Shown piece by piece: positions 1-64,000 of a stretch of DNA of 64,000 nt. Positions within the stretch are counted from its first letter, which is position 1; each line of letters opens with the position of its first letter. A program made the position numbers and the translations under genes. The stretch is from a phage. Where the stretch lies: assembly GCA_012401045.1 (NCBI GenBank), contig GCA_012401045.1_4704.1; one strand, 5' to 3'. The notes beneath the pieces are model-generated. The model made no database searches. It was not told the DNA's origin and saw only the letters and a list, made by a program, of their open reading frames with translations.

Positions 1-26
1 AATCCGTTCCTTCGCTAACGTTGCTG

Positions 27-434
27 TTAGTTTGGCGCGCCTTCATTTACTTCCTCCTGCCACTTGATAAAATTACCACGCTCGGATCGCAGAACACCAC
101 CCAGATCGTACGATATACCTTTCTCTGTGACAATCCCCCCAATCTGGAGATCAACACGTTCCGTCGTCGGATCGATATACTTGACACGGACTTTCAATTC
201 CACGCGATCGTAATAACGCATTAAATAATCATACAACATCCGGTACGTCGCATCTTCCAATTTGGGTGCGCTATACTGCGACGTTGCAATGAGGTACGGT
301 AGTGAAACGATGGAACCTTGATAGCAATACGACTGGGAATAATTCGATATTGCGAAATTGGTCATTAACCCATCCAGCTTTTTACCCGACGCGGTTAAAA
401 AGCTCGACAGTCCCGGTAACGGATTCGATGCCAT
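27..434 (-). CDS. hypothetical protein (135 aa)
   Basis: ORF track; ATG start; part of compact minus-strand gene block; no recognisable motif. Confidence 0.5.
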   Translation of the reverse strand: MASNPLPGLSSFLTASGKKLDGLMTNFAISNYSQSYCYQGSIVSLPYLIATSQYSAPKLEDATYRMLYDYLMRYYDRVELKVRVKYIDPTTERVDLQIGGIVTEKGISYDLGGVLRSERGNFIKWQEEVNEGAPN

Positions 435-447
435 GAGGAACTCCTCT

Positions 448-897
448 TTAAGCGTAATTCATTCCAACCAATCTATCGTAGTTAGGCATATGCCCTAACT
501 CCAGTTCGACGGGCATGGATACATTGGTGCGTGGTGCGTAAAATGTTCGCGTATGCATATCGATATACCCACAGTCCAAATAAACAATATCGGACAACTC
601 CGTCGGATGTTTAGGTGCGGGAATCTTTAGTCGATTATAACACTCAAGCTGCCACCAGGCATGAAAAAAGTTATTGTAGGCGTACGATTTACTGTTGGCA
701 ATTTTAAGACCGTAGATCACCCATAACGCCGCCATGAAGTTGGTCGCATTAATTCGCATCGGTTGTTCATTATTGAGCATGTACGTGTAGGTAAACAACG
801 GTGTGTTACCATCACCGAAACGTCCGACCAAGGTATTGTTCGTGTGTTCGACCTCAAAGGAAAAATGCTGGCTGCTATTGCCATCAAAATGGATCAT
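448..897 (-). CDS. hypothetical protein (149 aa)
   Basis: ORF track; ATG start; 13-nt spacing to downstream gene. Confidence 0.5.
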   Translation of the reverse strand: MIHFDGNSSQHFSFEVEHTNNTLVGRFGDGNTPLFTYTYMLNNEQPMRINATNFMAALWVIYGLKIANSKSYAYNNFFHAWWQLECYNRLKIPAPKHPTELSDIVYLDCGYIDMHTRTFYAPRTNVSMPVELELGHMPNYDRLVGMNYA

Positions 898-948
898 TCC
901 GTTCTCCTCAAGCTTTTCATTTCATAGAGTGGTGGAAATTCGTAGAAA

Positions 949-997
949 GTTACAAAAATAAAAAAGAATGGGCAGCCCCTCCCCACCCGAAGGTAGG
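949..997 (-). terminator. intrinsic terminator candidate
   Basis: Minus RNA hairpin CCCUACC-UUCG-GGUGGGG followed by U-rich run; downstream of CDS 1016..1480. Confidence 0.5.
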
Positions 998-1015
998 GAG
1001 AGACCGCAAATATAC

Positions 1016-1480
1016 TTAAACCAAAGCTGCGATAACGTCGTTAACATTACGGCCTCGCAACTCTGCCGCTAAACGAATAACTTCATCCAGGGAACGGTTT
1101 GTACGAATCTTGGCCACTTTCCAATTTTCAGGATACTGTTCGAAGTTAAGCAACCAAGTCATTACCTTTGCTTGTTCCATACCGTTGAGTTTGATTGTCG
1201 TGCGCGGATTGGCTTTGAACCACTTCTTGCTCAGCTGCGCCATACGGCGAACAGGGTAAGCGTAAGCGCGAGTCCAGTCTTTGGACAGATTGTCGAGTAA
1301 TTCACAGTAGCTGCTGTCGTAGTCTTTATTGATACGACGTAATAACCAGTTGGCGGTCATCTGATAAAGTTTATCATCTTCACGTAACCGCATACCTGCT
1401 ACTGCTAAATAAATGATAAGACCTGCGCCCAGGATGAGAGACAGGATAAACAGAATTTGGGTTTCTTGTGCTAAAGTCAT
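1016..1480 (-). CDS. hypothetical membrane protein (154 aa)
   Basis: ORF track; N-terminal hydrophobic helix ILFILSLILGAGLIIYLAVAGM; followed by hairpin plus U-run. Confidence 0.55.
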   Translation of the reverse strand: MTLAQETQILFILSLILGAGLIIYLAVAGMRLREDDKLYQMTANWLLRRINKDYDSSYCELLDNLSKDWTRAYAYPVRRMAQLSKKWFKANPRTTIKLNGMEQAKVMTWLLNFEQYPENWKVAKIRTNRSLDEVIRLAAELRGRNVNDVIAALV

Positions 1481-1599
1481 TTTACTATCCTCGGATTTCG
1501 TTAGGATTTAATTTCCAATATAAGGGCAATGTGATATGCCTTATACAGTCGATTGATGTTGTACATCACTTAAGTAATATAGCCGTGAAAAATGTTGGA

Positions 1600-2436
1600 T
1601 TAACGTGTTCTCCTATCACGATGCGTATACGACTGAAGACCGATGTCCATATGCGGTAACGTCAGCGTCTGCCAGATCTGTCGTGCGTAACGATCGAGCG
1701 TATGATCATCAGTAACACAATCGACGGGTTCGATGAGGTGAGTCGTATACTGGCTTTTCTCAGAGAAAGGTTCGATGTTAGCTGTATCGCCTAATCCGCT
1801 TTTCACCGTGAAGACAAGACGTGTGACGATCATCGCCTTATGCTGCTGTTCATTATAACGAAGGCTGCGGTATACGGCATAGCTTCCTCCTTTTAGGCTT
1901 CGGGTATAACGAAGGTCGGAGGTCGTCTCGGAAATCTGATACAGCATCCAGTCCAACGTATCACGCCAGTACGCATCATCCACATCAGGAACCGTAATAC
2001 CGTACCGCGTAGGCAGCAATTCTAAAAGCAATTTATAAAGTCCGCGACGTAAGCCATGCTCTTCTGTTTCCGATAAACCGTTTCCAACATAACGTGAAAT
2101 ACGCGTACGTAAATACGTACGGATGAACATATTCGCCATCAGTGTTTTCACTCTGCTACTGGTATCCTCAAAGCGATCAACGCTGAAACTCGTTTCAATC
2201 AGCCGTCCATTAAAATACAATGCAGCAACATACATCGCGTTATTACTATCACGTTCAATGTTTAAACGACCGCAGATATTAGCCGCATCGTTCATGGTAA
2301 ATTCTAATTTATCGTGTTCGATACGATAGATAATATCCTCTTGGGTTGCCAGGCTCGCAATGCGACGGTAGCCCGGAGAAGTACGTTTTACACTCATAAT
2401 TGTCCTCGTTTTCAATTTTAAGATTGCATGCGGCAT
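1600..2436 (-). CDS. hypothetical protein (278 aa)
   Basis: ORF track; ATG preceded by GGAGG (part of a GC hairpin arm). Confidence 0.6.
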   Translation of the reverse strand: MPHAILKLKTRTIMSVKRTSPGYRRIASLATQEDIIYRIEHDKLEFTMNDAANICGRLNIERDSNNAMYVAALYFNGRLIETSFSVDRFEDTSSRVKTLMANMFIRTYLRTRISRYVGNGLSETEEHGLRRGLYKLLLELLPTRYGITVPDVDDAYWRDTLDWMLYQISETTSDLRYTRSLKGGSYAVYRSLRYNEQQHKAMIVTRLVFTVKSGLGDTANIEPFSEKSQYTTHLIEPVDCVTDDHTLDRYARQIWQTLTLPHMDIGLQSYTHRDRRTR

Positions 2437-2438
2437 AA

Positions 2439-2464
2439 ACCCTCCCCGCCTTATGCAGGGAGGG
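2439..2464 (-). terminator. intercistronic CCCTCCC/GGGAGGG hairpin
   Basis: Between CDS 2480..3118 and 1600..2436; 3' arm overlaps the SD of the downstream gene. Confidence 0.35.
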
Positions 2465-2479
2465 TAGCCATTAAATGGA

Positions 2480-3118
2480 TTAACCTAATTTACCACCGGC
2501 GATGTTGGTGAAATCTTCGCCATCAGGAACTTGCAGTAGGATACGTGCCATGTCCCAGTTGGTTAATGTAATTGCTTTATCATCGATACTCAGTTCTGGT
2601 AGGTCGAGTTCATGATCATCAAACTCGTAGGAAATACTCCACGTTTCATCTGTTTTAGGATCGGTTATCAACACACCGTCTGTTACACGCATGTAGTCCG
2701 GGTGCAGTTCATTACTGAATGTGCTGAACGGATCGGTGTAACATTCAGCATATCCCTCGATCTGCTGACGCTGTGCCTTCGTACGTAATTCAGGGCACGC
2801 CATGATCAGTTGTCGAGATATACCGTTTGCGGCACGGAAGTCTTCCACGGTGTTACATGGCATAACCACATCGTCATGGAAGATGTTCTCCGATTGTCTC
2901 AACAGCGTCTTACGGAGTTCAGCATAGTTTATCTGATTGAATGCGTCGAACGTTGCTAACGATTCAGCGTAAAAATGCTTTACGTGTTCGCTTGCGCCGC
3001 CGAGGCTATTCATCAACTTGTGACCGTACTCCATGAAGCTTTTATCGAGACCGGAGGACATTTCTCCGAACCTCAGTGCACGATAACTGTCTCGTCCACC
3101 TGTAAATATTTGCGCCAT
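2480..3118 (-). CDS. hypothetical protein (212 aa)
   Basis: ORF track; ATG with AAGGAGG SD 7 nt upstream; immediately downstream of the split beta' gene. Confidence 0.6.
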   Translation of the reverse strand: MAQIFTGGRDSYRALRFGEMSSGLDKSFMEYGHKLMNSLGGASEHVKHFYAESLATFDAFNQINYAELRKTLLRQSENIFHDDVVMPCNTVEDFRAANGISRQLIMACPELRTKAQRQQIEGYAECYTDPFSTFSNELHPDYMRVTDGVLITDPKTDETWSISYEFDDHELDLPELSIDDKAITLTNWDMARILLQVPDGEDFTNIAGGKLG

Positions 3119-3133
3119 TACAGGCGTCCTCCT

Positions 3134-5359
3134 TTAGCAATGGTTGTTAGTTGCTTCTATTTCATCAAGATACGGTTCTACGTCATCGCCCTCCACGAAT
3201 TCGTTGAACCAACAGTCAATGGTAGAAATAACCGGCGACTGGTGTTCACATTTCTTAGATACCTTAAAAGGTACGTTATTATCCATCATACCGAGTTCGG
3301 GTCGAAAACGCCCGAAATGTTTCGCAGTCCAAATGTCTGGGACGATATGGTTGTTCATCGTAGTGTTCAGCATGAGTCGCTACCTCATACCCGCAGCTTT
3401 ACCTGCAGCTTCCGGTGTTACCGGAATGTCCAGAATATATCTTATCCATATTCCAAATGGAACGTAGGACTTCCGCGCTGGATCTCGCTTGAGACCACGT
3501 ATTCGTTGAACGTTCTCCTGAACGGAGCTTCGCTGCTGATCGAACATTGTCACGTACGGTAGGCATCCCCGAAGGGATTGTCATTGAAGCCGCGTACATC
3601 CGCTACCTTGTTTCTACCTTATCGGTTCCTCTTACGAGGCGTAGCAGCCTTAGCCCTTCCCAGCAATTCACGGAATCCAAGCTCTTCCTTTCGGAAGGCA
3701 GGGCCTATGATTAAGCGTCACCGTCGCTGTTTATCGACTATATCTTCATCCTCGTTGCGAGGAGTCTCCCGTTTTGGTCTGTGTTTAACAGAGCCTACTC
3801 TACTCGACATCGCGTCTTTCGATAGTCTGTGAGCACACATCTTAACAAACATTCGTGGATTCCTAAACAGGTGAATGTTCTTGTTGAGATGCTTCGCTGC
3901 GGATTATTCCCGTCCTACCTCTTTTACCGTACCCAGTTCATTACGCTGGCCCTCATCTATGTCACCACGATGAGTTGGTGTGTAGTCCGATTACAGAAAC
4001 TTCCCGTCAATTAGAGAGCTTTAACTACGTTCCTGTTACCAGAAACCCGACTCCGACGGCATCAATAAATCAACATAAGTTATTGATTTAATTGAAAAAA
4101 CTGAAGTCGGCATTATAACCTTTGAGGATCATCACGCTTAACCCGATGGTGTTATCCTGCGGATCGCGTTTAACCTTGGTGATTTCAAGACATTGGTTAC
4201 TGCTTCGGTCAAGTGATGGGTTTCGAACAAAGCCGCACACAATCCCATCGAACGGTGTATCAGCAATAAGCTCATCGTGCAGCTCGCTCATCATCGGATG
4301 ATAATTACGGACATGTTCCGCAACGAACGCACGCGCTGCTCTCGGTGAATAACCACGATGGAATAACTTGGATTGGATATGTTCTTTATTGGTTAAAGTA
4401 AATGGTGCGTATGGGAAATGCAGATGATAATAACGATGGTTCGCTGTTATCGAACTGATTACGGTACGCGTGGTGAATGGATGTAATGTACCTAATATGT
4501 TTTTACGTGTAATACCTTTCTTCTTACCGATGAACTCATCGAAAATCGCCGCGTGGTATTGCAGTAGCTTCAATTGCACTTTCGCCATCCAGTTTTCTTT
4601 CTTTCTGGCGCTCAAAGGTGTTGTTGGATGATAGATACTGTTCAACGTACCGATAGCATCGATCGCACCTTCCATTTTGCTATCCGCATAACGACCGGTT
4701 GGCGTATTCTCGATAACGAACATCATGGCCGCAGGAAAGCTGATATACTGACTGAAGAACTTATCACGATGGATACGGATGAATTCTCGTAGCGTGTCAA
4801 CTTTCTCCGTGTTCTTCGGTCCACGTAACGTCGGTCCTTTATACAAGATCTCCATGATGCGATCGAAGTTCTGTATAAAACTATTTACACCGCGACGTAT
4901 CCCGAATACATCGAATTGCTGCTCCAGATAGTTCTTGAGTTCGATGGGTCGTTTTACATTTGGACGGTAACTGGCATCAATGAGCCACGTCATCGTTTCA
5001 AAGCTTTTGATATTCAACTCGCTTGCCAGCACGAGATGGACCAACGGGTTAATGAACGCATCGATTCCTTCAGGAACACGCGCCCAAACCGTCGAACGAA
5101 TCTCCTGTTCTGCCGGGTAGGTCACAACCGTTTTACAGTTTGGACACACCGTGCCGAGTAGCTCACCACGATTGTAGAAACCACAACCACACTGTGGTGT
5201 GATATCCAGCGTATCGCTGGAGTAAACACGGGTGATAAAACTGTTTAATTTCTTCTTCTCTTCGACGACTTTTGTATCGTAATCATTCAACAAAATCGGC
5301 GTAAAAGGAAGTTCTGCGAGCTGTCTATCGAAACTCACGATATCGAGCATGATGGCCAT
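3134..5359 (-). CDS. RNA polymerase beta' subunit, N-terminal fragment (non-virion-type); coding sequence interrupted: exon 1 4104..5359, candidate micro-exon 3714..3726, exon 3 3134..3367 (spliced product about 500 aa)
   Basis: Exon 1 has zinc-ribbon CGCG...CPNC, RKNILG...TRTVIS and ends ...GYNADF (RpoC-like); downstream frame has HIVPDIW...GMMDNNVP; AGGAGA SD before ATG 5359. Confidence 0.7.
3368..3713 (-). ncRNA. group I intron B (candidate, ORF-less, about 346 nt)
   Basis: Minus-strand elements AAUUGCUGGGAAG (P), AUCAGCAGCGAAGC (Q), GUUCAGGAGAAC (R-like), AUAAGAUAUAUUCUGGAC (S); GAAA-capped hairpin; boundaries uncertain. Confidence 0.5.
3714..3726 (-). other. candidate 13-nt micro-exon CGACGGUGACGCU supplying (F)-D-G-D-A of the beta' catalytic loop
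   Basis: Lies between omega-G of intron A and the second intron; in frame with exon 1; P10 pairing CGACGG with guide CCGUCG. Confidence 0.45.
3727..4103 (-). ncRNA. group I intron A (ORF-less, about 377 nt)
   Basis: Minus-strand P AAUUGACGGGAAG, Q AAUCCGCAGC, R CACAGACUA, S AAGAUAUAGUC in canonical order; guide GGAGUCGG pairs exon end CCGACUU with U.G at splice site. Confidence 0.75.
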
Positions 5360-5401
5360 GGGGTATCTCCTACAAATGAAAAAGAACGTTAGGACGTATA
5401 A

Positions 5402-5425
5402 GGGAGGGAGGTTGCCCTCCCTCCC
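5402..5425 (-). terminator. terminator hairpin downstream of chimallin candidate
   Basis: Perfect 10-bp GGGAGGGAGG/CCTCCCTCCC stem with 4-nt loop; U-rich tail on minus strand. Confidence 0.55.
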
Positions 5426-5451
5426 GTCAGATTACATCGAACGTTCTTCCA

Positions 5452-7347
5452 TTAGAACAGATTGAATGCCCCACCCATGTTGTTAACGCCAACATTCGGA
5501 CGATCGCTACGTGCGTAGATGTTACCGGAGATGTTACCCAGACCACGAGCACGTGCTGCCATGTTACCACGAACAGCGGTACCTGCCAGATGCTGGATGT
5601 TCTCAGGACGGATGGTGAAGCCAGCATCAGCAGCGGCTTCGATCAGCGCCTGCAGTGCTAACGGATCGAAGTCGTAACGCATTGCCCAGCCGGTTTGTTC
5701 CCAGCTACCAGACAGAACACGATCGATGATTTCGTGACGAGCGACAACACGCTGAGACATCGTCATATCGGTACGGTCGAAGCTGTCTTCCCAAGCTTCT
5801 ACGGTATCCGGGTTAGTGATGTTCATCATGTACAGATCGTCCATATCACGAATATCGTGACGGTGACCATCCTGGTGGTTGTAGTGACCCAGCGGGATAC
5901 GGTTACCGGTAGCGTAGACCAGCGGTTGGCCGTATTGATATTTCTTGCTGAAGCAACCCAGGGTAACATCATCGAACGCACGGAAGAGGGCTTTGTAACC
6001 TTCGGAGATTTCACGGACTTCACCTTCAACTTTGCCCGTATAGATCTTCTCAGCCGCCGGGATCATACGCAGCAGCCAGCTGTACTCACCTTCTTCCGGT
6101 ACGTCGATAGAAATCAGCAGAGACGGATACAGTACCTGTTGCAGGAACTTGTAAATCTGCTCGTTGGTTTGAGTAGACAGATCCAGCGGTGCGGTAACTT
6201 CCGGATCCAGTACCATCGCCAGAGCACCCGGGTTATGCGGACCAATACCACGGGCAGCGTTGCTGATTAAAGACTGTGCCCACGCCATACCGCTGTTCAG
6301 CGTAGCGATGGTGCCAATCAGACCCAACACGAAAGTGTTCGGTGTGAACGCATCCAGCTCCAGCGGGTAAGCGCTGGTCATCACGTAACGCGGCTGGTAT
6401 TGTACAGTCGGCGGTACCGGATAACCGTTAACCAGAACAGGGCCTTGGTTGAAGGTCGGGTTCTGCGGGCTGTAAGTCAGGTCAATGTAACCGGTGGTGG
6501 CGACCAGACGCTGTTGACTATCGTAATCGCTCATCGCTTGACGGATGCGGTTAGAGATAGTTACAGTGATGTCAGAACGCACAGGGTTACCAACAATATC
6601 GCTGTCCTGCATACCGCTGGTGTTGTACTGAACGCTGCTGATTGGCTGATCGCTTGCCATCATGCCCAGGTTGAACTGCGGCAGACCCAGTTTATCACCG
6701 AGACGGATTTCGATCGCGGTTTGGATTGCGTTATCTGCAGCAGACAGCAGGGTGGTTGCCAGATGCGCAGATTCAGCGGTGATTTCATTGGTCACCACAG
6801 CCAGACCAGCGATACGAACAGTACCGTTAGACTTACCGCCAATAGCTGAGTACATTGCCGCCATGACTTCGTTGATGAACGTACCGTTCAGGTTATCAAC
6901 CCAGGTACGCGGTACCAGAATGTTACCATGCGGACCTTGTTCTTCACGACGCGGCAGCGGAGCCAGACCAGCAACCAGCGGAAGCACATAACCAAAGAAG
7001 TGGTTATGGTCACCAACTTTTGCACCACTCATAACGACCAGGGTCGGATACGGTACGCTGTACTGGTTCGGGTCAACCGCAACAAAGATGAAGTCGTTTT
7101 TGAACTGGGTATCTTCCAGATATTTCTCCATCAGACGACGGAGATTCAGTACCTGCTCGGAGCCAGTATTACGGCTAATACGACGGCTCAGTGTACGGTT
7201 GATCGTACGCATCGTATGAGTTACTTTAGGCTGGCCAGCAAAATCTGCAGCGGTTTCCAGCGCCTCATCAGCACGTTGTGCGGTGCGGGTTTCAGCTGCA
7301 CGAATTTCTACATTATCGTTACCGTTATTACGTACGTCTAAGCCCAT
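5452..7347 (-). CDS. chmA: putative phage-nucleus shell protein (chimallin-like), 631 aa
   Basis: Size and position immediately upstream of beta' gene as I recall for phiKZ gp54/gp55; strong SD AAGAGGAA; TATATTACCT promoter motif 73 nt upstream; no motif-level confirmation. Confidence 0.45.
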   Translation of the reverse strand: MGLDVRNNGNDNVEIRAAETRTAQRADEALETAADFAGQPKVTHTMRTINRTLSRRISRNTGSEQVLNLRRLMEKYLEDTQFKNDFIFVAVDPNQYSVPYPTLVVMSGAKVGDHNHFFGYVLPLVAGLAPLPRREEQGPHGNILVPRTWVDNLNGTFINEVMAAMYSAIGGKSNGTVRIAGLAVVTNEITAESAHLATTLLSAADNAIQTAIEIRLGDKLGLPQFNLGMMASDQPISSVQYNTSGMQDSDIVGNPVRSDITVTISNRIRQAMSDYDSQQRLVATTGYIDLTYSPQNPTFNQGPVLVNGYPVPPTVQYQPRYVMTSAYPLELDAFTPNTFVLGLIGTIATLNSGMAWAQSLISNAARGIGPHNPGALAMVLDPEVTAPLDLSTQTNEQIYKFLQQVLYPSLLISIDVPEEGEYSWLLRMIPAAEKIYTGKVEGEVREISEGYKALFRAFDDVTLGCFSKKYQYGQPLVYATGNRIPLGHYNHQDGHRHDIRDMDDLYMMNITNPDTVEAWEDSFDRTDMTMSQRVVARHEIIDRVLSGSWEQTGWAMRYDFDPLALQALIEAAADAGFTIRPENIQHLAGTAVRGNMAARARGLGNISGNIYARSDRPNVGVNNMGGAFNLF

Positions 7348-7416
7348 TTGGGATTCCTCTTTTCTTAAACTTTATTAAATGACGTCATTGAATCAGCTTC
7401 TACTCGCTCATTCACC

Positions 7417-7428
7417 TAGGTAATATAA
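7417..7428 (-). promoter_or_regulatory. candidate early promoter motif TTATATTACCTA
   Basis: Exact TATATTACCT also at 36381..36392 and 59085..59096, each 70-125 nt upstream of a minus-strand ATG. Confidence 0.5.
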
Positions 7429-7601
7429 CCCTGAAATTTTTTTCAATATTGGTGTAACCACATTGAACGATATAAACCCCTAGGCGAACGCTGCCGAGAA
7501 GCAACATTCTTTCTACATATAATCAGGATATGTCTGTAAACTTTTACTTCTCTTATTGAGAGTAAAGTCATATCCGTTTACTACCTTCTTACGGAGTTCG
7601 T

Positions 7602-8696
7602 ATGTTTCGTGTTTTAAATAACCTCCCGCGAACATCATCGGGTGTGCAGCCCGTCCCTCAGAAAGACTATCTAATACGCGAAGTTCAAAGAAACCTACAG
7701 ACAATCCAGAACCACTATCAAGGTTTTACCTTCGCGGTTCAGAGCGATCACATCCTTGCGTTACTGCTCGCACAGCTCCCTATGAGATACGACATCTCAG
7801 TACAAACTTACTACGATATGATTCTCGATCTTACTCCAGAATTGGGTAATCGTGTTAAGTTGACAACATCAAGATACGCGGGTAAGTTATTCGACGGTGC
7901 TTTCTATCCGGGATTGCACGAAGCTATTATCGCAACCGGTGAAAGTCGTCTTATTTCACGTGACGTTCTTGACAACTGGCGTAATTGGTCGCCGGTTAGA
8001 ATCGTGACACACCCATACGCAAATCTTCGTTACATTCCTCTTCACCGAAAGCAGGTTGAAGAAGGACGAGGTTTTGCGGTCATTATGGTTGATGTACCTT
8101 TATTAGCACTACAGTATCGAATGTGGTCTTTGGTCATGGGTCATAACGTCGACGGTAAATGGGTGGTTAAAGAACCGGTTACAAGCTTCCTTGCGAGTTT
8201 TCCGTTGGTCAACGCATTATATTCACACAACGATGTTGTTATACGCAATCGTTGTTTGTGGGTATCTCCGGCTAAGAATCCACTCAAATCACCAATTTAC
8301 GTTAACGACCTTGATAACGTATTCAGCCAAGTCGTTCTGTCCGTACAGCATCATTTATTACGAAGAAGACGAAGCTACACCGATATGCTTAAACAGATAC
8401 CGAGTTTATACGGGGATCAGTACCAAGCAACCCGAATGGGTTACACCGTCGATCTTCGACAAACCCGATGGGCAAGGGATCTGGGCTGTCTGTCGTTATG
8501 GCAACAACTCGTCACACTACAAAACGTATCTGAAAGCGTCGGGTTCAGCAGCCAGATCGATAACGACCTGTACCGTGCTGCCGACCGTAGTCTAAAAGAA
8601 GGTAACTGGGAGTCCTCTCCGTTACCTGGCGATTTAAGACGTGAAGTTATCGCACAGGTTGCCGACCTCTTAAAAATTCTTCCCGCTGGTGCATAA
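7602..8696 (+). CDS. hypothetical protein (364 aa)
   Basis: ORF track; ATG with ACGGAG SD; lone plus-strand gene ending at a bidirectional hairpin. Confidence 0.6.
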   Translation: MFRVLNNLPRTSSGVQPVPQKDYLIREVQRNLQTIQNHYQGFTFAVQSDHILALLLAQLPMRYDISVQTYYDMILDLTPELGNRVKLTTSRYAGKLFDGAFYPGLHEAIIATGESRLISRDVLDNWRNWSPVRIVTHPYANLRYIPLHRKQVEEGRGFAVIMVDVPLLALQYRMWSLVMGHNVDGKWVVKEPVTSFLASFPLVNALYSHNDVVIRNRCLWVSPAKNPLKSPIYVNDLDNVFSQVVLSVQHHLLRRRRSYTDMLKQIPSLYGDQYQATRMGYTVDLRQTRWARDLGCLSLWQQLVTLQNVSESVGFSSQIDNDLYRAADRSLKEGNWESSPLPGDLRREVIAQVADLLKILPAGA

Positions 8697-8715
8697 TAAC
8701 CTCCCTCCTCCCTTG

Positions 8716-8747
8716 CATCCTCCCAACCCGTAAGGGAAGGGAGGATG
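8716..8747. terminator. bidirectional terminator hairpin
   Basis: CATCCTCCC..CCC-GTAA-GGG..GGGAGGATG between convergent genes 7602..8696 and 8763..10916. Confidence 0.5.
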
Positions 8748-8762
8748 GGGTGGTGGGTTATG

Positions 8763-10916
8763 TTACTCTGCGGTTTCTTGCTTCGGTAAATAACTTGCTG
8801 CGATGTCTTGGGCTAACAATGTATTGTTTTTATTCGAGATGAAAATACCATAACTTTCCATTAACGCGTAATACGAACGCACGAGCGTAGAGATCAATCG
8901 ACGAATATCCATACCTTGAATAAAGATATCAGGAAGCCCGGAGGCTTCGATCACCGGTAATGGTATCGTTAAGTTGCTTATCGTTTTCTTATCGTTACGT
9001 ACAATCCAATCACGGAAACGTTGTTGTAACCCTTTATCCTCCCAGGAATCAATCCAATCGTTAAGAAGCGTTTTGTTCTTCGTCGCCAACGGCACACGAA
9101 CCCCAACATAGGGTGGTTCAGGGCAATGGCCGTACGATTGAGCAAACACCTCTTCCCACATATCGTAAGACTGTTTCGTTACTGCAACATGCGGTTTCAC
9201 TTTAACACGCGTTAAGAAATCAGGATCACCACGTTTCATAGACTCAACGATTTCGTTTTCTAACGAGATAATATCGTCAAGAACCAATCGAATGCTGATC
9301 TTCTCGTTACGTAACAGCTTATCCATGATACCACACATCATGCGTTCAACACGTTTGACGATCATTTTTGGTGCTGACGCATCACGCATAACCGGACCTT
9401 TCAATTCCAGCTTCGGTGGATTGATAGGAACCCCCTCACGCATGGTCATGTAACCGTAATAGTTTTTACCCATCGAGGTTAACGACAGAATCAAGAACAT
9501 ATATTCGTTCTTCATTTCCATCACGTACATATGCTCTTTCGCCACACCGATATTACCAGAACACATCGCCATCAGATGAACCGTAATCTGCGTAACCAGA
9601 TAGATAAGCGTGTTTGCTAAGCGCGTCGAAACTGGATTGATCTCCATATTTCCAAATCGCCACTGAACCCACTCCTGGCAGGTAAACACCGTCGAGTCGG
9701 TATCAGACAACACACCCACTTCACGGATTGCTGATGGGAAAGCATAAACACCAGCCGGTTGGTTCTCGGTACGCCAGAACGCCATAATCAAATCAGCATA
9801 GCTTTGAATACGCTGTAGCATTAATTTTGTCGTTGCTGCAGTAAGACGATAACCAAGCTCATTTCCTTTTTCTAGCGCTACGTAAATCGCTTCCCCATTC
9901 AAGAACTCCGTACATTGTGCTGTAATCCAAGCGACCGTGTTGTTATCCATGGAAGCAATAATGGCTTTAGCCTCTTCCATCGTTTCAACAGGTTCGGATG
10001 CCAGCTCGCATAACGAATCAAGAAAATCTCGAACAAATTCAGGATTAAGCTCACGTAACGAGTACAGGTTATTGCTGTACATGTAGCAGGCACGTTCCAA
10101 CGGTGTTAAACCAGTAATTAACTCCCGGATAGTCAGTTCTTTCTCTGGGTCGAAAGTATATCGATGCAAGCATTTCGATACGTTAGCCCAAACCTCTTCC
10201 GGCGTAGGGTAATGTAGTTTGTATTTTACCATTACCTGTTCAATGGCTTTACGATCGCTGTTGCGGACAATACTCACGATGTTTTCAATTGCGATATCAC
10301 AATCGTAATAATGGAAATTGCCCGCAAGGAAGCGTTCGTTGTTCGCATTGGCTGAACCTGAAGCACAGCGACACGTTGTCGTTAAACTTGGATGCGCAAT
10401 TGGATTATAAAAAGGGTTAAACTTGGACGCCTGGGTTCCTGACAAACTGTTGTTATCTAACTTGGTGTTGGTTTGTCGTTTATCGTGTAACTCAGCTTCA
10501 TCTTTACGTCCGTGTGCTTGCGCTATCGACATTTGTTTCTTTTGTTTCTTACGCAACTTACCGTTTTCAACCGCAAAGTCGCTTAGCACACTGGAACGTG
10601 TTTCACGTGGATAACAGTTAGCCCACACCGGCGTGATAATTAAATTATTTTCTTTAATATCATTGAAGTATTGGCTGAACTTGATGACTTCTTTTTCTCG
10701 ATTTCCTTCGGTGCGCTGTGTTAATACAAGGCAGTCGGGATCAACCATCCCGTATTTTCCACCAGGACGAACCGTATCAAGGACAAACTGCAACGCTTCC
10801 TGCTGTGATATCCCACGCATGCGCATTAAGAACAGGGTATAATCCTGTACCGCTTCTTTGGTCATATCCAACGTACGGCCATATCCGTTTTCATCGTAAA
10901 AGAACGGATTTTCCAT
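8763..10916 (-). CDS. hypothetical protein (717 aa)
   Basis: ORF track; ATG with GGAGGA SD; no motif recognised. Confidence 0.65.
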   Translation of the reverse strand: MENPFFYDENGYGRTLDMTKEAVQDYTLFLMRMRGISQQEALQFVLDTVRPGGKYGMVDPDCLVLTQRTEGNREKEVIKFSQYFNDIKENNLIITPVWANCYPRETRSSVLSDFAVENGKLRKKQKKQMSIAQAHGRKDEAELHDKRQTNTKLDNNSLSGTQASKFNPFYNPIAHPSLTTTCRCASGSANANNERFLAGNFHYYDCDIAIENIVSIVRNSDRKAIEQVMVKYKLHYPTPEEVWANVSKCLHRYTFDPEKELTIRELITGLTPLERACYMYSNNLYSLRELNPEFVRDFLDSLCELASEPVETMEEAKAIIASMDNNTVAWITAQCTEFLNGEAIYVALEKGNELGYRLTAATTKLMLQRIQSYADLIMAFWRTENQPAGVYAFPSAIREVGVLSDTDSTVFTCQEWVQWRFGNMEINPVSTRLANTLIYLVTQITVHLMAMCSGNIGVAKEHMYVMEMKNEYMFLILSLTSMGKNYYGYMTMREGVPINPPKLELKGPVMRDASAPKMIVKRVERMMCGIMDKLLRNEKISIRLVLDDIISLENEIVESMKRGDPDFLTRVKVKPHVAVTKQSYDMWEEVFAQSYGHCPEPPYVGVRVPLATKNKTLLNDWIDSWEDKGLQQRFRDWIVRNDKKTISNLTIPLPVIEASGLPDIFIQGMDIRRLISTLVRSYYALMESYGIFISNKNNTLLAQDIAASYLPKQETAE

Positions 10917-10991
10917 AAATCCTCCAAAAGTTATTTAGTCTGTCTACATCATCTCGTATATCTGTTAAAAAAGAAGGACGGCATAAAAAAG

Positions 10992-11019
10992 AACCGATCC
11001 AGCCGAAGCCAGATCGGTT
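10992..11019 (-). terminator. terminator hairpin flanked by A and T runs
   Basis: AACCGATC...GATCGGTT stem, A6 upstream and A5 downstream; after CDS 11215..11628. Confidence 0.5.
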
Positions 11020-11214
11020 AAAAAGGATAATAACTGACAGAAAGATATCGATGATGTTCGTGAAACAAGATCTTCTCTCGTGTACAATGATGCTAGATCA
11101 GAGGGAGGTTGTAACACGAGAGGTGGTCCGCCAAAGAAGGAATAAAAACACGAACCTATCTTATTTCACTGATGGCACTAACCACTCAAAATATATAGTA
11201 CCGTATGTAAAAGT

Positions 11215-11628
11215 TTACTGATTAATCAAGTCGTTAGCAACAATCTTGGTGTAACCTGCCTGATTAAGAATTTGATTAATTTTCGTCACGTCGGTCGCAT
11301 CCTCAATAACGATGCTGGGTTTATAGATCAGCGTCTTGGTAACGACGATTGTACTCTCCTTAATCCAAGGAATCCCTAGAATCACATACTCACCATCGGC
11401 TGTAATGACCTCGACGTAATTGTATTTCGTCGGATCGTTCGGTACACTAGACGGGAGCCGGGAATAAATCTGTTGGTGAATGGCGTCTACATCACGGCCG
11501 TTACGCACAGCCGTACGATAGTTGTACACGGCACTAATTTCTACTCCGTTGAAGTTAACCCCAAGTTCTGGGGCGTACACATCAAAACTCACAACAGAGC
11601 CAATCTTTTCTAAATCAGAAGCTGGCAT
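11215..11628 (-). CDS. hypothetical protein (137 aa)
   Basis: ORF track; ATG with AAGGA SD; followed by hairpin flanked by A/T runs. Confidence 0.55.
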   Translation of the reverse strand: MPASDLEKIGSVVSFDVYAPELGVNFNGVEISAVYNYRTAVRNGRDVDAIHQQIYSRLPSSVPNDPTKYNYVEVITADGEYVILGIPWIKESTIVVTKTLIYKPSIVIEDATDVTKINQILNQAGYTKIVANDLINQ

Positions 11629-11639
11629 AATAGCATCCT

Positions 11640-12161
11640 TTATTTAAAAATGTATTCATATCCGAAAGTCGTCGCTGACCAGACCCGGATAGATGATAGT
11701 GTTCCGCCACGATAAAACGTTTTTGTGAATTCCATATCCTGGACAACACGATAATAAACACGTCCGATAATACGCACGATAAGGTTTCGTGATAACGATC
11801 TCTCCTCGCAGTATTCATCGATAAAGTCATCGTCGATATCCGATAAGACAACATCCGCAATTTCTTGCAGTAGATTCCTCATCAGCATCTGCCTTCCTTC
11901 GGTACCCCACCCAGACAAACAGTAATCGTCTTCTGCCTGACTATAGATGTCGTTAACCGCCTGTTCGAGCAGTTGCTCAAGATAGTAGTCATCGCGTTTT
12001 ATAACGTGGCGACGGCGCTCAGTGGCGTATTTTTCCATCCTGTGTTTCTCTTGTTCGGCGTATGTATTAACGACGCCACAGTCTTTTCTGGATCGTCCCA
12101 CAATGCACGACGAAAACTGGATACTACCATAACGGTAGGATAGATTTGTACAACCTCCCAT
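11640..12161 (-). CDS. hypothetical protein (173 aa as tracked; true start possibly internal Met near 12038)
   Basis: ORF track; overlaps upstream ORF by about 160 nt in another frame; N-terminal 40 residues look non-protein-like. Confidence 0.4.
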   Translation of the reverse strand: MGGCTNLSYRYGSIQFSSCIVGRSRKDCGVVNTYAEQEKHRMEKYATERRRHVIKRDDYYLEQLLEQAVNDIYSQAEDDYCLSGWGTEGRQMLMRNLLQEIADVVLSDIDDDFIDEYCEERSLSRNLIVRIIGRVYYRVVQDMEFTKTFYRGGTLSSIRVWSATTFGYEYIFK

Positions 12162-12487
12162 CCGTAACGATGTGCGTTAGTCGTACGTCCGACATTGAAC
12201 AGACATAGCTGATTTAAGAAACAGAGCTGCATCTTCGTAAACAACACCATGTCTTCACGTTTAACGTATCCGAGGATATATGCATTCTCGAACGCCTCGC
12301 GTGACAAGACGGGACGATTAAGATACCGTAACGCTAATACCAACAACGTTGTTATGCGCAACGGATCTTCTGGGTCATTCATGGTGCTCAGCTCTGCTTG
12401 TAACCAGTCAGGGATAGTAACCGTCAGACGATAGGTATCTGTTCCACGATCAACCACATTCAATGTTGAAAAAGGCAACATATCCAT
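11999..12487 (-). CDS. hypothetical protein (162 aa)
   Basis: ORF track; C-terminal third overlaps next ORF and is compositionally odd. Confidence 0.4.
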   Translation of the reverse strand: MDMLPFSTLNVVDRGTDTYRLTVTIPDWLQAELSTMNDPEDPLRITTLLVLALRYLNRPVLSREAFENAYILGYVKREDMVLFTKMQLCFLNQLCLFNVGRTTNAHRYGWEVVQIYPTVMVVSSFRRALWDDPEKTVASLIHTPNKRNTGWKNTPLSAVATL

Positions 12488-13025
12488 GAATTCCTTCTAG
12501 CTCGAGGTTGTTCTCGCCGGTCTTCGGTAATAACCCACTGGCCGTTAACATCTGTGTCATCGAGTAGTCAAAGCACGGGAATATCAGGTTAACGGTTTCC
12601 TGGATCGCGTCAACATAACTATAAATGGCTTCATAATACTCACCGTCATGATCTACGCTAACCAGTTCCTGACACAGTTCTTCGCTTATCATTTCATATA
12701 CCGGCGGATACCACGATTGAAATGGTCGCTGCATACGTAACGACCAATACTCGTACGTCGTATACTGAAGCACGTCGTAAGCCGATACGTTAATGCGGTC
12801 GAAGAAAGCATACTTGTCCATATGCTGATACAACATCGCCAGCACGGTTTCCAAGCACACCGATATCCGCACGCCGTCATCTTTCCCGTTAAGAAAATTA
12901 GGTTTCTGCCGATAACGCACAAATGCCGACGGCTTTGATTGCATTATTCCACCACCAACCATAACGTCATACTCGTATCTAACGTAAAATTGAAATGCCA
13001 CCAATCTTCTACACGTGGAATCCAC
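12450..13025 (-). CDS. hypothetical protein (191 aa)
   Basis: ORF track; part of overlapping ORF chain. Confidence 0.45.
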   Translation of the reverse strand: MDSTCRRLVAFQFYVRYEYDVMVGGGIMQSKPSAFVRYRQKPNFLNGKDDGVRISVCLETVLAMLYQHMDKYAFFDRINVSAYDVLQYTTYEYWSLRMQRPFQSWYPPVYEMISEELCQELVSVDHDGEYYEAIYSYVDAIQETVNLIFPCFDYSMTQMLTASGLLPKTGENNLELEGIHGYVAFFNIECG

Positions 13026-13627
13026 GTACGAAGGATTTGGTTAACTTCGCTTCGCATCACCGATAAACGACAACGAAAATCGAACTTCTCATCGTGGCCG
13101 TAGTCTTCATGCATGAAAACTTCATCCAAAACGAACTCAAGTTGCATGTCGACATCACGGCCAGAGATATTCCGTTTGTACAGATACAGTTCAATCGTGT
13201 CGTAAAGCAACGTGTGAATATCATAATTTCCGTTCGGTGAGAAATAAGGTAATCGCTCATCGAGCATCGTAAACAGATATTCGCTGTAGTTTAATAACGG
13301 GATGATGTACCGACGCCCTGTCTGTGGTGTGCGAATATGTATCGAAACCTGACTTGGGCGCGGAATAACCGACGGCTTAGAATCGTCTCTCTGAAATTGC
13401 TCTAAAGATCGCAACAAAGGTGGCCGCATTGTAACTCTCCAACGCCCAATTGTAAGGCCCTTCCAACATGTGTTCCCATACGTGAATAAACTCACTACCG
13501 AAGACAGGCTCCAGCGCCATGGTGAGATTCGTAAGTTCTGACGCAGCCGCATGGTAAGCATCAACATGTCTTTCCATTGACGGATCGTCTTCATTGAAAA
13601 TACGTTCTGTGTCGCCAGCCCGCTCAA
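12944..13627 (-). CDS. hypothetical protein (227 aa as tracked; start uncertain)
   Basis: ORF track; first about 110 residues W/R-rich and overlap ORF 13377..14006. Confidence 0.35.
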   Translation of the reverse strand: MSGLATQNVFSMKTIRQWKDMLMLTMRLRQNLRISPWRWSLSSVVSLFTYGNTCWKGLTIGRWRVTMRPPLLRSLEQFQRDDSKPSVIPRPSQVSIHIRTPQTGRRYIIPLLNYSEYLFTMLDERLPYFSPNGNYDIHTLLYDTIELYLYKRNISGRDVDMQLEFVLDEVFMHEDYGHDEKFDFRCRLSVMRSEVNQILRTWIPRVEDWWHFNFTLDTSMTLWLVVE

Positions 13628-14006
13628 TAAGTTCGGTAATGAGATCTGTCCATGTCTCGTGACACGTCATCATTTCCTGTTCTCGACTTAGTATGCCGAT
13701 GTCTGCGTGGACGCTGGACTCGAACCGGTCTAAAAGGACCCGAAGAACGTGCACCTTGTCGATGTATTTCACCGTTATCCAGGAAAGCGGTTGCCACCGA
13801 CTCAGCATCCATCCGGTACTCGGGAACCCCAAACTCATATAGTACGGGTTGCACCGGACCGAAGACGGAGCGACGTTGTTTAAATCGCTCCTTAAGGGCA
13901 AGGCCTTGTTTAATATAAACGGGTTCATTGGCGAGTTGTTCCGCTTTTCGTTTTGCGTGAGCCAATCGAAGTTCTTCCAATTGCCCAAGCCATTCAAATT
14001 GTTCAT
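13377..14006 (-). CDS. hypothetical protein (209 aa as tracked; start uncertain)
   Basis: ORF track; C-terminal about 100 aa look protein-like, N-terminal part overlaps ORF 13624..14601. Confidence 0.35.
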   Translation of the reverse strand: MNNLNGLGNWKNFDWLTQNEKRNNSPMNPFILNKALPLRSDLNNVAPSSVRCNPYYMSLGFPSTGWMLSRWQPLSWITVKYIDKVHVLRVLLDRFESSVHADIGILSREQEMMTCHETWTDLITELIERAGDTERIFNEDDPSMERHVDAYHAAASELTNLTMALEPVFGSEFIHVWEHMLEGPYNWALESYNAATFVAIFRAISERRF

Positions 14007-14601
14007 CTGTTAGCTCCTGGGGACGTTCAACAATCGCGCCAGACGGGCAGATATTGATCGTAATGTTAATTGACGGCATCGCCATCACTCGAGGATTACT
14101 ATTACGTACGCGGACAACATGTTCGGTTGCTGATTTACGATCGACGCAATACTCTGTTTCTTGGAACTCAAATGCTTTTAACGGCGTTGGTTTTGTTTGA
14201 CGTTTAGGAACGCGGCCAAGATCAACAATATAGGCATAATCGCACACACGTTCTATTCCGTAAATACGGTTATCCGACCAGTTCTTACCAAACAGCTTGT
14301 TGTGATGATAAGACAAATATTCGGTTACCATACCCTGGACAACATCGAAATCTTCTCGAAATTCAGGTTGGTACCAAATCGGGCCGAGAATATCTGCGAA
14401 CGATTCATGACGATATCGAGGATCATGTCGAGTCCAGGTCATTCTCTGGTTAAGATCGAAATCCACCAACAACTCGGTTAATTGCAATTTTTCCTTCGGA
14501 GAAAGCTGGCGTTGATGATGCAAACTCAGACAATCGATAAGCGGTAATGAAACCCACGATGCTAATGTGTACAAATCGATCCTGGCTAATCTCTTGGTCA
14601 T
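13624..14601 (-). CDS. hypothetical protein (325 aa as tracked)
   Basis: ORF track; last about 40 residues Arg/His-rich and overlap next ORF. Confidence 0.45.
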   Translation of the reverse strand: MTKRLARIDLYTLASWVSLPLIDCLSLHHQRQLSPKEKLQLTELLVDFDLNQRMTWTRHDPRYRHESFADILGPIWYQPEFREDFDVVQGMVTEYLSYHHNKLFGKNWSDNRIYGIERVCDYAYIVDLGRVPKRQTKPTPLKAFEFQETEYCVDRKSATEHVVRVRNSNPRVMAMPSINITINICPSGAIVERPQELTDEQFEWLGQLEELRLAHAKRKAEQLANEPVYIKQGLALKERFKQRRSVFGPVQPVLYEFGVPEYRMDAESVATAFLDNGEIHRQGARSSGPFRPVRVQRPRRHRHTKSRTGNDDVSRDMDRSHYRTY

Positions 14602-14692
14602 ACTCTTTTCCTAAGTCCCCATTGTTTATACACACGATATCTGGGAATAGTTAAAATATACGGCGTAAAACGAAGCAGGAGAGTTTCTGACG

Positions 14693-15013
14693 TCATTTTC
14701 TCCCTCTTCGAATACTACCGATACCTCTTTCGTCTAAGACGTCCCAGGCACGCTTTATTTCATCCTCCGTTGCTCTGGTATCTGGAGGGACAACCATAAC
14801 ACAGTCGTGGAACGGCCAATGTGTAGGTCTGGGGTTAGCGAACAAATCATCCCATTCAAATGTCCATTCTTTCTTTGAGCGATTGTAGTAGAGTGTAAGG
14901 TACGTGTTGGTATACGCCGGATAACCGCGCATAACTTCAATATCCTTACGATCTTGCCGTTCCTGATTCCAATCGTTAAACCGCTTTCTTATTTTCTCCC
15001 ACCACTTTCCCAT
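14693..15013 (-). CDS. hypothetical protein (106 aa)
   Basis: ORF track; ATG with AGGAGA SD. Confidence 0.55.
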   Translation of the reverse strand: MGKWWEKIRKRFNDWNQERQDRKDIEVMRGYPAYTNTYLTLYYNRSKKEWTFEWDDLFANPRPTHWPFHDCVMVVPPDTRATEDEIKRAWDVLDERGIGSIRRGRK

Positions 15014-15066
15014 GCTTTCTCCTACACGGCATAAAAGCCTGCCCCGAAGGACAGGCTCGATAGAAC

Positions 15067-15267
15067 TTAACGACCATCCAATTTCAATGAAGGATGGTTG
15101 ACGATATGTGCGTGTTTTGCTGGGTCATATAGCTGATATGGAAAATAGCCATGCCATTGACGGCCTTGGCATTTCGTACACAGGAACTGACCAACACCTT
15201 GTCGATTCTCGTAAGCGAGTTCGGTACTATCAACATGACCGCAACGTTCGCAGATAAACAGCGACAT
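15067..15267 (-). CDS. small zinc-ribbon protein (66 aa)
   Basis: CERCGH...CTKCQG (two CxxC pairs); ATG with GGGGA SD; directly downstream of the tubulin-like gene. Confidence 0.5.
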   Translation of the reverse strand: MSLFICERCGHVDSTELAYENRQGVGQFLCTKCQGRQWHGYFPYQLYDPAKHAHIVNHPSLKLDGR

Positions 15268-15304
15268 AGCGCATCCCCATTCACTTGAACCTTTTGGTTC
15301 GGCA

Positions 15305-16285
15305 TTAGAAAAGCAAGAAACCGCTATTCTTCGCTTCCGCTACAGTTTCGTCACCAACTTTCGGTGCCTGTTGACGCGCGTTACGATGTTCGATGTAACG
15401 TTTCGCTTCGTCAGCGATTTGTTTGATAATACCCCCTAAACGATCGGTACTTAAAACAAACGACGTCGCTTCACGAATTGGGCTGCTTTCAGGCACAAAA
15501 CCATCGCAGCTGTAAATAGCGCTAACGCCCATGACTTTTGTCGCGTCTTTCGGATAAAGCGTACAGAAAGCAATCGGGCTATCGTTCTCTTTCGTCCAAT
15601 CGTATCCCATGAACGTATTCAGTTCGGTGATCGTTGGTTCCAAACCGGTAACACGTGGATGGTTTAAGAAGTTTTCCAGGTCGGCGCTGTCAAGACGACG
15701 GTTCTCGCCAGAAAACAGAACACAAAGCTGGCTAATAACAACCTGCACGTCCAGGTTGACATCCTGCTCCGATTTCCCATTTTCGCCATTCATGTGATAG
15801 CTAACAATCACTGGACGTTTCAACCCTTCTGCAGCCGCCATCAGTCCTTTGAAGGTGCGATCGGCGTTGATCGTTTGACGCTCATCATCGAACGAGGCAA
15901 CGATGCAACACACCACACGTTCACCACGTTCCAGCAGGTTAGCAACCAACGCAGGACCTGCAACAGAACCTGAACCACCGCTCAGACTAAAGACCACGAT
16001 ATTAAATTTACCTGGCGTATGCTTATTCAGAATACCCGGGATTTGTGAACAGATCAGTTCAGCGTTCTCATCACGCTTCTTACCAGAACCGTCTAACTCA
16101 CGACCGGCTGCATCTTTAAAGATGTAAATATGATCGTCACCCAGTGTGCTATCGCGTAGGTTAGCGCGGCTGGTATCGACATACGTCATGCTGTGTAATC
16201 CTTTCGCGACTTCGCCTTCAAATGCTGAGCCGATTTCGCCACCACAACCACCGACAGCCCAAATATGTACTTGGTTCTCTTGCAT
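15305..16285 (-). CDS. phuZ: tubulin/FtsZ-like protein, PhuZ homolog (326 aa)
   Basis: Gly-rich nucleotide-binding loops WAVGGCGGEIGSAF and SLSGGSGSVAGP (tubulin signature-like); size as I recall for phage PhuZ; TAGGAG SD. Confidence 0.7.
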   Translation of the reverse strand: MQENQVHIWAVGGCGGEIGSAFEGEVAKGLHSMTYVDTSRANLRDSTLGDDHIYIFKDAAGRELDGSGKKRDENAELICSQIPGILNKHTPGKFNIVVFSLSGGSGSVAGPALVANLLERGERVVCCIVASFDDERQTINADRTFKGLMAAAEGLKRPVIVSYHMNGENGKSEQDVNLDVQVVISQLCVLFSGENRRLDSADLENFLNHPRVTGLEPTITELNTFMGYDWTKENDSPIAFCTLYPKDATKVMGVSAIYSCDGFVPESSPIREATSFVLSTDRLGGIIKQIADEAKRYIEHRNARQQAPKVGDETVAEAKNSGFLLF

Positions 16286-16349
16286 GTGAACTCCTAACTT
16301 AATATGTATTTAACGTACAATGAATCTTTCTTTGCTAAAGGGGTGACCC

Positions 16350-17192
16350 ATGGGTGCTATTGACTACAGTGTAGATCGTATCTGTCGTACAATACCGGCA
16401 GATATCCTACAGTATTGCTATATCGATCGTTACGACTGGCGTAATCGCTATCCTCGTTCCGTAGAAGACATCATTACCGATTGGGTAATCCGTAAACGGG
16501 TTATCGGCGACATCGATATCTACGGGGGACTACAAACCGTTATTCCCCTTGATGATGCAGGTGTCACAATCGAAGAAGTCACCATTAACTGTTATGTTTT
16601 CCACATTCCGTTGGAAGCCACACAGGGACGTTATATCACGTCCGCATTATCCATTATTTCAGGGAGCGTGAACAACTACGGAATAAACTATAACGGGCAA
16701 TGGGGCGCTTTCAACCAAACCCAATTTCAACGTCAGCTTTGTGGGTGGAACCCCGCAAGCAACACGTTACAGCAAGGGATGAACGCGTTCGGTCCCATGA
16801 ACGTTCTTAGTACAGCCAACGTTGATATCATCGCCCCTAACACCATCATGGTGAACAACGTCACGCCTGTACAATTTCCCCTGAGCCTACGCTGTTTCCT
16901 TGCCCACGATCCGGAACTTACCAACCTCAGCATGGAGGTTTGGAACGACTTCTACAAACTCTGTTTATACGCCACGCAAAGTGACATCTACAACAGAACC
17001 GTTATCCGTCTCGATAGAGGTGTTACAGCACAAGGACAAGAAGTCGGTGCATTCAAGGAATACATCGATCGCTTTGCTGATGCTGAAAACACATATCAGG
17101 AATTCCTGAACGAAACGTGGGCAGGCGTTGCTGCCTGGAACGATCCGCAAACTAAACGTCGCGCCATTCGACTACAAACCGGTTACTTCTGA
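16350..17192 (+). CDS. hypothetical protein (280 aa)
   Basis: ORF track; ATG with AAGGGG SD; followed by hairpin 17205..17229. Confidence 0.6.
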   Translation: MGAIDYSVDRICRTIPADILQYCYIDRYDWRNRYPRSVEDIITDWVIRKRVIGDIDIYGGLQTVIPLDDAGVTIEEVTINCYVFHIPLEATQGRYITSALSIISGSVNNYGINYNGQWGAFNQTQFQRQLCGWNPASNTLQQGMNAFGPMNVLSTANVDIIAPNTIMVNNVTPVQFPLSLRCFLAHDPELTNLSMEVWNDFYKLCLYATQSDIYNRTVIRLDRGVTAQGQEVGAFKEYIDRFADAENTYQEFLNETWAGVAAWNDPQTKRRAIRLQTGYF

Positions 17193-17719
17193 TTAACGAC
17201 AGCTTCCTCCCTCGGTGTTTTCGAGGGAGGTATTTGCCGTTTAAACACTTTCAGCACGTTCGCAAATTCAGCGGCAATAATACAGGCCGAGGTTGATAGC
17301 TTATTACTGAAAATGAGATCGTCCGGTAAACAATCGAACTGAATACCGTATTGCGTCTTTGTCTCATCAACGATCAATGACGGTGTCGATCTTGTCTTCG
17401 CGATGTCGGTGATATACAAACGTAGAAATAATTCACCGTCTTCGCTATCCATAAAACGATAGGCGTTACCAGAAAACGCAACACATGGCGTAACGATAAA
17501 TTGAACACGATCGTCGGTCGGATGGATATTTAACCAACGTTCGATATCATTACTACTCACATTTCGCATATTTACTACGGTAAAAGCAAATAGCGTATCG
17601 TGATGTTTGGAATAATGCAGCACGTACGCCGCACCTTTCTTTTTGTGAATCCCTTCAATGTATTCTATTGTCGTATAGCCGGATTTATATAGCTTTACTT
17701 GCGGTTTATCACTCATCAT
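17183..17719 (-). CDS. hypothetical protein (about 178 aa; start moved to internal ATG overlapping upstream stop, ATGA)
   Basis: ORF track 17183..17800; tracked N-terminus overlaps upstream gene by 85 nt; Met at 17719 gives ATGA coupling. Confidence 0.45.
   Translation of the reverse strand: MMSDKPQVKLYKSGYTTIEYIEGIHKKKGAAYVLHYSKHHDTLFAFTVVNMRNVSSNDIERWLNIHPTDDRVQFIVTPCVAFSGNAYRFMDSEDGELFLRLYITDIAKTRSTPSLIVDETKTQYGIQFDCLPDDLIFSNKLSTSACIIAAEFANVLKVFKRQIPPSKTPREEAVVNQK
17205..17229 (+). terminator. terminator hairpin
   Basis: CCTCCCTCG-loop-CGAGGGAGG right after plus-strand CDS 16350..17192. Confidence 0.5.
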
Positions 17720-18015
17720 AACAACCCTTCCCGTTTCATCGCGGCACGCATACTTGCGTAAAGCGCATTCTTCATTGCACCCGGACGCAACGGATAACAA
17801 ATCTCATATCGACGTCCTTGTTTTACAGCAATTTTCCTTCCATTCAGAAACAACGTGCCATTATCCAGCAACAACTCACCTTGTAGTACCATGAGTCCTG
17901 CTTTAACATGACGTCCTTCTTCTTTCGTTAAGACCTTATAGCCGTGTTTATCCAATAACCACAATTCGTAGATACCATGCGCAGCCTTCGGCATTACTTT
18001 CTTCTTCGTCGTCAT
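17716..18015 (-). CDS. hypothetical protein (99 aa)
   Basis: ORF track; ATG with AAGGAGG SD. Confidence 0.6.
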   Translation of the reverse strand: MTTKKKVMPKAAHGIYELWLLDKHGYKVLTKEEGRHVKAGLMVLQGELLLDNGTLFLNGRKIAVKQGRRYEICYPLRPGAMKNALYASMRAAMKREGLL

Positions 18016-18027
18016 GGAAGATCCTCC

Positions 18028-18402
18028 TTAAACTCCTTGTCGGATCATCACCAACCGGAGCATGTTGTATTCCAATGTAGCGCTTTCTAATTCGAATTCA
18101 TATCGATACCAGAAATTCGGCTCTAATTGACCTACAACACATTTACGAACATCTGTCTGCACCTTCCTCGACAACACCTGTAACAGTTGTGTTATCTCCG
18201 GCTTGAAGTAATGCGCCAAACCTAACTGATCAGAATAAAACAGGCCACAATCAAAGATGGCCTGTAAAATAACATATTCAACCATCAGGTGACGCGCATC
18301 GGGGTCAGGGAATGGCGAACGTAAAGCGAGATCTAACACATCGACGATTGGGCCGACATAAATGGCGGCACGGTACTCACGAATAACACTGATGTTATCC
18401 AT
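18028..18402 (-). CDS. hypothetical protein (124 aa)
   Basis: ORF track; ATG start; 12-nt spacing to neighbours. Confidence 0.55.
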   Translation of the reverse strand: MDNISVIREYRAAIYVGPIVDVLDLALRSPFPDPDARHLMVEYVILQAIFDCGLFYSDQLGLAHYFKPEITQLLQVLSRKVQTDVRKCVVGQLEPNFWYRYEFELESATLEYNMLRLVMIRQGV

Positions 18403-18415
18403 GATAACCTATTCG

Positions 18416-19240
18416 TTAACTGTCGCTTTCTGACGTATCGACGTAGTTGAAAATACGATCCCGTAAACACTCGTAACGAGGCAACGCGCTAAGAATGATC
18501 ATCTTCAACTGCATCGCGATCGATACACGTTCTTCATCCGATGCATCGTCTCCCCATTTACCCGGCTTAACCTGAATGGGTTCGTGCGGATCCTGCGGGA
18601 ATATAAAGCTTAACAACAGATAATCCGTGCGGAACTCCCACACTTCTCGACCGTCGTTATCGGTTTCCTTACGCAACGTGAAGAGTTGACGTTCGGTGGT
18701 TGGATCCAACATCAGCGGTCGGCCACGAACAATCTCCAGTTTACGTGGGCTGACGAACGTCGTACGTTCAGGAAGGTATTTTTCAACATCATCCGTATCC
18801 AACAAGAACAAAATGATGTCGTCGAAATACTTCGGTGCGTACGTGTGTATCGGTTCACCGTCGCTATACGAAGAGATCTCTTGAAGTATTGGTGTCTTAC
18901 ACGAAAAGTTCTGGCATGAGCCGCGGGTGATCGGTAAGGTGGTCCATTGATGTTCTGTAGACAATTCAACAGGCACTAACGGATAGTCATCAATGAAAAC
19001 CACACACGTTGTACTAATGGGTATTCTTCCATCATTACCGGGTTCAAAAACCAAACGTATCTTACCGGTAATCAACGCCATCTCATCTGGCATTAAATGG
19101 CTTGCTGAACGGGCAAGTCTGAAACCGGCCGCCTGTTTATAAGGTTCGGGTTTATAGCCACGGACAATAAGAGAGACATCCGCAAGTTCAACGCTCACGA
19201 ACGCATCTTTGGTGTCTTCATTGTTCGTCGTTAACGTCAT
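18416..19240 (-). CDS. hypothetical protein (274 aa)
   Basis: ORF track; ATG start. Confidence 0.6.
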   Translation of the reverse strand: MTLTTNNEDTKDAFVSVELADVSLIVRGYKPEPYKQAAGFRLARSASHLMPDEMALITGKIRLVFEPGNDGRIPISTTCVVFIDDYPLVPVELSTEHQWTTLPITRGSCQNFSCKTPILQEISSYSDGEPIHTYAPKYFDDIILFLLDTDDVEKYLPERTTFVSPRKLEIVRGRPLMLDPTTERQLFTLRKETDNDGREVWEFRTDYLLLSFIFPQDPHEPIQVKPGKWGDDASDEERVSIAMQLKMIILSALPRYECLRDRIFNYVDTSESDS

Positions 19241-20255
19241 TGTTCATTTTCTCCATTGCAACGAATCGTTCAAGCTCGCGTAATAAACGCTCTTTTAACG
19301 CAGGATCAACTTCCGGAGCATGTTTATCGCGATACCATTCGGTCCCGTTGTATTGCAGGCTAACATGCCATGTTCCTAACGGGCTTTCCTCTGCAGCGGC
19401 GATGAAATTCTTAACGCCGGTTTTGGTAGGATACTCCATGATAGGAATAGCCTGCTTCAGATCCATTACGGTAAGATCCTGGAAGTTATAATCCAGGAGC
19501 GTTAATGCACGTTTGTCGCGTAACAGTAACCCGCAATCCAAGATAGTGAAATCGATACCCCAAAATTGTAGCTTACCGCCCGTACTGATAGGAATATGAC
19601 CGCGATAAACCGCGAGATAAATCTCACCTTTATCGGTTTCTTTATTGTATCCTGCGATGAATGCTGCGGTAATTAACGGCTGATCGCCTTTCGCAAAGAA
19701 AACAGGATGCGTACGATAAAGCCAATCATTACGGATTAAATCGGATACCTGACCTAAACGTGCCGTGGGCACCATTGTCGATCCTAAGTCACTATTACTA
19801 ACTTCGAATTGGTAATATTCAAACAGAACACCGTCGACTTCTTCTTTAGCGTATGGTTCACGATCCGGATTAGCGAGTATATAACGCAACTTATTATCGA
19901 TTTCGGCTACGCGTTCCTCATGGGTATCCATAAGGCTAGTGACGACGAAAGCAGCCAGATTACGTACGCTAAGGAACACGTCGTCTTTCTCCTGGTCGCT
20001 TAGTCCTTCTTCATCTGCTAGCGTTGTCCAATGCAGTGGTCCCTCCACCATTTTCAACCATTTGTCTTCACGCTCTGGGTAAACAAAGGGCTTGTGTACA
20101 GGAACGCTGGTATGCTGCACACGCAATAGTAACGAACAAGGGGATTGCATTATCGACTCCCATGGCACTATACCACTCGTGACAGCGATGACGTGACGAT
20201 TAAGAACAAGAGAAGCTGAATAAGTAATGTTATCTAATCCTGGTAATTGATCCAT
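19218..20255 (-). CDS. hypothetical protein (345 aa)
   Basis: ORF track; ATG with AAGGA SD; preceded by about 300-bp AT-rich intergenic region. Confidence 0.65.
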   Translation of the reverse strand: MDQLPGLDNITYSASLVLNRHVIAVTSGIVPWESIMQSPCSLLLRVQHTSVPVHKPFVYPEREDKWLKMVEGPLHWTTLADEEGLSDQEKDDVFLSVRNLAAFVVTSLMDTHEERVAEIDNKLRYILANPDREPYAKEEVDGVLFEYYQFEVSNSDLGSTMVPTARLGQVSDLIRNDWLYRTHPVFFAKGDQPLITAAFIAGYNKETDKGEIYLAVYRGHIPISTGGKLQFWGIDFTILDCGLLLRDKRALTLLDYNFQDLTVMDLKQAIPIMEYPTKTGVKNFIAAAEESPLGTWHVSLQYNGTEWYRDKHAPEVDPALKERLLRELERFVAMEKMNNDVNDEQ

Positions 20256-20504
20256 GATAGAAATCCTTAGTATGTTTGATATGTTGTTTAATTAACATAT
20301 TAAGTTTAAAAGAGGTTATGTTTTACGTATTGTTAATAACGTATTCTTATCTCTATTAAGTTATGTTCTATCTAAAGATAGTAAACAGATATAATGCTCC
20401 CCACCTCCCCATTCTCCCAAGTAATACTGGCCTACCGGCTCTCTCCTTTTTAAGGGAGAGAGTAAGCATTCAGTATTGCTCAAATGAATAAGCAAAACAG
20501 TATA

Positions 20505-20528
20505 AACTTACCGTCTCGAGTTATCTCG
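20505..20528 (-). terminator. palindromic terminator hairpin
   Basis: CCGTCTCGAG-TTAT-CTCGAGACGG; U-rich on minus strand; after CDS 20564..20917. Confidence 0.5.
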
Positions 20529-20563
20529 AGACGGCGTAGTAGTATCTGTTTATCTCTTTTATG

Positions 20564-20917
20564 CTAACAGCCTATTTCTGCATGAACCTTTAACGATTCG
20601 AATACATCTTGCTTCTTTATCATCGTCTTGTATAAACGTGATTGAGCAATGATCTTTATCCATTGTTGTGGATCGCGTAAATTCACATTTTCAAAACGGG
20701 GTGGGGTATTATCTCCGTCGAGTCGGATATACCCTAAGAGCAATCCTTCATGGTCTCCTCGACGGATTTCGATATGCGGTTTGAGGAAGACATGATTGTC
20801 TGGTGGATACCAGCTTACGGTGTAGTAATGGTTTCCTGAAACAACGAATTCGTGAACGGCTTTTGTCTCATCGTCAATGACCGCATTTACGCTGGGAATC
20901 ATTAATTTTTGAAGCAT
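20564..20917 (-). CDS. hypothetical protein (117 aa)
   Basis: ORF track; ATG start; followed by palindromic hairpin. Confidence 0.5.
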   Translation of the reverse strand: MLQKLMIPSVNAVIDDETKAVHEFVVSGNHYYTVSWYPPDNHVFLKPHIEIRRGDHEGLLLGYIRLDGDNTPPRFENVNLRDPQQWIKIIAQSRLYKTMIKKQDVFESLKVHAEIGC

Positions 20918-21501
20918 GGGACATAAACCTCCATCAACATCGCATAAAGCGCACCAAGCCCATGCAGGACTTGGTTAGGTGCAAAGGTCGGAGTGTAGCA
21001 TACTTGTTCGGTTGGTGCTTGTTGACGTAAGTCTAACGGATCTCCGTTGATAAGCATCTGCAGGAGATCAGCATCATCTTGCAATGTGTCTTCATCGATA
21101 TACGCATCAACACAAAGCAGTCGGTGTAACTGTTCTGGTTTAATTGAAATACCTACAACCATGCAGTTGTTGTAGGTGGCGTTGTCCAGAAAGAAGTGAA
21201 TGACGCCCGCTTGAGGATCGCCACCGTAGTGGAGCCAACGCGTAAAACCAGCCGACATCATCCATAGCGGGTTGTGTTGTAACGCACTGACGACGCGGGT
21301 CTCGAAATCCAAACCAAACTTCTGGAAGATTGCGCCCATCTGGAAACGATCTTCATCGAGACGGTAACGGAATATACAGGCATCCGATCCCGTTGAGTTA
21401 TCATACACCGAAAGATACCCACGATGGATTTCCACGGTAACATTGTTGTCGTCAAGCGTGGCGCTCGCAACGCCGTTAGAAAAGGTTGGAACAAAGCTCA
21501 T
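20902..21501 (-). CDS. hypothetical protein (199 aa)
   Basis: ORF track; ATG start overlapping upstream stop. Confidence 0.55.
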   Translation of the reverse strand: MSFVPTFSNGVASATLDDNNVTVEIHRGYLSVYDNSTGSDACIFRYRLDEDRFQMGAIFQKFGLDFETRVVSALQHNPLWMMSAGFTRWLHYGGDPQAGVIHFFLDNATYNNCMVVGISIKPEQLHRLLCVDAYIDEDTLQDDADLLQMLINGDPLDLRQQAPTEQVCYTPTFAPNQVLHGLGALYAMLMEVYVPCFKN

Positions 21502-22049
21502 CTTGTAATCCTTAATTTACCTGAATGAATTATCGTTGATGGGTCCACGACGCGACCGTATTTCGCGTTACGTAATACACGATGCCCAAAGAAGTCAGCG
21601 GTTTCCAAAACAACCGTGTAACAACCCAGCTGATGTTGATGTCCCCAAAACCGTTCAATGGGAATCCAGCAGGGCGACATGCCTTTGTGTCGCCAATCCG
21701 TAACACAGCCGAATTCAGCAAACTGTTCAGTAAACCACTCGTCAATGTCGGTATCCGTAAAGAGAAACACGTGGTTTTTAACCAGATAAGCGAACCCAGG
21801 ATAAAAAAGCTGAGGGTCATCTGGGTCACGGAGATAAACACGAAGTTTGTCTAGCGTACCCTCGACAACGATTGTATCGGGTAATCCTGGCGGCGTGAAC
21901 CGAAGTTGGAAGTTATCCTCGTTTGCCGAGGCGTTAACCAAATACCCCAGTTGAAGGGGTCGATGCAATTCGAAAAGGTTAAACGTTAATGCATATTCGA
22001 TATACTCTAATCCTATATTCATGTCTGACCTATGTGGTATGGACGGCAT
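21498..22049 (-). CDS. hypothetical protein (183 aa)
   Basis: ORF track. Confidence 0.55.
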   Translation of the reverse strand: MPSIPHRSDMNIGLEYIEYALTFNLFELHRPLQLGYLVNASANEDNFQLRFTPPGLPDTIVVEGTLDKLRVYLRDPDDPQLFYPGFAYLVKNHVFLFTDTDIDEWFTEQFAEFGCVTDWRHKGMSPCWIPIERFWGHQHQLGCYTVVLETADFFGHRVLRNAKYGRVVDPSTIIHSGKLRITR

Positions 22050-22154
22050 TGCATTGCCTTCCGCGAGTGTAATCAGGAAGGTAATGTAGGTTTATTTTAA
22101 TCTCCATTTCGCGATGATATGACAGTCTTTATTACGTTTACCATCTGAGGGAGC

Positions 22155-23399
22155 ATGCTCATGTCTTCTATTTTACAGGTGTTTAATGCGCATGCGGAAG
22201 GCATTGACATCGACGAGTATTTTGTTAATCAGGTTATCCGTTACGCGACACGCTTCCGTACGCAAGACCAAGAACACATGCGTTTTTTCGGTGGGGTTCT
22301 GTTAGGTGTACAGAAAATCCGATTCACAACAAGACATAACGATACATGGTTTTCAGACGTCTTGATGATGGATGAAGAAAGCTTACGACGCGATTTGAGT
22401 AAACTACCCTTCTACAATACGCAGACCAACCGTGTTGCCTCAAACGCCTTTAACCTAAGTTGCTGTTGGTTGCTTTATGCGATCTTCCACAGCAAACAAA
22501 TCAAAAAAGAAAAGGTTCGTGAAGCCGGGATGCTTGCAGCAATGCAAGTCCTCCATTATAAATTCATTTGCGGTCTGGTAGCACGACGTTATCCTTATAA
22601 CGCCGATCCGGCTATCGCCATTAAGGCGTACGATGAGTTAACCCTCAAATCAGGCATCAAGCGCATGAATAGCTGGAATGAGTACATCGACGAACGCTGT
22701 AACGCCATCATTGCGCGCAATAGCACGCATTTCAGTCGCTGGTCAACCCTGGAACCAGATAGTGTCGCCGAACGTTTTGTGCGTGATGTGAATACCGGAA
22801 TCCGTAAGGTTATCAACCGTATCACCGATACGTACTATGCGATGTATGAAGAGGGTAAGAAGATAGGCACGTCCTCTCAAACTGTAGAATTAGACGACGG
22901 CCTCGCTGTTCGCGATATCAAACGCAACGAAACCACTTATCGTCAATATCTGTTCGAAATCGCTTATGACCGAACAAGTTTCGTTAAACGTGAACTCATG
23001 GTCGTCATCCTCGACGTGCATCATACTACCAATCTTTTATCCCTTGAGCGAGCGTTAAGCTATATCAGCGCTAACGTAGAACGACCGACAAGAGACGGAA
23101 AACAGGTCTCTCAGATGTTGCGGCTTGTAATGGAGCATGCTATCGAGTATATCATCTTGAATAAGGTCGATATGCGCGATCTTACGTTCTTATTCTACAT
23201 GCGTAACGTGTACACGTCCAACCGTACCAGCAACCCGAAACTGTTAGAACTGCGTAAACTTGGCTCTGAAGTCATTAAGAAAGCAACCAACGCGAGAAAC
23301 GACGCTGAAGCTGCAGCGACACGTACCGGTGTCTTTCTGTATATCCTGCTTCGTGTGTTTAGCCGTAACTATTACGTTCGACGTGCGATGTCACGTTAA
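22155..23399 (+). CDS. hypothetical protein (414 aa)
   Basis: ORF track; lone plus-strand gene; TTTATTAC motif about 25 nt upstream. Confidence 0.6.
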   Translation: MLMSSILQVFNAHAEGIDIDEYFVNQVIRYATRFRTQDQEHMRFFGGVLLGVQKIRFTTRHNDTWFSDVLMMDEESLRRDLSKLPFYNTQTNRVASNAFNLSCCWLLYAIFHSKQIKKEKVREAGMLAAMQVLHYKFICGLVARRYPYNADPAIAIKAYDELTLKSGIKRMNSWNEYIDERCNAIIARNSTHFSRWSTLEPDSVAERFVRDVNTGIRKVINRITDTYYAMYEEGKKIGTSSQTVELDDGLAVRDIKRNETTYRQYLFEIAYDRTSFVKRELMVVILDVHHTTNLLSLERALSYISANVERPTRDGKQVSQMLRLVMEHAIEYIILNKVDMRDLTFLFYMRNVYTSNRTSNPKLLELRKLGSEVIKKATNARNDAEAAATRTGVFLYILLRVFSRNYYVRRAMSR

Positions 23400-23417
23400 C
23401 AATGTAACGGTAAAACT

Positions 23418-23684
23418 TTACTGACGTTGGTTATTATTTGAAGCATAGGGCTTCACCCAGGAGTACCATCCCTTTAAGTCGTTTATCCTCTCCTGGTTAA
23501 CTGTCGTTCTCTCACAGTGCTCGACAGACCAAAAATGCTCAGGCCTCATAGCCTCCTCTGGGAATGGAACCCAGAGGAGGACTATGTTTGCCTTAAAATT
23601 CAACGCGACCTTTTGTCGTAAACAATACACCTCTTTGCCAACAGAAAAGATCCTCCGATTGAGCGCAAACACGAATACCCGCAT
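23418..23684 (-). CDS. hypothetical protein (88 aa), doubtful
   Basis: ORF track; overlaps 23593..23913 by 92 nt. Confidence 0.3.
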   Translation of the reverse strand: MRVFVFALNRRIFSVGKEVYCLRQKVALNFKANIVLLWVPFPEEAMRPEHFWSVEHCERTTVNQERINDLKGWYSWVKPYASNNNQRQ

Positions 23685-23913
23685 CGAATAGATGTTTTGT
23701 TCTAGCGCTTAAACAATCAGGATCTTCTACATACAACAGAAGACGTTGGCATTTATTTTGAATGCGTTCGACAAGGATGTTCTTATCGCTTAAAATAAAA
23801 TGCGCGTTATCTGTTAAGTTATCGTCGGTTTCCAGCTGCTTGACAAGTTTGATTAAAATACGTAATTGCTCAAGTGTGTCATGATCAAGTGAATCACCCA
23901 TGGCGTACCTCAA
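23593..23913 (-). CDS. hypothetical protein (106 aa)
   Basis: ORF track; ATG start. Confidence 0.45.
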   Translation of the reverse strand: MRYAMGDSLDHDTLEQLRILIKLVKQLETDDNLTDNAHFILSDKNILVERIQNKCQRLLLYVEDPDCLSARTKHLFDAGIRVCAQSEDLFCWQRGVLFTTKGRVEF

Positions 23914-23986
23914 CGTTATACGTCGTTTGTATTATAATACGCTATCGTCTCCCCGCCAGTATTAACGGGGAGTCTGCAGACTACTC

Positions 23987-26218
23987 TTAGAAAAAACCGC
24001 CCGGGCGGTATTGACCCATCGTCATCCACGCATTACGAGAAATATTCCGTTCATTCGAAGAGCGGCTTATTTGACGATAAGTATTCGCTCGTTCCTCCCT
24101 TGCTTTCGTGATCATCGCATCAATAGAAACAGCCGCTGAATCCTCCCCACGTATTTTTCCTTTATACGTAAGAAGCTCTGCCTCCAATCGATCCAAGATA
24201 AGGCCGTTGGTTTCGGTCTTAAGCAACTCATAGATTTCAGCAACGCGTTGACGTAGCTTCGCCTGCTGTTGGTTAAGATACGCTTCATACGGATCGATTT
24301 CACCCGTTACAGATGCTGGTAAACGACTCATGACTTTAAGTGGATCGATACCGTAATGGATCTGTTTCTTAGCACGCTTGATGAACCACATCGCTAACAT
24401 CCATGCGAACGTCATGTCATCGTGCATTCCATCCTGGTGATCGACACGCCCATCTTTGATAACCAATCCGAGGATCTCGGAACACAGCATCTTGTCACGT
24501 AACTGCCCGCGGGTTTCTACAATACCTTCCATCAAGATGTCGGAATACAACTCCATACGTTTGCGCGCATCCGTTGTGAAGCCTAAATGCCGTTTACGTT
24601 GAGCATACCAACTTTCATCACGCATGCTCAATGGTAATTTCAGGTCTTCGAACATCGCTGGATTATCAGCATGCCTGTCTACAATCGTGTTGTATACGCG
24701 TTTGAACACGTCGATGCCCGCTTGCCGCAAGAACTCTTCAATTGCGTCTAACAGCATGATTGCACTGCTTTTACGTTCAGGAATCAACGTAACGTTCTTA
24801 AAACGCATCATGAAGTTGGCCATCCAACGAGCAAAAGAAAGCAGACTCAGTTTATTAAAACGTCCTGTCGCAACAACTTCTGCTGTTTCTACATCCACCA
24901 TCACCAAACCGATAGCGTCACGACCTATTGCATCGCTGGTGTCTAAACCAGCAACCACCTTATTGTTCTGCATGTATGTCTCGATTTTACCTCGAGGTAT
25001 ATACCAGTTAATGCAGTAGCCTTCAGGTGAGATCTCGATATGGTCGATTTCACGTTGTCCCGCCATGATCATCTCAACCATCTCAGCGGTTAACGGGCTT
25101 TCTGCTGAACCGTTGGTCCAGATGTTCATGTAGTCGCGGTCTTTCTGAAGTTTATCACCTTCCGTTTCGTTCATGGTTTTTGCTAACCATTCATCACTGA
25201 AGCCCAGCTGAGCGTGGTTCCATTGTGCCCCGATCCTGACGGTTGCTTTGCTGAGCTCGCACGGCACGTTGTTCAATACCGTCTGATGCAGATGCTTTTC
25301 ATTACGGCAGTCAAAGAAACTTTCAGAGAACGGCGCTGAACGCATGAAAACTTCATAAGCCCATTTGCCTTCGCGTTTATCCAATTCACCTGCTGTTGTC
25401 GTATAGATGATACTCGTCAGGTCGCCGTTGCTTAATGCTTCATCGCGTGCCGCACCCATCGCACCGATACCAGCAGGAACAATGATTTCGATGTATTTCG
25501 TAAACGCGGTTTCGTCGCTATGAAATAGCGGGGTTGTTAGACCACGGCCGATGTTTGTTGCTTGTTTCTTATCCGAACGTGGAATCTTTACCGATAACTT
25601 GTTCTTGAAACGTGTGTAGGTTACGTTCTCTTTGTTCGATGAATCACGGCTATCCAGCGTCCAGAGATACGCAGGCAGCAGATCACGTATACTACGCACA
25701 TCTTCTACTGTTTTCGTACGGGCATCACCGTCTTTTGTTAACTGAATAACCTCGGTGTTTCGACTACGAACATAGGTTAGATAGCAGAACAATCCTAACA
25801 TGGTCATGGATTTACCCGTCTGACGTATCTGTATCTGATACCAGTTCGTTCGGGTAAATATTCCCCAGAGCATCGGAATGTTACCGCGGTTAGCACGGAA
25901 TGAAATTTTGTTATCACCCGCTTTAGCCGGAACACGCATCACTTCACGGAAGAAGTACCATGGATTAAGATAGCATTCCGCACTGATCATCTGAATCTGT
26001 TCTGACGTCAAATTCGGTGCGTGGGGATCAACACCAATCAATCTTGGGTTTAATAACGCCATGAAAAACGCAGAGTTCCGGACACCGAATTCACGACGAT
26101 ATAAGATCGCTAAATCACGCCAACTTGTGTTTGTTGTTTCCCAGTGTGGAACAGCCTGAGGAAAATAATCCCAATCTTCCTCAAACAAGATGATTTTCTT
26201 CGGATCGACAATCGACAT
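23987..26218 (-). CDS. terL: terminase large subunit (743 aa)
   Basis: Walker A-like IRQTGKSMTM in N-terminal half; acidic nuclease-type motifs VVAGLDTSD and HQDGMHDD in C-terminal half; GGAGGA SD. Confidence 0.75.
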   Translation of the reverse strand: MSIVDPKKIILFEEDWDYFPQAVPHWETTNTSWRDLAILYRREFGVRNSAFFMALLNPRLIGVDPHAPNLTSEQIQMISAECYLNPWYFFREVMRVPAKAGDNKISFRANRGNIPMLWGIFTRTNWYQIQIRQTGKSMTMLGLFCYLTYVRSRNTEVIQLTKDGDARTKTVEDVRSIRDLLPAYLWTLDSRDSSNKENVTYTRFKNKLSVKIPRSDKKQATNIGRGLTTPLFHSDETAFTKYIEIIVPAGIGAMGAARDEALSNGDLTSIIYTTTAGELDKREGKWAYEVFMRSAPFSESFFDCRNEKHLHQTVLNNVPCELSKATVRIGAQWNHAQLGFSDEWLAKTMNETEGDKLQKDRDYMNIWTNGSAESPLTAEMVEMIMAGQREIDHIEISPEGYCINWYIPRGKIETYMQNNKVVAGLDTSDAIGRDAIGLVMVDVETAEVVATGRFNKLSLLSFARWMANFMMRFKNVTLIPERKSSAIMLLDAIEEFLRQAGIDVFKRVYNTIVDRHADNPAMFEDLKLPLSMRDESWYAQRKRHLGFTTDARKRMELYSDILMEGIVETRGQLRDKMLCSEILGLVIKDGRVDHQDGMHDDMTFAWMLAMWFIKRAKKQIHYGIDPLKVMSRLPASVTGEIDPYEAYLNQQQAKLRQRVAEIYELLKTETNGLILDRLEAELLTYKGKIRGEDSAAVSIDAMITKAREERANTYRQISRSSNERNISRNAWMTMGQYRPGGFF
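23991..24008 (-). terminator. intrinsic terminator overlapping terminase 3' end
   Basis: GC palindrome CCGCCCGGGCGG followed on minus strand by U6; encodes last residues RPGGFF. Confidence 0.55.
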
Positions 26219-26230
26219 ATAAACTCCTCC

Positions 26231-26257
26231 GATGGAGGGTGCCGAGCACCCTCCATC
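26231..26257 (-). terminator. intercistronic hairpin
   Basis: GATGGAGGGTGC-CGA-GCACCCTCCATC perfect stem, directly followed by terminase SD. Confidence 0.4.
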
Positions 26258-26268
26258 GTTGTATTACC

Positions 26269-28002
26269 TTATGCGACTTTACTAATAACGACTGCTGTGA
26301 TACCGAGATGTAGGTCGACGCCATTCTGTACTTTAATCCAGCGGATATACAGGTTAGCGTTATCCTGTCCCGTACCACCTGGGACGTTATTGTTCCTATT
26401 CCATTGCGAGATTTCGAAACGTTTCTGCACGTTAGGACCAACCATGATTTCAAAGTGGGTCGGTTCTGGTGCTTTCGATTCCGTTTTCTCAAGATAGAGC
26501 GGATGTGTCGCGTAGTAAAGTTGGTTCAACCATTCACCCAGATCTGAGTGTTTGTTCGTCAAGTCAACATACGCGTTACCAGCAACATCGTAAGTAAACA
26601 ACGCTTTCGTGTTACGACCGTACACATCCGTTGTCGTCGGCGTTGTTTGCGAGCTGAACGTTACTGTCCAGTAATCACCGGATGTTGCCGAACCTGCTTG
26701 CAATAGCGTCATTCGAATAGTCTGCGTATGACGTACGCGTTTGTAAACGGTAGGATCGACTTCATCTAACCAGATGTTGTACGCAAATTCCTGAGGTTGT
26801 CCGTATTTCTTCGGATTAAACTCAGGGCTGTTCAGTGCCAATTGTACTTTATCGGTTACGTTGTAGTAACGTTCACGGTCGACGTTGTACAACCAGAACA
26901 CCAGCTCGTATCCCACAGCATCAGATACCCATTGCGGATAGCAGAACAGTTTAACACTGTAAGCCCCTTTCGCTTCTTTAGAAACGACGGTATAAGGCAC
27001 ACTGATGTGTTTCACCGCTCCTGGTAACGCGTAGGATGTGTCCTCATCGTCGTCCAGGTAGTAGTGTAACGCCAGCGGATGTTTGCTGTTGATGACCTGG
27101 GACGTGAAGACGTTAAGGCCGTCCAACACAACCTTGTTACCAGTAACCGGCCAATGTTTAATGGAACCATCACTGTAAGTGACTTCAGCCTGAAGGTCGA
27201 CGGAATCCAGGTTGACGTTGATCGGTAACTCAAGCAGTTTGGTATCGCTGCTGCTCAGCCACGTTGATTTCAGTCGTACCCCGTCTTCCAGAATATATTT
27301 AATACCCTGGTCTGGGGTGCGTACATAGTCAGTGATACGAACGATCATGCGTTTCATGGATAGCGGCTGCGGACCGTCACCATAACCTACTACCATCACC
27401 TGCTCAAAATCTTCGACAGGCTTAATGCAGTAACCTTCACGAGGTGCCCAGATAGCTTTATTCGTTCCGTCTTTGTAAGCGATAAGCTGACACGGAATGA
27501 AATCGCTGATCTTATTCCCGCTGTTGTCATACATCGCACTGATGATTTCGCCTTTGGCGCTGATATCAGAACCGCGGAACACTGCGATACGTCGAATATC
27601 CGAGCCATGCAGATGGAAACGACGATCGATGTTCATTGTAGCAGGGATCGTGTTCGTATTAATCAATACACGCCATGTATCGTACGACCACGTCGGGTCA
27701 ATACCTTCAAAGGTTGTCGTCCCATCGCCCTGACCATCGAACGGAGCAGACAGCTGACCGATAAGTTTAAGGGTACTTAGTTTTGTGCGATCGTCTACGG
27801 CGATAACACGGTACACCGCATTCGTATCCCAGTCTTCAACTTTATCGTCCACGTTGGGGACGTAAAGTTTCCAGTCTTCTTCAACGCCATTATAGATCTC
27901 TTTATACGCATAGGTGGTATAGCGTCTGTCGAGATCCTGAATAGCGAGTTTATCCGGATGCTGTTGTGCATAAAGCACCGGATTGGTAATCTCTCTTCCC
28001 AT
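26269..28002 (-). CDS. putative virion structural protein (about 577 aa; track start GTG 28008, ATG 28002 preferred)
   Basis: ORF track; AAGGTGA SD before ATG 28002; in operon with terminase and neighbouring large genes. Confidence 0.55.
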   Translation of the reverse strand: MGREITNPVLYAQQHPDKLAIQDLDRRYTTYAYKEIYNGVEEDWKLYVPNVDDKVEDWDTNAVYRVIAVDDRTKLSTLKLIGQLSAPFDGQGDGTTTFEGIDPTWSYDTWRVLINTNTIPATMNIDRRFHLHGSDIRRIAVFRGSDISAKGEIISAMYDNSGNKISDFIPCQLIAYKDGTNKAIWAPREGYCIKPVEDFEQVMVVGYGDGPQPLSMKRMIVRITDYVRTPDQGIKYILEDGVRLKSTWLSSSDTKLLELPINVNLDSVDLQAEVTYSDGSIKHWPVTGNKVVLDGLNVFTSQVINSKHPLALHYYLDDDEDTSYALPGAVKHISVPYTVVSKEAKGAYSVKLFCYPQWVSDAVGYELVFWLYNVDRERYYNVTDKVQLALNSPEFNPKKYGQPQEFAYNIWLDEVDPTVYKRVRHTQTIRMTLLQAGSATSGDYWTVTFSSQTTPTTTDVYGRNTKALFTYDVAGNAYVDLTNKHSDLGEWLNQLYYATHPLYLEKTESKAPEPTHFEIMVGPNVQKRFEISQWNRNNNVPGGTGQDNANLYIRWIKVQNGVDLHLGITAVVISKVA

Positions 28003-28004
28003 TA

Positions 28005-30599
28005 TCACTCACCTTTGATTGTGTAAAACTTCGTGAAGTCCACGCGATCTTTCAAGAACTCACGACTGACGCGTTCTAAGAACCGCAGTTGTTTAACCGT
28101 AACTTCAAGCGGCGTCCAACTGTCGTGTGGATGAATAGAGACCATCCGCCAATCGTAATTACGTAACGCAGGATCGTAGTCATAGAACCATTTATACGGC
28201 TCCATGAAATCCATCAACTTAACGTCCTGCATATCAGGATCGGGATCGATAACACCGTTGATAAGATCGTACGTTACCGCCATCAGCGTTGGACTGATCA
28301 GCTGATATTTGTTTTCGATTGTGACCGGCGTATCGTACTTCACGCGAGGGAAATACAACGACATATAGTCTTCAACGCGTTTGTCGGTTTCAAGACTCTT
28401 ATCGCGTAGGTAATACGTGTCTGTATTAACCAGACCACGGATGGGGGCAATAACACGGTAGATCGCATAAGGCACCCCATCGTTGACTTTGATGTCGGCA
28501 GGGTATTGCGTGTCCTCTGCGGTAACCACTTCGCTACGATCGTAAATACGTCCACCAACCACAATACGAACAACATGGTCGTCACGAACATTAAACACGT
28601 CGTCGTAAGAAAGCTGATTATGCATCGTCCAACCGGTATCGTAAACGGTTTCACCGGTTAAGTCCGTACGTGGAAAACCAGTACATCTCACGGTAACCGT
28701 GTGCGTGTTCCCTTCACTGAAATACCGTTTCGCGTTGATCATGATCGTTGGCCATTTTACGATATAATCGATATCGCGTACCAAGCTGTAGCTTTTGGTT
28801 GCTCGCTCGTCACCTAACCATACTTCGATTTGACCAGGTTCGAAAGGCAGCGGATATTCAACATCAATACCCGTCGTAACATCCAACCATACGGTGTGGT
28901 TACGATGTTGTATTGTGGTCTTATACGCTAAGAAGTAGGTGTCGAACAATACTAAACCGGTTTGCTTTCTTCCATCCAACGACCATTTTATTACCCCGTT
29001 CTCTTCCGTTACCACAGAAGCATCGTCGGTAACATCCTTCCATGTGTTCGCGACAGGTTGTCCGTTACGAAGATTTACGCTATAACAGCGGTAACTCGCC
29101 CATTCACGGATTGGGACGTCGGCAACACCCATCACGTAATCAAGCGTTCTCCCACCAACACCCGATCGACCCTCAACATAGGACGTGGTTTCATATTGCG
29201 GATAAAAATGTCGGCCTGCCGGATGTTGCGTGATACCCAATAATAGACCGTCACTGTCGTACTCAAAGAACGTCGCATTTGCACGTAAACCCCATGGTAC
29301 TTCAGCGGTAGGGGTACCCATATCGTCAGTAACGCGTTGTGGACTATCTGCAACCAGTTTTGCCATCGCGTTATACCCGTAAGCGGAGGTCACCATGTCG
29401 ATCGTGATATTGCTTTCCTTATTACGCATGATGCGTGTATAATCACTGGCTTCAAGCGTGCGTGCAAAGAACTCGGGTATATTAGCGTTCTGTTCTAACA
29501 TCGCACCGACGATGATGTCGTCTGGAAGTTTATACAATTCGTGGATGCGGTTATGTTCAAAGGTTAACTGCGTTTTCAAACCGCTATCACGGACAACCAC
29601 TTCCAGGGTTAAATCACGAAGCGATTCTGCTCCATCAACCCGTTCAACGAAGTAGCTGACATAATCAACAGGAATCCCGTAATCACGATGTGTGAGCATG
29701 CGGATACTATTTTCCTGGTTGGTGTGGTAATAACGTCCTTTTCCGTTAGGCCCTTTCACGTAGATATCAACGTCATCACGATACCGGATTTTAGTATCCG
29801 CTTCATCTTTCGGCGGATGAATAAGATACTTCACTTTTTTGTCCAGATCGCTGTTGTACGTTTTAAGATCTTCTACACGGAAGCTGTACCGATGAACAAC
29901 GGTACCATCATAGACGACCTGAATGCTATCACCGATCTTAAAACTTGACGGTGGAATGTCTTCAACCGCTTCACCATTGATACTGCAGTGCGTCCAGCCG
30001 ATACCGGTTTCCTGAATCTTTTTACGCCAGGCGTATAGCTGACGCTGCCACTGTAGAACCTGTGTCGAGCTGGTTACAATCCCCCCAAGGACATGCACTT
30101 CACGCCCCGTCGGTTTCGTGTATGACGGATAGCCTTCTGCGAAGTCGGCGTTGAGATAGGTGCGCCAGTAATAATCACCAACGCCAAGGTCAGCGATATT
30201 CGGTTGGTCGAGCACACAGACCAGCATCGTTTCGTTTTCCAGATTACCCGTCCACGTTAATGTCAACGGGAATTCTTTACCGTCCTCGGTATAGATATTG
30301 TAATACGATCCCTTCACCTCACAGAACTTGCTGAGTTCTCGCCACCACAACCGACCCGCCCCGACATTAAAATCCTCCCCCATATGTCGTCCAATAACAA
30401 ACACATGGAACGTATTGGTATCATCAGGAAGATTGAATGTACGATGCCAAGCCGTAAAGTTTTTTACTGCGCCGGTCTTTCCGGTAATACGACGCATCTT
30501 GATACGATGCTGGTTGTCCATTAATGGACGGCAGTTCACATTCAGCGCAGCATGATTTATCAAGTATTGCGCTGTAGGATTAGAAGCGTTCAACACCAC
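28005..30599 (-). CDS. putative virion structural protein (864 aa)
   Basis: ORF track; GTG start with GGAGG SD 6 nt upstream; large gene between terminase and sheath candidate. Confidence 0.55.
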   Translation of the reverse strand: MVLNASNPTAQYLINHAALNVNCRPLMDNQHRIKMRRITGKTGAVKNFTAWHRTFNLPDDTNTFHVFVIGRHMGEDFNVGAGRLWWRELSKFCEVKGSYYNIYTEDGKEFPLTLTWTGNLENETMLVCVLDQPNIADLGVGDYYWRTYLNADFAEGYPSYTKPTGREVHVLGGIVTSSTQVLQWQRQLYAWRKKIQETGIGWTHCSINGEAVEDIPPSSFKIGDSIQVVYDGTVVHRYSFRVEDLKTYNSDLDKKVKYLIHPPKDEADTKIRYRDDVDIYVKGPNGKGRYYHTNQENSIRMLTHRDYGIPVDYVSYFVERVDGAESLRDLTLEVVVRDSGLKTQLTFEHNRIHELYKLPDDIIVGAMLEQNANIPEFFARTLEASDYTRIMRNKESNITIDMVTSAYGYNAMAKLVADSPQRVTDDMGTPTAEVPWGLRANATFFEYDSDGLLLGITQHPAGRHFYPQYETTSYVEGRSGVGGRTLDYVMGVADVPIREWASYRCYSVNLRNGQPVANTWKDVTDDASVVTEENGVIKWSLDGRKQTGLVLFDTYFLAYKTTIQHRNHTVWLDVTTGIDVEYPLPFEPGQIEVWLGDERATKSYSLVRDIDYIVKWPTIMINAKRYFSEGNTHTVTVRCTGFPRTDLTGETVYDTGWTMHNQLSYDDVFNVRDDHVVRIVVGGRIYDRSEVVTAEDTQYPADIKVNDGVPYAIYRVIAPIRGLVNTDTYYLRDKSLETDKRVEDYMSLYFPRVKYDTPVTIENKYQLISPTLMAVTYDLINGVIDPDPDMQDVKLMDFMEPYKWFYDYDPALRNYDWRMVSIHPHDSWTPLEVTVKQLRFLERVSREFLKDRVDFTKFYTIKGE

Positions 30600-31527
30600 G
30601 GCATGCCTCCAGGAGGTATTTCATGTTGGCTTGGAAATCATTGACGTCACGCGCCATACGACGCTGATCCGCCATGAGACGAGCCAACACGGTATCACGG
30701 TAACCACGATCGTGGTCAGCAGCAGAGCATAAAAGAATAAATGTTGGTGGATGCTCTAAAGCAATCCCAGCAACTTCTTTACTATAACCCCCAACCCAGC
30801 TGTAAGCGGTGATTTCAAACAACAACGCTTGGGTTAACGTGTTCAAACGGGGACTAATATTACTTTCTTTTAATGCTGTTACGAAAGCTGCCATGTTAGG
30901 GATATAACCCAGGTTTTCGGTTACGATACCGATGCTCGCAAAATCGTAACGAAGCGTTGTCTGGATGGTGCGCACCATAGTTAGTCTTTCATTATTTGTA
31001 AGGCTATCTTTAAACAGGCAAAGATAATACCATGCTGTTATGATGGCAACATCACGACGTTGTTGAAGGTCCAGCCCTAAACGTTGTGTGATTTGTCCGC
31101 TAATCCAATCACAAAAGACACGCATCGGGATAGGGCCAAGACGTTCAAAAGGACGTGTGCCCAAGGATTCCCATCCTACCTGAAGATACGCACGTGATTG
31201 AAGAAAGTTATATTCACGTTCGTTAACAACGGTAGTACGCGATCCTGGGCGTGAAGTATCTGTTGGGGTGCGCGCGTAAGCGCGTTGGTCGATAACAACG
31301 CGCTGTCCGTCCATCACTGTTTTAATGACCAACGGATGACCAAAAGAAGGGATATCGTCCAACGTATTTTTGTTGCCGATGACTTCGAGAACGGGAGTGT
31401 TTACGCCACTTTCTTCACCGGGTGCACTTAACAATCCGCCGACGTAAGCAACTTCGATAGCGGTTCGGATACGGTCAATGCCTTTTAGTTTTGTTCCAAC
31501 AGTTGTGTCGTAAGGAGAGATGAACAT
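30580..31527 (-). CDS. hypothetical protein (315 aa)
   Basis: ORF track; ATG with AAGGA SD; ATATTAC motif about 63 nt upstream. Confidence 0.55.
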   Translation of the reverse strand: MFISPYDTTVGTKLKGIDRIRTAIEVAYVGGLLSAPGEESGVNTPVLEVIGNKNTLDDIPSFGHPLVIKTVMDGQRVVIDQRAYARTPTDTSRPGSRTTVVNEREYNFLQSRAYLQVGWESLGTRPFERLGPIPMRVFCDWISGQITQRLGLDLQQRRDVAIITAWYYLCLFKDSLTNNERLTMVRTIQTTLRYDFASIGIVTENLGYIPNMAAFVTALKESNISPRLNTLTQALLFEITAYSWVGGYSKEVAGIALEHPPTFILLCSAADHDRGYRDTVLARLMADQRRMARDVNDFQANMKYLLEACRGVERF

Positions 31528-31589
31528 ATGTAATTCCTTTATTACGGCATATAAGAAAACGGGTTAAGCACACAGATTTACGCATAATT

Positions 31590-31597
31590 GTAATATT
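31590..31597 (-). promoter_or_regulatory. weaker promoter-like variant AATATTAC
   Basis: About 63 nt upstream of CDS 30580..31527 in divergent intergenic region. Confidence 0.3.
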
Positions 31598-31670
31598 TTA
31601 CGTTATGCCTATGACATTGTGTCACGTGTGCAATTATGTCATACAATTTCCTTAAATTAAGGAGAGTTCC

Positions 31671-33743
31671 ATGAGGCTTAAGAATAGCACGCCTCGCGCG
31701 ATTTTTACGGGCTTTAAAGAGGGTCTTACCACGGATCCGGTTACAGCCCCAGAGATCACGCCCATTCACCTCCCGTATGTTTTCATTCAGGGTGGTCGTG
31801 GTAAAGAGGACACCTTGCTGTTAACAGGGGACGCCCTGTCTACAGTCTACGGTGAAGATATGCTGAACTACCGCAGTAAGTACGCTTCTCCAGCAACACT
31901 GATTGCTCGCCAGGCGGCTTCTACAGGTAGCGCGATCTTCACAAAACGTTTGGTTGCGCCGGATGCAACGGCAGCACGCATCCGTATCGGTGTTGAAGTG
32001 GTCGCCGATAAACTGGTCGTTTACCAGCGTAACGCTGACGGGTCCTTTATGAAGGACACCGACGGCAACAAAATCCCTGACGGCGATAAAACCGTTGACG
32101 GGGTGAAAATGCGTTGGATTGTTAACCACGACAAAGATGCCGTAGCGCCTAACGCCTTCGGTAAAGATGAAGTGGTTATCGGACAAATGACCGCAGCTGA
32201 TGGTACCCAGAGCAACTACTATCCTATTCTGGATGGAATGGTGAGCTGGCGTGGTGCCGAAGGGGACAACATCGGCTTACGTCTGGAAGCACCGACCGCG
32301 CTGAGCAGCAACCCTACCCGTACCGATATCATCGAACGTATCGGTGCTTTCCTGTACCGCATTCAGTTCGTGGAACGTAAGTCTTCACGAACTGCGCCGA
32401 CGGTCATTCGTACGATCAGCGGTATGGAACAAGAAACCTTCGCGTTGCAGGAAGGTGTTATCCAGCCTGATGACGAAACCGATCTGTCCTTCGGTAAAGT
32501 GGTCGTTGATGCCTACGAGTATAATGAAACGGGTAACACCCCGATCTTTGCTCCGATGGATCAGATGCATCTTTATCAGAAGAACATCGATGAAGTCGTC
32601 AAGAAGCTGTACGAATCTGAAAGCAAAGTTAACAAAGATCTGTTAACCGACGTTGAATTCGTCGAAGGTCAGATGAACATCTTCACCGGTGTCGATTACA
32701 ACGGCATCCCGTATCAAACCATCGAAGTTCTCGATGCGGATCAGGGCGGCGTCATCTTTGATGGTACCAGCACCTTCTACGCAATTGATGGTAGCGACGG
32801 TGACGTCGACTGGGATACCTTCGACGCGTTAGCGAAACAGCAGTTCGAATCGTTCGGCAGAATGGGCGAAGATCTGGAAGACATGGCTTTCTATCCGTTC
32901 TCCATCGTGTATGACATTGGTTACAAAGTCGACACGAAGAAAGCGATGGCAAACGTCTTGTCTCTGCGTCCGGATGTCATGATCATTGCGTCAACCCATA
33001 CCTGGAAGGGTGTGGAACTGAATGTCGATGAAGAAAGCTCCATGGGCGCGATGCTGCGTAACTACTATCGTCTGCATCCAGAAAGCGTGCTTTACAATAC
33101 CCCGGCTTGCCGTGCTGCGGTATTCATGCAATACGGTGAAAGCATCGAAGCGCCAAGCCTGGGTAAAGTTCCGTTGACGCTGGAAGTTGCTAATAAACTT
33201 GCAACTTACATGGGTGCTTCGGATGGTGTTATCCGCGGTACCCGCATCGATAACAACCCCGGTAACGTTGTCACAACGATGCGTAAAATCAACAAGACGT
33301 ATCGTAACGCAACGGTCCGCGATCGTGATTGGGAAAACGGCTTGAACTATGTTCAGACCTACAACCGTAATTCCAACTTCTTCCCGGCTTGGGGCACGAT
33401 CTACAATAACGACCGTTCGGTATGGCGTTCGTTGATCAACGTGATCATCGGTTGCGATCTGACTCGCGTGTGCTATCGTCTCTGGGCAGAAACCACCGGT
33501 ACTACAGGAATGGATGAAACCCTGTTCCTGAAACTGATGGGCGAACGCTTCCTGGAATACACCACGGGCCGTTACAACGACCATGTGACTGTTAAGGGAC
33601 GTTTCTACCTGGATAAAGAAGACGGTTACAACGGCTTCAGCTATCACGGCGATATCAGCCTGATCGGCGATCCAGGCATGACCGTGGGTACGTTTACCAT
33701 CACCGGGCTGCGTCGTAACACCGAAGCAGCAGAAGCGGCGTAA
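31671..33743 (+). CDS. putative tail sheath protein (690 aa)
   Basis: Very strong SD AAGGAGA; size and sheath-then-tube order near terminase as I recall for phiKZ gp29/gp30; no motif confirmation. Confidence 0.4.
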   Translation: MRLKNSTPRAIFTGFKEGLTTDPVTAPEITPIHLPYVFIQGGRGKEDTLLLTGDALSTVYGEDMLNYRSKYASPATLIARQAASTGSAIFTKRLVAPDATAARIRIGVEVVADKLVVYQRNADGSFMKDTDGNKIPDGDKTVDGVKMRWIVNHDKDAVAPNAFGKDEVVIGQMTAADGTQSNYYPILDGMVSWRGAEGDNIGLRLEAPTALSSNPTRTDIIERIGAFLYRIQFVERKSSRTAPTVIRTISGMEQETFALQEGVIQPDDETDLSFGKVVVDAYEYNETGNTPIFAPMDQMHLYQKNIDEVVKKLYESESKVNKDLLTDVEFVEGQMNIFTGVDYNGIPYQTIEVLDADQGGVIFDGTSTFYAIDGSDGDVDWDTFDALAKQQFESFGRMGEDLEDMAFYPFSIVYDIGYKVDTKKAMANVLSLRPDVMIIASTHTWKGVELNVDEESSMGAMLRNYYRLHPESVLYNTPACRAAVFMQYGESIEAPSLGKVPLTLEVANKLATYMGASDGVIRGTRIDNNPGNVVTTMRKINKTYRNATVRDRDWENGLNYVQTYNRNSNFFPAWGTIYNNDRSVWRSLINVIIGCDLTRVCYRLWAETTGTTGMDETLFLKLMGERFLEYTTGRYNDHVTVKGRFYLDKEDGYNGFSYHGDISLIGDPGMTVGTFTITGLRRNTEAAEAA

Positions 33744-33758
33744 TGAGAGGAGTCCATA

Positions 33759-34649
33759 ATGCGTCCTGATAATACCCTACTCGGTGAACAGGGTGTTGGT
33801 GCTCTTAGCAACGCGGCTATGGTCGATATTCGTGCAGGTGCCCAAAACGGGTACATCAGCAATATCGGTACGTACGTTGCTAACGCCAACTACATTCCGA
33901 ACCAAATGTTCTGTCTCCTGCTGGAGGCACCACGTGGTTTCAACTATCTACCTAACCCGGATGTACAGATTGGTTATCTGAAGGCGTTGGTAGAAGAAGT
34001 TGCGCATTCGATTACCGGTCTGCAACGCGGATTGGAAGTTGAATTCGTTAGCGTCCCGGTTTCTGGTTCCGGTGAAATCCAGGAAGAAGTCTCTGACGTT
34101 AAACGTCCTCGCTCTAACCCGACTTTCGGGATCTATGAGAAAGAAGGTCGTTCCGTTAGTTACTTCCTGGAACAATGGATCACGTATCTGTTGATGGATC
34201 CGGATGCCAAATACCCGATGTTGTCGTCTATCGTATCCACTGGTGGTCCAACCGACCTGCTGGCGGATTATCGTAGCGCAACAATGCTGTTCGTTGAGCC
34301 AGACCGCCAACACAAAAAAGTGGTTAACGCCTGGCTGTGCACGAACATGATGCCTCACGGTACCGGTGACTGGACATCACGTCGTAACAAGAACGATGCG
34401 CCAAACGTGGTAGAATTGAGCATTCAGTTCACAGCGTTAACACAGACCAACTACGGCGTGCGTGCTTTTGCACAACGTCTGCTGGATAAGATGAACCTGC
34501 TCAAAGTGAACCCGGATTTCCGTCCGGCTTATCTGAGCGACATCGATCCGGCTGTGGCAGCGCAGAAGGTTGGCTACACCTTCGACTTTGATAACAACGA
34601 TACCTTTGAGGTACCGAATACTTATCAAAACGTAACACCTCGCGTGTAA
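33759..34649 (+). CDS. putative tail tube protein (296 aa)
   Basis: Strong SD GAGAGGAG; 15 nt after sheath candidate; followed by bidirectional terminator. Confidence 0.4.
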   Translation: MRPDNTLLGEQGVGALSNAAMVDIRAGAQNGYISNIGTYVANANYIPNQMFCLLLEAPRGFNYLPNPDVQIGYLKALVEEVAHSITGLQRGLEVEFVSVPVSGSGEIQEEVSDVKRPRSNPTFGIYEKEGRSVSYFLEQWITYLLMDPDAKYPMLSSIVSTGGPTDLLADYRSATMLFVEPDRQHKKVVNAWLCTNMMPHGTGDWTSRRNKNDAPNVVELSIQFTALTQTNYGVRAFAQRLLDKMNLLKVNPDFRPAYLSDIDPAVAAQKVGYTFDFDNNDTFEVPNTYQNVTPRV

Positions 34650-34672
34650 CGTAAAAAAAAAAGCATATTAAC

Positions 34673-34713
34673 CTCCCTTCCTTCCCCGGCCTTGACGGCT
34701 AGGGAAGGAAGGT
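34673..34713. terminator. bidirectional terminator
   Basis: CCCTTCCTTCCC...GGGAAGGAAGG stem, A10 upstream and T-rich downstream; between tube candidate and 34725..35264. Confidence 0.6.
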
Positions 34714-34724
34714 TTATGGTTTAT

Positions 34725-35264
34725 TTACTGTTTGTTCGTGGCTTCACGAATGAAAATGACATCAGGATATTCTTGAGATTCAATGAATTCAGGATTACGA
34801 TAACGACGAATATGACGCATCGTTGTACAAGCAAGTTTGTAAAGATGTTCCTCCTCACGTTGTGTTAATAACATCAGTTGCGCGTCTGGAATCACGAATG
34901 GGAGTCTTTCATTCACGTATTCCCGAAGGTCATCGAGATCATCGTGATGAATGCCCTCTGAGAGCTTATATAACGCTTCCAGCAATTCTAATCCACCGAA
35001 CTGGTAACTTCCTATTGTCGTCTTAAACAATGCGCCAGAACGCGTGGTGGATGCTCTATCGGCGACATCGTATTGTTCTAACATATATCCGTAGACCATG
35101 CTACGTCGATCCAGTGTATCCGTAACGAGATTACGCCACCGTTCCAGTCTTTCGAGCGCTTTGTCGATAGAGTAAACGATCATGCCATGTTCATCCAACT
35201 CTTCCGCAATACCCAATAGTTCATTGTTGTTAGGTTTTGCTGCACCGATAAGAAAAACACTCAT
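34725..35264 (-). CDS. hypothetical protein (179 aa)
   Basis: ORF track; ATG with GGAG SD; start overlaps upstream stop. Confidence 0.55.
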   Translation of the reverse strand: MSVFLIGAAKPNNNELLGIAEELDEHGMIVYSIDKALERLERWRNLVTDTLDRRSMVYGYMLEQYDVADRASTTRSGALFKTTIGSYQFGGLELLEALYKLSEGIHHDDLDDLREYVNERLPFVIPDAQLMLLTQREEEHLYKLACTTMRHIRRYRNPEFIESQEYPDVIFIREATNKQ

Positions 35265-35677
35265 TACTCAAACTCCTTATTCCAAAACTCGATTAATGAA
35301 TCGAGCTGTTCCTTACTGGTTATCTCACCTCCCCTAACAAAATGAAATCGTTCTTGAATGGCGATCTTTTCAAGGATATCGGTAAGCAAATGACGGTGAC
35401 AGAAATTTCCTGCAGGACAATAACACCCTAACACCACAACCGGATGGGAGAATAAAGCCAACCATTCCGGTGTATGATCAACAAAGCTTTTGCGCATAAG
35501 CGCGTAGTAGCCTGTGGTATATTCATCCTCGGTTAACGTTTTTGATTTGATTCCTGTAACAAGTTCCCATGAAGGTGCGAAGAGTGGGTTACCTGTTTTC
35601 ACCGTCGTGTCCAGTAGGAACGCTCGTGTGTCTGAAAGCCAACGATATTTGGCTAATTGAAGGGTGTATAAAAACAC
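35264..35677 (-). CDS. hypothetical protein (137 aa)
   Basis: ORF track. Confidence 0.5.
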   Translation of the reverse strand: MFLYTLQLAKYRWLSDTRAFLLDTTVKTGNPLFAPSWELVTGIKSKTLTEDEYTTGYYALMRKSFVDHTPEWLALFSHPVVVLGCYCPAGNFCHRHLLTDILEKIAIQERFHFVRGGEITSKEQLDSLIEFWNKEFE

Positions 35678-35780
35678 AGCGCTAACCCCAAAGGATAAAA
35701 ATAAAACCTTGACATAACCACCACCGCAACCCCATACAGGGCTACGGTGGGGTCATACAGAGAGACGTGTTAAGTTACAA

Positions 35781-36260
35781 TCAGTCTTTCAGCAGCTCAG
35801 CTGCATACGCACTGATGTTGTCGCGAATATGCTTAACCTGAGTTGTTGGGAAAGATTTCTTATACGCGGTGGTCAGGCGTCCGTAAACCTGTTTCTTCTC
35901 GTTAGAGCCGAAACCAACTTCAGCGCTACGTTGAACCGTTGCGGACACAACGTCTTTGCCCAGCGGCAGGGTTACAGAAACAACGTCAACCTGCTTGTTA
36001 TCCGCCATGAACTGCGCGCCAACGCGACCTACCGCCAGACCATGAGCCAGACCGATATCGGTGGTCAGTTTCTGTGCTTTTTCCAGGATTTCTTTTTCTT
36101 CCGGCGTTACCAGAGTACCCAGGAAATCACTGCCTAACTTCTGGCTACCAGATTCGTCCAGTTTAATACCAGCGGCGATTTTATCAGAAAGAGCCTGAAC
36201 TTCCGGACGTACGTTAGAAGTGGTTTCAGTCGCTACGGTGGTTTCTACAGCTTCAGACAT
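35781..36260 (-). CDS. hypothetical protein (159 aa), probably abundant early protein
   Basis: ORF track; TGGAG SD; TATATTACCT promoter motif about 124 nt upstream. Confidence 0.6.
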   Translation of the reverse strand: MSEAVETTVATETTSNVRPEVQALSDKIAAGIKLDESGSQKLGSDFLGTLVTPEEKEILEKAQKLTTDIGLAHGLAVGRVGAQFMADNKQVDVVSVTLPLGKDVVSATVQRSAEVGFGSNEKKQVYGRLTTAYKKSFPTTQVKHIRDNISAYAAELLKD

Positions 36261-36380
36261 GTTAATACTCCAATTAGTTTTTTCGATCGATCAAAAGGAT
36301 AAAATCAGAAGATTCTTTCTTCATAGGGAAAACACAAGTCGGTTAAGGTTTACTTCTTAAACTCCTTGCGTTCTATCAGT

Positions 36381-36392
36381 TAGGTAATATAG
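36381..36392 (-). promoter_or_regulatory. candidate early promoter motif CTATATTACCTA
   Basis: Second copy of TATATTACCT, upstream of CDS 35781..36260. Confidence 0.5.
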
Positions 36393-36395
36393 ACC

Positions 36396-37196
36396 TCAAC
36401 TTTTTTCCAATAATGCTGCAACGTTCCGCGCGAAACGAATTACCTTGTAATTGCGGGTCTGTTTGATATCTTCTTCCCCATCACTGTCACCTTCAGACGG
36501 ATCTTCCCACATGAAGTCTTGTTCGTCCGCTTTCTGTAAGTAGCGGTATAACTGCACCATGCTGCGTGCGGTCGGAGAGATAGCGCGAAGCTCATCCAAT
36601 TCTTCATCCGTGAGCAGAACATGCGGTGAACGCAGTGGTTCCATTGTTGTATTACACAACAGACGAATCAGCAGATCGACGCACGGAATAACCGAACCTG
36701 GTGAGGCGATTTCTGGGTGTAATGTATAACCCCAATATACGGTGTTAAAATACGTCAAAACAGCAGGTAGTGACGGATGTTCCATCGCACGGCCAATTTG
36801 CTGTCTTACGATAGATGCACGATCGTTCAATACATCGAAAGTAATCTGCTGCGGTTCCATAACCGCAAGTGAAATACCGTATGCGTCAGCCACACCCAGG
36901 ATTTCATGAAGGGCCGAACGTTCTTCTTCGGTGGATATTGTCCCGATTGCCTTACGCCCTGCAAGGTCAATCAGCATCGGTGAAACAGCTTCTTTAACCG
37001 CATTAAAAGAAGCCTGGTAAGCGTGTTTGTGAATATACAGTGTCCACGCTAATGCGCGCTCAGCCGCATGAAGCAGATCGACATAAGACAGTTCTTGATG
37101 GCATGGGCCATACACACTCACAGCAAGCTTGGTGGCTTTCTCAGAGGCTTGCATAATAACATCTGGTGATTTAGGCATATCGCGTTCTTCTTGCAT
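36396..37196 (-). CDS. hypothetical protein (266 aa)
   Basis: ORF track; ATG with AGGAA SD. Confidence 0.6.
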   Translation of the reverse strand: MQEERDMPKSPDVIMQASEKATKLAVSVYGPCHQELSYVDLLHAAERALAWTLYIHKHAYQASFNAVKEAVSPMLIDLAGRKAIGTISTEEERSALHEILGVADAYGISLAVMEPQQITFDVLNDRASIVRQQIGRAMEHPSLPAVLTYFNTVYWGYTLHPEIASPGSVIPCVDLLIRLLCNTTMEPLRSPHVLLTDEELDELRAISPTARSMVQLYRYLQKADEQDFMWEDPSEGDSDGEEDIKQTRNYKVIRFARNVAALLEKS

Positions 37197-37299
37197 CTTT
37201 TAAATTCCTACTTAACAATAAAGTTCATATACGGCGTATGTATCCGTAGAATAATGGGTTCTGGTAAGATCTTACATCAAAATGACGGCATAAAAAGTA

Positions 37300-37325
37300 C
37301 CTCCTTACCCATGTGGGTAAGGAGG
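37300..37325 (-). terminator. intrinsic terminator candidate
   Basis: CCTCCTTACCC-ATGT-GGGTAAGGAGG; U5 on minus strand; about 150 nt after CDS 37479..38288. Confidence 0.5.
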
Positions 37326-37478
37326 TTCGTCCATCACGACGAAAGGACGTTATGTGACGCGGTGTCCATAACGGCCCTGGTAGCAGGCATCAAAGATAAC
37401 AAAAAGGATGTAAGTTGAGCTAAACCACCTAAATACGGTAACGATTACTTCCGTACACAATATAACGCAACATCTTTT

Positions 37479-38288
37479 TTACCAATGATTAAAGCTGCCC
37501 GCTTTAACGACATCACAACGTAGGTGGTTACGTAACTGATCCAGGAAGACAACCGGACTGTCGCCAGACAACATAGCCAGCGCGTGTTGGCCACCGGAAC
37601 GAACAACAAGCTCATCGACCATTGGTGCTGTAATCGGGAGATCATACGCATCCATGATTGCTTTGGCTTCCTGTTCTACGTCTTTCTGGAACCCTTCCAT
37701 CGTCGGAGAGTCATATTTGGTTGCAAACTCGATCCCAGGCAAGTTAACGTAATCGTAAGTCATGACACGGGTCATAACACGACGGCGCTCACGTTGCCAG
37801 ATCTGAGGATCGGTTAACGCGCGAACCGAAAAACACACGTTCACCAACGGCGTTTCAAAATCTTTACGTAATGGATCACCGTACGGCCCGCAAGGAATAA
37901 CATCCCCCATCACCATCACGACAGGACGACCACGACGATCGCGTCCCGCTTCTTCTAACCAAATCTTAGAAAAGCAATGGCTTACCTTCGTTTCTTCGAT
38001 TCGTAACGCTCGCTGCAAAAAGCTGGTTGCATCCTGACCGATCTCTGGTTTAGGGTGACCGTATTCACCTTTCAACGAACGATTGCGTGCGTTTGTTTGC
38101 AGTAAGCTGTTTTCCAGAAACAGCGGTTTCGAACGCTCAAGTTCGTAATATTCTTCGGTATTGTTAAAACAGTTAAATCCGCCGATAACACAGGTGTAGG
38201 CACCGTCAGCATTAGGACGGATAATACCTTTCTTATTCACACCAAGATAACTGGTGCAAACAAGATTACTAATTGGTGGTTGCATCAT
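37479..38288 (-). CDS. hypothetical protein (269 aa)
   Basis: ORF track; ATG-ATG start. Confidence 0.55.
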   Translation of the reverse strand: MMQPPISNLVCTSYLGVNKKGIIRPNADGAYTCVIGGFNCFNNTEEYYELERSKPLFLENSLLQTNARNRSLKGEYGHPKPEIGQDATSFLQRALRIEETKVSHCFSKIWLEEAGRDRRGRPVVMVMGDVIPCGPYGDPLRKDFETPLVNVCFSVRALTDPQIWQRERRRVMTRVMTYDYVNLPGIEFATKYDSPTMEGFQKDVEQEAKAIMDAYDLPITAPMVDELVVRSGGQHALAMLSGDSPVVFLDQLRNHLRCDVVKAGSFNHW

Positions 38289-38366
38289 AACCCCTTTATA
38301 AGCAACTGAATGAAAAAAGCGTTACATTCCCGCTTTTACGTCAGAAGGTGACGCGTAAGCGTTATA

Positions 38367-39098
38367 TCACCATTCATACGATCCGGCGCACTGATGCCCC
38401 AACAGTACCAACGCGTCGTCTTTGGCAGCTAGGTATTTCTCTAACGTTATCCGTGAAACAGACACATTAGAGAAATCCATCACACCTAAGCGATGATCGT
38501 AATGGTTAATTTGCATCCGGTAATAACCTTTCTTTACCACCAGAAACTCGCCTTGACGCAACCATAGCGGAACGTTATCAACCTCCGCATGGATATAAAA
38601 CACCGGACATTCTGTCGTAACGGAGTTTTCCTTCCCATCGCTATCTGTAATCTTCCCTTTGGGAACAGCCGCGATAAAACATTCTCCGATACGCTCGGTT
38701 TGATACCCGTTTGGATAGCGCGGATCGTGAAATAACCAGTGCTCATCGCTAATATCAACATCGGATAATAACGTACGATGTGGACGTAAGGCGATATCAA
38801 ACGGAACACGATAAATAACGTACCCGCCTAACCAATGGGCTAAGTGACCGCCAGAAAAATACTGCTTGATTGCGGTACTGTAACCGTATATACAACCCAT
38901 CAAACTGCTGGACACACAGATCCTTGGAAACGACCCGTCTTCCATACGCAAGGTACGTTGAGGGATACGTGGCATCATCGTTTTCAGTTCGGTATCGGTG
39001 CTAATATGCAATAAACCGAAAGGAAGCGTTTTGCTCGGCACCCACGCACAACGTTCCATAATCGCTCTTGGGACAATAGTCTCGATAGACGATAACAT
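38367..39098 (-). CDS. hypothetical protein (243 aa)
   Basis: ORF track; ATG 1 nt after upstream stop. Confidence 0.55.
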   Translation of the reverse strand: MLSSIETIVPRAIMERCAWVPSKTLPFGLLHISTDTELKTMMPRIPQRTLRMEDGSFPRICVSSSLMGCIYGYSTAIKQYFSGGHLAHWLGGYVIYRVPFDIALRPHRTLLSDVDISDEHWLFHDPRYPNGYQTERIGECFIAAVPKGKITDSDGKENSVTTECPVFYIHAEVDNVPLWLRQGEFLVVKKGYYRMQINHYDHRLGVMDFSNVSVSRITLEKYLAAKDDALVLLGHQCAGSYEW

Positions 39099-39099
39099 A

Positions 39100-39810
39100 T
39101 CACCCCCTCAGAATCGCTTCTGTTTCGCTGATCGTATCCGCAGGATAAACCAAACTACTATCGATTGCGTTATTCACGTAACCACCCATTAAGTTGGTGA
39201 TGGTGTTTGTACCACTATCGATAATGTTTCGTAATCCGATATCGATGGCTTTTAACGTGCTGCGTTCCTCATCCGAAAGCAAACGCCATGCTCGACGACG
39301 ATCGTTGGGGTCACGTGTGGTGATAGAAGCCAGAACAGAATAGATGCTGCTATCCGCATTCAGTTTAACGCCTGCCAATTTCGCTGACGTGTAGAGCAGC
39401 TGATATTTTTCTTTCTCAGTGTACCACCATGGCACTTTACCGAGCGTATAGATCTCGTTATACATCAGCCATGGGAAAGAGTTTCGCATCACGACATCGG
39501 TTGACACCAACACCGTGTCACCGGGAAGAAACACAAACTCATAAAACGGCTGGCCATCCATGGTAATTTCACGGATGTCAGACGGGTCGATATGGAGCTG
39601 GGTCAATGCGTGGCTGACACCATACTGACCATCGGGAAGAATAATCGGGCAGCACGCACAAACCCGGTTCTCACTCCCGATGATAGATAAACCCAATCCC
39701 TCGTAACGGACGGGTGTCAGAATCGAACACCCGCCACGAGTAACAACAGATTTATCTTCTTGTATGTCCCAGTCCGCAAGCACCGCAGCACCGTTGCGGA
39801 CAAGCGCCAT
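39100..39810 (-). CDS. hypothetical protein (236 aa)
   Basis: ORF track; ATG immediately after upstream stop (coupled). Confidence 0.55.
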   Translation of the reverse strand: MALVRNGAAVLADWDIQEDKSVVTRGGCSILTPVRYEGLGLSIIGSENRVCACCPIILPDGQYGVSHALTQLHIDPSDIREITMDGQPFYEFVFLPGDTVLVSTDVVMRNSFPWLMYNEIYTLGKVPWWYTEKEKYQLLYTSAKLAGVKLNADSSIYSVLASITTRDPNDRRRAWRLLSDEERSTLKAIDIGLRNIIDSGTNTITNLMGGYVNNAIDSSLVYPADTISETEAILRG

Positions 39811-41334
39811 TTACACCTCGCTAATCTGGATAACGTAAAGCTGCTGGGCCACGTAATCGGTGGTCAGATGCATCGTTGCGATGGTCGCTGCTTCGAACAC
39901 CGTGAGTTCAGGACGTTCACGCATAATCAAATCGATCTCATCGATGAGACGGTTAACGCCTTGAGCGTCTTCGTGATGCATGGTTTTCACGTACAGCGTA
40001 CGGAAATACTGCTGGAAGTTAGCTACGTCGGTATCGGTAAGGGTAGCAACTTCACCACGTACGATTTCCATAACCTTCTTACGGGTATCTTCATCGAGGT
40101 CCACTGTAATCAGGTCAGCAAATACGCCCTGCAATGCCAACGCGTATGCACGTAAGCGGTTTGCGGCCTGCTGACTGGCTTTCATGTTGATGTAGTTACG
40201 GTAATGCTGCATGAAGCCTGCACCGTTAGCCAACAGCTCATCTTTACTGATGAGTTCACGTTCTAACAGGACAGCTGCGGTCAGTGCTTCCGGCGAACCA
40301 CCTTCTTGCAGATAACCCATGTAGACATCTGCGTTAACGAAAATCGTCATCGTTGACGCATCTTCAGCACGTTGAATCTGAGAAGCCGACGGTGCAGAAA
40401 GAATCAGCTCACCACGCTCCATACGCAGGATACGATCACGACCGACGCGGGCCATCCCGTTGATCGCCGCAGCGCGAGCTTGTTGCATTTTAGCGCGGTA
40501 GTTTTCAAGCATCATGTCGTTGCCGTCCTGGATATCTTCCAGCAGGTTAACGGCCCACATATAGCAGAGGAATGCAGGAGTTGCCGCAGCGCGGGAACCG
40601 TGGAATGCAACGTTATCGCTATCCGGATATGTAATCAGATAAGCGGTGTTGTTCGAAGAAGGAGCGGAACCACGGAAGAAATAGTTGTAGATGTCTTCCA
40701 GTGCCTGATCGCTCATCCCTTCCGTTGCTTGCTGTACAAAACGATCCAGGTTTTCATTACCGGTATACAGCAACGTACGCAGCTTATCGCCGGTGATAAA
40801 CGCAAGCTTTTCGGTTGGGGTGAAATCGTTATTAATCGAAATCAAGCCATTGAGATCGTAATCGCTAACTAAGGCCTGGTATTCTTCGGAGTTATAAAAC
40901 TCAGGGTAGTAACTCAGACTTACTGTCGGGATCAGTTTCGGTGCCAGGATGATCGAATCGATGCGTTTTTCCAGTTCCGGGTACAGTGCACGGCATTTCG
41001 GCAGGATGGTATTACGCGCCAACTCTTTGGCATACACCACTTTTTCCACCACGTCTTGAACTGCGGTCTGTAAAACTTCATCGTGGATATAAACCTCGCG
41101 TTCGCTGGCAGGTGCTACAGCGCCATCTTCGGTTTCATCAAGTGTTTCAGCAACAACCATACGTTCAGCACTAAGCTGCACCAACGCATCTGCGTCTTCC
41201 GGTGGCTGGTTCCAATGCATGGTTTCACAAACCGCGGCTAACGGCGTGCCCGGAATGGCTGCGACGATTTGATTACGTTTGATAAACCCTTCGACAATGG
41301 GCTCAACAGCATAGACGGTTTTATTGGTGATCAT
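39811..41334 (-). CDS. hypothetical protein (507 aa)
   Basis: ORF track; ATG start. Confidence 0.6.
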   Translation of the reverse strand: MITNKTVYAVEPIVEGFIKRNQIVAAIPGTPLAAVCETMHWNQPPEDADALVQLSAERMVVAETLDETEDGAVAPASEREVYIHDEVLQTAVQDVVEKVVYAKELARNTILPKCRALYPELEKRIDSIILAPKLIPTVSLSYYPEFYNSEEYQALVSDYDLNGLISINNDFTPTEKLAFITGDKLRTLLYTGNENLDRFVQQATEGMSDQALEDIYNYFFRGSAPSSNNTAYLITYPDSDNVAFHGSRAAATPAFLCYMWAVNLLEDIQDGNDMMLENYRAKMQQARAAAINGMARVGRDRILRMERGELILSAPSASQIQRAEDASTMTIFVNADVYMGYLQEGGSPEALTAAVLLERELISKDELLANGAGFMQHYRNYINMKASQQAANRLRAYALALQGVFADLITVDLDEDTRKKVMEIVRGEVATLTDTDVANFQQYFRTLYVKTMHHEDAQGVNRLIDEIDLIMRERPELTVFEAATIATMHLTTDYVAQQLYVIQISEV

Positions 41335-41567
41335 TACTGCGCTCCCTCCAACGCATTACTACCTACGGGTTCTTTGGTTTCCAGACGGCTGTTTAAGCGC
41401 GCAGCAACCGCATCTTCCAATCCCAACGGCATAACCTTTTTGTTCACGTCAGGATCGGCGGCATCATTACCAACGGTTTGACGTACGACCTCAGCAACCA
41501 ACGTTACCGCGTTCGTCAGCGCAACAAAGCTCGCTGCCCGAGCCGTGTTAAGTTGTTCTTGGTTCAT
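41334..41567 (-). CDS. hypothetical protein (77 aa)
   Basis: ORF track; ATG with AAGGA SD. Confidence 0.45.
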   Translation of the reverse strand: MNQEQLNTARAASFVALTNAVTLVAEVVRQTVGNDAADPDVNKKVMPLGLEDAVAARLNSRLETKEPVGSNALEGAQ

Positions 41568-41598
41568 TCACTTTTCCTTTTAATGTCAGAGCATCGCA

Positions 41599-41618
41599 TT
41601 CTTGACGTACGTCAAGAA
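41599..41618. repeat. 20-bp perfect palindrome TTCTTGACGTACGTCAAGAA
   Basis: Read directly; in intergenic region between beta-like gene and CDS 41334..41567. Confidence 0.6.
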
Positions 41619-41643
41619 GGTACTGCGTTCAGCGAAATAAACG

Positions 41644-41667
41644 AGCAGGGGCATGAAGCCCCCTGCT
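41644..41667 (-). terminator. terminator hairpin after beta-like gene
   Basis: AGCAGGGGC-ATGAA-GCCCCCTGCT; U-rich tail on minus strand. Confidence 0.5.
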
Positions 41668-41668
41668 C

Positions 41669-44600
41669 TTATTTAGCGTCGTTAAAGTAAATATCAACAG
41701 CTCGTTCCGTTGCGTAGAGGAGACCAAGATTCACAGTCCCAACCACTTCCGGTGAACCGATGATACGGTTAGCGATACTGGTGCCACTGAAGATAGCATC
41801 AAGGGTGTGCCCGTCTTCGGTTTTGTTCACACCATGACCCACGGAAGAGACAACGGATTTCGCTTGAGCTGCGAAGGTACCTTTATCGCCCATCCCCGCA
41901 CCAAGGTCGTAACGCATGAAAATACGGATTGCGATCTGGTTCTCGCCTAACGGATTACCGTCTATTCTCACGTTACTGTTATTGATACGCCCCGTAGCTG
42001 CTTCGTTGAGTTTCAGTTCCTTAACGCGTTTAGCTCGCGCTTTATCTGCATCACCGACGAGCGCCGCCATGGTTTCACTCATATCCTCAATCTGAGCGCG
42101 GTACAACACATCGATCTGTACAACTTCACCATGAACGTCAGCACGTGGGTTATACTGACTCATACGACGTAATGCTTCAACGGCTTCCTGACTCTCATCA
42201 CTCAGATCGGTCGCAATCGGTTCTTCCAGTGTTGCAAGGATCGTTCGTGGTTCAACATGATCGCCGATTTTCACGAGACCACGAATGTTGAGATGGGCGT
42301 CAACGATGAGCGTACGGCTCTTAATCGATGGTGTTACGAGACGATCGGCAAGATTGTCGAAGATATACGAACTGTCCTCGTGAGTCTCTGGAATATCCAG
42401 AATACCGACAAGAGACAGAACACCTGCGCGCCAAACAACCTGACCTGGGTTCCACCAATCGCGTTTAAAATAAAGACGATGGAAGACCACCACATCCTGA
42501 TCCTTAACGCGATCCCCGACTTTATAATCGGTAATAAGATCGTGAGGATAATACTTACCTGGTCCTTTCCCGATTATCGTGCCGAGTTGGAAAACCTCTT
42601 CTCCTAACTCTGGATCGTCGTATTGTATCGTAAGCGCAGTTTTGGTGACCTTCTTAACAACACCATCGCCTTGGGCAGCTGCTGCGAAGAGCTTACCAAC
42701 ACGATGCGCGATAACGGTCTCACCGCCGGTGCGCCACGGTTGTACATCGTAACCCTCAGCGGCAATCATGCGGTTGTGTTGGATCCCGACGAAGACCAGA
42801 CGTTTTCCATCATCACGGTCTACGGCTGGAACAGCTAACGCCGACGTACTCATTACCGATGAGATACCGTCTGTCTTTTCATCGAATGGTCGTGTTTCAC
42901 CATACACCGACACGATATTAGCATTAGGTGCAAGGTAAGCTGAGATACCCACATCCCCACTATCTTTCGTACCCTCTGACACAATACCAACATCGGACTT
43001 GTCGTATTCACGATCACGTGCGCGTCGAAGCGATGTCTTTGAACGACCCCCGATACCGGTCATCGTTGCTTCTTCACCCTGCTTGATATCCAGCATCGGG
43101 TTGGTTTCATCGATCACGATGGACGCGCTGTCGTCGAGAATTTGGTTCCAGACGCTTACCGGACTGATTGAGATTTTCTGGCGATTTCCTTGACTGCTGT
43201 TCTCATTCTGACGAATAGCGCCAACCAGATCCTTATACACCAATTCAGCGAACTTATCGTACGTTTTAAAACGTTGGTAGTTCACATCGTTGGTGTTAGG
43301 TGCCCAGTCATCCAGAAGCAGTTCAACAGCACGCAGTAACAACATGGCGAAATCGGTAGGTTCTCCCATGTTCTGTAGCAACGTACGGCTTACCGGATCA
43401 ACGAAAAGACGCTCCATGAGTTCAAGTTCGCGTAAATGGCGAACCTTAAGTCCAGCACCATCAACAACGTTAAAATAGATATCTCGATTGTCGAAAGCAC
43501 CGCGAGCGTAACCGATGTAGTTACGGTATTCGTTAAACCCACCCAGCAACAACGTCGTCATGCGATCGTCTTTACTGAAGATCAAACTTTCGTCATCAAA
43601 GCTCACCGCGAATTCATCGGGTGCTAATCCCATACGAGAACCGCGAGGTACCGTACGATAGTTCGCTTTAAGATGTTCTAATAACGGGGTAAGTCCACCC
43701 AGATAACTTAGAACGACACCAACCGGAATACGTACACCCATGAATTCAAGATCGGCGGCTTCGATCGGCATCTTAGCCGCATTGATACCGAAGAAATCAG
43801 GGAACGTCCCTACAGGTGTTGGTGTTTGTCCTGACTGACAGATATAGAGCTGATTGCGTTTATCGATTGCTAAGAATTCACCCAGCGTGTTACGCGCAAA
43901 CGTCAGGAGCCCTTCGGCTAACTGTTCGTTGAACCGATCTTCCCCGATGAACTCCGGCAATGTCTTTGTATCGAGACGTATATCCCAATCAGCAAATTGG
44001 ATTTGGGTATAGTTGCGTGCAAGCACAGCGAAGTAATACGGGACTTTGACGGCCGGATCAAAGACGTTACCACGTTTTAACGTGGTTAAGGGTGAGGACT
44101 TATCGTAATACATCGCTGTAAGTTGGCGTGTTAACCAACGACCGGCGTTATTAACGACACGCTCTGAACGTTTAACAAACACCTTACCGTAGGCGGTACT
44201 CAACGCAACTTCGGATGATGATACCTTTCTAATAGGTTTATCAACACGTTGTTTACGCATCCGGTATTTGATGCCGTTAACGACATAAATGCCGTCCTTA
44301 CGAACCTTCGGCAACATCACCGGGAACGTGGTTGGGACACCGCCTACAGGGGCCAGTTTAATCGTGATAACTTGATAATCCCCCATCACGTCAACAACAT
44401 CTTCAACTTTATATCCCGTGACAGGGTAACCTGCCTGTTGTACGGCAACAACAGCGGCTGCGATGTCCTTTTGCATCACGTGTTCAACGTAATGTTTATC
44501 CCACACCGCAAGCGTCGATTTACATAGGCTCTTATCGACGATAACATCCGCTTCCGGCATAACCTTTGCTGGCGCTAATTTCGCGGCTTTTGGTTTAACT

Positions 44601-46015
44601 TCAACATACTCAGCAAGTGTTAATCCAGAACCGTCGGGTGCTTCGATTTCATGGATGGCGTCGGCATTACGCATCGCTGCTTTATATTGGACACCGCTTA
44701 ACTGACCCGCATCCGCCAGATCGCTCGCGCGCACCAACACCGCATCCGATAACGACTGAATATATTCACCGTGTGTTTTTGGTAACGTTGCCGCGTCAAA
44801 GACATCAACCTTTTCTTCTTCGGTATCGTCGGTAACGACCTCGAAGAGATCGTCGGTAATGTCCTGATCTTCATCGGGTTGGAAATCCGGCTGTACTTCT
44901 ACCCCGGGTACTTCACGGACATCTTCGAACGAGCGTTCTACAATGGCGTTCCACGCATCAGCGTCATCGTCTTCATCCGACCCACCAACCAACTCCGCTT
45001 CTAACTCATCGGGATCAAGAACAGTGGCCAGATCCTCACCGTTAGGAAGCACGACGTCGCGATCATCGTACTCTGCATCCGGGCTGTCCGCAAGAATATC
45101 TCGCTCTTGACGAAGAACCTGTTCCTCTTCTTGTTTCTGTTCTTCTTCATTCGCGCTCTGCGACCATAGACGTGTTACCGCCATCATCCAACGACGCTGG
45201 AAGGTTTCGAGTGTCGTTTTATCGAGTTCTTCCCCTTCCTTTACAAGCCCGGTACGCCATTCTTCCAACAGGCCGAGATTCAGCGTAAAGAAGTACACGC
45301 CGTCTGTAAATACAACGTTAAGCTTATCCAGCGTGGCTCTGTCTAACGAAGCCATCGTGCTGTTCTCACGATCGGTTCCCAGCCAGCGGAAGAAGTCAAA
45401 GAACGACAGCTCCTCCGGCGTAGCGAAATTCATGAGGTTGTTACGGGTCGGTGCCTGTTGCGTGGTACGCATCAACGAAATCTTCGGCAATGTTGACGGT
45501 ATACGGAACAACAGAAAGTGTTGGCGATCGCTTTGCTGCGCGATTTCGTTGGCTTTCGACCAAATTGTTTTACGTACGTTGAACCATTCATCATACCAAC
45601 GGGTGAGCGTTGGACGATAGATGTACATGTGGTTAAGATGTGCGTAGTTAGCAACGATCTGAGCGTTGATGTTTTTCTCCACCGTACTTAGATCGGTAAC
45701 CAAACGAAAACGACGATGTGACGCACGATAATCCAATTTCGCTCGTGGGAGCTGGAATCGCTGATCACGTCGAGGTGCACCCTGTTTGGTTGCGAGATCA
45801 TCAGCAAACGAAATCCATAGTTGAGCACTTTCTTTACTCAACATGTATTCGTTTTCTGGAGGACCTATCAATGAAGGATCCGTTGCGGTGTAATGATAGA
45901 CAGCATAACGTGGCAGCTGCAATAGCTGCACTAAACGTAATCTCGGTGACAATAGCTCTTGGTAGCGTCTGACGCCAAACTGTCGGTAGTAATCAAGGTA
46001 TTTAAGTTTTGCCAT
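41669..46015 (-). CDS. RNA polymerase beta-like subunit with long N-terminal extension (1448 aa), probably virion RNAP
   Basis: RpoB-like motifs: GIGGRSKTSLRRARD...DVGIVSEG...GDVGIS (fork/Rif region), LAVPAVDRDDGKRLV, VKIGDHVEP, GMGDKG near C-terminus; coupled 3 nt after beta' paralog. Confidence 0.6.
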   Translation of the reverse strand: MAKLKYLDYYRQFGVRRYQELLSPRLRLVQLLQLPRYAVYHYTATDPSLIGPPENEYMLSKESAQLWISFADDLATKQGAPRRDQRFQLPRAKLDYRASHRRFRLVTDLSTVEKNINAQIVANYAHLNHMYIYRPTLTRWYDEWFNVRKTIWSKANEIAQQSDRQHFLLFRIPSTLPKISLMRTTQQAPTRNNLMNFATPEELSFFDFFRWLGTDRENSTMASLDRATLDKLNVVFTDGVYFFTLNLGLLEEWRTGLVKEGEELDKTTLETFQRRWMMAVTRLWSQSANEEEQKQEEEQVLRQERDILADSPDAEYDDRDVVLPNGEDLATVLDPDELEAELVGGSDEDDDADAWNAIVERSFEDVREVPGVEVQPDFQPDEDQDITDDLFEVVTDDTEEEKVDVFDAATLPKTHGEYIQSLSDAVLVRASDLADAGQLSGVQYKAAMRNADAIHEIEAPDGSGLTLAEYVEVKPKAAKLAPAKVMPEADVIVDKSLCKSTLAVWDKHYVEHVMQKDIAAAVVAVQQAGYPVTGYKVEDVVDVMGDYQVITIKLAPVGGVPTTFPVMLPKVRKDGIYVVNGIKYRMRKQRVDKPIRKVSSSEVALSTAYGKVFVKRSERVVNNAGRWLTRQLTAMYYDKSSPLTTLKRGNVFDPAVKVPYYFAVLARNYTQIQFADWDIRLDTKTLPEFIGEDRFNEQLAEGLLTFARNTLGEFLAIDKRNQLYICQSGQTPTPVGTFPDFFGINAAKMPIEAADLEFMGVRIPVGVVLSYLGGLTPLLEHLKANYRTVPRGSRMGLAPDEFAVSFDDESLIFSKDDRMTTLLLGGFNEYRNYIGYARGAFDNRDIYFNVVDGAGLKVRHLRELELMERLFVDPVSRTLLQNMGEPTDFAMLLLRAVELLLDDWAPNTNDVNYQRFKTYDKFAELVYKDLVGAIRQNENSSQGNRQKISISPVSVWNQILDDSASIVIDETNPMLDIKQGEEATMTGIGGRSKTSLRRARDREYDKSDVGIVSEGTKDSGDVGISAYLAPNANIVSVYGETRPFDEKTDGISSVMSTSALAVPAVDRDDGKRLVFVGIQHNRMIAAEGYDVQPWRTGGETVIAHRVGKLFAAAAQGDGVVKKVTKTALTIQYDDPELGEEVFQLGTIIGKGPGKYYPHDLITDYKVGDRVKDQDVVVFHRLYFKRDWWNPGQVVWRAGVLSLVGILDIPETHEDSSYIFDNLADRLVTPSIKSRTLIVDAHLNIRGLVKIGDHVEPRTILATLEEPIATDLSDESQEAVEALRRMSQYNPRADVHGEVVQIDVLYRAQIEDMSETMAALVGDADKARAKRVKELKLNEAATGRINNSNVRIDGNPLGENQIAIRIFMRYDLGAGMGDKGTFAAQAKSVVSSVGHGVNKTEDGHTLDAIFSGTSIANRIIGSPEVVGTVNLGLLYATERAVDIYFNDAK

Positions 46016-46018
46016 GGG

Positions 46019-47707
46019 TTAGGCTCCACGAGGTCCCGTTAAGTTGCGTAATAGGAACGCAACCGTATCGTAACCAATATCGATGTTGAATTTATTTTTA
46101 CCACTTACCCAGAAAGCTCGCTTCTTGTGCGAGTTGGTAATTTCGTCAATAGCTTCCATGGAATAAAGAACGTTAACCGAGACCGTATCACCATCAAAGT
46201 CCCCACCAAGTCCGGCGAGGTATGGCGCAGGGACAATAGTCGTTTCTACGAACGAAGCATTAGGTAACCAGTCGGGGTATTCCCATGCGATAAATCGTTC
46301 ATCCGTTATTGGTTCCCAGTTACTATCCAGTTCGGTTTTCGGTTTTGCGGCGACGGTTGTACGTGCGTAACAGGTTAACGGGATAACGGATTGCATACCT
46401 GATACCGGATAACGTGTTACCATCGCAGCCAGGTTATTCCAGTACTTATATCCGGCAATATAGATAAGCTCGGTGTAAGTAATGGGGTGAACATCCGCGC
46501 CAGGTTTATTCAACATCTCCGGGGGTAATTCACTCATGCCACGGAATAACCGAAACGAATCGTTGTTCACATAGACGAGGCAAAGATATCGTCCATTGAC
46601 CATGATAGGCTCGTTACGCACGCCAGGATCGCTTAAGGTGTTCAGTAAACGTTCTATTCCGTCCCATGTTGTAAAGTCATCGATGGTGTCTGGATCAAGC
46701 GTGACGCGCTCACGTTCCATCGTTTCGGTATCAGTAAGTTCAACTTCTGTAACATCACGGACAAATATTTCCTGCAAAATACCGGTACGTAACGCATGTT
46801 GCGTTACTGGGAGAGCGGCTTTACTCATCTGGTATAACCCTAACTGAACCGCGGTACAGGAAGGCTGGTTAGGCGACCCTAATACCTCCGTTGTGGGGTT
46901 AATTGCCGAAATAACGTTACGGGTTGAGTTCCAAACGCGACGTGAACCAAACTTACCTTGGAAGATCCCTTTCTTACCCTGGAACATATCCAACAGTAAA
47001 GCGTAGATATCGTTGAATGTTCTCTGTAAGCTCCAGCGCTGGCCGTCGTAAACGGGATCGGAATAATCTTTTAATCCATCAGGGACGGTGTTAGAAATTG
47101 CAAGGAAACGACGATACAACTCCGTGATTTCTTGCTCGCTTTCATACCCACCTTCTTTTACTTCTATTTCACGTAAGCCTGCAGGCAATACCAGTAAGTG
47201 ACGGGTCATCGCTTTGAACATGTTCTCTTCGACAACTTTAATTCGTAGCTCTCGTTGAGCTGAACCCGTTGAAACGAACTTGATATCCGCGACGTGTTGT
47301 GCAAAGAACCCGTATCCTGTTTGTCCTGTTAATGCATCAGACGCAACGAAGTCGCGTTGTTCGGGATCCCACCGAGCGTACGCCTTCCCCGACATGATAT
47401 CGCCATAGAGGTGTTTTAATCGAATGAGACGGTCGTAAATGACAGGATGCAGGATTTCAACCTTGCATTCAATCACCGCAAATCGACGGTCTCGATCTTC
47501 ACTACCCGCACTACCAAAGATGGTGTAAGAATAGAAACCATCATCGTGGAAATTACCGGTGCTTGGGTCACGAATGCTCATGCTCGTGATCTTGGGGAGA
47601 AAACGTAACTGCTGTTTATCGAGGTGTAAAATACTAATATTAAACGGCTCTCTGACTTTAGCCATGGAGACACTCCTCTTTACCACCACCGGCTGCGGCG
47701 GTATCAT
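46019..47707 (-). CDS. RNA polymerase beta'-like subunit, N-terminal fragment (562 aa as tracked; alternative start ATG 47665 with AGAGGAG SD)
   Basis: LGGDFDGDTVSV catalytic-type motif about 55 aa from C-terminus; RFAVIECKVEILHPV near N-terminus; no zinc ribbon. Confidence 0.55.
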   Translation of the reverse strand: MIPPQPVVVKRSVSMAKVREPFNISILHLDKQQLRFLPKITSMSIRDPSTGNFHDDGFYSYTIFGSAGSEDRDRRFAVIECKVEILHPVIYDRLIRLKHLYGDIMSGKAYARWDPEQRDFVASDALTGQTGYGFFAQHVADIKFVSTGSAQRELRIKVVEENMFKAMTRHLLVLPAGLREIEVKEGGYESEQEITELYRRFLAISNTVPDGLKDYSDPVYDGQRWSLQRTFNDIYALLLDMFQGKKGIFQGKFGSRRVWNSTRNVISAINPTTEVLGSPNQPSCTAVQLGLYQMSKAALPVTQHALRTGILQEIFVRDVTEVELTDTETMERERVTLDPDTIDDFTTWDGIERLLNTLSDPGVRNEPIMVNGRYLCLVYVNNDSFRLFRGMSELPPEMLNKPGADVHPITYTELIYIAGYKYWNNLAAMVTRYPVSGMQSVIPLTCYARTTVAAKPKTELDSNWEPITDERFIAWEYPDWLPNASFVETTIVPAPYLAGLGGDFDGDTVSVNVLYSMEAIDEITNSHKKRAFWVSGKNKFNIDIGYDTVAFLLRNLTGPRGA

Positions 47708-47910
47708 CTGAACACACGAGAGACGTAATGGGTGATGGCGTCACCCATCGCTTCCTTGCTTGAGGCGAGGAAGTTATTAGGTTACGTACCTGCCTGATTT
47801 TATCAGGTGGGCGATGTGTGAAGTTACGCTTCAACATTATCAATGCCGAAGGTAAACTTCGTGCATCACGTTCCAACGTAACATGGGAACGTATCGAACT
47901 GGAGGTATAC

Positions 47911-50900
47911 ATGGTAGATAAAACCCGTGTTGAGGGTGATGATAATTGGGACAACTGGGATGAAGACTTCTCCCTGGATCTCGATTTTAACGAACCCAAA
48001 GACGATCGTAAACCGATAACACGCTTTGCGATAGGAGCGGTTAAAGGTGCTGCTGAGGATCTTACTTCCTACGAAAGAATGAAGGAGATCGCCAGAAACG
48101 CATTGCCTAAGGGCTACAGCGACGGTATGGATCTTATTGATTCCGCCGTCGGATCCACGAAGGAACTATACAATGAAGCCGTTCGTGACGTTCTTCCTAA
48201 GGTCCAAAGCTCAAAACGGTTAGCCGCACAACTGACCAAGAAATACCGTGCGAGCATGCCCGATTTCTCGAAGAAAATTCTTGAGCAATGGGAGCGAGAA
48301 GCCAAGGAAGAAGACGAACGTAAACAAGCTGAAGAAACCCTTCGTCAACGCATGGCGAGCGCGGGGGACGATGAGATCGCCCGCAAGGTTGCCGAGGCAT
48401 TAGGCGAATCAGCAAACCAAAGCGCGGATCAGTTCGCTGAACAGCAAGCGAAAGAGAGTATCCGTGACGATATCGCTGACAAACGGTACGCTGTAACCAA
48501 CAAACAAATGAGTGCGATGCAAGAAGGCGTCGCCAAGATGGTTGGTTTCAACAATGAATTCGCTGCACGCTACATGCGTAAAAGCCTGGAACTGAAATAT
48601 CGTTCCTTAGCGATTCAACGTGCAAGTTTTGATCAGCATAAAAAGTTAGCCGAAGTCTATATCGGTTTATTACAAAACATCCAGAAGAATACGGCTTTAC
48701 CTGATGCGGCTAAAGCAAAAATGTCGGAAGAATTCCGCCGTAGCGCGTACCAACGTTTCTTTGGTAATGCGTTAGATGCGATGAGTTCTTTCGAGAACCG
48801 TTTCTTTGCCGATGTTAAGAAAAACCTTGCCACCAACGCATTAGGTGCTTTAAAAGGCGTCGTGTCTGGCGCAAACGATGCGTTATACGGTTTAAACGAA
48901 GCACGTGACTCGATATCCATGATGGATGGGATGGGGTCAGATGGCGATATTAAGGAAATGCAAGGAAAGATGTTGGGTCAGTTCATTGGCTCAACTGTCG
49001 CACCATGGATGGCTAATAAAGGCAGGATGGCGTTACGCGATTTAGCAAAACGTCACCCCAATGCTAAATTCGCTAGCGCGTTAAAAGCCGTGGATCAAGG
49101 TGGTGAGGCTGCCGCTTACACAACGCGTAATCTCGGTAAACTGCTCCAGGAAGATATTCGTAAGAACGAATTCAATCTTAGCGATCCGTTTTACAAGCAA
49201 TTGTTACGCGGTGCAGGGCGTTGGGCGTTCAACATGGACAGCGGACGTAACTTCCGCGTGATGAACGACACCGCTGAAACACTGGCAGAGCAAACATCTT
49301 TCGACGGTTTAACCTACCGCAGCATCAACGAGGTTATTCCAGGCTTTCTTGCACGCATTCTGAAAAGCAGTGAAGGCATCCGCACCGGAAACAGCGATCC
49401 TGACTACGAGGTCTATGACGGCATCAGCGGGCAATTCGTGTCTCAGCGCACGCGTGAGCAAAGCGTCAACGACACGCTGTTTAACAAACGTTCATTTGGT
49501 TATTACGCCAGCCGTTTCAACGAGGTTATCTCGGTCATCGATCCCGATAAGCAATTATCGGAAAAAGCCAGGAAGGCACTGGCTAAACAGTTGGCACGAG
49601 ATAGCGACGCGAACATCGCATTCGACCCGGCTCGTTTTACGGATGAAAGCAACTTCGATCGTAGTATCGACCGTGACGCTATTAAGGAACTTTCCACGTA
49701 CTTTCGTGACCGTTACGGTATTCGTGACGATATCAACGATAAGGGGGAACGTCATCAGGTCATTGGAAACCGCGGGCAATATTACACGGAACGTAACCGA
49801 GCCGATCTTCGTTACGGTAATCTGAAATCTTTACAACCGGATATCCAGCGTAACCTTAACCTGCTGAAACGTACTGGTGACGTCCAATATCTGGAACGGA
49901 TCGGGATTGTAACGAGAAATAGCGACGGAAGTTACTCGGTTAATCACGATAGGTATTTCTCTGAAATCGATCGGTACATCGACCGGCCGGAGTACGCTGA
50001 CCGCGGCGATGTTAATACGCGATTAACCGCTCAGGAAACAAGAGCGCTGGCGCTGGGTTATCGTGACGCAAAACCATCAGCTGGTGACGTCCAAAATGTC
50101 GGCCTGCCGAACATCGGTCGTAAGGCTGCTGGAACAGTAACCGTTGATGAAAACATCGGCTACGATAAATGGTGGAACGACACAGGTGTTATCACCACAT
50201 CGCTTGAAGAACAGAATCGAGCGTGGCAAGAGCTTTATCTCGAGGCGTTGTCCGAAGCATCCGAACAACGTGTTGAAATGCTTGCGCTGCTGAAAGCCAT
50301 TTCTGAGAAAGACTGGTCTAATAACGTTTCGCTGGATGGTGAAGATGTACCTGAAGGTACAGCACCCATTTCATTTATCGATCGTGCCAAACAAAAACTC
50401 GGCGGACGCAACCTGTTTAAAGGCGGCCGCAATCTCCTCTGGAAAGGAATTAAAAATACCGCACGTTTAGGTGTTAAAGGCGCACGCTGGGGTGCAGAAC
50501 GCACGTTGGGTAGTTTGGTAAATTCTGGCCGACGCATTATCAATTTCAACCGCTTCGTGTTCGGCGCATTATCCAAGGTTGATCAGGTTCCGTTTGACAT
50601 TTACGTTAAAGGGGAATCCCAACCACGCATATTGGTTGCTAAACTTCGTCAGGGGTTATACTTCGATGAAGCGACAGGAAAAGCCGTAAAACGGATGAAG
50701 GATATCAAAGGCCCACTCGTTGATGCGGATGGAAACATCGTAATCAGCAACGAGGATATCGAGAAAGGGTTGGTCACTCGCGCTGGTCGTGCCTTTGAGA
50801 ATTCAGGACTTAAAGCATGGGCACGTGAAGGTCTTAATGGAATAACGACGGCATTAAGTCTCCCACGGATGTTAAAACGCGGTGCGGTTGAGATCTACAA

Positions 50901-53900
50901 ACAGCTTGACAAAACACCCGACGTTTACGTCAAGGGAGAATCAACGCCTCGTCTGTTGTCCATGGTGTTAGCAGCGGGTGGGTATTTCCGTCGCTCGGAT
51001 GGACAAGTCATCAAAAATCTTGAAGACATCGATGGTGATGTTGTTGATGCACAAGGTAACGTCGTACTTACGCTTGCCGACATGCAGAAAGGACTTGTCG
51101 ATAAATACGGTAAAGCGATTCGTCGTTTAAAAGAAAAGCTCATCAACTTCGGTGTAAAAGCTTTTACGTTACCGTTAACGTTGCTACGTAAGACAAAGGA
51201 CATCCTTAAAGCCCTTCCAGGTAAAACCGTTAACGGTCTACGGCGGATGGGATTAAATTTCCAATCACCTGACGCGTTACTGGTGGGAACAACGTCGAGC
51301 ATGGTAGATCGCCTCGATGCTATTTACCAGCTTCTTGACCAGCGTATGCCGGGAGGTGATAAGGATTACCGCGATTGGAATGGCGATGGTGTTCGAGAAG
51401 GATCGTTGGAAGACCTGAAACGTAAGCGTGAAGCCAAGGAAAACGGTAAGGATGACATCGGCAAAGATTCCAATAAAGGAGAAGAAAAGGAGAAGAAACG
51501 AGGGTTACTCGGAAGCCTTTTCGATATGCTCGGTGATACCGCAATAGGTAAACGTCTCATGGCGAGTCCGCTTGGAAAAATTCTGGGTGGTCTTGGGGCG
51601 GTGTTAAGCGGCGGTGCGTCGTTAACTGGGTTGTTGGGCAAAGGTCTCATTAGAGGAACCGGCGCGCTGGTCAAGGGAGGACTAAGTGCGGCAGGATGGT
51701 TAGGACGTGGTGCGTTAATGGCGGGTGGGGCCGCGTTGAACGCCGTTGGTGGGTTATCGGGATTAGGTGCATTCCTCATCTCACCTGTTGGGCTTGCTAT
51801 CGCTGGCGGTGCGTTGGCTGCTTATGCTGGATGGAAGATCTATCAGCATTTCGCCGAGAAGCCTGACCCGATGCAGAAGCTCCGTCTTATTGCATACGGT
51901 GCAAAAGGGGACGATAAAGACTTCAATAAGAAGCTGCTTGCGACAGAAACATACCTCACCGACCATGTGGTTATGACCGGGGATACCATCGGATTCGATC
52001 CGAAAGCCGACTCGGAAAAGATTCTCGAAATCTGGGAATTGTCTCTGGAAGATTCCGACCGAATGAACGAATGGAAACGCTGGTATCTGCATCGTTTTAT
52101 TCCTGTTTTCGCTCGCGCGTACAAACTCTGGAAAGAGCATATGCCGGACGAGAAGAAATACATGGAAATGGATAAATATCCGAACGGTGAGAACAAAGTG
52201 AAATGGTCGGAAGCGTTTATCTGGCCTTCCGATAGTCCTGATGGTCCGTATTACGTCGAAGCTAACCCGTTGGGTTCTTCTGGTGCGACGCGTTATATTG
52301 CTGGTCAAGACGTCAAAACCTTGATGCTGAAACAACTCGAAGCCATCAAGAAAGAGTACCAGAATCAGATTAAGCAATACACTCATGATGAGGCTATTGC
52401 TGATTGGTCACGGATGTCTGACACACAACGTAAATCCGTTGCGCCTAACGCATTACGTGGTCAGAAAGCGTCATTACGTTTTAACGATAAACGTTACAAC
52501 AGCGCTGGTGCTAAAGGACGACAGAAACTGGATGCAACCGCGGTTATTGAAAGCGTAGACCGCCGTGGTAGGAAATGGGTTGCCGGTGGATACATCGATG
52601 AACTCACCAGTCTTCGTGTTCGTGCGTACGGTATTAAGGTTCCGTTGTTAAGTCAGATAAAAGTGCTGATGGAACTTGAAGACGCTGTAGAACCTGGCGT
52701 TGTCGCTGAAGGTAAAGGTGTTAAATACGGTGGCGATCTTGTCGCGCTCTACAAGAAATTCGCGACGAAGTTCGGAAGAGACGTTAACAGCAAGCATGAT
52801 CAGGATATCTGGTTTGCTTGGATGAACAACCGTTTCCTGCCCGTCTTTTTAACCTATTACCAACAAGTTAGCGACATGGGCGGTCAAGGACTTCTGTCCG
52901 ACGTGGTACAGAACCTGAAAGACAGCCAACGCTGGGAAATCGGTGAAGCACTTGTCGCAACGCAATACCGTGATGAGAAAGGTACACTGCAGCCTGTATG
53001 GTCCTGGAATAGTTGTGGTTTCTCCGGTACTGAAGCTAACACCACCAGCAGTTCAACAAAGAGCCAACTCGATCTGTTAAAAGAATATGCGGATAAAGAG
53101 AAGGTTCGTGAGAAGAACGCGGAAGCATCGCAAGAGGATACCGATAAATTATCGAAGATCCAAGAGCTGATGATGAAGCAGGCTGGGTACGAGAAGAAAG
53201 ACGGTGTCTGGCAGAAGAAATCTCGCATTACCGGCGGGATGAGTAACTCCGAAGCGAATTACAACCCCAATAGGAATAAGGTCGGTGAAAGCAGCTTTAC
53301 GGCTTCGGCTACTTCCAATGCGGGATTAGGGTCAACCGGCGATCTTACCGGATTGCCTAACATGGGCTTACAGAAACCTGCAATGGGACCAGGTCCTGAA
53401 GCTGGACGTCGTGCGCTTGTTAAATCCGCTGTAAAACGCGGCATTACCGATCCGATGGAAATGGCGATGTTCCTTGCGAACATCGAACATGAATCGGGGA
53501 ACTACACTCACGTACGTGAGGGGAACTATAAGACACCAGAGCGTCTTAAACAGGTCTTCCCTTACAAATTCCGTGATGTGCAGGATGCCGCACAGACGAT
53601 CAGCATGGGTCCGGAAGTGGTATTCGAACGTGTGTATGGTAATCGTAAAGATCTCGGAAACACACAGAAAGGAGACGGGGCGAAGTATTTAGGACGTGGC
53701 TTCATTCAGGTTACCGGTAAAGCTAACTACGCTCGTCTGTCCAAGACCTTGAATAAGGATCTTGTCAGCGATCCGACCTACCTGGAAACGCCGGAAGGTG
53801 CAGCGGAAGGTAGTGTCGCATGGTGGCTCAACCGAGGTAACGTATTACGCGATCCCGCAAAACGGGGTGACGTACGCCAAGTTCGTTATCTAGTTAACGG

Positions 53901-54576
53901 TGGCTATAACGGATTACGTGATGTTGAACAACGTTCTGCATATTGGATTCAGGCAGCTAAGAATGGCACCCTGAAGAAAATGATGGACGAGTTATCAGGG
54001 TCAACATCAGACGATCAAGCTGAAGGACCGACCACTGCCGAACAGGTGAAGAACGAAGCAGCACAAGAGGCAAACGGAACACCTGCTGTAAGCAACGATC
54101 CGCAAGCCCCAGTATCTTCTACCACCCCTGAAGCTAAACCGTCTGCGGCTGCCGGGACGGCCCCAGCACCTGGGGAAGCATCACCAACGCCTGGAAGTTT
54201 CGAAACAGCAAAAGCCGCGGCAGGACAACCGACATCAACTCCAGCACCTAGCGATTTGCCGTCAAACCCAGGCGCAAATCGAGGGATATCGGTTCCGAAT
54301 ACACCTGCACAGGTTGCGCAGTCTGCGACACAAACGTCGGCTGCAAGTGAGAACTTCTACGGTAGCGCAGGTGAAATTCTCCGACAGCAGCTGACCACAC
54401 AGCAGAACATCGAGAAGAACACCGGTAGAACGAATGAACTTATTTCGGAATTAATCCAAGCCGTTAAGGGTTCTTCTATCGGTAAGGGTTCTGCAAGTCC
54501 TTCTCAACAACAGACGATGTCACTACCTAATCGTCCGCAAGGAATCTCTCCAACACGGACAAGGTACGCACAGTAG
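47911..54576 (+). CDS. giant virion-associated protein with C-terminal GH19-like peptidoglycan hydrolase domain (about 2221 aa; track start GTG 47818)
   Basis: GH19 motifs FLANIEHESGNY, YLGRGFIQVTGKANY, SVAWWLN near 53400..53965; Gly-zipper hydrophobic segment; ATG 47911 has GGAGG SD. Confidence 0.7.
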   Translation: MVDKTRVEGDDNWDNWDEDFSLDLDFNEPKDDRKPITRFAIGAVKGAAEDLTSYERMKEIARNALPKGYSDGMDLIDSAVGSTKELYNEAVRDVLPKVQSSKRLAAQLTKKYRASMPDFSKKILEQWEREAKEEDERKQAEETLRQRMASAGDDEIARKVAEALGESANQSADQFAEQQAKESIRDDIADKRYAVTNKQMSAMQEGVAKMVGFNNEFAARYMRKSLELKYRSLAIQRASFDQHKKLAEVYIGLLQNIQKNTALPDAAKAKMSEEFRRSAYQRFFGNALDAMSSFENRFFADVKKNLATNALGALKGVVSGANDALYGLNEARDSISMMDGMGSDGDIKEMQGKMLGQFIGSTVAPWMANKGRMALRDLAKRHPNAKFASALKAVDQGGEAAAYTTRNLGKLLQEDIRKNEFNLSDPFYKQLLRGAGRWAFNMDSGRNFRVMNDTAETLAEQTSFDGLTYRSINEVIPGFLARILKSSEGIRTGNSDPDYEVYDGISGQFVSQRTREQSVNDTLFNKRSFGYYASRFNEVISVIDPDKQLSEKARKALAKQLARDSDANIAFDPARFTDESNFDRSIDRDAIKELSTYFRDRYGIRDDINDKGERHQVIGNRGQYYTERNRADLRYGNLKSLQPDIQRNLNLLKRTGDVQYLERIGIVTRNSDGSYSVNHDRYFSEIDRYIDRPEYADRGDVNTRLTAQETRALALGYRDAKPSAGDVQNVGLPNIGRKAAGTVTVDENIGYDKWWNDTGVITTSLEEQNRAWQELYLEALSEASEQRVEMLALLKAISEKDWSNNVSLDGEDVPEGTAPISFIDRAKQKLGGRNLFKGGRNLLWKGIKNTARLGVKGARWGAERTLGSLVNSGRRIINFNRFVFGALSKVDQVPFDIYVKGESQPRILVAKLRQGLYFDEATGKAVKRMKDIKGPLVDADGNIVISNEDIEKGLVTRAGRAFENSGLKAWAREGLNGITTALSLPRMLKRGAVEIYKQLDKTPDVYVKGESTPRLLSMVLAAGGYFRRSDGQVIKNLEDIDGDVVDAQGNVVLTLADMQKGLVDKYGKAIRRLKEKLINFGVKAFTLPLTLLRKTKDILKALPGKTVNGLRRMGLNFQSPDALLVGTTSSMVDRLDAIYQLLDQRMPGGDKDYRDWNGDGVREGSLEDLKRKREAKENGKDDIGKDSNKGEEKEKKRGLLGSLFDMLGDTAIGKRLMASPLGKILGGLGAVLSGGASLTGLLGKGLIRGTGALVKGGLSAAGWLGRGALMAGGAALNAVGGLSGLGAFLISPVGLAIAGGALAAYAGWKIYQHFAEKPDPMQKLRLIAYGAKGDDKDFNKKLLATETYLTDHVVMTGDTIGFDPKADSEKILEIWELSLEDSDRMNEWKRWYLHRFIPVFARAYKLWKEHMPDEKKYMEMDKYPNGENKVKWSEAFIWPSDSPDGPYYVEANPLGSSGATRYIAGQDVKTLMLKQLEAIKKEYQNQIKQYTHDEAIADWSRMSDTQRKSVAPNALRGQKASLRFNDKRYNSAGAKGRQKLDATAVIESVDRRGRKWVAGGYIDELTSLRVRAYGIKVPLLSQIKVLMELEDAVEPGVVAEGKGVKYGGDLVALYKKFATKFGRDVNSKHDQDIWFAWMNNRFLPVFLTYYQQVSDMGGQGLLSDVVQNLKDSQRWEIGEALVATQYRDEKGTLQPVWSWNSCGFSGTEANTTSSSTKSQLDLLKEYADKEKVREKNAEASQEDTDKLSKIQELMMKQAGYEKKDGVWQKKSRITGGMSNSEANYNPNRNKVGESSFTASATSNAGLGSTGDLTGLPNMGLQKPAMGPGPEAGRRALVKSAVKRGITDPMEMAMFLANIEHESGNYTHVREGNYKTPERLKQVFPYKFRDVQDAAQTISMGPEVVFERVYGNRKDLGNTQKGDGAKYLGRGFIQVTGKANYARLSKTLNKDLVSDPTYLETPEGAAEGSVAWWLNRGNVLRDPAKRGDVRQVRYLVNGGYNGLRDVEQRSAYWIQAAKNGTLKKMMDELSGSTSDDQAEGPTTAEQVKNEAAQEANGTPAVSNDPQAPVSSTTPEAKPSAAAGTAPAPGEASPTPGSFETAKAAAGQPTSTPAPSDLPSNPGANRGISVPNTPAQVAQSATQTSAASENFYGSAGEILRQQLTTQQNIEKNTGRTNELISELIQAVKGSSIGKGSASPSQQQTMSLPNRPQGISPTRTRYAQ

Positions 54577-54587
54577 TCATTAGTTAA

Positions 54588-54606
54588 GGGCGGGAATCTC
54601 CCGCCC
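54588..54606 (+). terminator. terminator hairpin after giant virion gene
   Basis: GGGCGGGA-loop-TCCCGCCC followed by TCTTCTT. Confidence 0.5.
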
Positions 54607-54625
54607 TCTTCTTGAGGAATGTTAC

Positions 54626-56767
54626 ATGGGTATTCTTGTTCAAAACGCCCTAATCACCAAACAAGCGTTTTTATTACCAGGCGATAGCAGCACTCTGAGC
54701 GCCGACATGATTAAAGCGAGACATACACCGTATTCCTACGATAACGTCGATGATACCACCTTAGGTGGGAACTGGGTGCTTAACCCGCCGCCGCAATATA
54801 CAAAATTTGCCGACATCAAAGAACGCCGACGTGCGGTTATGCCGGGATCAACGGGCATGGGTCGAGGCTATAGTGAAAGCATTAACAGCTTTAAAGAGGT
54901 CGTTACATTACGATTCGGTAAACCTCGCTTTACAGGCGCAAGTATCTTCTTTACTGATTTCTACGATGCGGATGTTGCCGTAACGGTTAAAACCGGTCGC
55001 GATCCCGGTATTCTTTATTACGCAGCCAAAGCGTATACCACCGTTCTTTCTTACCTCACACCTCTACCCTACTTGTATATGGTTGGACGTATCGGTCGAT
55101 ATTTCCTGGGTAAGCCTACCAGTCAATATTACTATCAAGTACCAACCATGCACGTGTATTGGGCGTCTTTCCAAACACTGGTAAACCAAACAGCGATAAA
55201 CATGGGTCTTATCGCCGGTGCCGGTAAAGATAAAGGCTATGTGGAAGAAGGGGGTACCGTACTCCACCAATATTCAATCGGTGGTCAGAACGTTGAAGAA
55301 TTCATCAACTACGCCTCTAAGACGCTACCGGGGATTTATAAGAAAGGTGGTGGGATCGATATCTACCAGATCGCAACACGACGTCAGCGCATACAGAACG
55401 CATGGGTACGTCGTATTCAATCCATGATGGAAAACGATTACTCGTCTTACGAGGAGTTCTGGAACGATCTTGATAAACGACTTGATAGCGGAGCATTTCC
55501 ATCGGATGTAACCGGCCGTACGTTAACGCAGTATCTCGCCGACACGCAGAAGTCTGCTGTTTACAGTGCGACAGCTGGTGATAATAAACAAACGATGGAC
55601 GACCTTTTATTCGGAAGGGCCTCATACACCAACAAGGACGCTGATGCCAACTTCAATGTCTCTGCAGTCACCTCCGACGGCGGTACGTCAACACAAAGTC
55701 AGGGTACAACAGCCAATGTCGGTAATTCGACATCAGGGACAACGCAAGCTTCAACAGCAGCATCGACGGCTGGAGGTGCGAACGTACAGAGCAAAGGAAT
55801 CGGGCAAACGAACGCAGCCGAAGAAGCTACATTTCTTGATCTGATGGATGCTGAACTGGCTGACGGTGCCCAGTTTATCAGTTTTCGAGTCGATTCTGTC
55901 ACCAGTGTAACCGAAACGTTTTCAAACAGCGCTTCAGAAAGTTCTATTGCACAGACGATGAATAGCCGTGCACAAGCGAACATCGAACGTCGTTTCACCC
56001 TTTCCGGTGGTAATACAGGTTGGGCTGTACTAGACGAAGCAATCAAAGCCGGTTCCGATCTCGTCAACGGTGCTATTTCCGGGATGGGTCTGGATGGTAT
56101 TTTTGGGGCCTTCATGGGTTCCGGCTTCGCTGACATTCCGAAATTCTATTCTGGATCGTCAGTAAGTCTACCGCGCGCCGATCTGACGATGGAATTGCGT
56201 TCCTGGAGTGGGGATCGTTGGTCGATCTTTACGAACCTCATGGTGCCTCTTTTAGCTATCCTTGCAGGTGGTTTACCTCAGGCTACCGGTAAATCGTCCT
56301 ACGGGATGCCGTTCATGTGTGAATGTTATATCCCTGGTAAAGTCCAGATTAAAATGGGTCTTATCGACAACATCACTGTGACGCGTCACGTTGGAAACGT
56401 GCCATCAACACGTGAGCGGTTACCGTTGGGTATCGATGTCAGCTTCAGCGTTTATGACCTGTCGTCCATCGTCGCCATGCCGATCACAACGACGGCCGCA
56501 TCGATCGCAAAATTGGATCCTCGTGGCTTCTTAAGTGATCTTCTTGCTGACGATACCCCACTCAACAACTATCTTGCTGTATTATCAGCATTGACGCTTA
56601 CGGAACAAGTTTACATGATTCCTGATTTAAGTCGTCGCATGCATAAAACCATGGCTGATATCGATAGTTTCTGGAGCAAAGGTAATTTTGCTAGCTGGTT
56701 GTCTGACACCATGCCTGGCAGGATAGCATCAGGGCTGTTATGGAAACGTACAGAACGTCCGTTCTGA
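54626..56767 (+). CDS. putative virion protein (713 aa)
   Basis: ORF track; GAGGAA SD; Ser/Thr/Gly-rich low-complexity linker; follows giant virion gene. Confidence 0.6.
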   Translation: MGILVQNALITKQAFLLPGDSSTLSADMIKARHTPYSYDNVDDTTLGGNWVLNPPPQYTKFADIKERRRAVMPGSTGMGRGYSESINSFKEVVTLRFGKPRFTGASIFFTDFYDADVAVTVKTGRDPGILYYAAKAYTTVLSYLTPLPYLYMVGRIGRYFLGKPTSQYYYQVPTMHVYWASFQTLVNQTAINMGLIAGAGKDKGYVEEGGTVLHQYSIGGQNVEEFINYASKTLPGIYKKGGGIDIYQIATRRQRIQNAWVRRIQSMMENDYSSYEEFWNDLDKRLDSGAFPSDVTGRTLTQYLADTQKSAVYSATAGDNKQTMDDLLFGRASYTNKDADANFNVSAVTSDGGTSTQSQGTTANVGNSTSGTTQASTAASTAGGANVQSKGIGQTNAAEEATFLDLMDAELADGAQFISFRVDSVTSVTETFSNSASESSIAQTMNSRAQANIERRFTLSGGNTGWAVLDEAIKAGSDLVNGAISGMGLDGIFGAFMGSGFADIPKFYSGSSVSLPRADLTMELRSWSGDRWSIFTNLMVPLLAILAGGLPQATGKSSYGMPFMCECYIPGKVQIKMGLIDNITVTRHVGNVPSTRERLPLGIDVSFSVYDLSSIVAMPITTTAASIAKLDPRGFLSDLLADDTPLNNYLAVLSALTLTEQVYMIPDLSRRMHKTMADIDSFWSKGNFASWLSDTMPGRIASGLLWKRTERPF

Positions 56768-56780
56768 TATTCACCGCATA

Positions 56781-56818
56781 AACCCCTCTCCCTTCCCTGA
56801 TGGGTTGGGAGAGGGGTT
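56781..56818. terminator. bidirectional terminator
   Basis: AACCCCTCTCCC...GGGAGAGGGGTT 12-bp stem between convergent genes. Confidence 0.55.
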
Positions 56819-56821
56819 ATG

Positions 56822-57889
56822 TTAACCCAACGTCACCGTCGGTAAATCAGGATAAAGTTTCTTCAAGCCTGCCATCGTGGTGGCAGTTGTATAATTCTTA
56901 CCCATCGCAGCAAGAGATGCGTATTTCCTACTGCGGGAGAAAAGAGAATAGAACCCACTGGATGTTTCCATCCACATCGTGAGGAGTTCTGCATCATTAC
57001 CGTGATAGTTCGTTTTACTCCATCCTGGTTTAAACGCATCAGCAAAATCAATTAAACGCGATGCTTCAGCGTCGTATTCTTTAAGGGTAATATACGATGG
57101 GATACGGTAGTTACGAAACAATAACGTAATGAGTTCAGGGACAACGCTACGGGCACGTTCAGCAGTAATAAGTTCGGTGATAACGGCAGCTGTACGGAAA
57201 TCGCCGTTAAGGCCAACGCTGCTTAACGATTCCGCTAAAGTGGTTGCCATCGCCACTTTATCCTCCGCTGATCCAGAGTCATACAGACTACGTACGTCGA
57301 TATAGTTGCCCGCTAATGCGGCTTGACGAATCAACGATGTGACAACCGTCCGGTTCGTCTTATAGTCGTTGTAGCTGAATTCGGTTCGCGTTTTCCCTTG
57401 ATCGTCGAGATACCGATCAACAATCGTCGACAGTTTATAATACTCGTCGCCAGACATCAGACTATCGAGAAGCTTAACGTTTCCATCTTTATCAATAAGC
57501 TTCCCTAACGCACCATTGGATTGCTGGTTAATGGTACTGTAAATCTGGTCTTTTACTTGCGATAGAATGTTATCGGTTGACGATATATTCAGGCCAGTAA
57601 CATCTTTGATCTTATTCATCAACGCGTTTTCATTCAGGGAGATTTTGCCTCCGCTGATATCGATGAAAGAATTAAGATCGCTTATGGAAATCAGGTTTCC
57701 TGTTAACGCCGATAATGTACTATTGATACTGTTCGTAATACTGCTGCGAAAACTGGTTAACGCATCCGCCGCTGAAACAGCGGTACCGCTAACCGCTTTA
57801 AGGAGCGTATCACGCCCTGTCGAAAAATCGCTGGTGATGGTTTTGATCTTGGACGTATCTATACTCGGCAGTTTGTCGTAAAGACTCAT
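56822..57889 (-). CDS. hypothetical protein (about 355 aa; track start GTG 57940)
   Basis: ATG 57889 with AGGAGG SD 6 nt upstream; tracked N-terminus lies in a terminator hairpin. Confidence 0.55.
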   Translation of the reverse strand: MSLYDKLPSIDTSKIKTITSDFSTGRDTLLKAVSGTAVSAADALTSFRSSITNSINSTLSALTGNLISISDLNSFIDISGGKISLNENALMNKIKDVTGLNISSTDNILSQVKDQIYSTINQQSNGALGKLIDKDGNVKLLDSLMSGDEYYKLSTIVDRYLDDQGKTRTEFSYNDYKTNRTVVTSLIRQAALAGNYIDVRSLYDSGSAEDKVAMATTLAESLSSVGLNGDFRTAAVITELITAERARSVVPELITLLFRNYRIPSYITLKEYDAEASRLIDFADAFKPGWSKTNYHGNDAELLTMWMETSSGFYSLFSRSRKYASLAAMGKNYTTATTMAGLKKLYPDLPTVTLG

Positions 57890-57927
57890 CACGTCCTCCT
57901 GAAAAAGAAAAAAGAAATACGGCATAA

Positions 57928-57955
57928 AGCCTACCCACACAATGGTGGGTAGGCT
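57928..57955 (-). terminator. intrinsic terminator candidate
   Basis: AGCCTACCCAC-ACAATG-GTGGGTAGGCT; long U-rich tail on minus strand; after CDS 57972..58484. Confidence 0.6.
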
Positions 57956-57971
57956 AAGATCAACATCGATG

Positions 57972-58484
57972 TTAAACTTCTTCGTTTTCTGAACCTAATG
58001 ATTCAGCATCTGGATCGTCAACAGGAATGGTTGCATCAAAATACCGTTTCGTATGCGTGGTTGTATATCCTACGCTATCTGTGATGGAAATCGTAAACGT
58101 GACTTCCCTTGCACGGATTAAGCGTAGTTTATTCATGAAGTTACGGAACGGCATCGATCCCCGATTCAACTCCTTAATGACGTTTCCCCGAATACTGGAA
58201 ATGTCTTTATTCGTTTTATCAGGGTGTCGTTTCTTCACATCACGCATATGTCGGGTAATATACGAATTGAGCTGATTTGCGCCGATCCCTCTCTCCGTAT
58301 AAATCTGCAACAGGAACTCCGTAAGGAAATCCTGTCTACCCGTAGGCGTCCAGAAATTGTTACCGTGATTGTAGTTAGTCGCTCGTCCTCGATTGCTTTG
58401 AGGATTTTCATCATCGCTTTCATCACGACGCTTAAGCGGATTAATGCGTGCGCGGAAAGAGACTTCATTATATTTATTTGTCAT
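57972..58484 (-). CDS. hypothetical protein (about 170 aa; track start TTG 58529)
   Basis: ATG 58484 overlaps upstream stop (ATGA coupling). Confidence 0.5.
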   Translation of the reverse strand: MTNKYNEVSFRARINPLKRRDESDDENPQSNRGRATNYNHGNNFWTPTGRQDFLTEFLLQIYTERGIGANQLNSYITRHMRDVKKRHPDKTNKDISSIRGNVIKELNRGSMPFRNFMNKLRLIRAREVTFTISITDSVGYTTTHTKRYFDATIPVDDPDAESLGSENEEV

Positions 58485-58996
58485 AATACACCAGTGTACT
58501 GACTGAGTGCGAAGGTTAGGAGTTCGCAACAGTCTCTCGCTAGTTTCCTTGTTTTGCGTAATCCATAAGCCGCATCCAAATCGTCACGTTCCGCCAGCGC
58601 GTCTAACCACGTCGCAAGTATGCGTCCATACTCGATAACGTCACGCATGAGAACGTCGAACCGGATAACACGACCATCGGCATCAGCAAGCCAACGATTG
58701 AACGTGATTTGTGGTGCTAGTATTGCATATGTTCTCTCCTCTAATGCGATTATGTTTATGTTGCCTTCGTTATCGAACGCTTGATGCCAACGGCGAAGGT
58801 CAAGCATCAACGACTCAGCGTCCATATACCACAACGGTAAATACGTTTTACGTGCAACGCGTATATCGTAGATGTTGTGAACCCAGGACGTTGTTTTGTA
58901 AAGCAACAAGAGTTCGTTTAACCGTTGCCTATCATCTTGAAACGTCTTCCTTTTATAACGTTGGAACGCACGCCTCAAGAAAAAGCGATGTAACAT
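58481..58996 (-). CDS. hypothetical protein (171 aa)
   Basis: ORF track; ATG with AGGTGA SD; TATATTACCT promoter motif about 92 nt upstream. Confidence 0.6.
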   Translation of the reverse strand: MLHRFFLRRAFQRYKRKTFQDDRQRLNELLLLYKTTSWVHNIYDIRVARKTYLPLWYMDAESLMLDLRRWHQAFDNEGNINIIALEERTYAILAPQITFNRWLADADGRVIRFDVLMRDVIEYGRILATWLDALAERDDLDAAYGLRKTRKLARDCCELLTFALSQYTGVL

Positions 58997-59084
58997 GGCA
59001 TCACCTATGTATCATTCTTGCAGGCATCAATGAAGCCATCACAAGAAGGTAACGTTATACGTCGCCTTCATGACTGTCATCATG

Positions 59085-59096
59085 AAGGTAATATAG
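59085..59096 (-). promoter_or_regulatory. candidate early promoter motif CTATATTACCTT
   Basis: Third copy of TATATTACCT, upstream of CDS 58481..58996. Confidence 0.5.
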
Positions 59097-59129
59097 TCCT
59101 GTTATTTTTTTCAATACGGAGAATGTAAA

Positions 59130-59759
59130 ATGAGCGAATATGGTGTTGCCCCCGTAGATGATGAACCGCAAGAAGCACCTGATAAATTCGAGGTCCGTCT
59201 TGACGAAACCCGTAATATCCGCCAACGATTTATTCAACGCCTTGAAATGCTGTTAGATAGCGAATTCAAAGATTTCGAGCTTAATCCTGGCGCTGATAAC
59301 AAAGCCATCGTCGACGTCGAAAACGTCGACCGAATAGGTAAGCTGTTGTTGAAATCGTTGGGCGATAACGACAAAGTCGACTTAACGTTGAAACGTATCA
59401 GTGCCGACCAGGCCATGAATGACAGCGCACTGAAAACAGCACAAGCCCTAACCGAAACCATGCTGCGCCGCTTAGGTCAGATGGATCAACATCCTCTCGC
59501 AGCAGGGGCTGTTTATGAAGGCGAAGTCGTGAAGCCAGTCACGCCTGAAGAACGTGATCGTCGACTTGGTTTTGCGTCATTGGAAGAGTTCGATAGCAAG
59601 GAGTTCTCACCAGGCGTTCTCATCCAGGGACGTGTCGAAGAAACCAGCGATGCTTTCTATGCTAGAATGGCTCAACTGACGGCGTCGGTTCGTGAGGAGG
59701 TATCTCAGAAGATGGCTGCAGATCATCAGTCTTCGGAGGCGTCACACGAGGAGGAATAA
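59130..59759 (+). CDS. hypothetical acidic protein (209 aa)
   Basis: ORF track; ATG with ACGGAGAA SD. Confidence 0.55.
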   Translation: MSEYGVAPVDDEPQEAPDKFEVRLDETRNIRQRFIQRLEMLLDSEFKDFELNPGADNKAIVDVENVDRIGKLLLKSLGDNDKVDLTLKRISADQAMNDSALKTAQALTETMLRRLGQMDQHPLAAGAVYEGEVVKPVTPEERDRRLGFASLEEFDSKEFSPGVLIQGRVEETSDAFYARMAQLTASVREEVSQKMAADHQSSEASHEEE

Positions 59760-60450
59760 AATAACTGAACCATTTTATTCCAAAGAACCGCATGAACATC
59801 ACAGGCGCGTTAGAAAGTTCGATTGCTTCGTAAAGTTTGTCATAAGCCAGATCGGAATCAGGGATGGTTTCACTGATTCGTCTGGCTACAACCAATACGT
59901 TACAAATCGGATTGTCTTCTAACAGCATCTGATTGGGGAGGTGCCAGCGTTTGAAATCGTAAAAGAACATCGCATTATACGTCTTACGGATTTCTGACGG
60001 ATGCAGTGTGGCCGGATGACGGTAAATAATCTCAACGCTATCTTGCGCGCCGAGGTATTGCTGGATGCCTTCTTTTAACGCAATTGCAGCATCTCCCACA
60101 AATTCAAACGGGTACGTATTCACATGAACCGAAAAATCCGGTGCGGCAATCCCTGTCAAGCGGTCTTTCATGTAGTCCGCAACCACGTAACATAATCGCC
60201 ACATCAACTCCGTCGGAATACATTTATCAAGAATGGTTTCATCGATATTTGCCAACGCACCCTTAAACTCTTCGTAAGTGTAAGTAACACCCGCCTGCTT
60301 TTCCGGCTCCAGGTTATAGGGTCGGTAATGCCATTTCTTCCCCCACTTTCTGATAGCCTCAGGATCCAACGTTGTTGCTACCGCCATTTCGATATCAAGC
60401 AGCGCCTCGAGTTCTACGTACACCGTCACTAACGCCGCATTTCCAGTCAT
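59662..60450 (-). CDS. hypothetical protein (262 aa)
   Basis: ORF track; 3' end overlaps convergent gene by about 98 nt. Confidence 0.5.
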   Translation of the reverse strand: MTGNAALVTVYVELEALLDIEMAVATTLDPEAIRKWGKKWHYRPYNLEPEKQAGVTYTYEEFKGALANIDETILDKCIPTELMWRLCYVVADYMKDRLTGIAAPDFSVHVNTYPFEFVGDAAIALKEGIQQYLGAQDSVEIIYRHPATLHPSEIRKTYNAMFFYDFKRWHLPNQMLLEDNPICNVLVVARRISETIPDSDLAYDKLYEAIELSNAPVMFMRFFGIKWFSYFIPPRVTPPKTDDLQPSSEIPPHEPTPSVEPF

Positions 60451-61154
60451 CGTTGCTCTCCAGCTTCACCGGTTAACATCTGCATATCGGGAGACGTTTT
60501 AATTTTCTTCTCGTACTCTTTTGTTTGTTTGAATACCAACTCACCGATTTCTTCCAATTCTTCAACGGTGACGGTATGCAAATAAAGCAACGGAATAATC
60601 CAGGTATTCGCACGAAGCATATCCCGAATATCATCAACGGTGGGTAATTCCGTAAAGAACTGTTCGTCTACCGCGAATAAATCCCGGGCGATACCATCCA
60701 CCAGTTTATGATTGCTTTCATGGATCCATGCAAAACTTCCAGCAAGATGATCGATAAGCATATCGATGTCATCGACCGTTGAGAACACTGTACGCCGAAC
60801 GTGCGTTGTGAGGTCCATCGTAAAACCCATTAACGAAGGGGTTTCCTCAGAACGGAGTTCACGCCAAAGACGGATCATGTTTTCAGGGATAAACAAATCA
60901 TGGATGAACGTCACACTGAATTTCGTAACCCAGTCACGAATTGTTGCACCTTTGGAATATTGTTGCGGTGGGGAATACAAATACACCCAACGTTTTGTGT
61001 ACGCGATAACTTCCTTTCGCATCGCCGCATCTAAAACAAGCACGTAACGATCGGAAGCAAGCTCTTCTAATAAAAGCTCGAACGCAGTATCACTCTCTGG
61101 GGAGAACGATCGTTTTATTTCTGCGATACGTCGTGATAACCGACCACGTAACAT
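60447..61154 (-). CDS. hypothetical protein (235 aa)
   Basis: ORF track; 4-nt overlap with downstream gene. Confidence 0.55.
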   Translation of the reverse strand: MLRGRLSRRIAEIKRSFSPESDTAFELLLEELASDRYVLVLDAAMRKEVIAYTKRWVYLYSPPQQYSKGATIRDWVTKFSVTFIHDLFIPENMIRLWRELRSEETPSLMGFTMDLTTHVRRTVFSTVDDIDMLIDHLAGSFAWIHESNHKLVDGIARDLFAVDEQFFTELPTVDDIRDMLRANTWIIPLLYLHTVTVEELEEIGELVFKQTKEYEKKIKTSPDMQMLTGEAGEQR

Positions 61155-61156
61155 AA

Positions 61157-61831
61157 TTAGCCCTCATCAAGGTTATTCTGGAGATGCATCGCGGTGAGGA
61201 TAACGCCAACCGCCGAAACCGATTTTGCCTTGCTGTCTTCAGGGAGCTGCTCCAAGCTTACGGTACCTGTTTCTAACAGCATGCGGTTCATTGCGTTGAA
61301 CTTCTTATCGTCACCACCACGAGCCTGCATCAGCTCTCGGTTCACGTTCGGCATCGACCGTCCTAACGTCGCTTGCATTTCCGGCTGGCTCCAAGTGGAA
61401 CCTTTACTATCACCCGTCGGCTGATTGGTGAGCTGGTCCTTGGTGTTGTTGTTTTTCGGAATCGAAATTTTAGCACTCAACGTTTCGGCTTGTCGGCGGT
61501 TTGGAATCAGGTACAATCTGGTTGGGCGGTCACGAAGCACCAATTGCCCTGTTTTCTGGTCGGTGAGATAAATGCGTTGGAAGAAAGGGAAACCGTATTT
61601 CTTACCGACTTCCAACGCACGTTTTATCGTCACCTCGTTTTTGTTCATGTTGGGTACCCAGATGGGTAGAATCTCTTTCTTATCCCGACATAAACGCATA
61701 TAGGCATCAAACGTCTCATCATCGATTTCAGCAAAACGTTTTTTGTAAATAGCGTAAGTCGGGCTCGATTCACCCACCAGGTCTTTGATATACCCAAGAA
61801 TGAATTTTTCTGCTGCAGCGCGGTTGGACAT
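61157..61831 (-). CDS. hypothetical protein (224 aa)
   Basis: ORF track. Confidence 0.55.
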   Translation of the reverse strand: MSNRAAAEKFILGYIKDLVGESSPTYAIYKKRFAEIDDETFDAYMRLCRDKKEILPIWVPNMNKNEVTIKRALEVGKKYGFPFFQRIYLTDQKTGQLVLRDRPTRLYLIPNRRQAETLSAKISIPKNNNTKDQLTNQPTGDSKGSTWSQPEMQATLGRSMPNVNRELMQARGGDDKKFNAMNRMLLETGTVSLEQLPEDSKAKSVSAVGVILTAMHLQNNLDEG

Positions 61832-61840
61832 AAACGTCTC

Positions 61841-62182
61841 CTATTGTCGTGTCTGTTGCGGAAATACCCGAAACACCTGGACAATGATGTTCTTGTCCTC
61901 GCGGTTGGCGATGTCGATCATGTGTTTTGTTCCAGGACTTTTGAAATCCCAGAACGCAATTAAATGCGTAATGACATCGCCCATCCACTCATTGCGTCTG
62001 AATCCAGCACCTTTACGATAAGGACCATCCCAATCGGCAGGAAACGTGGTGTATTTAAACCCGTAATCCTTCGCGTAGCGGCGCACATGCAAATCAGCGC
62101 CTGAATGCGCACCGCCAGCAATGAGATGAACTTTGTCGTGAGGAAGGTTGTGTAACATCTGGTTCATACGCTTTTCGAACAA
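61841..62182 (-). CDS. hypothetical protein (113 aa), possible Rossmann-like nucleotide-binding fold
   Basis: ORF track; HLIAGGAHSGADLH Gly-rich loop; assignment tentative. Confidence 0.45.
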   Translation of the reverse strand: MFEKRMNQMLHNLPHDKVHLIAGGAHSGADLHVRRYAKDYGFKYTTFPADWDGPYRKGAGFRRNEWMGDVITHLIAFWDFKSPGTKHMIDIANREDKNIIVQVFRVFPQQTRQ

Positions 62183-62235
62183 GGGATAATCATCCCAGTA
62201 GCGTGATCCCGATACCCCTACACGATAGGGTTCGC

Positions 62236-62556
62236 TTATCTTCCACCGCGCAATGACTTTACGTTGCGTGCGATAAAGGGTGCAACGTAATCACGGAAAT
62301 TATGGATCCATCCTTTAATGGGTTGGTTGTCTAGTAAGCACTCACGTACCGAAAACGTACTTACTTCTAATACACCAAACTGTAGTCGCCAATAGCGATT
62401 GATTTCAGCTTGGGTATGTTCTAATGTCATGTACTCAGGAACACGAGCCAATAGGTCGTGTTTAAATTGCTCAGCAATCGCTGGTTGATGTGACGCAATT
62501 GTCTGCGTGATAACATCAATCAGTTCATGTGCATGCTTGATAGCAGGTGCGGTCAT
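62236..62556 (-). CDS. hypothetical protein (106 aa)
   Basis: ORF track. Confidence 0.5.
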   Translation of the reverse strand: MTAPAIKHAHELIDVITQTIASHQPAIAEQFKHDLLARVPEYMTLEHTQAEINRYWRLQFGVLEVSTFSVRECLLDNQPIKGWIHNFRDYVAPFIARNVKSLRGGR

Positions 62557-62568
62557 TTATTTAGCCTT

Positions 62569-63993
62569 TTATTTTTTACTCGGACGATTCAATGCGGGTA
62601 CCGGGTTCTTTGGTTGCTTTGTCTTTTCATCCATCCAGTACGGGAAGTACTCACCAGTACGCATACGCAATAAGTCCATTGTGGACAGGAACGGCAGCGG
62701 GTTAGGATCGTCCAGATACGTCCAGTAACCACGCGTGTTTAACAATACATCCCAATCGAAACCTTTTGCTTTAAGATCGTCGTACAGTTCCTGTGGGGTG
62801 CAATACAGCTGTGGGTTTTCGTAAACCTCTTGACGCCAGAGATTATGCATTTGACACAGCTCCGACGTAATTTCCAGAGCACGCTGTAAATACTCATCCT
62901 CTTCGCAGAGTGAACGAATGGTCGTACGCTGCAACGCAACATCCGGATAAATATCCAAATATACCGTTGAAGCACCATCAGCTGACTTACCACCTGACGC
63001 ATGCATACCCCAACCACGCATCCAATCTTTATCACGCAGGTAGTGGTATTCCGTTAATGATGGTTTAACCCCTTCGCTCTGACTAACCACAATCGGGAAC
63101 GGTAAGCCGGTGGGTCCGTTTTTAGCGCGCATGTTAAAGACTTGAATCAACTGCAGATCGGTATCCCCGATAAGGTTGTCACCAGGCCCACGCGGATAAA
63201 GGACGCGTTTATCCGCGTTCTGAAGAATCGTCAGTTTATCGATTTTCCAGAGGTTATTCGTATAAAACGTGAAGCGTTCCGGGACGTTCTTAAACTTCTC
63301 ATCGCCCTTAAACCCTTTCAGTTTTCGTACCGGTTGCTGTCCCGGCATACCACCAACGTTTACACCGTCACCAAGGTGGGCGGTCATGGTAATGTAGATA
63401 CCCGCCGACGCTGTGAGTACTGGCATCTGTGATAGAATCTGGCTTTTCGCAGCTGCTGAACGCATCGCTTCAGCATTCAGTTTTGCGCCACCCGCGGTTT
63501 CTTTATCGAACAGTGCATCAACGGCATCGATTGGTAATCCAGAGAAACTGTCGATGAGTACAACGGTCGGCAACCACCAGGTATAGTTCTCACCATGTTT
63601 ATTAATAAACGGAACGGCTTTGCGTTGAGATTTATCTTTGACCTTATCGTCACGGAATTTCTTAATCGCATCAAACCAAATGTTACCGCTCATCTGAACA
63701 GCATCGGTGATAAACACACGTTCTTCTTCGAAAAGATCAACACCTGCGATATTAGACATGTTCATCGCAAGCGTTAAGATACGTGTTGTCGTTAACGACA
63801 TTTCGGTGTCGTAAACGCTACTATTGCTGTTTGCGTAACGATCGATAACGCGTAACAAGCGAAACATTATGAACGTGGTTTTGTTCATGTTGCCGCGAGC
63901 GCCTGCGCCCTCAACAAGCATCATGCCGCCGTTACAAATGCTTTCACCGTGTTTACCGATATAGTACCGACCGCCAGATGTGGGAATATCCAT
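62569..63993 (-). CDS. RecA/UvsX-like ATPase (474 aa)
   Basis: RecA-core-like GGMMLVEGAGARGNMNKTTF (Walker A-like) and hydrophobic strand ending in Asp, TVVLIDSFSGL (Walker B-like). Confidence 0.5.
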   Translation of the reverse strand: MDIPTSGGRYYIGKHGESICNGGMMLVEGAGARGNMNKTTFIMFRLLRVIDRYANSNSSVYDTEMSLTTTRILTLAMNMSNIAGVDLFEEERVFITDAVQMSGNIWFDAIKKFRDDKVKDKSQRKAVPFINKHGENYTWWLPTVVLIDSFSGLPIDAVDALFDKETAGGAKLNAEAMRSAAAKSQILSQMPVLTASAGIYITMTAHLGDGVNVGGMPGQQPVRKLKGFKGDEKFKNVPERFTFYTNNLWKIDKLTILQNADKRVLYPRGPGDNLIGDTDLQLIQVFNMRAKNGPTGLPFPIVVSQSEGVKPSLTEYHYLRDKDWMRGWGMHASGGKSADGASTVYLDIYPDVALQRTTIRSLCEEDEYLQRALEITSELCQMHNLWRQEVYENPQLYCTPQELYDDLKAKGFDWDVLLNTRGYWTYLDDPNPLPFLSTMDLLRMRTGEYFPYWMDEKTKQPKNPVPALNRPSKK

Positions 63994-64000
63994 TAAGCAA

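Follow-up and report, generated by a model that had tools for sequence, protein, structure and literature searches.

The chimallin gene of a Goslar-like Escherichia coli phage, its promoter-like motif and the neighbouring intron-split RNA polymerase gene

The phage DNA analysed here, a stretch of 64,000 nucleotides (the window), contains an open reading frame of 631 amino acids next to a gene for an RNA polymerase subunit. This locus raises the question which protein the reading frame encodes and how the protein is expressed. A preliminary description of the sequence had proposed chimallin (ChmA); it had placed the reading frame correctly but had not stated that it lies on the minus strand.

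5452..7347, minus strand: chmA, assigned to chimallin, the major phage-nucleus shell protein; 631 amino acids and stop (open reading frame list, translation, Pfam, PHROG and PDB match)

The reading frame starts with ATG, and its coordinates include the stop codon. It matches the Pfam family PF25677 (Chimallin_Phikzvirus) with 95.6 bits, the curated threshold being 27, and the match runs from residue 20 to residue 596 of the protein and over positions 11-592 of the 627 profile positions. PHROG 4795, "nuclear shell protein", was found with 4.8e-55. The solved chain of Goslar chimallin (PDB 7SQT/7SQU/7SQV) is identical to our protein at 625 of 631 residues from end to end (1422 bits), and further matches were obtained with PhuN of phiPA3 and with chimallin chains of the 201phi2-1/phiKZ type. 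RefSeq labels the gene in Goslar as nuclear shell protein. The profile search against ChmA and the comparison with the published protomer, both suggested in the preliminary description, were thus positive, the latter through the identity to the solved chain. Judged by sequence comparison, the reading frame codes for the chimallin of a Goslar-like E. coli chimallivirus with a probability of about 97%, a figure that includes the account of function and expression given below. Nothing speaks against this identification.

The six substitutions from the window protein to Goslar ChmA are Q81R, N84D, S167A, V177A, F455Y, and Q474L. Since no residue is exchanged before position 81 or after position 474, the tail segments (residues 1-80 and 475-631) are the same as in Goslar, and with them the docking segments NTS, CTS1, and CTS2 of lattice assembly. 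The two-domain core of the solved protomer was likewise recognised by sequence identity to PDB 7SQT and not by modelling. On the codon level 14 synonymous and six nonsynonymous differences were counted, and the resulting dN/dS of 0.14 indicates that purifying selection acts on chmA. The gene encodes a variant of Goslar ChmA with six substitutions; it is already known, and there is nothing new in the gene itself. Goslar ChmA is one of two chimallins for which high-resolution structures exist, and the reading frame marks the window as belonging to a nucleus-forming phage (Chimalliviridae).

We considered two alternatives for the identity of the protein. First, the reading frame could code for a virion structural protein of about this size, such as the major capsid protein. 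Its size and its location in a phage genome are all that favours this assignment, and none of the tools lent it any support. The preliminary description had regarded clear homology to another family such as major capsid as evidence against chimallin, and neither Pfam nor PHROGs returned a capsid family. Moreover, the major head protein of Goslar is encoded by a separate gene, gp041 (43439-45661), and the reading frame is 99% identical to a solved chimallin chain. A virion structural protein is therefore so improbable that it can practically be disregarded.

The second alternative follows from the structure of chimallin. The protomer has a two-domain core consisting of an N-terminal alpha/beta fold and a C-terminal fold resembling GCN5 acetyltransferases (PMC9365700). 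As the latter is closest to the toxin AtaT (PMC9365700), the protein could be a paralogue with the chimallin fold and another role, that is, an active GNAT acetyltransferase, a toxin, or a minor shell component. The acetyltransferase active-site residues have been reported to be absent from the C-terminal domain (PMC9365700), tblastn located chimallin at one place per record and hence in a single copy per phage genome, and the reading frame is orthologous to the characterised Goslar ChmA, which it resembles almost completely and whose genomic position it shares. We regard a paralogue as very improbable. On the basis of the Pfam and PHROG profiles, the identity to the solved chain, and the structural study (PMC9365700), both the capsid and the GNAT enzyme were rejected.

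For chimallin itself, architecture and self-assembly have been described in 201phi2-1 and Goslar (PMC9365700). The Goslar protein forms a shell around the phage DNA in infected cells (PMC9365700, PMC10541120), and upon knockdown of ChmA the infection stops at the early vesicle stage (PMC10541120). Because of the 99% identity we transfer the mechanism known for these chimallins to the window protein, whose ChmA variant, by analogy, would build the nucleus shell as Goslar ChmA does. The flexible tails NTS, CTS1, and CTS2 would dock on neighbouring protomers; the N-terminal tail would join four protomers to a tetramer, and the C-terminal tails would connect the tetramers to a flexible square lattice that is one protein thick. 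This lattice would surround the replicating phage DNA, keep out host nucleases, and separate transcription from translation.

The surroundings of the gene agree with such a phage. The window is 98.4% identical to Goslar at the nucleotide level, and the region gave no match to the complete E. coli RefSeq genomes. Two further genes of the chimallivirus core set are:

15305..16285, minus strand: PhuZ tubulin gene (full-length match to PHROG 4733 "tubulin PhuZ" with 2.9e-68; the Goslar annotation likewise gives PhuZ)
8763..10916, minus strand: divergent family B DNA polymerase (Pfam PF20286 divDNApol, 682 bits)

Genes of both the nonvirion and the virion RNA polymerase (nvRNAP and vRNAP) complete this set in the window. 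The PhuZ homologue mentioned in the preliminary description is thus present, 8 kb from chmA, and its suggestion of a nucleus-forming phage is borne out by chimallin, PhuZ, the divergent DNA polymerase, and the two RNA polymerases. Directly downstream of chmA, at a distance of 92 nt and on the same strand, an RNA polymerase reading frame (5359..4088, minus strand) carries the zinc-binding pattern of beta' subunits, C-x-C-x12-C-x2-C, in the sequence CGCGFYNRGELLGTVCPNC, as had been claimed. The order given there for phiKZ was also correct, the shell protein PHIKZ054 being followed by the RNA polymerase subunit PHIKZ055; chmA followed by beta'-N is kept in phiKZ, Erwinia phage RAY, and Klebsiella phage Eowyn. 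The S15 leader gave a weak match at 48642..48747, which with 24.2 bits is below the cut-off of 39.5 and was taken as chance.

With regard to the expression of chmA, two signals are situated upstream of the start codon.

7418..7447, minus strand: promoter-like motif ATTGAAAAAAATTTCAGGGTTATATTACCT with the core TATATTACCT at 7427..7418 and a conserved TGA at 7414..7412
7355..7360, minus strand: Shine-Dalgarno AGAGGA, 7 nt before the ATG (from the sequence)

The core had been reported 73 nt upstream of the gene. It is present, the distance being approximate: the 5' end is at -80 and the 3' end 70 nt before the ATG. Considered as a bare 8-mer, it could be a chance AT-rich string or the -10 element of a host sigma-70 promoter. 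It occurs six times in the window with 2.1 expected, and at least six copies were reached in 5 of 100 shuffles, which amounts to a weak enrichment that disappeared when one mismatch was allowed. The Goslar genome has 10 copies, and letter-shuffled 8-mers average 6.6. The extended 30-nt motif ATTGAAAAAAANNNNAGGNNTATATTACCT, in contrast, was found three times in the window with zero expected and is therefore more than chance. All 10 Goslar copies of the 8-mer are on the coding strand, and eight of them share a consensus of about 25 nt together with a TGA at a fixed distance of 5 nt downstream. As a second null model besides the shuffled 8-mers, a shuffled genome was scanned with a weight matrix; its maximum was 13.3 bits, whereas the Goslar genome yielded 12 sites with 26-45 bits. 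All 12 are located on the minus strand upstream of minus-strand genes, 11 in intergenic regions and one inside the annotated 62-aa gp047, and the chmA site is the fourth best. The versions of the motif named for these sites are TATATTAC or TACATTAC. Furthermore, the same 8-mer precedes chmA in four genera (at -80 in phiKZ, -77 in RAY, -137 in Eowyn, and -80 in the window), the phiKZ consensus having been tested directly on the DNA upstream of phiKZ gp54. A sigma-70-like -35/-10 pair was not found at the motif position. Taken together, chance or a host promoter element is an unlikely explanation of the motif.

For the string TATATTAC, the literature yielded irrelevant papers only. The early promoters of jumbo-phage vRNAPs are known to share an AT-rich element that is about 10 nt long, conserved, centred near -10, and over-represented on the coding strand upstream of early operons (PMC7598289), and the 12-site class is made up of AT-rich elements on the coding strand. 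The primary transcription start of PHIKZ054 carries the early-promoter motif according to dRNA-seq (PMC8244752), and the level of Goslar chmA mRNA is normal when only the early programme (vRNAP) runs (PMC10541120). The comparison with other phages therefore supports the early-promoter reading proposed in the preliminary description: the motif defines a promoter-like class in Goslar whose members are candidate early vRNAP promoters. As there are only 12 strong members in Goslar compared with 32 early promoters in phiKZ, the class may be a subclass. With its 12 sites, the candidate vRNAP promoters of Goslar are mapped in a form open to testing.

If the early promoter of AR9 (PMC5312081) is taken as a model for the geometry, transcription would start near G7413, and the 5' UTR of chmA would then be about 66 nt long. 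The TATATTAC-type promoter, some 70-80 nt ahead of chmA, would be used early by the injected virion RNA polymerase, and translation would proceed from an ordinary Shine-Dalgarno. The latter had been credited with belonging to the strongest translation signals in the window, but its duplex with the anti-Shine-Dalgarno (-6.0 kcal/mol) is average and ranks 28th among 53 reading frames. Consequently, high expression, if there is any, must come from transcription or from mRNA stability.

In the spacer between chmA and the beta' gene a further element was noticed.

5402..5425, minus strand: GC-rich hairpin GGGAGGGAGG-GCAA-CCUCCCUCCC in the 92-nt spacer

For the complete spacer (5360..5451) a folding energy of -40.7 kcal/mol was calculated. 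A simple terminator scan did not flag the hairpin because no U-run follows it directly. We consider this strong hairpin, which follows chmA and precedes the beta'-N gene of the nonvirion RNA polymerase, a candidate terminator or attenuator or a stabiliser of the 3' end.

The beta'-N gene is interrupted. From the comparisons described below it is composed of the following parts.

4104..5359, minus strand: nvRNAP beta'-N exon 1 (PHROG 2987 positions 1-419 of 478), ending AAT GCC GAC TT = N-A-D-F(2/3)
3727..4103, minus strand: predicted group I intron I1 of 377 nt, devoid of a homing endonuclease gene (match to the full model of Rfam RF00028 with 49.3 bits, E 3.3e-11)
3714..3726, minus strand: 13-nt micro-exon C GAC GGT GAC GCT, coding for (F)DGDA of the catalytic NADFDGD
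3359..3713, minus strand: predicted group I intron I2 of 355 nt (Rfam core match, 20.9 bits, E 0.011)
3134..3358, minus strand: nvRNAP beta'-N exon 3 (MNNHIVPD...NNHC and stop), within a 79-aa reading frame that is a "hypothetical protein" in Goslar

Read as a plain reading frame, exon 1 continues to NADFSFFN and a stop at 4088. At gathering thresholds, Rfam returned nothing for the whole window. The introns surfaced in E-value mode: with a gathering score of 50 for RF00028, I1 is just under the cut-off and I2 is also below it, whereas intron IX of the related sequence L097 reaches 55.8 bits. In I1, a U precedes the 5' splice site (position -1) and the last nucleotide is a G, and alleles lacking I1 read GAT TTC GAT GGT uninterrupted. 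For I2, the consensus fold of five copies comprises 96 pairs, 24 of them with compensatory double changes, and thus shows covariation. The micro-exon has no difference to Goslar in its 13 nt. The 3' boundary of I2 was set by the I2-free allele of the related sequences L094 and L095, which reads DFDGDA/MNNHIVPD (the slash marks the junction). An alternative 3' splice site at GGUAG/CGA, giving an exon 3 from 3379 and a product of 504 aa, is ruled out by this allele, and the apparently divergent beginning of this longer exon belongs to the intron. With the boundary 21 nt further downstream, exon 3 starts at 3358, the product has 497 aa, and an excess of seven residues compared with RAY and Eowyn is removed. 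The 79-aa reading frame covers positions 424-475 of the 478 positions of PHROG 2987 and can be aligned with the C-terminal ends of RAY gp223 and Eowyn RpoBC. Intron removal restores KGYNADFDGDA at all junctions in 10 sequences, and for I1 and I2 the junctions are confirmed by alleles that lack the intron; an exception to the U at -1 is intron IB in the sequence L006, which has a C.

The sequence evidence indicates that two predicted group I introns, with the 13-nt micro-exon between them, split the beta' gene inside the catalytic NADFDGD. The spliced beta'-N product is predicted to contain the sequence GYNADFDGDAMNNHIVPD. The Goslar labels are consequently misleading, as the 423-aa "RNA polymerase beta subunit" and the 79-aa "hypothetical protein" are predicted to form one beta'-N subunit of 497 aa.

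In 10 Goslar-like sequences, the NADFDGD region occurs in eight configurations of introns and homing endonucleases, and seven of the 10 (the window and six NCBI contigs) encode an identical chimallin protein. Five distinct insertion sites were found in the Goslar-like clade and a sixth one in phiKZ. Up to three introns are present with micro-exons of 11-15 nt in between, and the endonuclease genes are intact, broken, or absent, depending on the genome. In addition, the virion RNA polymerase gene carries an intron in Goslar and none in the window phage. A census of beta'-N genes in IMG/VR found 29 of 32 uninterrupted, a count that is biased and gives no frequency since intact NADFDGD was itself among the patterns scanned for. 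We see even odds that the 31 nt coding for KGYNADFDGDA, the catalytic loop of nvRNAP beta', are a hot spot of mobile group I introns and, together with the vRNAP alleles, a natural E. coli system for intron-endonuclease warfare among co-infecting nucleus-forming phages. If so, splicing across micro-exons could also be tested on this region. Goslar-like phages that are nearly identical yet differ in introns and endonucleases provide, in E. coli, a tractable counterpart of the PhiPA3/PhiKZ system of intron competition.

Among the named systems, Goslar ChmA (gp189 in PMC9365700; HOV27_gp246 in RefSeq) is closest, having likewise 631 aa and the same flanking genes. The promoter motif, the Shine-Dalgarno, and the upstream 113 nt of Goslar chmA are identical to the window, whereas the six substitutions, all conservative, lie in the two core domains. 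The chimallins of 201phi2-1 (gp105), phiKZ (gp54), and phiPA3 (gp53, PhuN) belong to the same Pfam family and have the same architecture, and their genes are also located directly upstream of nvRNAP beta'-N with a TATATTAC element upstream, at -80 in phiKZ; yet these proteins are only about 22-25% identical to the window ChmA over 60-85% of the length. CTS2 has been reported to be shorter in the Goslar-type chimallin and its contacts to differ (PMC9365700). E. coli AtaT and GNAT toxins acetylating tRNA share the GCN5-related acetyltransferase fold with the C-terminal domain of ChmA, and CTS1 of chimallin binds where the antitoxin AtaR binds AtaT; lacking the active-site residues, chimallin is in contrast to AtaT a lattice-forming structural protein and not an enzyme (PMC9365700).

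As for the introns, group I introns, some with HNH endonucleases, are known to interrupt RNA polymerase genes of chimalliviruses at conserved aspartates (PMC11620839). I1 of Goslar has a 1,065-bp HNH endonuclease insert, closed by a perfect 14-bp stem, directly before the terminal G, where the window has only ACA. PhiPA3 carries an intron in the vRNAP gene gp210, whereas the vRNAP gene of the window is free of introns; in phiKZ, the interruption of gp55 separates the N from the A of NADFDGD and contains the HNH gene gp56. Compared with PhiPA3 and phiKZ, the window has two introns in the same motif (three in some relatives), 11-26 nt apart, and its I1 is without an endonuclease gene.

The ORF of 631 aa, which the preliminary description had read as a chimallin gene, was found in the ORF list with an ATG start and lies on the minus strand, which that description had left unstated. 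The chimallin gene (chmA) and two further genes of its surroundings are:

5452..7347, minus strand: chmA, 631 aa
8763..10916: divergent family B DNA polymerase (682 bits)
15305..16285: PhuZ (PHROG 4733, 2.9e-68)

In profile searches the ORF matched Pfam PF25677 (Chimallin_Phikzvirus) over nearly its full length with 95.6 bits, the curated cut-off being 27 bits, and PHROG 4795 (nuclear shell protein) at 4.8e-55. Among the chains of solved structures, Goslar chimallin (PDB 7SQT/7SQU/7SQV) aligned end to end with six substitutions, so that an experimental structure exists for a 99%-identical protein; phiPA3 PhuN and the 201phi2-1 and phiKZ-type chimallins aligned more distantly. The DNA of window 4000-9000 is 98.4% identical to that of Escherichia phage vB_EcoM_Goslar, in which the corresponding gene bears the RefSeq name nuclear shell protein. 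The two chmA genes differ by 14 synonymous and 6 nonsynonymous codons (dN/dS 0.14). From window to Goslar the exchanges are Q81R, N84D, S167A, V177A, F455Y and Q474L; residues 1-80 and 475-631 do not differ, and the docking segments of both termini lie within them. Judged from sequence, the ORF is the orthologue of the already known Goslar ChmA, and the chimallin reading was borne out by both profiles and by the near-identical solved chain.

Given this near-identity, the published shell mechanism would carry over to the window protein. The chimallin core consists of two domains, the C-terminal one with a GNAT-like fold that lacks catalytic residues; protomers assemble into C4 tetramers through the NTS tail, and CTS1 and CTS2 connect the tetramers via flexible linkers to a square lattice one protein thick (PMC9365700). 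The architecture of Goslar chimallin is the same except that CTS2 is shorter (PMC9365700). When ChmA is knocked down, Goslar infection does not proceed beyond the early vesicle stage (PMC10541120).

The neighbourhood had also been described correctly. Besides the PhuZ homologue, correspondence with Goslar identified several RNA polymerase subunit genes in the window. One of them, an ORF of 423 aa (5359..4088, minus strand), starts 92 nt downstream of chmA; it matched PHROG 2987 (RNA polymerase beta subunit), and its sequence contains the zinc-binding pattern of beta', CGCGFYNRGELLGTVCPNC (CxCx12CxxC), as expected for the zinc-ribbon beta' gene claimed at this place. The phiKZ gene order given for comparison is right as well, PHIKZ054 being the shell protein and PHIKZ055 an RNA polymerase subunit. 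Erwinia phage RAY shows the same order (chimallin gp222, then gp223, 'nvRNAP beta' subunit 1'), and so does Klebsiella phage Eowyn. Elsewhere in the window, Rfam gave a weak S15 leader match (48642..48747, plus strand; 24.2 bits, E 0.031, gathering score 39.5), which lies inside a large tail-fibre-like ORF and is most likely due to chance.

On the minus strand the region upstream of chmA reads ...ATTGAAAAAAATTTCAGGGTTATATTACCTAGGTGAATG...(about 50 nt)...AAGAAAAGAGGAATCCCAA-ATG. Its Shine-Dalgarno sequence, AGAGGA, is situated 7 nt ahead of the ATG. When the 53 nonoverlapping ORFs of the window were ranked by anti-SD duplex energy, chmA came only 28th with -6.0 kcal/mol, and therefore the statement that no other gene of the window has stronger translation signals is unsupported. 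This was the one part of the preliminary observation that did not stand.

The sequence TATATTACCT is located at 7427..7418, with its 5' end at -80 and its 3' end 70 nt before the chmA ATG. The bare 8-mer TATATTAC is marginally enriched in the window (6 copies versus 2.1 expected) and not enriched there if one mismatch is allowed. All six copies lie on the coding strand, and three of them share a 30-nt motif for which no occurrence was expected in the window. Besides the chmA site, the following copies are present:

36382..36411, minus strand: chmA-type motif upstream of ORF 35781..36260
59086..59115, minus strand: chmA-type motif upstream of ORF 58481..58996
1574..1581: partial copy upstream of ORF 1016..1480

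In the whole Goslar genome the 8-mer occurs ten times, always on the minus strand. With a 30-nt weight matrix, 12 sites of 26-45 bits were found there, the maximum in shuffled genomes being 13.3; the chmA site ranks fourth among them. All 12 precede minus-strand genes and are themselves on that strand; 11 fall between genes and one within the annotated 62-aa gp047. Their consensus is tTTCAsGnyTAyATTACyTnnnTGA, with the core TATATTAC in eight members and TACATTAC in four. A σ70 scan gave nothing at the position of the chmA motif. The 8-mer also precedes chmA in phiKZ (at -80 within AATGAAAAAAATTTGAGATTTATATTAC, distance and A-run being as in the window), in RAY (at -77) and in Eowyn (at -137). 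According to dRNA-seq of phiKZ, the primary start site of PHIKZ054 transcription carries the early-promoter motif (PMC8244752). Early promoters of jumbo phages that encode RNA polymerases are AT-rich, about 10 nt long and centred near -10 (PMC7598289); those of AR9 follow the consensus AAATATATATTAT-(6N)-G(+1) (PMC5312081). Since this geometry equals that of TATATTAC-(5N)-TGA in the window, chmA transcription is predicted to start near G7413. Goslar chmA mRNA reaches its normal level while only the programme of the virion RNA polymerase (vRNAP) runs (PMC10541120). As a candidate early promoter, the chmA motif is well supported by comparison.

The 92-nt spacer between chmA and the beta' gene folds as a whole at -40.7 kcal/mol. 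It contains a hairpin, GGGAGGGAGG-GCAA-CCUCCCUCCC (5402..5425, minus strand), with a 10-bp all-GC/AU stem, which is not marked as a terminator in the Goslar annotation and may serve as terminator or stabiliser.

The adjacent gene, encoding the nvRNAP subunit beta'-N, is a moderately interesting by-product of the chimallin analysis. The 423-aa ORF, annotated in Goslar as 'RNA polymerase beta subunit', ends with ...GYNADFSFFN and a stop codon, so that the universal beta' catalytic motif NADFDGD is truncated, whereas intact homologues have 495-519 aa and continue NADFDGD(E/A)L...VLD.N.P.K.S...ST..W onward. It covers positions 1-419 of PHROG 2987; a 79-aa ORF (a hypothetical protein in Goslar) covers positions 424-475. 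Just downstream of the 423-aa ORF, Rfam in E-value mode found tandem group I intron cores at 3727..4094 (49.3 bits) and 3413..3723 (20.9 bits), the gathering score being 50, and the triplet coding for DGD lies between them. The gene model, with a predicted spliced product of 497 aa, is as follows:

5359..4104, minus strand: beta'-N exon 1, ending ...GAC TT
4103..3727, minus strand: intron I1, 377 nt, ending ...AAACAG
3726..3714, minus strand: micro-exon of 13 nt, C GAC GGT GAC GCT
3713..3359, minus strand: intron I2, 355 nt
3358..3134, minus strand: beta'-N exon 3, starting ATG AAC AAC CAT

Both introns have a U before the 5' splice site and a terminal G. A 3' splice site of I2 placed 21 nt upstream was rejected and the site moved accordingly, because two NCBI assemblies have an I2-free allele in which MNNHIVPD follows directly on DFDGDA. 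The common fold of five I2-family copies has 96 pairs, 24 of them with compensatory double changes. On these sequence data, beta'-N is split within NADFDGD by two putative group I introns.

An exact copy of the window chimallin protein is encoded by 12 contigs from NCBI genome assemblies, among them one of 238,589 nt. Six such contigs (L093-L098: GCA_043942905.1, GCA_958302915.1, GCA_958312855.1, GCA_010679085.1, GCA_961211615.1 and GCA_958401615.1) were compared with the window, Goslar and two Goslar-like IMG/VR genomes (L005, L006). The intron regions lie at about 9200-11050 in L004, L005 and L006 and at about 6250-9850 in L093-L098. Seven of these ten sequences (window and L093-L098) share an identical chimallin protein. 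Eight intron/endonuclease configurations were found among the ten, and none of the six contigs has that of the window.

Intron configurations of beta'-N in Goslar-like sequences
Window: I1 without endonuclease, I2
Goslar: I1 with HNH, I2
L098: I1 with an apparently broken HNH ORF (82 + 223 aa), I2
L005: I0, I1, I2
L093, L096: I0, I2
L006: IA, IB (I2 variant)
L094, L095: IA only
L097: I0 with a different HNH gene, IX (55.8 bits, above gathering), I2

The five insertion sites, AAA GGG T^AT AAT GCT^GAT^TT^C GAC GGT GAC GCT^ATG, all fall in the 31-nt stretch that codes for KGYNADFDGDA. A single sequence holds as many as three introns, with micro-exons of 11-15 nt between them, and removal of the introns restores KGYNADFDGDA in every configuration. 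Intron IB of L006 has C instead of U before the 5' splice site, the P1 pairing being kept as C-G. In Goslar, I1 contains an additional 1,065 bp (NC_048170 168217-169281) with an HNH endonuclease gene and its own Shine-Dalgarno sequence, closed by a perfect 14-bp stem directly before the terminal G. The window has just 'ACA' at this site (3728..3731), which makes its I1 a natural endonuclease-free allele of the same intron. Of 32 beta'-N homologues in an IMG/VR sample, which is biased, 29 have no interruption. Two more distant IMG/VR homologues are interrupted elsewhere: in one the ORF stops about 40 residues short of NADFDGD, and in the other ADFDGDEMNV is encoded about 840 nt farther downstream in a different frame. 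Both interruptions may represent additional introns.

RNA polymerase genes of chimalliviruses are already known to contain introns with HNH endonucleases. We found no account of introns arranged in tandem within NADFDGD around micro-exons of 11-15 nt, nor of rapid intron turnover among Goslar-like phages, which, with incomplete literature coverage, is absence of evidence only.

In phiKZ, gp55 is interrupted between N and A of NADFDGD, which makes a sixth site, and the HNH gene gp56 lies inside the interruption. The annotated gp55 (420 aa) ends ...LKAPN, followed by read-through (L007, NC_004629 45000-51500, positions 2924-5762). The sequence ADFDGDQLNLTL-MPDVY... is encoded after gp56, just upstream of gp56.1 and running into it, from which it follows that phiKZ gp55 is also interrupted. 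The purified subunit runs at 56 kDa (PMC4666361), which is consistent with a joined product. At the vRNAP catalytic motif the window differs from Goslar, whose record has an annotated group I intron with the endonuclease-like gp206, which resembles phiKZ ORF179 (211748-213798, 2,051 bp). The corresponding window gene is:

46019..47707, minus strand: vRNAP beta'-like gene, ORF of 562 aa, reading straight through ...LGGDFDGDTVSVNV...

It is continuous across GGDFDGDT (junction 46192/46200) and lacks the Goslar segment; the window is therefore intron-free at this motif. Such allele pairs have been studied with PhiPA3 gp210 and PhiKZ gp178 (PMC11620839).

What the first reader, a model, noticed from the sequence alone, without database searches (positions are those of the whole stretch)
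7417..7428. Conserved TATATTACCT motif upstream of four minus-strand genes: candidate phage early promoter
The 10-mer TATATTACCT occurs three times on the minus strand (7417..7428, 36381..36392, 59085..59096), each 70-125 nt upstream of an ATG with a good SD. A weaker AATATTAC is at 31590..31597. Three exact copies of a 10-mer in 64 kb, all in the same relative position, is not expected by chance. As I recall, phiKZ early promoters share an AT-rich TATATTAC-like core. Plus-strand genes instead show TTTATTACG about 25-130 nt upstream (22127, 31535).
Basis: partly seen in the sequence, partly recalled or inferred. Interest (0 to 1): 0.55.

Follow-up and report, generated by a model that had tools for sequence, protein, structure and literature searches.

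The report
Jumbo-phage virion-polymerase early promoters
The repeated TATATTACCT is the core of a ~37-base promoter that a Goslar-like nucleus-forming jumbo phage most likely uses, with the RNA polymerase it carries in its virion, to switch on its first genes; it is a clear but expected example of a promoter type already known from phiKZ-like phages.

Summary
The three exact TATATTACCT copies are real and non-random: 3 observed against 0.11 expected. The window is a fourth Goslar-like E. coli jumbo phage (Chimalliviridae), 96-98% identical to Goslar.

The 10-mer is the core of a ~37-nt tripartite element: TAAT-N-CAAAAWW / TTTCACG-NC / TAYATTAC / YTWN-RTGA.
- The window has four strong copies, all on the minus strand.
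- Goslar has 12 strong copies, all on the minus strand. Eleven cores are intergenic, and all point the same way as the next gene.

One copy sits 72 nt upstream of the nuclear-shell gene chmA. The mapped phiKZ early promoter of chmA matches it at 30 of 38 bases with the same spacing. A Goslar-derived matrix finds a significant site upstream of chmA in 9 of 10 distant chimalliviruses.

The sites do not fit sigma-70 geometry. Four of the five virion RNA polymerase subunits are encoded in the window.

Verdict: these are phiKZ-type early promoters read by the virion RNA polymerase, a new member of a known kind. No 5' end data were available, so the start sites are inferred.

The parts
7412..7448 (-). 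Early promoter P-chmA. Core TATATTAC is at 7420-7427, the upstream block ATATTGAAAAAAATTTCAGGGT at 7428-7448, and the initiator-like GGTGA at 7412-7416. The predicted start site is G 7413 (+/-2).
   Evidence: Matrix score is 49.8 bits, and 31.8 bits with a matrix trained only on non-orthologous sites, against a maximum of 18.2 in 200 simulated windows. It matches the phiKZ PHIKZ054 upstream element at 30 of 38 bases. It is identical in four Goslar-like genomes.
1566..1602 (-). Core TATATTAC is at 1574-1581; the full element reads TTAATCCAACATTTTTCACGGC-TATATTAC-TTAAGTGA. The predicted start site is G 1567.
   Evidence: It is the best site in the window: 56.5 bits and 52.3 bits cross-validated. 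It lies in the intergenic gap 1481-1599 upstream of ORF 1016-1480.
36376..36412 (-). Early promoter. Core is at 36384-36391, and the upstream block TTATTGGAAAAAAGTTGAGGTC overlaps the last codons of ORF 36396-37196. The predicted start site is G 36377.
   Evidence: Matrix score is 47.7 bits and 24.2 bits cross-validated. The core ends 123 nt before the ATG at 36260.
59080..59116 (-). Early promoter. Core is at 59088-59095, in the gap between divergent genes 58481-58996(-) and 59130-59759(+). The predicted start site is G 59081.
   Evidence: Matrix score is 46.5 bits and 24.6 bits cross-validated. The core ends 91 nt before the ATG at 58996.
5452..7347 (-). chmA (chimallin, the nuclear-shell protein), first gene of the unit driven by the promoter at 7427.
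   Evidence: Matches Pfam PF25677 at E=2.8e-27 and phrog_4795 at E=4.8e-55. It is 99% identical to Goslar gp246. chmA is transcribed at 5 min post infection in Goslar (PMC10541120).
4088..5359 (-). Non-virion RNA polymerase beta-prime subunit, exon 1. It is the second gene downstream of the chmA promoter. The chmA then nvRNAP gene order is conserved in all 10 distant chimalliviruses examined.
   Evidence: Matches phrog_2987 at E=2.3e-117. It is 100% identical to Goslar gp247. Gene order is shown.
1016..1480 (-). First gene of the unit driven by the promoter at 1581: a 154-aa protein with no family match (Goslar gp182 homolog).
   Evidence: ORF list. No Pfam or PHROG match, which is typical of early genes.
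35781..36260 (-). First gene of the unit driven by the promoter at 36391 (159 aa, Goslar gp214 homolog). It is followed by 35264-35677 (DUF488-N3a) and 34725-35264.
58481..58996 (-). First gene of the unit driven by the promoter at 59095 (171 aa, Goslar gp200 homolog). It is followed by 57972-58529.
41669..46015 (-). Virion RNA polymerase large subunit (Goslar gp207 homolog), part of the enzyme proposed to read the promoters.
   Evidence: Matches phrog_3148 at 1387 bits and is 96.2% identical in DNA to Goslar gp207. gp207 was detected in Goslar virions by mass spectrometry (bioRxiv 10.64898/2026.04.21.720040).
46019..47707 (-). Virion RNA polymerase subunit (Goslar gp205 homolog), present here as an uninterrupted 562-aa gene.
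   Evidence: Matches phrog_2986 at E=4e-179. It maps to two Goslar exons that are 2,044 bp apart.
61157..61831 (-). Virion RNA polymerase subunit (Goslar gp196 homolog).
   Evidence: Matches phrog_3233 at E=1e-65. GFP-tagged gp196 is packaged into virions and co-localises with injected DNA (PMC10541120).
39100..39810 (-). Virion protein that is the homolog of Goslar gp210, which is listed as the fifth virion RNA polymerase subunit.
   Evidence: Matches phrog_2926 at E=3.7e-56.

Best explanation

Each promoter has three blocks plus an initiator:
- An upstream 'AWT-NN-AAA' A/T block, about -34 to -27 from the start site.
- A TTTCAcG or A-tract block, about -23 to -17.
- A -10-like TAYATTAC, about -14 to -7.
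- A conserved RTGA, with transcription predicted to start at its G. That G is 14 nt after the first T of the core: window positions 1567, 7413, 36377 and 59081 on the minus strand.

Right after injection the vRNAP would bind these sites without host sigma factors. It would transcribe leftward units that encode chimallin plus a non-virion RNA polymerase subunit, and small early proteins without family matches.

Shown here: the sequence element, its statistics, its gene context, its homology to mapped phiKZ-family early promoters, and the presence of the vRNAP genes. Inferred: the enzyme that reads the sites, the exact start site and the timing.
For: 1. Non-random occurrence and the extended motif.
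- Three 10-mers were found against 0.11 expected.
- The window has four sites scoring 46-57 bits, and the next best scores 12.
- With a matrix trained only on the eight Goslar sites outside the window-equivalent region, the four sites score 24-52 bits. The maximum in 200 Markov-simulated 64-kb sequences was 18.2.

2. Genome-wide behaviour in Goslar.
- There are 12 strong sites, all on the minus strand, and the score distribution is bimodal.
- Eleven of 12 cores lie in the 7.1% of the genome that is intergenic. The twelfth lies in a doubtful 62-aa ORF.
- All 12 are co-oriented with the next gene, 31-211 nt upstream of it.
- TATATTAC is the most enriched 8-mer in upstream regions, p about 2e-9.

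3. Gene context. One site precedes chmA followed by the nvRNAP beta-prime gene. chmA is expressed at 5 min post infection from EPI (early phage infection) vesicles that contain vRNAP in Goslar (PMC10541120).

4. Homology to characterised promoters.
- The phiKZ chmA upstream region carries AATGAAAAAAATTTGAGATTTATATTACTAAATTGAAT, which matches at 30 of 38 bases and has the same 72-nt gap to the ATG.
- That gene has a dRNA-seq primary start site with the early motif (PMC8244752).
- The Goslar matrix finds a site upstream of chmA in 9 of 10 distant chimalliviruses, with at most 7 of 2000 shuffles reaching the observed score.
- Published consensus sequences for 201phi2-1, OBP and N1M2 have the same blocks (PMC7058600).
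- 201phi2-1 and phiKZ early promoters are conserved at their -10, -20 and -30 regions, with the AT-rich motif about 10 bp upstream of the start site (PMC11512511; PMC7598289).
- The 24-nt pattern also occurs in four EL/RisingSun-like uncultivated jumbo contigs that have no DNA similarity to Goslar.

5. The enzyme. Four of the five Goslar vRNAP subunits map to the window.

6. No site meets sigma-70 spacing or consensus on its own strand.
Against: - No transcript 5' end data for this genome or for Goslar were accessible. The chmA start site in PMC10541120 is given only in a figure, and the supplements are not held.
- Comparison within the genus has no resolving power. The whole chmA intergenic region is almost invariant among the four genomes.
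- Only 12 strong sites were found in Goslar, yet 175 of 249 genes are detected at 5 min post infection. Either the units are very long or leaky, or further unrecognised early promoters exist.
- The predicted leaders of 66-117 nt are longer than the 31-40 nt typical of phiKZ.
- According to a 2020 review, vRNAP had not been purified from any jumbo phage, and my searches found no later in vitro work. The assignment to this enzyme therefore rests on timing and rifampicin data from phiKZ and AR9.
Confidence: 0.88

Rival explanations
1. The sites are host sigma-70 promoters. E. coli RNA polymerase would use TATATT as a -10 hexamer, and TTGAAA as a -35 hexamer in the A-tract copies.
For: TATATT matches TATAAT at 5 of 6 positions. 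Three copies contain TTGAAA or TTGGAA upstream.
Against: - The TTGAAA to TATATT spacer is 13 nt, not 16-18.
- The consensus scanner reports no sigma-70-like site overlapping any of the four elements on the motif strand.
- The invariant positions outside a sigma-70 hexamer are unexplained by sigma-70 and are shared with phages of Pseudomonas, Erwinia, Ralstonia and Proteus. These are C at core position 8, T at +9, TG at +13/+14, G at -3 and A at -15 and -20.
- phiKZ-type infection does not depend on host RNA polymerase (PMC7598289).
Confidence: 0.04
2. The sites are promoters for the non-virion RNA polymerase (middle or late class) rather than for the virion enzyme.
For: phiKZ chmA also has a secondary start site with the middle-promoter motif. 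Timing was not measured here.
Against: - phiKZ middle promoters have a TACT motif at -22 preceded by an A-repeat, and late promoters have only TATG at the start site. Neither resembles this element.
- None of the 12 Goslar sites directly precedes one of the late structural genes named in the RNA-seq study (major head protein, tail sheath), or the terminase. The site at 43266 lies just downstream of the major head gene and points away from it.
- A non-virion polymerase subunit lies downstream of one site, so that site must fire before the non-virion enzyme exists.
Confidence: 0.05
3. The element is not a promoter. It could be a binding site for a phage regulator, or a repeated or mobile sequence that happens to lie between genes.
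For: Some positions co-vary between copies: CGGC-TAT-TT versus CGAC-TAC-CT. This could reflect copying of a repeat.
Against: - Orientation is strictly tied to the downstream gene for 12 of 12 sites, and the element is absent from the plus strand.
- The position upstream of chmA is conserved in genomes that share no other DNA similarity.
- The homologous phiKZ and 201phi2-1 elements have mapped start sites about 10 bp downstream.
- A phiKZ consensus early promoter was placed on a transposon to drive acrVIA1, although removing it changed transposition efficiency only slightly (PMC12676376).
Confidence: 0.03

Closest known systems
phiKZ early (vRNAP) promoters, mapped by primer extension, RNA-seq, dRNA-seq and ONT-cappable-seq (28-32 sites)
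   Same: Both have a TATATTAC core centred near -10 and an A/T-rich block upstream. Both sit upstream of early genes, including chmA followed by an nvRNAP subunit gene. The chmA promoters match at 30 of 38 bases with the same 72-nt gap to the ATG.
   Different: The host is E. coli and the genome is 47% GC, not 37%. Only about 12 strong sites were found per genome. One third of the Goslar sites use a TACATTAC core. Most sites carry a lineage-typical CAACATTTTTCACGGC block instead of the A7 tract. The RTGA initiator block is more strongly conserved. No start sites have been mapped.
Predicted early-promoter consensus sequences of 201phi2-1 (TTAWTAVAA_HYWTTTRARR_BTATATTACDWHDGTG), OBP and Klebsiella phage N1M2
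   Same: The block order and spacing are the same: an upstream TTAWTAVAA-like element, TTTYARR, the ATATTA core, and GTG 4-5 nt downstream. For 201phi2-1 the motif lies about 10 bp upstream of mapped start sites and is conserved at its -10, -20 and -30 regions.
   Different: Individual bases differ; for example OBP and N1M2 end the core with T (ATATTAT). These are different genera with no DNA similarity to Goslar.
Pseudomonas phage EL early-promoter consensus (WTTTYAAACCTACATTATY) and EL/RisingSun-like uncultivated contigs
   Same: The TACATTA core variant matches the four TACATTAC sites of Goslar. Four EL/RisingSun-like IMG/VR contigs carry TTTCACGTC-TATATTAC-TTGGGTGA upstream of small ORFs and right after a terminator hairpin.
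   Different: The upstream block differs (TTTAAGATACAG), and only one site per fetched locus was seen.
Bacterial sigma-70 promoters
   Same: The geometry is similar: a -10-like AT-rich element that ends near -7, plus upstream elements around -20 and -30.
   Different: The sequence and spacing do not fit. These phages encode no sigma homolog for the virion enzyme. This is an analogy of layout, not membership.
Coliphage N4 virion RNA polymerase early promoters
   Same: The strategy is the same: a polymerase carried in the virion transcribes early genes from phage-specific promoters.
   Different: The N4 enzyme is a single-subunit giant polymerase that recognises DNA hairpin promoters. Here the sites have no conserved hairpin and the enzyme is a split multisubunit beta/beta-prime polymerase.

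Membership tests
Chimalliviridae (phiKZ-like) vRNAP early promoter | Highly conserved AT-rich core of about 8-10 nt (TATATTAC or a close variant) | tested here: met
   The core is TATATTAC in 4 of 4 window sites and TAYATTAC in 12 of 12 Goslar sites; seven of its eight positions are invariant.
Chimalliviridae (phiKZ-like) vRNAP early promoter | Additional conserved blocks at about -20 and -30 relative to the start site (T-rich or A/T-rich) | tested here: met
   TTTCACG lies at -9 to -3 from the core start. A is present at -15 and -20 in 12 of 12 sites, within a TAAT-N-CAAAA block. The same blocks appear in the published consensus sequences and in the chmA upstream regions of 10 other genera.
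Chimalliviridae (phiKZ-like) vRNAP early promoter | Located in intergenic DNA, upstream of and co-oriented with presumed early operons | tested here: met
   In the window 4 of 4 cores are intergenic. In Goslar 11 of 12 are, in a genome that is 92.9% coding, and 12 of 12 are co-oriented with the next gene. The chance of 11 or more of 12 falling in 7.1% of the genome is about 3e-12, by my binomial calculation.
Chimalliviridae (phiKZ-like) vRNAP early promoter | Core centred about 10 nt upstream of the 5' end of early transcripts | not testable with these tools
   No 5' end data were accessible. The position is inferred from phiKZ and 201phi2-1 and from the conserved RTGA at +12 to +15.
Chimalliviridae (phiKZ-like) vRNAP early promoter | Downstream genes are transcribed immediately after infection, independently of host RNA polymerase and of new protein synthesis | not testable with these tools
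   Literature only: Goslar chmA is expressed at 5 min post infection and during arrest at the EPI-vesicle stage. Nothing is known for the other three units.
Chimalliviridae (phiKZ-like) vRNAP early promoter | The genome encodes a virion-packaged multisubunit beta/beta-prime RNA polymerase | tested here: met
   Window ORFs 61157-61831, 46019-47707 and 41669-46015 match PHROG RNA polymerase beta families. ORF 39100-39810 matches a virion protein family. They are homologs of Goslar gp196, gp205, gp207 and gp210, which are found in virions.
Chimalliviridae (phiKZ-like) vRNAP early promoter | Orthologous position: an early promoter upstream of chmA followed by the nvRNAP beta-prime gene | tested here: met
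   phiKZ matches at 30 of 38 bases. Nine of 10 distant genomes have a significant site 70-158 nt before chmA.
Bacterial sigma-70 promoter | TTGACA-like and TATAAT-like hexamers separated by 16-18 nt | tested here: not met
   No qualifying match overlaps any of the four sites on the motif strand. The TTGAAA to TATATT spacer is 13 nt.
phiKZ-type late (nvRNAP) promoter | TATG overlapping the start site, with no upstream consensus | tested here: not met
   The predicted start region is RTGA preceded by YTWN, not TATG. TATG-containing elements form a separate class in this genome.

The most novel reading that the evidence does not exclude
These sites have an ATTGAAAAAAA tract and a CAGG/GACG block, and they are nearly identical to the phiKZ chmA promoter. 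The other eight Goslar sites (CAACATTTTTCACGRC) would then be a lineage-specific subclass. On this reading the virion polymerase sees two promoter classes that differ in strength or timing, for example immediate-early genes such as chmA versus delayed-early genes. A corollary is that vRNAP specificity has been frozen since the phiKZ-Goslar split, so early promoters would be portable between genera.
Probability: 0.2. Interest if true: 0.45.

Novelty: new member of a known kind. Interest (0 to 1): 0.3.

Why it matters
- It gives the Goslar group, the E. coli model for nucleus-forming phages, a usable early-promoter definition. This includes a 37-nt consensus, 12 genomic sites and predicted start sites. 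No promoter is annotated in the Goslar record, and the Goslar RNA-seq paper never mentions one.
- Such a definition helps with engineering, for example early expression cassettes of the kind already built for phiKZ. It also helps with re-annotating transcription units and with designing templates for the virion polymerase, for which my searches found no in vitro characterisation.
- The near-identity of the chmA promoter between phiKZ and Goslar, whose ChmA proteins are only about 24% identical, shows how strongly vRNAP promoter recognition is conserved across the family.
- It does not change current understanding of how these phages work.

Tried and rejected
- **Window versus Goslar substitutions.** I compared the promoter regions to test motif against flank. 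The regions are 99-100% identical, so the test has no power.
- **Four-genome alignment of the chmA intergenic region.** It has only 3 variable columns, all far upstream, so it also has no power.
- **Closer relatives through ChmA.** The phage collection holds nothing between 99% and about 24% identity. IMG/VR holds only two Goslar-like contigs.
- **Published start-site tables.** Supplements for Wicke 2020, Putzeys 2024 and Armbruster 2024 are not held, and Ceyssens 2014 is not held.
- **AATATTAC at 31597 as a weak member.** Rejected, because it has no extended motif.
- **TTTATTACG as a plus-strand promoter motif.** Rejected, because the copies share no flanks and are mostly coding.
- **TACATTACCT at 22081-22088(-) as a fifth promoter.** It is intergenic and co-oriented. 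However, its 11.5-12 bits fall within the range of simulated maxima, so it is not counted.
- **Sigma-70 reading.** Rejected.
- **Hairpin-TATGCYGT as simply the late promoter.** Not accepted as such, because 21 of 46 intergenic copies point away from any co-oriented gene.

Full report
**1. The observation**

TATATTACCT occurs exactly three times in the 64-kb window. All three are on the minus strand, at 7418-7427, 36382-36391 and 59086-59095. The expected count is 0.11, and none of 100 dinucleotide-preserving shuffles reached three. The 8-mer TATATTAC occurs six times, all on the minus strand.

Reading the flanks shows the three copies share much more than the 10-mer. Each has TATTG(A/G)AAAAAA about 9 nt upstream and a TGA 4-5 nt downstream. 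A fourth TATATTAC, at 1574-1581, carries a related extended block (AATCCAACATTTTTCACGGC-TATATTAC-TTAAGTGA). The copies at 57087 and 58255 have no such flanks.

**2. What genome this is**

The window is about 96-98% identical to Escherichia phage vB_EcoM_Goslar, a nucleus-forming jumbo phage of the Chimalliviridae. It is not identical to Goslar or to the two Goslar-like IMG/VR contigs (98.2, 97.1 and 96.2% identity), so it is a fourth genome of this group.

I fetched the whole annotated Goslar genome. The record annotates terminators but no promoters.

**3. The real extent of the element**

A position weight matrix seeded on the Goslar TATATTAC sites and iterated once gives a bimodal result.
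- Twelve Goslar sites score 46-57 bits. The next best sites score 12.9 and 12.0, and everything else is below 7.
- All twelve are on the minus strand. Eight have a TATATTAC core and four have TACATTAC.
- The consensus runs from -21 to +15 relative to the core start: T-A-A-T-N-C-A-A-A-A-W-W-T-T-T-C-A-C-G-N-C-TAYATTAC-Y-T-W-N-R-T-G-A.
- Invariant positions are A at -20, A at -15, G at -3, seven of the eight core positions, T at +9, and T and G at +13 and +14.

The window has four strong sites, with core starts at 1581, 7427, 36391 and 59095.

To avoid circularity I retrained the matrix on the eight Goslar sites that lie outside the window-equivalent region. The four window sites then score 52.3, 31.8, 24.6 and 24.2 bits. 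The maximum in 200 Markov-simulated windows was 18.2, with a mean of 5.5.

A weak TACATTACCT at 22081-22088 scores 11.5, which is inside the null range.

**4. Gene context**

Goslar is 92.9% coding. Eleven of the 12 cores are intergenic. The twelfth lies in a 62-aa annotated ORF whose 'start codon' is the ATG inside another regulatory-looking motif.

All 12 sites are co-oriented with the next gene, and the core ends 31-211 nt before its start. By my binomial calculation, 11 or more of 12 falling in 7.1% of the genome has a probability of about 3e-12.

An unbiased k-mer count over 138 upstream regions ranks TATATTAC as the most enriched 8-mer and TATATTA as the most enriched 7-mer.

In the window the sites precede these genes:
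- ORF 1016-1480, a protein with no family match.
- ORF 5452-7347, which is chimallin/ChmA (PF25677, phrog_4795). It is followed by 4088-5359, a non-virion RNA polymerase beta-prime subunit (phrog_2987).
- ORF 35781-36260.
- ORF 58481-58996.

**5. Comparison with what is known**

A published table lists predicted early promoters of phiKZ-like phages (PMC7058600):
- phiKZ: TATATTAC.
- 201phi2-1: TTAWTAVAA_HYWTTTRARR_BTATATTACDWHDGTG.
- OBP: BSHAWWWWWTTTYARRYAKATATTATYWWADTG.
- N1M2: similar to OBP.
- EL: WTTTYAAACCTACATTATY.

The block order and spacing are those found here.

Reviews and transcriptome papers add the following.
- Every RNA-polymerase-encoding jumbo phage has such a motif upstream of early operons.
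- Wherever transcripts were profiled, the motif proved to be the early promoter.
- It is centred near -10 (PMC7598289).
- In phiKZ and 201phi2-1 the -10, -20 and -30 regions are conserved (PMC11512511).
- phiKZ chmA (PHIKZ054) has a primary start site with the early motif (PMC8244752).

I fetched the phiKZ chmA upstream region. It reads AATGAAAAAAATTTGAGATT-TATATTAC-TAAATTGAAT. The window reads ATTGAAAAAAATTTCAGGGT-TATATTAC-CTAGGTGAAT. That is 30 of 38 identical bases. In both, 72 nt separate the core from the ATG, although the ChmA proteins are only about 24% identical.

I repeated this for nine more distant chimalliviruses: PhiPA3, RAY, Eowyn, RSL2, RTH11, Proteus phage 10, Noxifer, pEa_SNUABM_37 and RP12.
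- All have the chmA then nvRNAP gene order.
- The Goslar matrix finds a site 70-158 nt upstream of chmA that is beaten by at most 7 of 2000 shuffles in nine of the ten distant genomes tested, phiKZ included. RTH11 is marginal.
- The shared skeleton is AWT-NN-AAA...TTT...TATATTAC-N4-KTG.

A pattern scan of IMG/VR with TTCACGNCTAYATTACYTNNNTGA returned the Goslar-like genomes plus four 214-229-kb contigs. Those four have no DNA similarity to Goslar and are EL/RisingSun-like. In them the element follows a terminator hairpin and precedes small ORFs.

**6. Mechanism**

The best-supported model is that these are promoters for the virion-packaged multisubunit RNA polymerase.

Goslar's five vRNAP subunits (gp78, gp196, gp205, gp207 and gp210) are detected in virions (bioRxiv 10.64898/2026.04.21.720040). 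[quoted passage not shown] Four of these five subunits are encoded in the window.

If the core is centred near -10, as in phiKZ and 201phi2-1, the conserved RTGA overlaps the start site. I predict initiation at its G, at minus-strand positions 1567, 7413, 36377 and 59081. That gives leaders of 87, 66, 117 and 85 nt.

The enzyme, the start site and the timing are inferences. No 5' end data could be accessed.

**7. Rivals**

- Sigma-70 promoters. TATATT is a fair -10 hexamer. However, the spacing to TTGAAA is 13 nt and the consensus scanner finds nothing on the motif strand at any site. The invariant positions outside a sigma-70 hexamer are shared with phages of unrelated hosts.
- Promoters for the non-virion polymerase. 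The known middle (TACT at -22) and late (TATG at +1) motifs differ. In addition, an nvRNAP subunit gene lies downstream of one site.
- A non-promoter repeat or operator. Strict co-orientation and the conserved position in genomes with no other DNA similarity argue against this.

**8.

- AATATTAC at 31590-31597 has no extended motif, and the 8-mer is not enriched (6 observed, 2.8 expected).
- TTTATTACG is over-represented (5 observed, 0.83 expected). But the copies share no flanks and three of five are inside ORFs. In Goslar 11 copies likewise show nothing in common.

**9. Side observations**

*Hairpin-TATGCYGT.* The second most enriched upstream signal is (T)TTATGCYGT placed directly after a GC-rich hairpin.
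- Of the 46 intergenic TATGCY copies in Goslar, 30 follow a hairpin of -8 kcal/mol or stronger.
- Twenty-one of the 46 point away from any co-oriented gene.
- Three lie 39-42 nt upstream of an early-promoter core.
- The clearest window copies are at 2437, 10985, 15033, 37292 and 57926 on the minus strand.
- Each early unit in the window appears to be bounded by such an element.
- A variant lies in the 92-nt gap between chmA and the nvRNAP gene: a hairpin within a -41 kcal/mol fold (z = -5.7) followed by TTATACGTCC. Armbruster et al. report a separate start site at 5 min post infection for that gene.
- The element contains the TATG that defines phiKZ late promoters, whose specificity is an open problem (PMC12809450). 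Conserved terminator motifs are also known in phiKZ and 201phi2-1.
- Whether this module terminates transcription, restarts it, or does both is unresolved.

*Introns.* The window lacks Goslar's HNH genes gp186 and gp206.
- The vRNAP subunit gene 46019-47707 is an intron-less allele. It maps to two Goslar exons 2,044 bp apart.
- The nvRNAP beta-prime gene is still interrupted. A group I intron lies at 3727-4094, at 49.3 bits against a gathering score of 50, with a weaker second hit at 3413-3723.
- The interruption falls inside the catalytic NADFDGD motif. Exon 1 ends ...GYNADF, 'DGDA' follows the first intron, and the C-terminal exon is the 'gp185' ORF that ends at 3134.

**10. Verdict**

The core observation is real. 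Interest is modest. The practical gain is a working early-promoter definition for the Goslar model system, with predicted start sites that can be tested.

Noticed in passing
window 2430-2465(-), 10978-11019(-), 15026-15058(-), 37285-37326(-), 57919-57955(-); weaker copy at 34660-34700(-): A recurrent module: a GC-rich hairpin followed directly by (T)TTATGCYGT.
- It is the second most enriched upstream signal in Goslar. There are 46 intergenic TATGCY copies, and 30 of them follow a hairpin of -8 kcal/mol or stronger.
- It occurs in both orientations, including between convergent genes.
- In Goslar it lies 39-42 nt upstream of three early-promoter cores.
- It contains the TATG of phiKZ late promoters.
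- It may be a phage-specific terminator, a restart site, or both.
   Followed up: partly
window 5360-5451(-), hairpin about 5400-5432: The 92-nt gap between chmA and the nvRNAP beta-prime gene folds at -41 kcal/mol (z = -5.7). The hairpin is GGGAGGGAGGG-CAAC-CCTCCCTCCC, followed by TTATACGTCC, a variant of the hairpin-TTATGCYGT module. The literature reports a separate start site at 5 min post infection for the nvRNAP gene in Goslar.
   Followed up: partly
window 3134-4114(-): The nvRNAP beta-prime gene appears to be split inside its catalytic NADFDGD motif.
- Exon 1 (4088-5359) ends ...GYNADF.
- A group I intron lies at 3727-4094 (49.3 bits, just under Rfam's gathering score of 50).
- 'DGDA' is at 3714-3725.
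- A weak second intron hit lies at 3413-3723.
- The C-terminal homology sits in the 'gp185' ORF that ends at 3134.
- The annotated 423-aa and 79-aa proteins are therefore probably exons of one gene.
   Followed up: partly
window 46019-47707(-) and the junction at 3728/3731: The window lacks both HNH homing-endonuclease genes of Goslar. The vRNAP subunit gene is an uninterrupted 562-aa ORF. In Goslar the same gene is split by a 2,044-bp group I intron that carries gp206. A 1,065-bp insertion carrying gp186 is also absent.
   Followed up: yes
window 22081-22088(-): TACATTACCTTCCTGA lies in the intergenic gap upstream of ORF 21498-22049. It has the core and the TGA but not the upstream blocks. 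It scores 11.5-12 bits, within the null range, and is identical in Goslar. It may be a weak or degenerate early promoter.
   Followed up: partly
window 8354, 19279, 22128, 31538 and 55014: TTTATTACG is over-represented (5 observed, 0.83 expected), but the copies share no flanking similarity and are mostly inside ORFs. It is probably a compositional or codon effect.
   Followed up: yes
window 2436 (start of ORF 1600-2436); Goslar gp183, gp047 and gp111: Several start codons are the ATG inside TTATGCC of the hairpin module: the start of window ORF 1600-2436 and the annotated Goslar starts of gp183, gp047 and gp111. A better Shine-Dalgarno sequence and ATG lie further downstream, so these starts, and perhaps the 62-aa gp047 itself, are likely mis-calls.
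   Followed up: no
window 59065-59088(-): The last base of the promoter core and the predicted 5' end of the transcript from the promoter at 59095 form a 9-bp hairpin (CCTTCATGA-TGACAG-TCATGAAGG). The only difference from Goslar in this stretch falls in the loop.
   Followed up: no
L019 8030-8110; also L023, L027 and L028: Four uncultivated EL/RisingSun-like jumbo-phage contigs (214-229 kb) have no DNA similarity to Goslar. Each carries terminator hairpin - TTTAAGATACAG-N4-TTTCACGTC-TATATTAC-TTGGGTGA upstream of small ORFs. The same early-promoter grammar therefore spans very distant chimalliviruses.
   Followed up: partly
whole window: The window is not Goslar itself, nor either Goslar-like IMG/VR contig (98.2, 97.1 and 96.2% identity in the chmA region). 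It represents a fourth genome of this small, isolated lineage. The next ChmA relatives are only about 23% identical.
   Followed up: yes

What the first reader, a model, noticed from the sequence alone, without database searches (positions are those of the whole stretch)
15305..16285. Tubulin/FtsZ-like PhuZ homolog
The 326-aa protein has two Gly-rich loops typical of the tubulin/FtsZ GTPase fold: WAVGGCGGEIGSAF near the N-terminus and SLSGGSGSVAGP (tubulin signature-like). Its size is as I recall for phage PhuZ spindle proteins. It is followed by a small zinc-ribbon gene.
Basis: partly seen in the sequence, partly recalled or inferred. Interest (0 to 1): 0.5.

Follow-up and report, generated by a model that had tools for sequence, protein, structure and literature searches.

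The report
Goslar-type phage tubulin PhuZ gene
This gene encodes the tubulin-like protein PhuZ of a close relative of E. coli jumbo phage Goslar; PhuZ filaments spin the phage's nucleus-like compartment, and because this protein has already been studied experimentally and its structure solved, the finding is correct but ordinary.

Summary
The ORF is real: window 15305-16285, 326 aa, on the minus strand. It is a PhuZ phage tubulin: PHROG 'tubulin PhuZ' full length at E 2.9e-68, and one residue (D229 vs E229) different from the solved 'PhuZ Tubulin from phage Goslar' (PDB 9PM9/9PMK). PhiKZ and 201phi2-1 PhuZ are the next best sequence and fold matches. The window is 97-98% identical in DNA to Goslar 164,488-231,600 and carries Goslar-type chimallin 8 kb away. 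The nucleotide-binding T1 and T4 loops and the catalytic T7 aspartates (D199, D202) are invariant in 23 homologs. [quoted passage not shown] Verdict: interpretation supported, already known, low interest. Side observations: the 66-aa CxxC...CxxC gene after PhuZ sits in the same position in 29 of 80 PhuZ loci from viral contigs, but it also occurs unlinked to PhuZ and in a phage without PhuZ. The window also lacks an intron that splits an RNA polymerase catalytic motif in Goslar.

The parts
15305..16285 (-). PhuZ (phage tubulin) coding sequence, 326 aa plus stop; ortholog of Goslar HOV27_gp234 (gp201 in GenBank numbering)
16291..16295 (-). Shine-Dalgarno AGGAG, 5 nt before the ATG
   Evidence: read from the sequence printed
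16220..16261 (-). Residues 9-22 WAVGGCGGEIGSAF: T1 phosphate-binding loop between strand S1 (6-11) and helix H1 (12-27); G12, G13, G15 at least 90% conserved
15953..15988 (-). Residues 100-111 SLSGGSGSVAGP: T4 tubulin-signature loop between strand 94-100 and helix 106-119; G103, G104, V108 invariant
15680..15703 (-). Residues 195-202 NRRLDSAD: T7 catalytic loop and start of H8; D199 and D202 invariant and aligned with D187/D190 of PhuZ-201; D202 is the residue mutated in the published Goslar D202A dominant negative
   Evidence: PMC9891218
15599..15601 (-). Codon 229 (Asp): the only amino-acid difference from Goslar PhuZ (Glu); it lies in a variable loop of the C-terminal domain
15308..15370 (-). 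Residues 306-326: extended C-terminal tail (pLDDT falls to 47-68) ending in the conserved G-[FLM]-hydrophobic terminus; less acidic than in PhuZ-201
15067..15267 (-). 66-aa CxxC...CxxC (zinc-ribbon-like) ORF, probably co-transcribed with PhuZ; ortholog of Goslar HOV27_gp235; function unknown
15031..15058 (-). Intrinsic terminator: 10-bp stem, UUCG loop, U-rich tail, 8 nt after the zinc-ribbon stop codon; annotated as a terminator in Goslar
16350..17192 (+). Divergently transcribed neighbour, DUF7484; equals Goslar gp233, the virion portal adaptor protein (context, not a PhuZ partner)
5452..7347 (-). Chimallin (phage nuclear shell protein), the structure PhuZ acts on (context)

Best explanation
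The gene encodes PhuZ, the tubulin/FtsZ-superfamily GTPase of a Goslar-like nucleus-forming jumbo phage (Chimalliviridae) of E. coli. Monomers bind GTP through the T1 and T4 loops. They polymerise head to tail, so that the T7 loop of one subunit (D199, D202) inserts into the nucleotide pocket of the next and triggers hydrolysis, which gives dynamic filaments. The extended C-terminal tail contacts neighbouring subunits. In infected cells the filaments surround the chimallin-bounded phage nucleus as a vortex-like array, push against the cell membrane and rotate the nucleus. This is thought to spread docking capsids over its surface for DNA packaging. PhuZ is an accessory factor that improves efficiency, not an essential one. 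Shown here: identity, fold, motif conservation and genomic context. Taken from published experiments on the protein that differs by one residue: filaments, vortex, rotation and the D202A effect. Inferred: that this allele (D229 instead of E229) behaves identically.
For: Full-length PHROG 'tubulin PhuZ' match, E 2.9e-68. 325 of 326 residues identical to PDB 9pm9/9pmk, titled 'PhuZ Tubulin from phage Goslar'. PhiKZ039 E 7.8e-29 and PhuZ-201 E 6e-15 by sequence. AF2 model pLDDT 87.4 with Foldseek TM 0.91 to 9pm9, 0.82 to phiKZ and 0.80 to PhuZ-201, then CetZ, TubZ and FtsZ. Window DNA 97-98% identical and collinear with Goslar. Goslar annotation 'tubulin PhuZ' at the orthologous position. Chimallin at 5452-7347 matches Goslar chimallin 7sqt with E = 0. 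G103, G104, D199, D202 and others are invariant in 23 homologs down to 28% identity, and D199/D202 align with PhuZ-201 D187/D190. Only 1 of 19 nucleotide differences from Goslar changes an amino acid, consistent with purifying selection. Experiments on Goslar PhuZ: GFP-PhuZ vortex, rotation direction correlated with filament orientation, and D202A cutting rotating nuclei to 29% (PMC9891218; review PMC12908238).
Against: Pfam Tubulin scores 29.9 bits, under its 33-bit gathering threshold. Pfam's phage-tubulin C-terminal domain PF22334 does not hit this protein at all, although it hits more distant homologs. NCBIfam has no match. The salt-bridge residues reported as essential for PhuZ-201 assembly (R217:D305, E225:R290) align to Y228/T314 and S236/E299, and the tail carries 3 rather than 6 acidic residues. 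Filament architecture may therefore differ from the three-stranded PhuZ-201 filament. No experiment was done on this exact allele.
Confidence: 0.96

Rival explanations
1. It is a TubZ-type partition motor (type III TubZRC system) that segregates phage or plasmid DNA by treadmilling, with a DNA-binding adaptor and a centromere.
For: The fold also matches TubZ of C. botulinum phage c-st (E 6e-14) and of B. thuringiensis. The phiKZ homolog was deposited as 'TubZ' (3zbp/3zbq). A small Cys-rich protein is encoded next to it.
Against: PhuZ structures match far better (E 1e-23 to 1e-60, against 1e-11 to 1e-14 for TubZ). No iteron or centromere-like repeat array lies within 14600-17300, only short two-copy matches. 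The neighbour is a 66-aa zinc-ribbon-like protein, not a winged-helix TubR, and it lies downstream rather than upstream. Goslar PhuZ filaments were imaged around the phage nucleus.
Confidence: 0.02
2. It is PhuZ but works as a bipolar spindle that centres the nucleus at midcell, as in phiKZ, phiPA3 and 201phi2-1, rather than as a rotating vortex.
For: Same family, with conserved catalytic residues. Some Goslar-infected cells show two long flanking filaments.
Against: The protein differs from Goslar PhuZ at one conservative position. For Goslar, vortex organisation was seen at all expression levels and D202A did not change nucleus position.
Confidence: 0.03
3. It is a degenerate tubulin-fold protein that no longer hydrolyses GTP or polymerises.
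For: Sub-threshold Pfam score, no PF22334 hit, and reduced tail acidity.
Against: All nucleotide-binding and catalytic positions are intact and invariant. 18 of 19 substitutions relative to Goslar are synonymous. The Goslar ortholog polymerises in vivo.
Confidence: 0.01

Closest known systems
PhuZ of Escherichia phage vB_EcoM_Goslar (HOV27_gp234; gp201 in MK327938 numbering; PDB 9PM9/9PMK)
   Same: 325 of 326 residues, 98.1% nucleotide identity, same neighbours, same terminator, same genome organisation.
   Different: D229 in place of E229. The surrounding genome differs by 2-3% and by two intron or homing-endonuclease indels.
PhuZ of Pseudomonas phages phiKZ (gp039, PDB 3ZBP/3ZBQ), 201phi2-1 (gp59, PDB 3R4V/3J5V) and phiPA3 (gp028)
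   Same: Same fold (TM 0.78-0.85). Same T1, T4 and T7 motifs with the catalytic DxxD. Long H11 helix followed by an extended C-terminal tail with a hydrophobic end. Encoded by chimallin phages.
   Different: Only 23-27% identity. The residues of the two assembly salt bridges are not conserved, and the tail is less acidic (net charge 0 vs -4 in PhuZ-201). Published cell biology differs: vortex and rotation without centring, versus a bipolar spindle that centres the nucleus. Those phages have no zinc-ribbon gene downstream.
PhuZ of Erwinia phage RAY (gp210)
   Same: 27% identity, same motifs, same divergent arrangement with the DUF7484 adaptor gene. It likewise lacks the PhuZ-201 salt-bridge residues.
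   Different: RAY filaments are reported as five-stranded tubes, with rare rotation. No zinc-ribbon ORF follows RAY PhuZ.
TubZ, CetZ, FtsZ and tubulin (wider superfamily)
   Same: GTPase domain plus activation domain fold, G-box signature, T7 activation in trans.
   Different: 12-16% identity and lower fold scores (E 1e-11 to 1e-14). No TubR/tubC partners.

Membership tests
PhuZ phage tubulin (PHROG 4733) | Full-length match to the family profile | tested here: met
   E 2.9e-68, residues 1-323 on profile positions 1-321 of 323
PhuZ phage tubulin | Tubulin/FtsZ two-domain fold, closest to solved PhuZ structures | tested here: met
   AF2 pLDDT 87.4, pTM 0.86. Foldseek: 9pm9 E 1e-60, 3zbq E 8e-27, 3r4v E 2e-23, ahead of CetZ, TubZ and FtsZ
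PhuZ phage tubulin | T1 loop and T4 tubulin-signature nucleotide-binding motifs | tested here: met
   GGCGG at residues 12-16 and GGSGS at 103-107. G103 and G104 invariant, G12/G13/G15/S105/G106/S107 at least 90% conserved in 23 sequences. Invariant across Goslar-like, RAY, phiPA3 and phiKZ-like proteins
PhuZ phage tubulin | T7 catalytic acidic pair (DxxD; D187/D190 in PhuZ-201) | tested here: met
   D199 and D202 invariant and aligned to D187/D190
PhuZ phage tubulin | Extended C-terminal tail with acidic 'knuckle', and the inter-subunit salt bridges described for PhuZ-201 | tested here: inconclusive
   The tail and the terminal G-F-L-L-F are present. There are only 3 acidic residues in the last 25 (6 in PhuZ-201), and R217, E225, R290 and D305 align to Y228, S236, E299 and T314. 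The alignment in this variable region is uncertain
PhuZ phage tubulin | Encoded by a chimallin-encoding (nucleus-forming) jumbo phage | tested here: met
   Chimallin at 5452-7347 (7sqt, E = 0). Window collinear with Goslar, with multisubunit RNAP genes, terminase and tail sheath
PhuZ phage tubulin | GTP-dependent polymerisation into dynamic filaments that move the phage nucleus | not testable with these tools
   Shown in vivo for the Goslar protein, which differs by one residue (PMC9891218)
Pfam PF00091 Tubulin/FtsZ GTPase domain | Score at or above Pfam's gathering threshold (33 bits) | tested here: not met
   29.9 bits, E 8.3e-7, residues 9-151. Homologs P0003 and P0006 pass. The shortfall reflects divergence, not absence of the domain (fold test met)
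Pfam PF22334 TubZ_C_2 (phage tubulin-like C-terminal domain) | Match to the domain profile | tested here: not met
   No hit up to E = 10. P0006 matches at 2e-12, P0004 at 2.4e-4 and P0003 at 0.014. Structurally the domain is present
TubZRC type III partition system | Adjacent TubR adaptor gene and tubC iteron centromere | tested here: not met
   No repeat arrays in 14600-17300. The neighbours are a portal adaptor and a 66-aa Cys4 protein

The most novel reading that the evidence does not exclude
The 66-aa CxxC...CxxC protein co-transcribed with PhuZ (window 15067-15267, minus strand) is a so-far undescribed accessory factor of the PhuZ cytoskeleton in the phage lineages that carry it, for example a nucleator, an anchor to the nuclear shell or membrane, or a regulator of filament organisation. 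It might then contribute to vortex rather than spindle geometry. In support, it lies directly after PhuZ in 29 of 80 viral PhuZ loci, with no mixed clusters after de-replication, and it is generally at least as conserved as PhuZ. Against it, Xanthomonas phage Xoo-sp14 has the protein but no detectable PhuZ, Erwinia phage pEa_SNUABM_54 has the two genes 69 kb apart, and two metagenomic loci have it without PhuZ within 3 kb. Shared inheritance of gene order therefore explains the linkage at least as well.
Probability: 0.1. Interest if true: 0.5.

Novelty: already known. Interest (0 to 1): 0.1.

Why it matters
The finding adds nothing new about PhuZ. The Goslar protein has been imaged in vivo, mutated (D202A) and solved (PDB 9PM9/9PMK), and this exact allele is already present in many public assemblies. 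Its value is as a correct annotation and as a marker that the window belongs to a nucleus-forming Goslar-like phage. The only possibly useful lead is the conserved small zinc-ribbon gene downstream of PhuZ. Reviews state that the factors deciding spindle versus vortex organisation are unknown (PMC12908238), and this gene is testable in the tractable Goslar/E. coli system.

Tried and rejected
- NCBIfam gave no family for PhuZ, and only sub-threshold zinc-finger noise for the small protein.
- An Rfam gathering-threshold scan found nothing in the window or in the Goslar region.
- The complete E. coli RefSeq genomes hold no copy of the locus, so it is not a resident element there.
- The primary paper for 9PM9/9PMK is not in the held library; only an unrelated benchmarking preprint cites 9PM9. 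The filament architecture of Goslar PhuZ could therefore not be read.
- The sigma-70 promoter scan was at background (3 found, 3.1 expected). Its terminator pattern missed the real hairpin, which RNA folding then showed.
- A word-indexed homology search with the 66-aa protein reached only one near-identical cluster. The AF2 model therefore had a two-sequence alignment (pLDDT 68) and its fold search was not significant.
- PHROG has no solid family for the small protein.
- Two literature searches for PhuZ together with zinc terms found nothing relevant.
- I considered the divergent neighbour DUF7484 as a PhuZ partner and rejected it: it is the virion portal adaptor.
- I considered the TubZRC reading and rejected it, because there are no iterons.

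Full report
**1. Observation**

Window 15305-16285 holds a 326-aa ATG-to-stop ORF. It lies on the minus strand; the plus-strand reading is full of stops. The ATG is at 16285-16283 and is preceded by AGGAG five bases upstream. The stop codon is at 15307-15305.

A 66-aa ORF with two CxxC pairs (C6/C9, C30/C33) follows 37 nt downstream on the same strand, at 15267-15067. Eight nucleotides after its stop codon there is a 10-bp GC-rich hairpin with a UUCG loop and a U-rich tail. The 66-nt stretch folds at -23.9 kcal/mol, z = -2.7, and none of 200 shuffles folds as well. This hairpin corresponds to a terminator annotated in Goslar. PhuZ and the small ORF therefore look like one bicistronic unit.

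**2. Identity**

Profile searches:
- PHROG assigns the protein over its full length to phrog_4733 'tubulin PhuZ' (E 2.9e-68).
- Pfam sees the Tubulin/FtsZ GTPase domain at residues 9-151 (E 8.3e-7). Its 29.9 bits fall just under the 33-bit gathering score.
- Pfam's phage-tubulin C-terminal domain PF22334 does not hit this protein, although it hits more distant homologs.
- NCBIfam has no model that matches.

Solved structures:
- The protein is identical at 325 of 326 positions to chains of 9pm9/9pmk (E 4e-220). It matches phiKZ039 (3zbp, E 7.8e-29) and PhuZ of 201phi2-1 (3r4v/3rb8/3j5v, E 6e-15).
- An AlphaFold2 model built on 23 homologs is confident (pLDDT 87.4, pTM 0.86).
- Foldseek ranks '9pm9, PhuZ Tubulin from phage Goslar' first (E 1e-60, TM 0.91). 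PhiKZ and 201phi2-1 PhuZ follow (E 1e-23 to 1e-27, TM about 0.8), and only then CetZ, TubZ and FtsZ (E 1e-11 to 1e-14).

**3. Source and context**

The window is 97-98% identical in DNA to, and collinear with, Escherichia phage vB_EcoM_Goslar positions 164,488-231,600. The orthologous Goslar gene, HOV27_gp234, is annotated 'tubulin PhuZ'. The window gene differs from it at 19 of 981 nucleotides, and only one difference changes an amino acid: D229 here, E229 in Goslar.

Exactly this protein sequence is on record in 850 blocks of the public assembly collection. These include 236-241 kb contigs from metagenomes and two NCBI assemblies. None of the complete E. coli RefSeq genomes carries the locus.

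Goslar-type chimallin, the nuclear shell protein, lies at 5452-7347 (PDB 7sqt, E = 0). The divergently transcribed neighbour at 16350-17192 (DUF7484) is the ortholog of Goslar gp233. A 2026 cryo-EM preprint identifies gp233 as the portal adaptor of the virion neck. The same preprint detected PhuZ (gp234) in virion preparations as carried-over filaments.

**4. Anatomy and mechanism**

In the model the quoted motifs sit where the tubulin/FtsZ fold places them:
- **T1 loop:** residues 11-16, between strand 6-11 and helix 12-27.
- **T4 signature loop:** residues 101-106, between strand 94-100 and helix 106-119.
- **T7 loop:** between helix 173-190 and helix 200-207.

In 23 homologs reaching down to 28% identity, these positions are invariant: D37, T38, S39, N42, G66, G68, R71, G103, G104, V108, N140, Y163, N166, D199, D202 and G262. 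One search is the same alignment with numbering offset by one, because my reference there dropped the start Met.

D199 and D202 align with D187 and D190 of PhuZ-201. D202 is the residue mutated in the published Goslar experiments.

Those experiments show the following (Birkholz et al. 2022, PMC9891218; review PMC12908238):
- GFP-PhuZ forms a vortex-like array around the phage nucleus.
- Rotation direction follows filament orientation.
- D202A polymerises at much lower induction levels and acts as a dominant negative.
- With D202A, only 29% of nuclei rotate, and they rotate more slowly. Nucleus position is unaffected.

PhuZ is an accessory gene. It is absent from about a third of chimalliviruses and is non-essential in phiKZ.

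The mechanism I give is therefore GTP-dependent head-to-tail polymerisation with T7-in-trans hydrolysis, producing dynamic filaments that push on the membrane and rotate the nucleus. For this sequence it is inferred from near-identity with the tested protein.

**5. Differences from the Pseudomonas PhuZ proteins**

Identity is 23-27%. The residues of the two salt bridges reported as essential for PhuZ-201 assembly (R217:D305 and E225:R290; quoted) align here with Y228/T314 and S236/E299. The last 25 residues hold 3 acidic residues with net charge 0, against 6 and net charge -4 in PhuZ-201. The terminal Gly-hydrophobic motif is kept.

RAY PhuZ also lacks these residues, and it is reported to form five-stranded tubes. 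A different filament lattice in the Goslar clade is therefore plausible. I could not read the paper behind 9PM9/9PMK because it is not in the held library.

**6. Rival readings**

A TubZRC-type partition system is not supported. There is no iteron array within 14600-17300 and no TubR-like neighbour, and the PhuZ structures match far better than TubZ. A degenerate, non-polymerising protein is contradicted by intact catalytic residues and by 18 of 19 substitutions being synonymous.

**7. The small zinc-ribbon gene (side lead)**

Evidence for linkage to PhuZ:
- Homologs of the 66-aa protein follow PhuZ directly in metagenomic relatives whose PhuZ is 56%, 60% and 32% identical. The small protein is 57%, 45% and 43% identical in the same loci.
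- Profile HMMs of both proteins were run on 80 PhuZ-seeded IMG/VR loci. A homolog lies immediately downstream of PhuZ on the same strand in 29 of them.
- After de-replicating PhuZ at 70% identity there are 18 clusters all with it, 34 all without it, and none mixed. At 50% the counts are 9, 30 and 0. The positives fall in two or three blocks of a PhuZ UPGMA tree.
- It is absent after PhuZ in RAY, phiPA3 and a phiKZ-like phage. 201phi2-1 has a 94-aa gene (gp60) after PhuZ that I did not test with the profile.
- Among cultured phages it sits next to PhuZ in Goslar, LucasX and RTH11.

Evidence against a strict partnership:
- Erwinia phage pEa_SNUABM_54 has the two genes 69 kb apart.
- Xanthomonas phage Xoo-sp14 has the small protein beside the adaptor gene but no PhuZ detectable by tblastn. 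Only two Xanthomonas records have PhuZ, namely LucasX and RTH11.
- Two viral contigs have the small protein without PhuZ within 3 kb.

The linkage is therefore real and phylogenetically coherent, but not obligatory. Inherited gene order explains it at least as well as a functional partnership.

The protein's fold is only loosely supported as a zinc ribbon. No literature on it was found.

**8. Other things seen**

The window lacks two Goslar segments.

*First segment.* Goslar 211,747-213,799, an annotated group I intron plus the gp206 ORF, is absent. The window ORF 46019-47707 (-) reads straight through '...LGGDFDGDTVSV...'. In Goslar, gp205 ends '...LGGD' followed by 13 read-through residues, and 'FDGDTVSV...' is encoded upstream of gp207. 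The Goslar intron therefore sits inside the catalytic DFDGD motif of a phage RNA polymerase subunit, and the window carries the intron-less allele.

*Second segment.* Goslar 168,216-169,282, the HNH endonuclease gp186, is absent. The window nevertheless keeps a full-length group I intron match at 3727-4094 (-), with 49.3 bits against a gathering score of 50 (E 3e-11), and a weaker match at 3413-3723. These lie between a 423-aa RNAP piece and a 79-aa ORF. The 79-aa ORF weakly matches the C-terminus of the uninterrupted 201phi2-1 gp107 (E 0.017).

**9. Verdict**

The protein is the PhuZ tubulin of a Goslar-like phage and is already known in sequence, structure and cell biology. Interest is low. 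The only open thread is the conserved PhuZ-adjacent zinc-ribbon gene.

Noticed in passing
window 15067-15267 (-); related loci L009, L014, L016, L026-L098, L106-L108: A 62-66-aa CxxC...CxxC protein (motif F-x-C-x2-C-x2-[VI]-D ... C-T-x-C-Q-G-x2-W-H-G) lies directly downstream of PhuZ in 29 of 80 viral PhuZ loci. After de-replication at 70% PhuZ identity there are 18 positive and 34 negative clusters and none mixed. It is generally at least as conserved as PhuZ. It also occurs without adjacent PhuZ (Xoo-sp14, pEa_SNUABM_54, L022, L025). Its function is unknown and no literature was found.
   Followed up: partly
window 46019-47707 (-), junction near 46192-46200: The window lacks Goslar's roughly 2 kb group I intron plus ORF gp206. 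The RNA polymerase subunit gene reads uninterrupted through the catalytic DFDGD motif, which the intron splits in Goslar. This is an intron-less allele of a homing site.
   Followed up: partly
window 3374-4094 (-), junction at 3728-3731: A full-length group I intron match (RF00028, 49.3 bits vs gathering 50, E 3e-11) at 3727-4094 and a weak second match at 3413-3723 lie between a 423-aa RNAP beta-prime-like ORF (4088-5359) and a 79-aa ORF (3134-3373) that weakly matches the C-terminus of the unsplit 201phi2-1 gp107. The HNH endonuclease ORF present at this spot in Goslar is missing here.
   Followed up: partly
window 16350-17192 (+): The DUF7484 protein transcribed divergently from PhuZ is the ortholog of the Goslar portal adaptor gp233. 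The divergent PhuZ/adaptor arrangement is shared with Erwinia phage RAY (30% identity), and a homolog lies about 4 kb from PhuZ in 201phi2-1 (gp73, 28% identity).
   Followed up: yes
window 15305-16285 (-); loci L004-L008: This exact PhuZ allele (D229) is on record in 850 blocks of the public assembly collection, including near-complete 236-241 kb genomes in metagenomes and two NCBI assemblies. Goslar-like phages appear widespread. No copy exists in the complete E. coli RefSeq genomes.
   Followed up: partly
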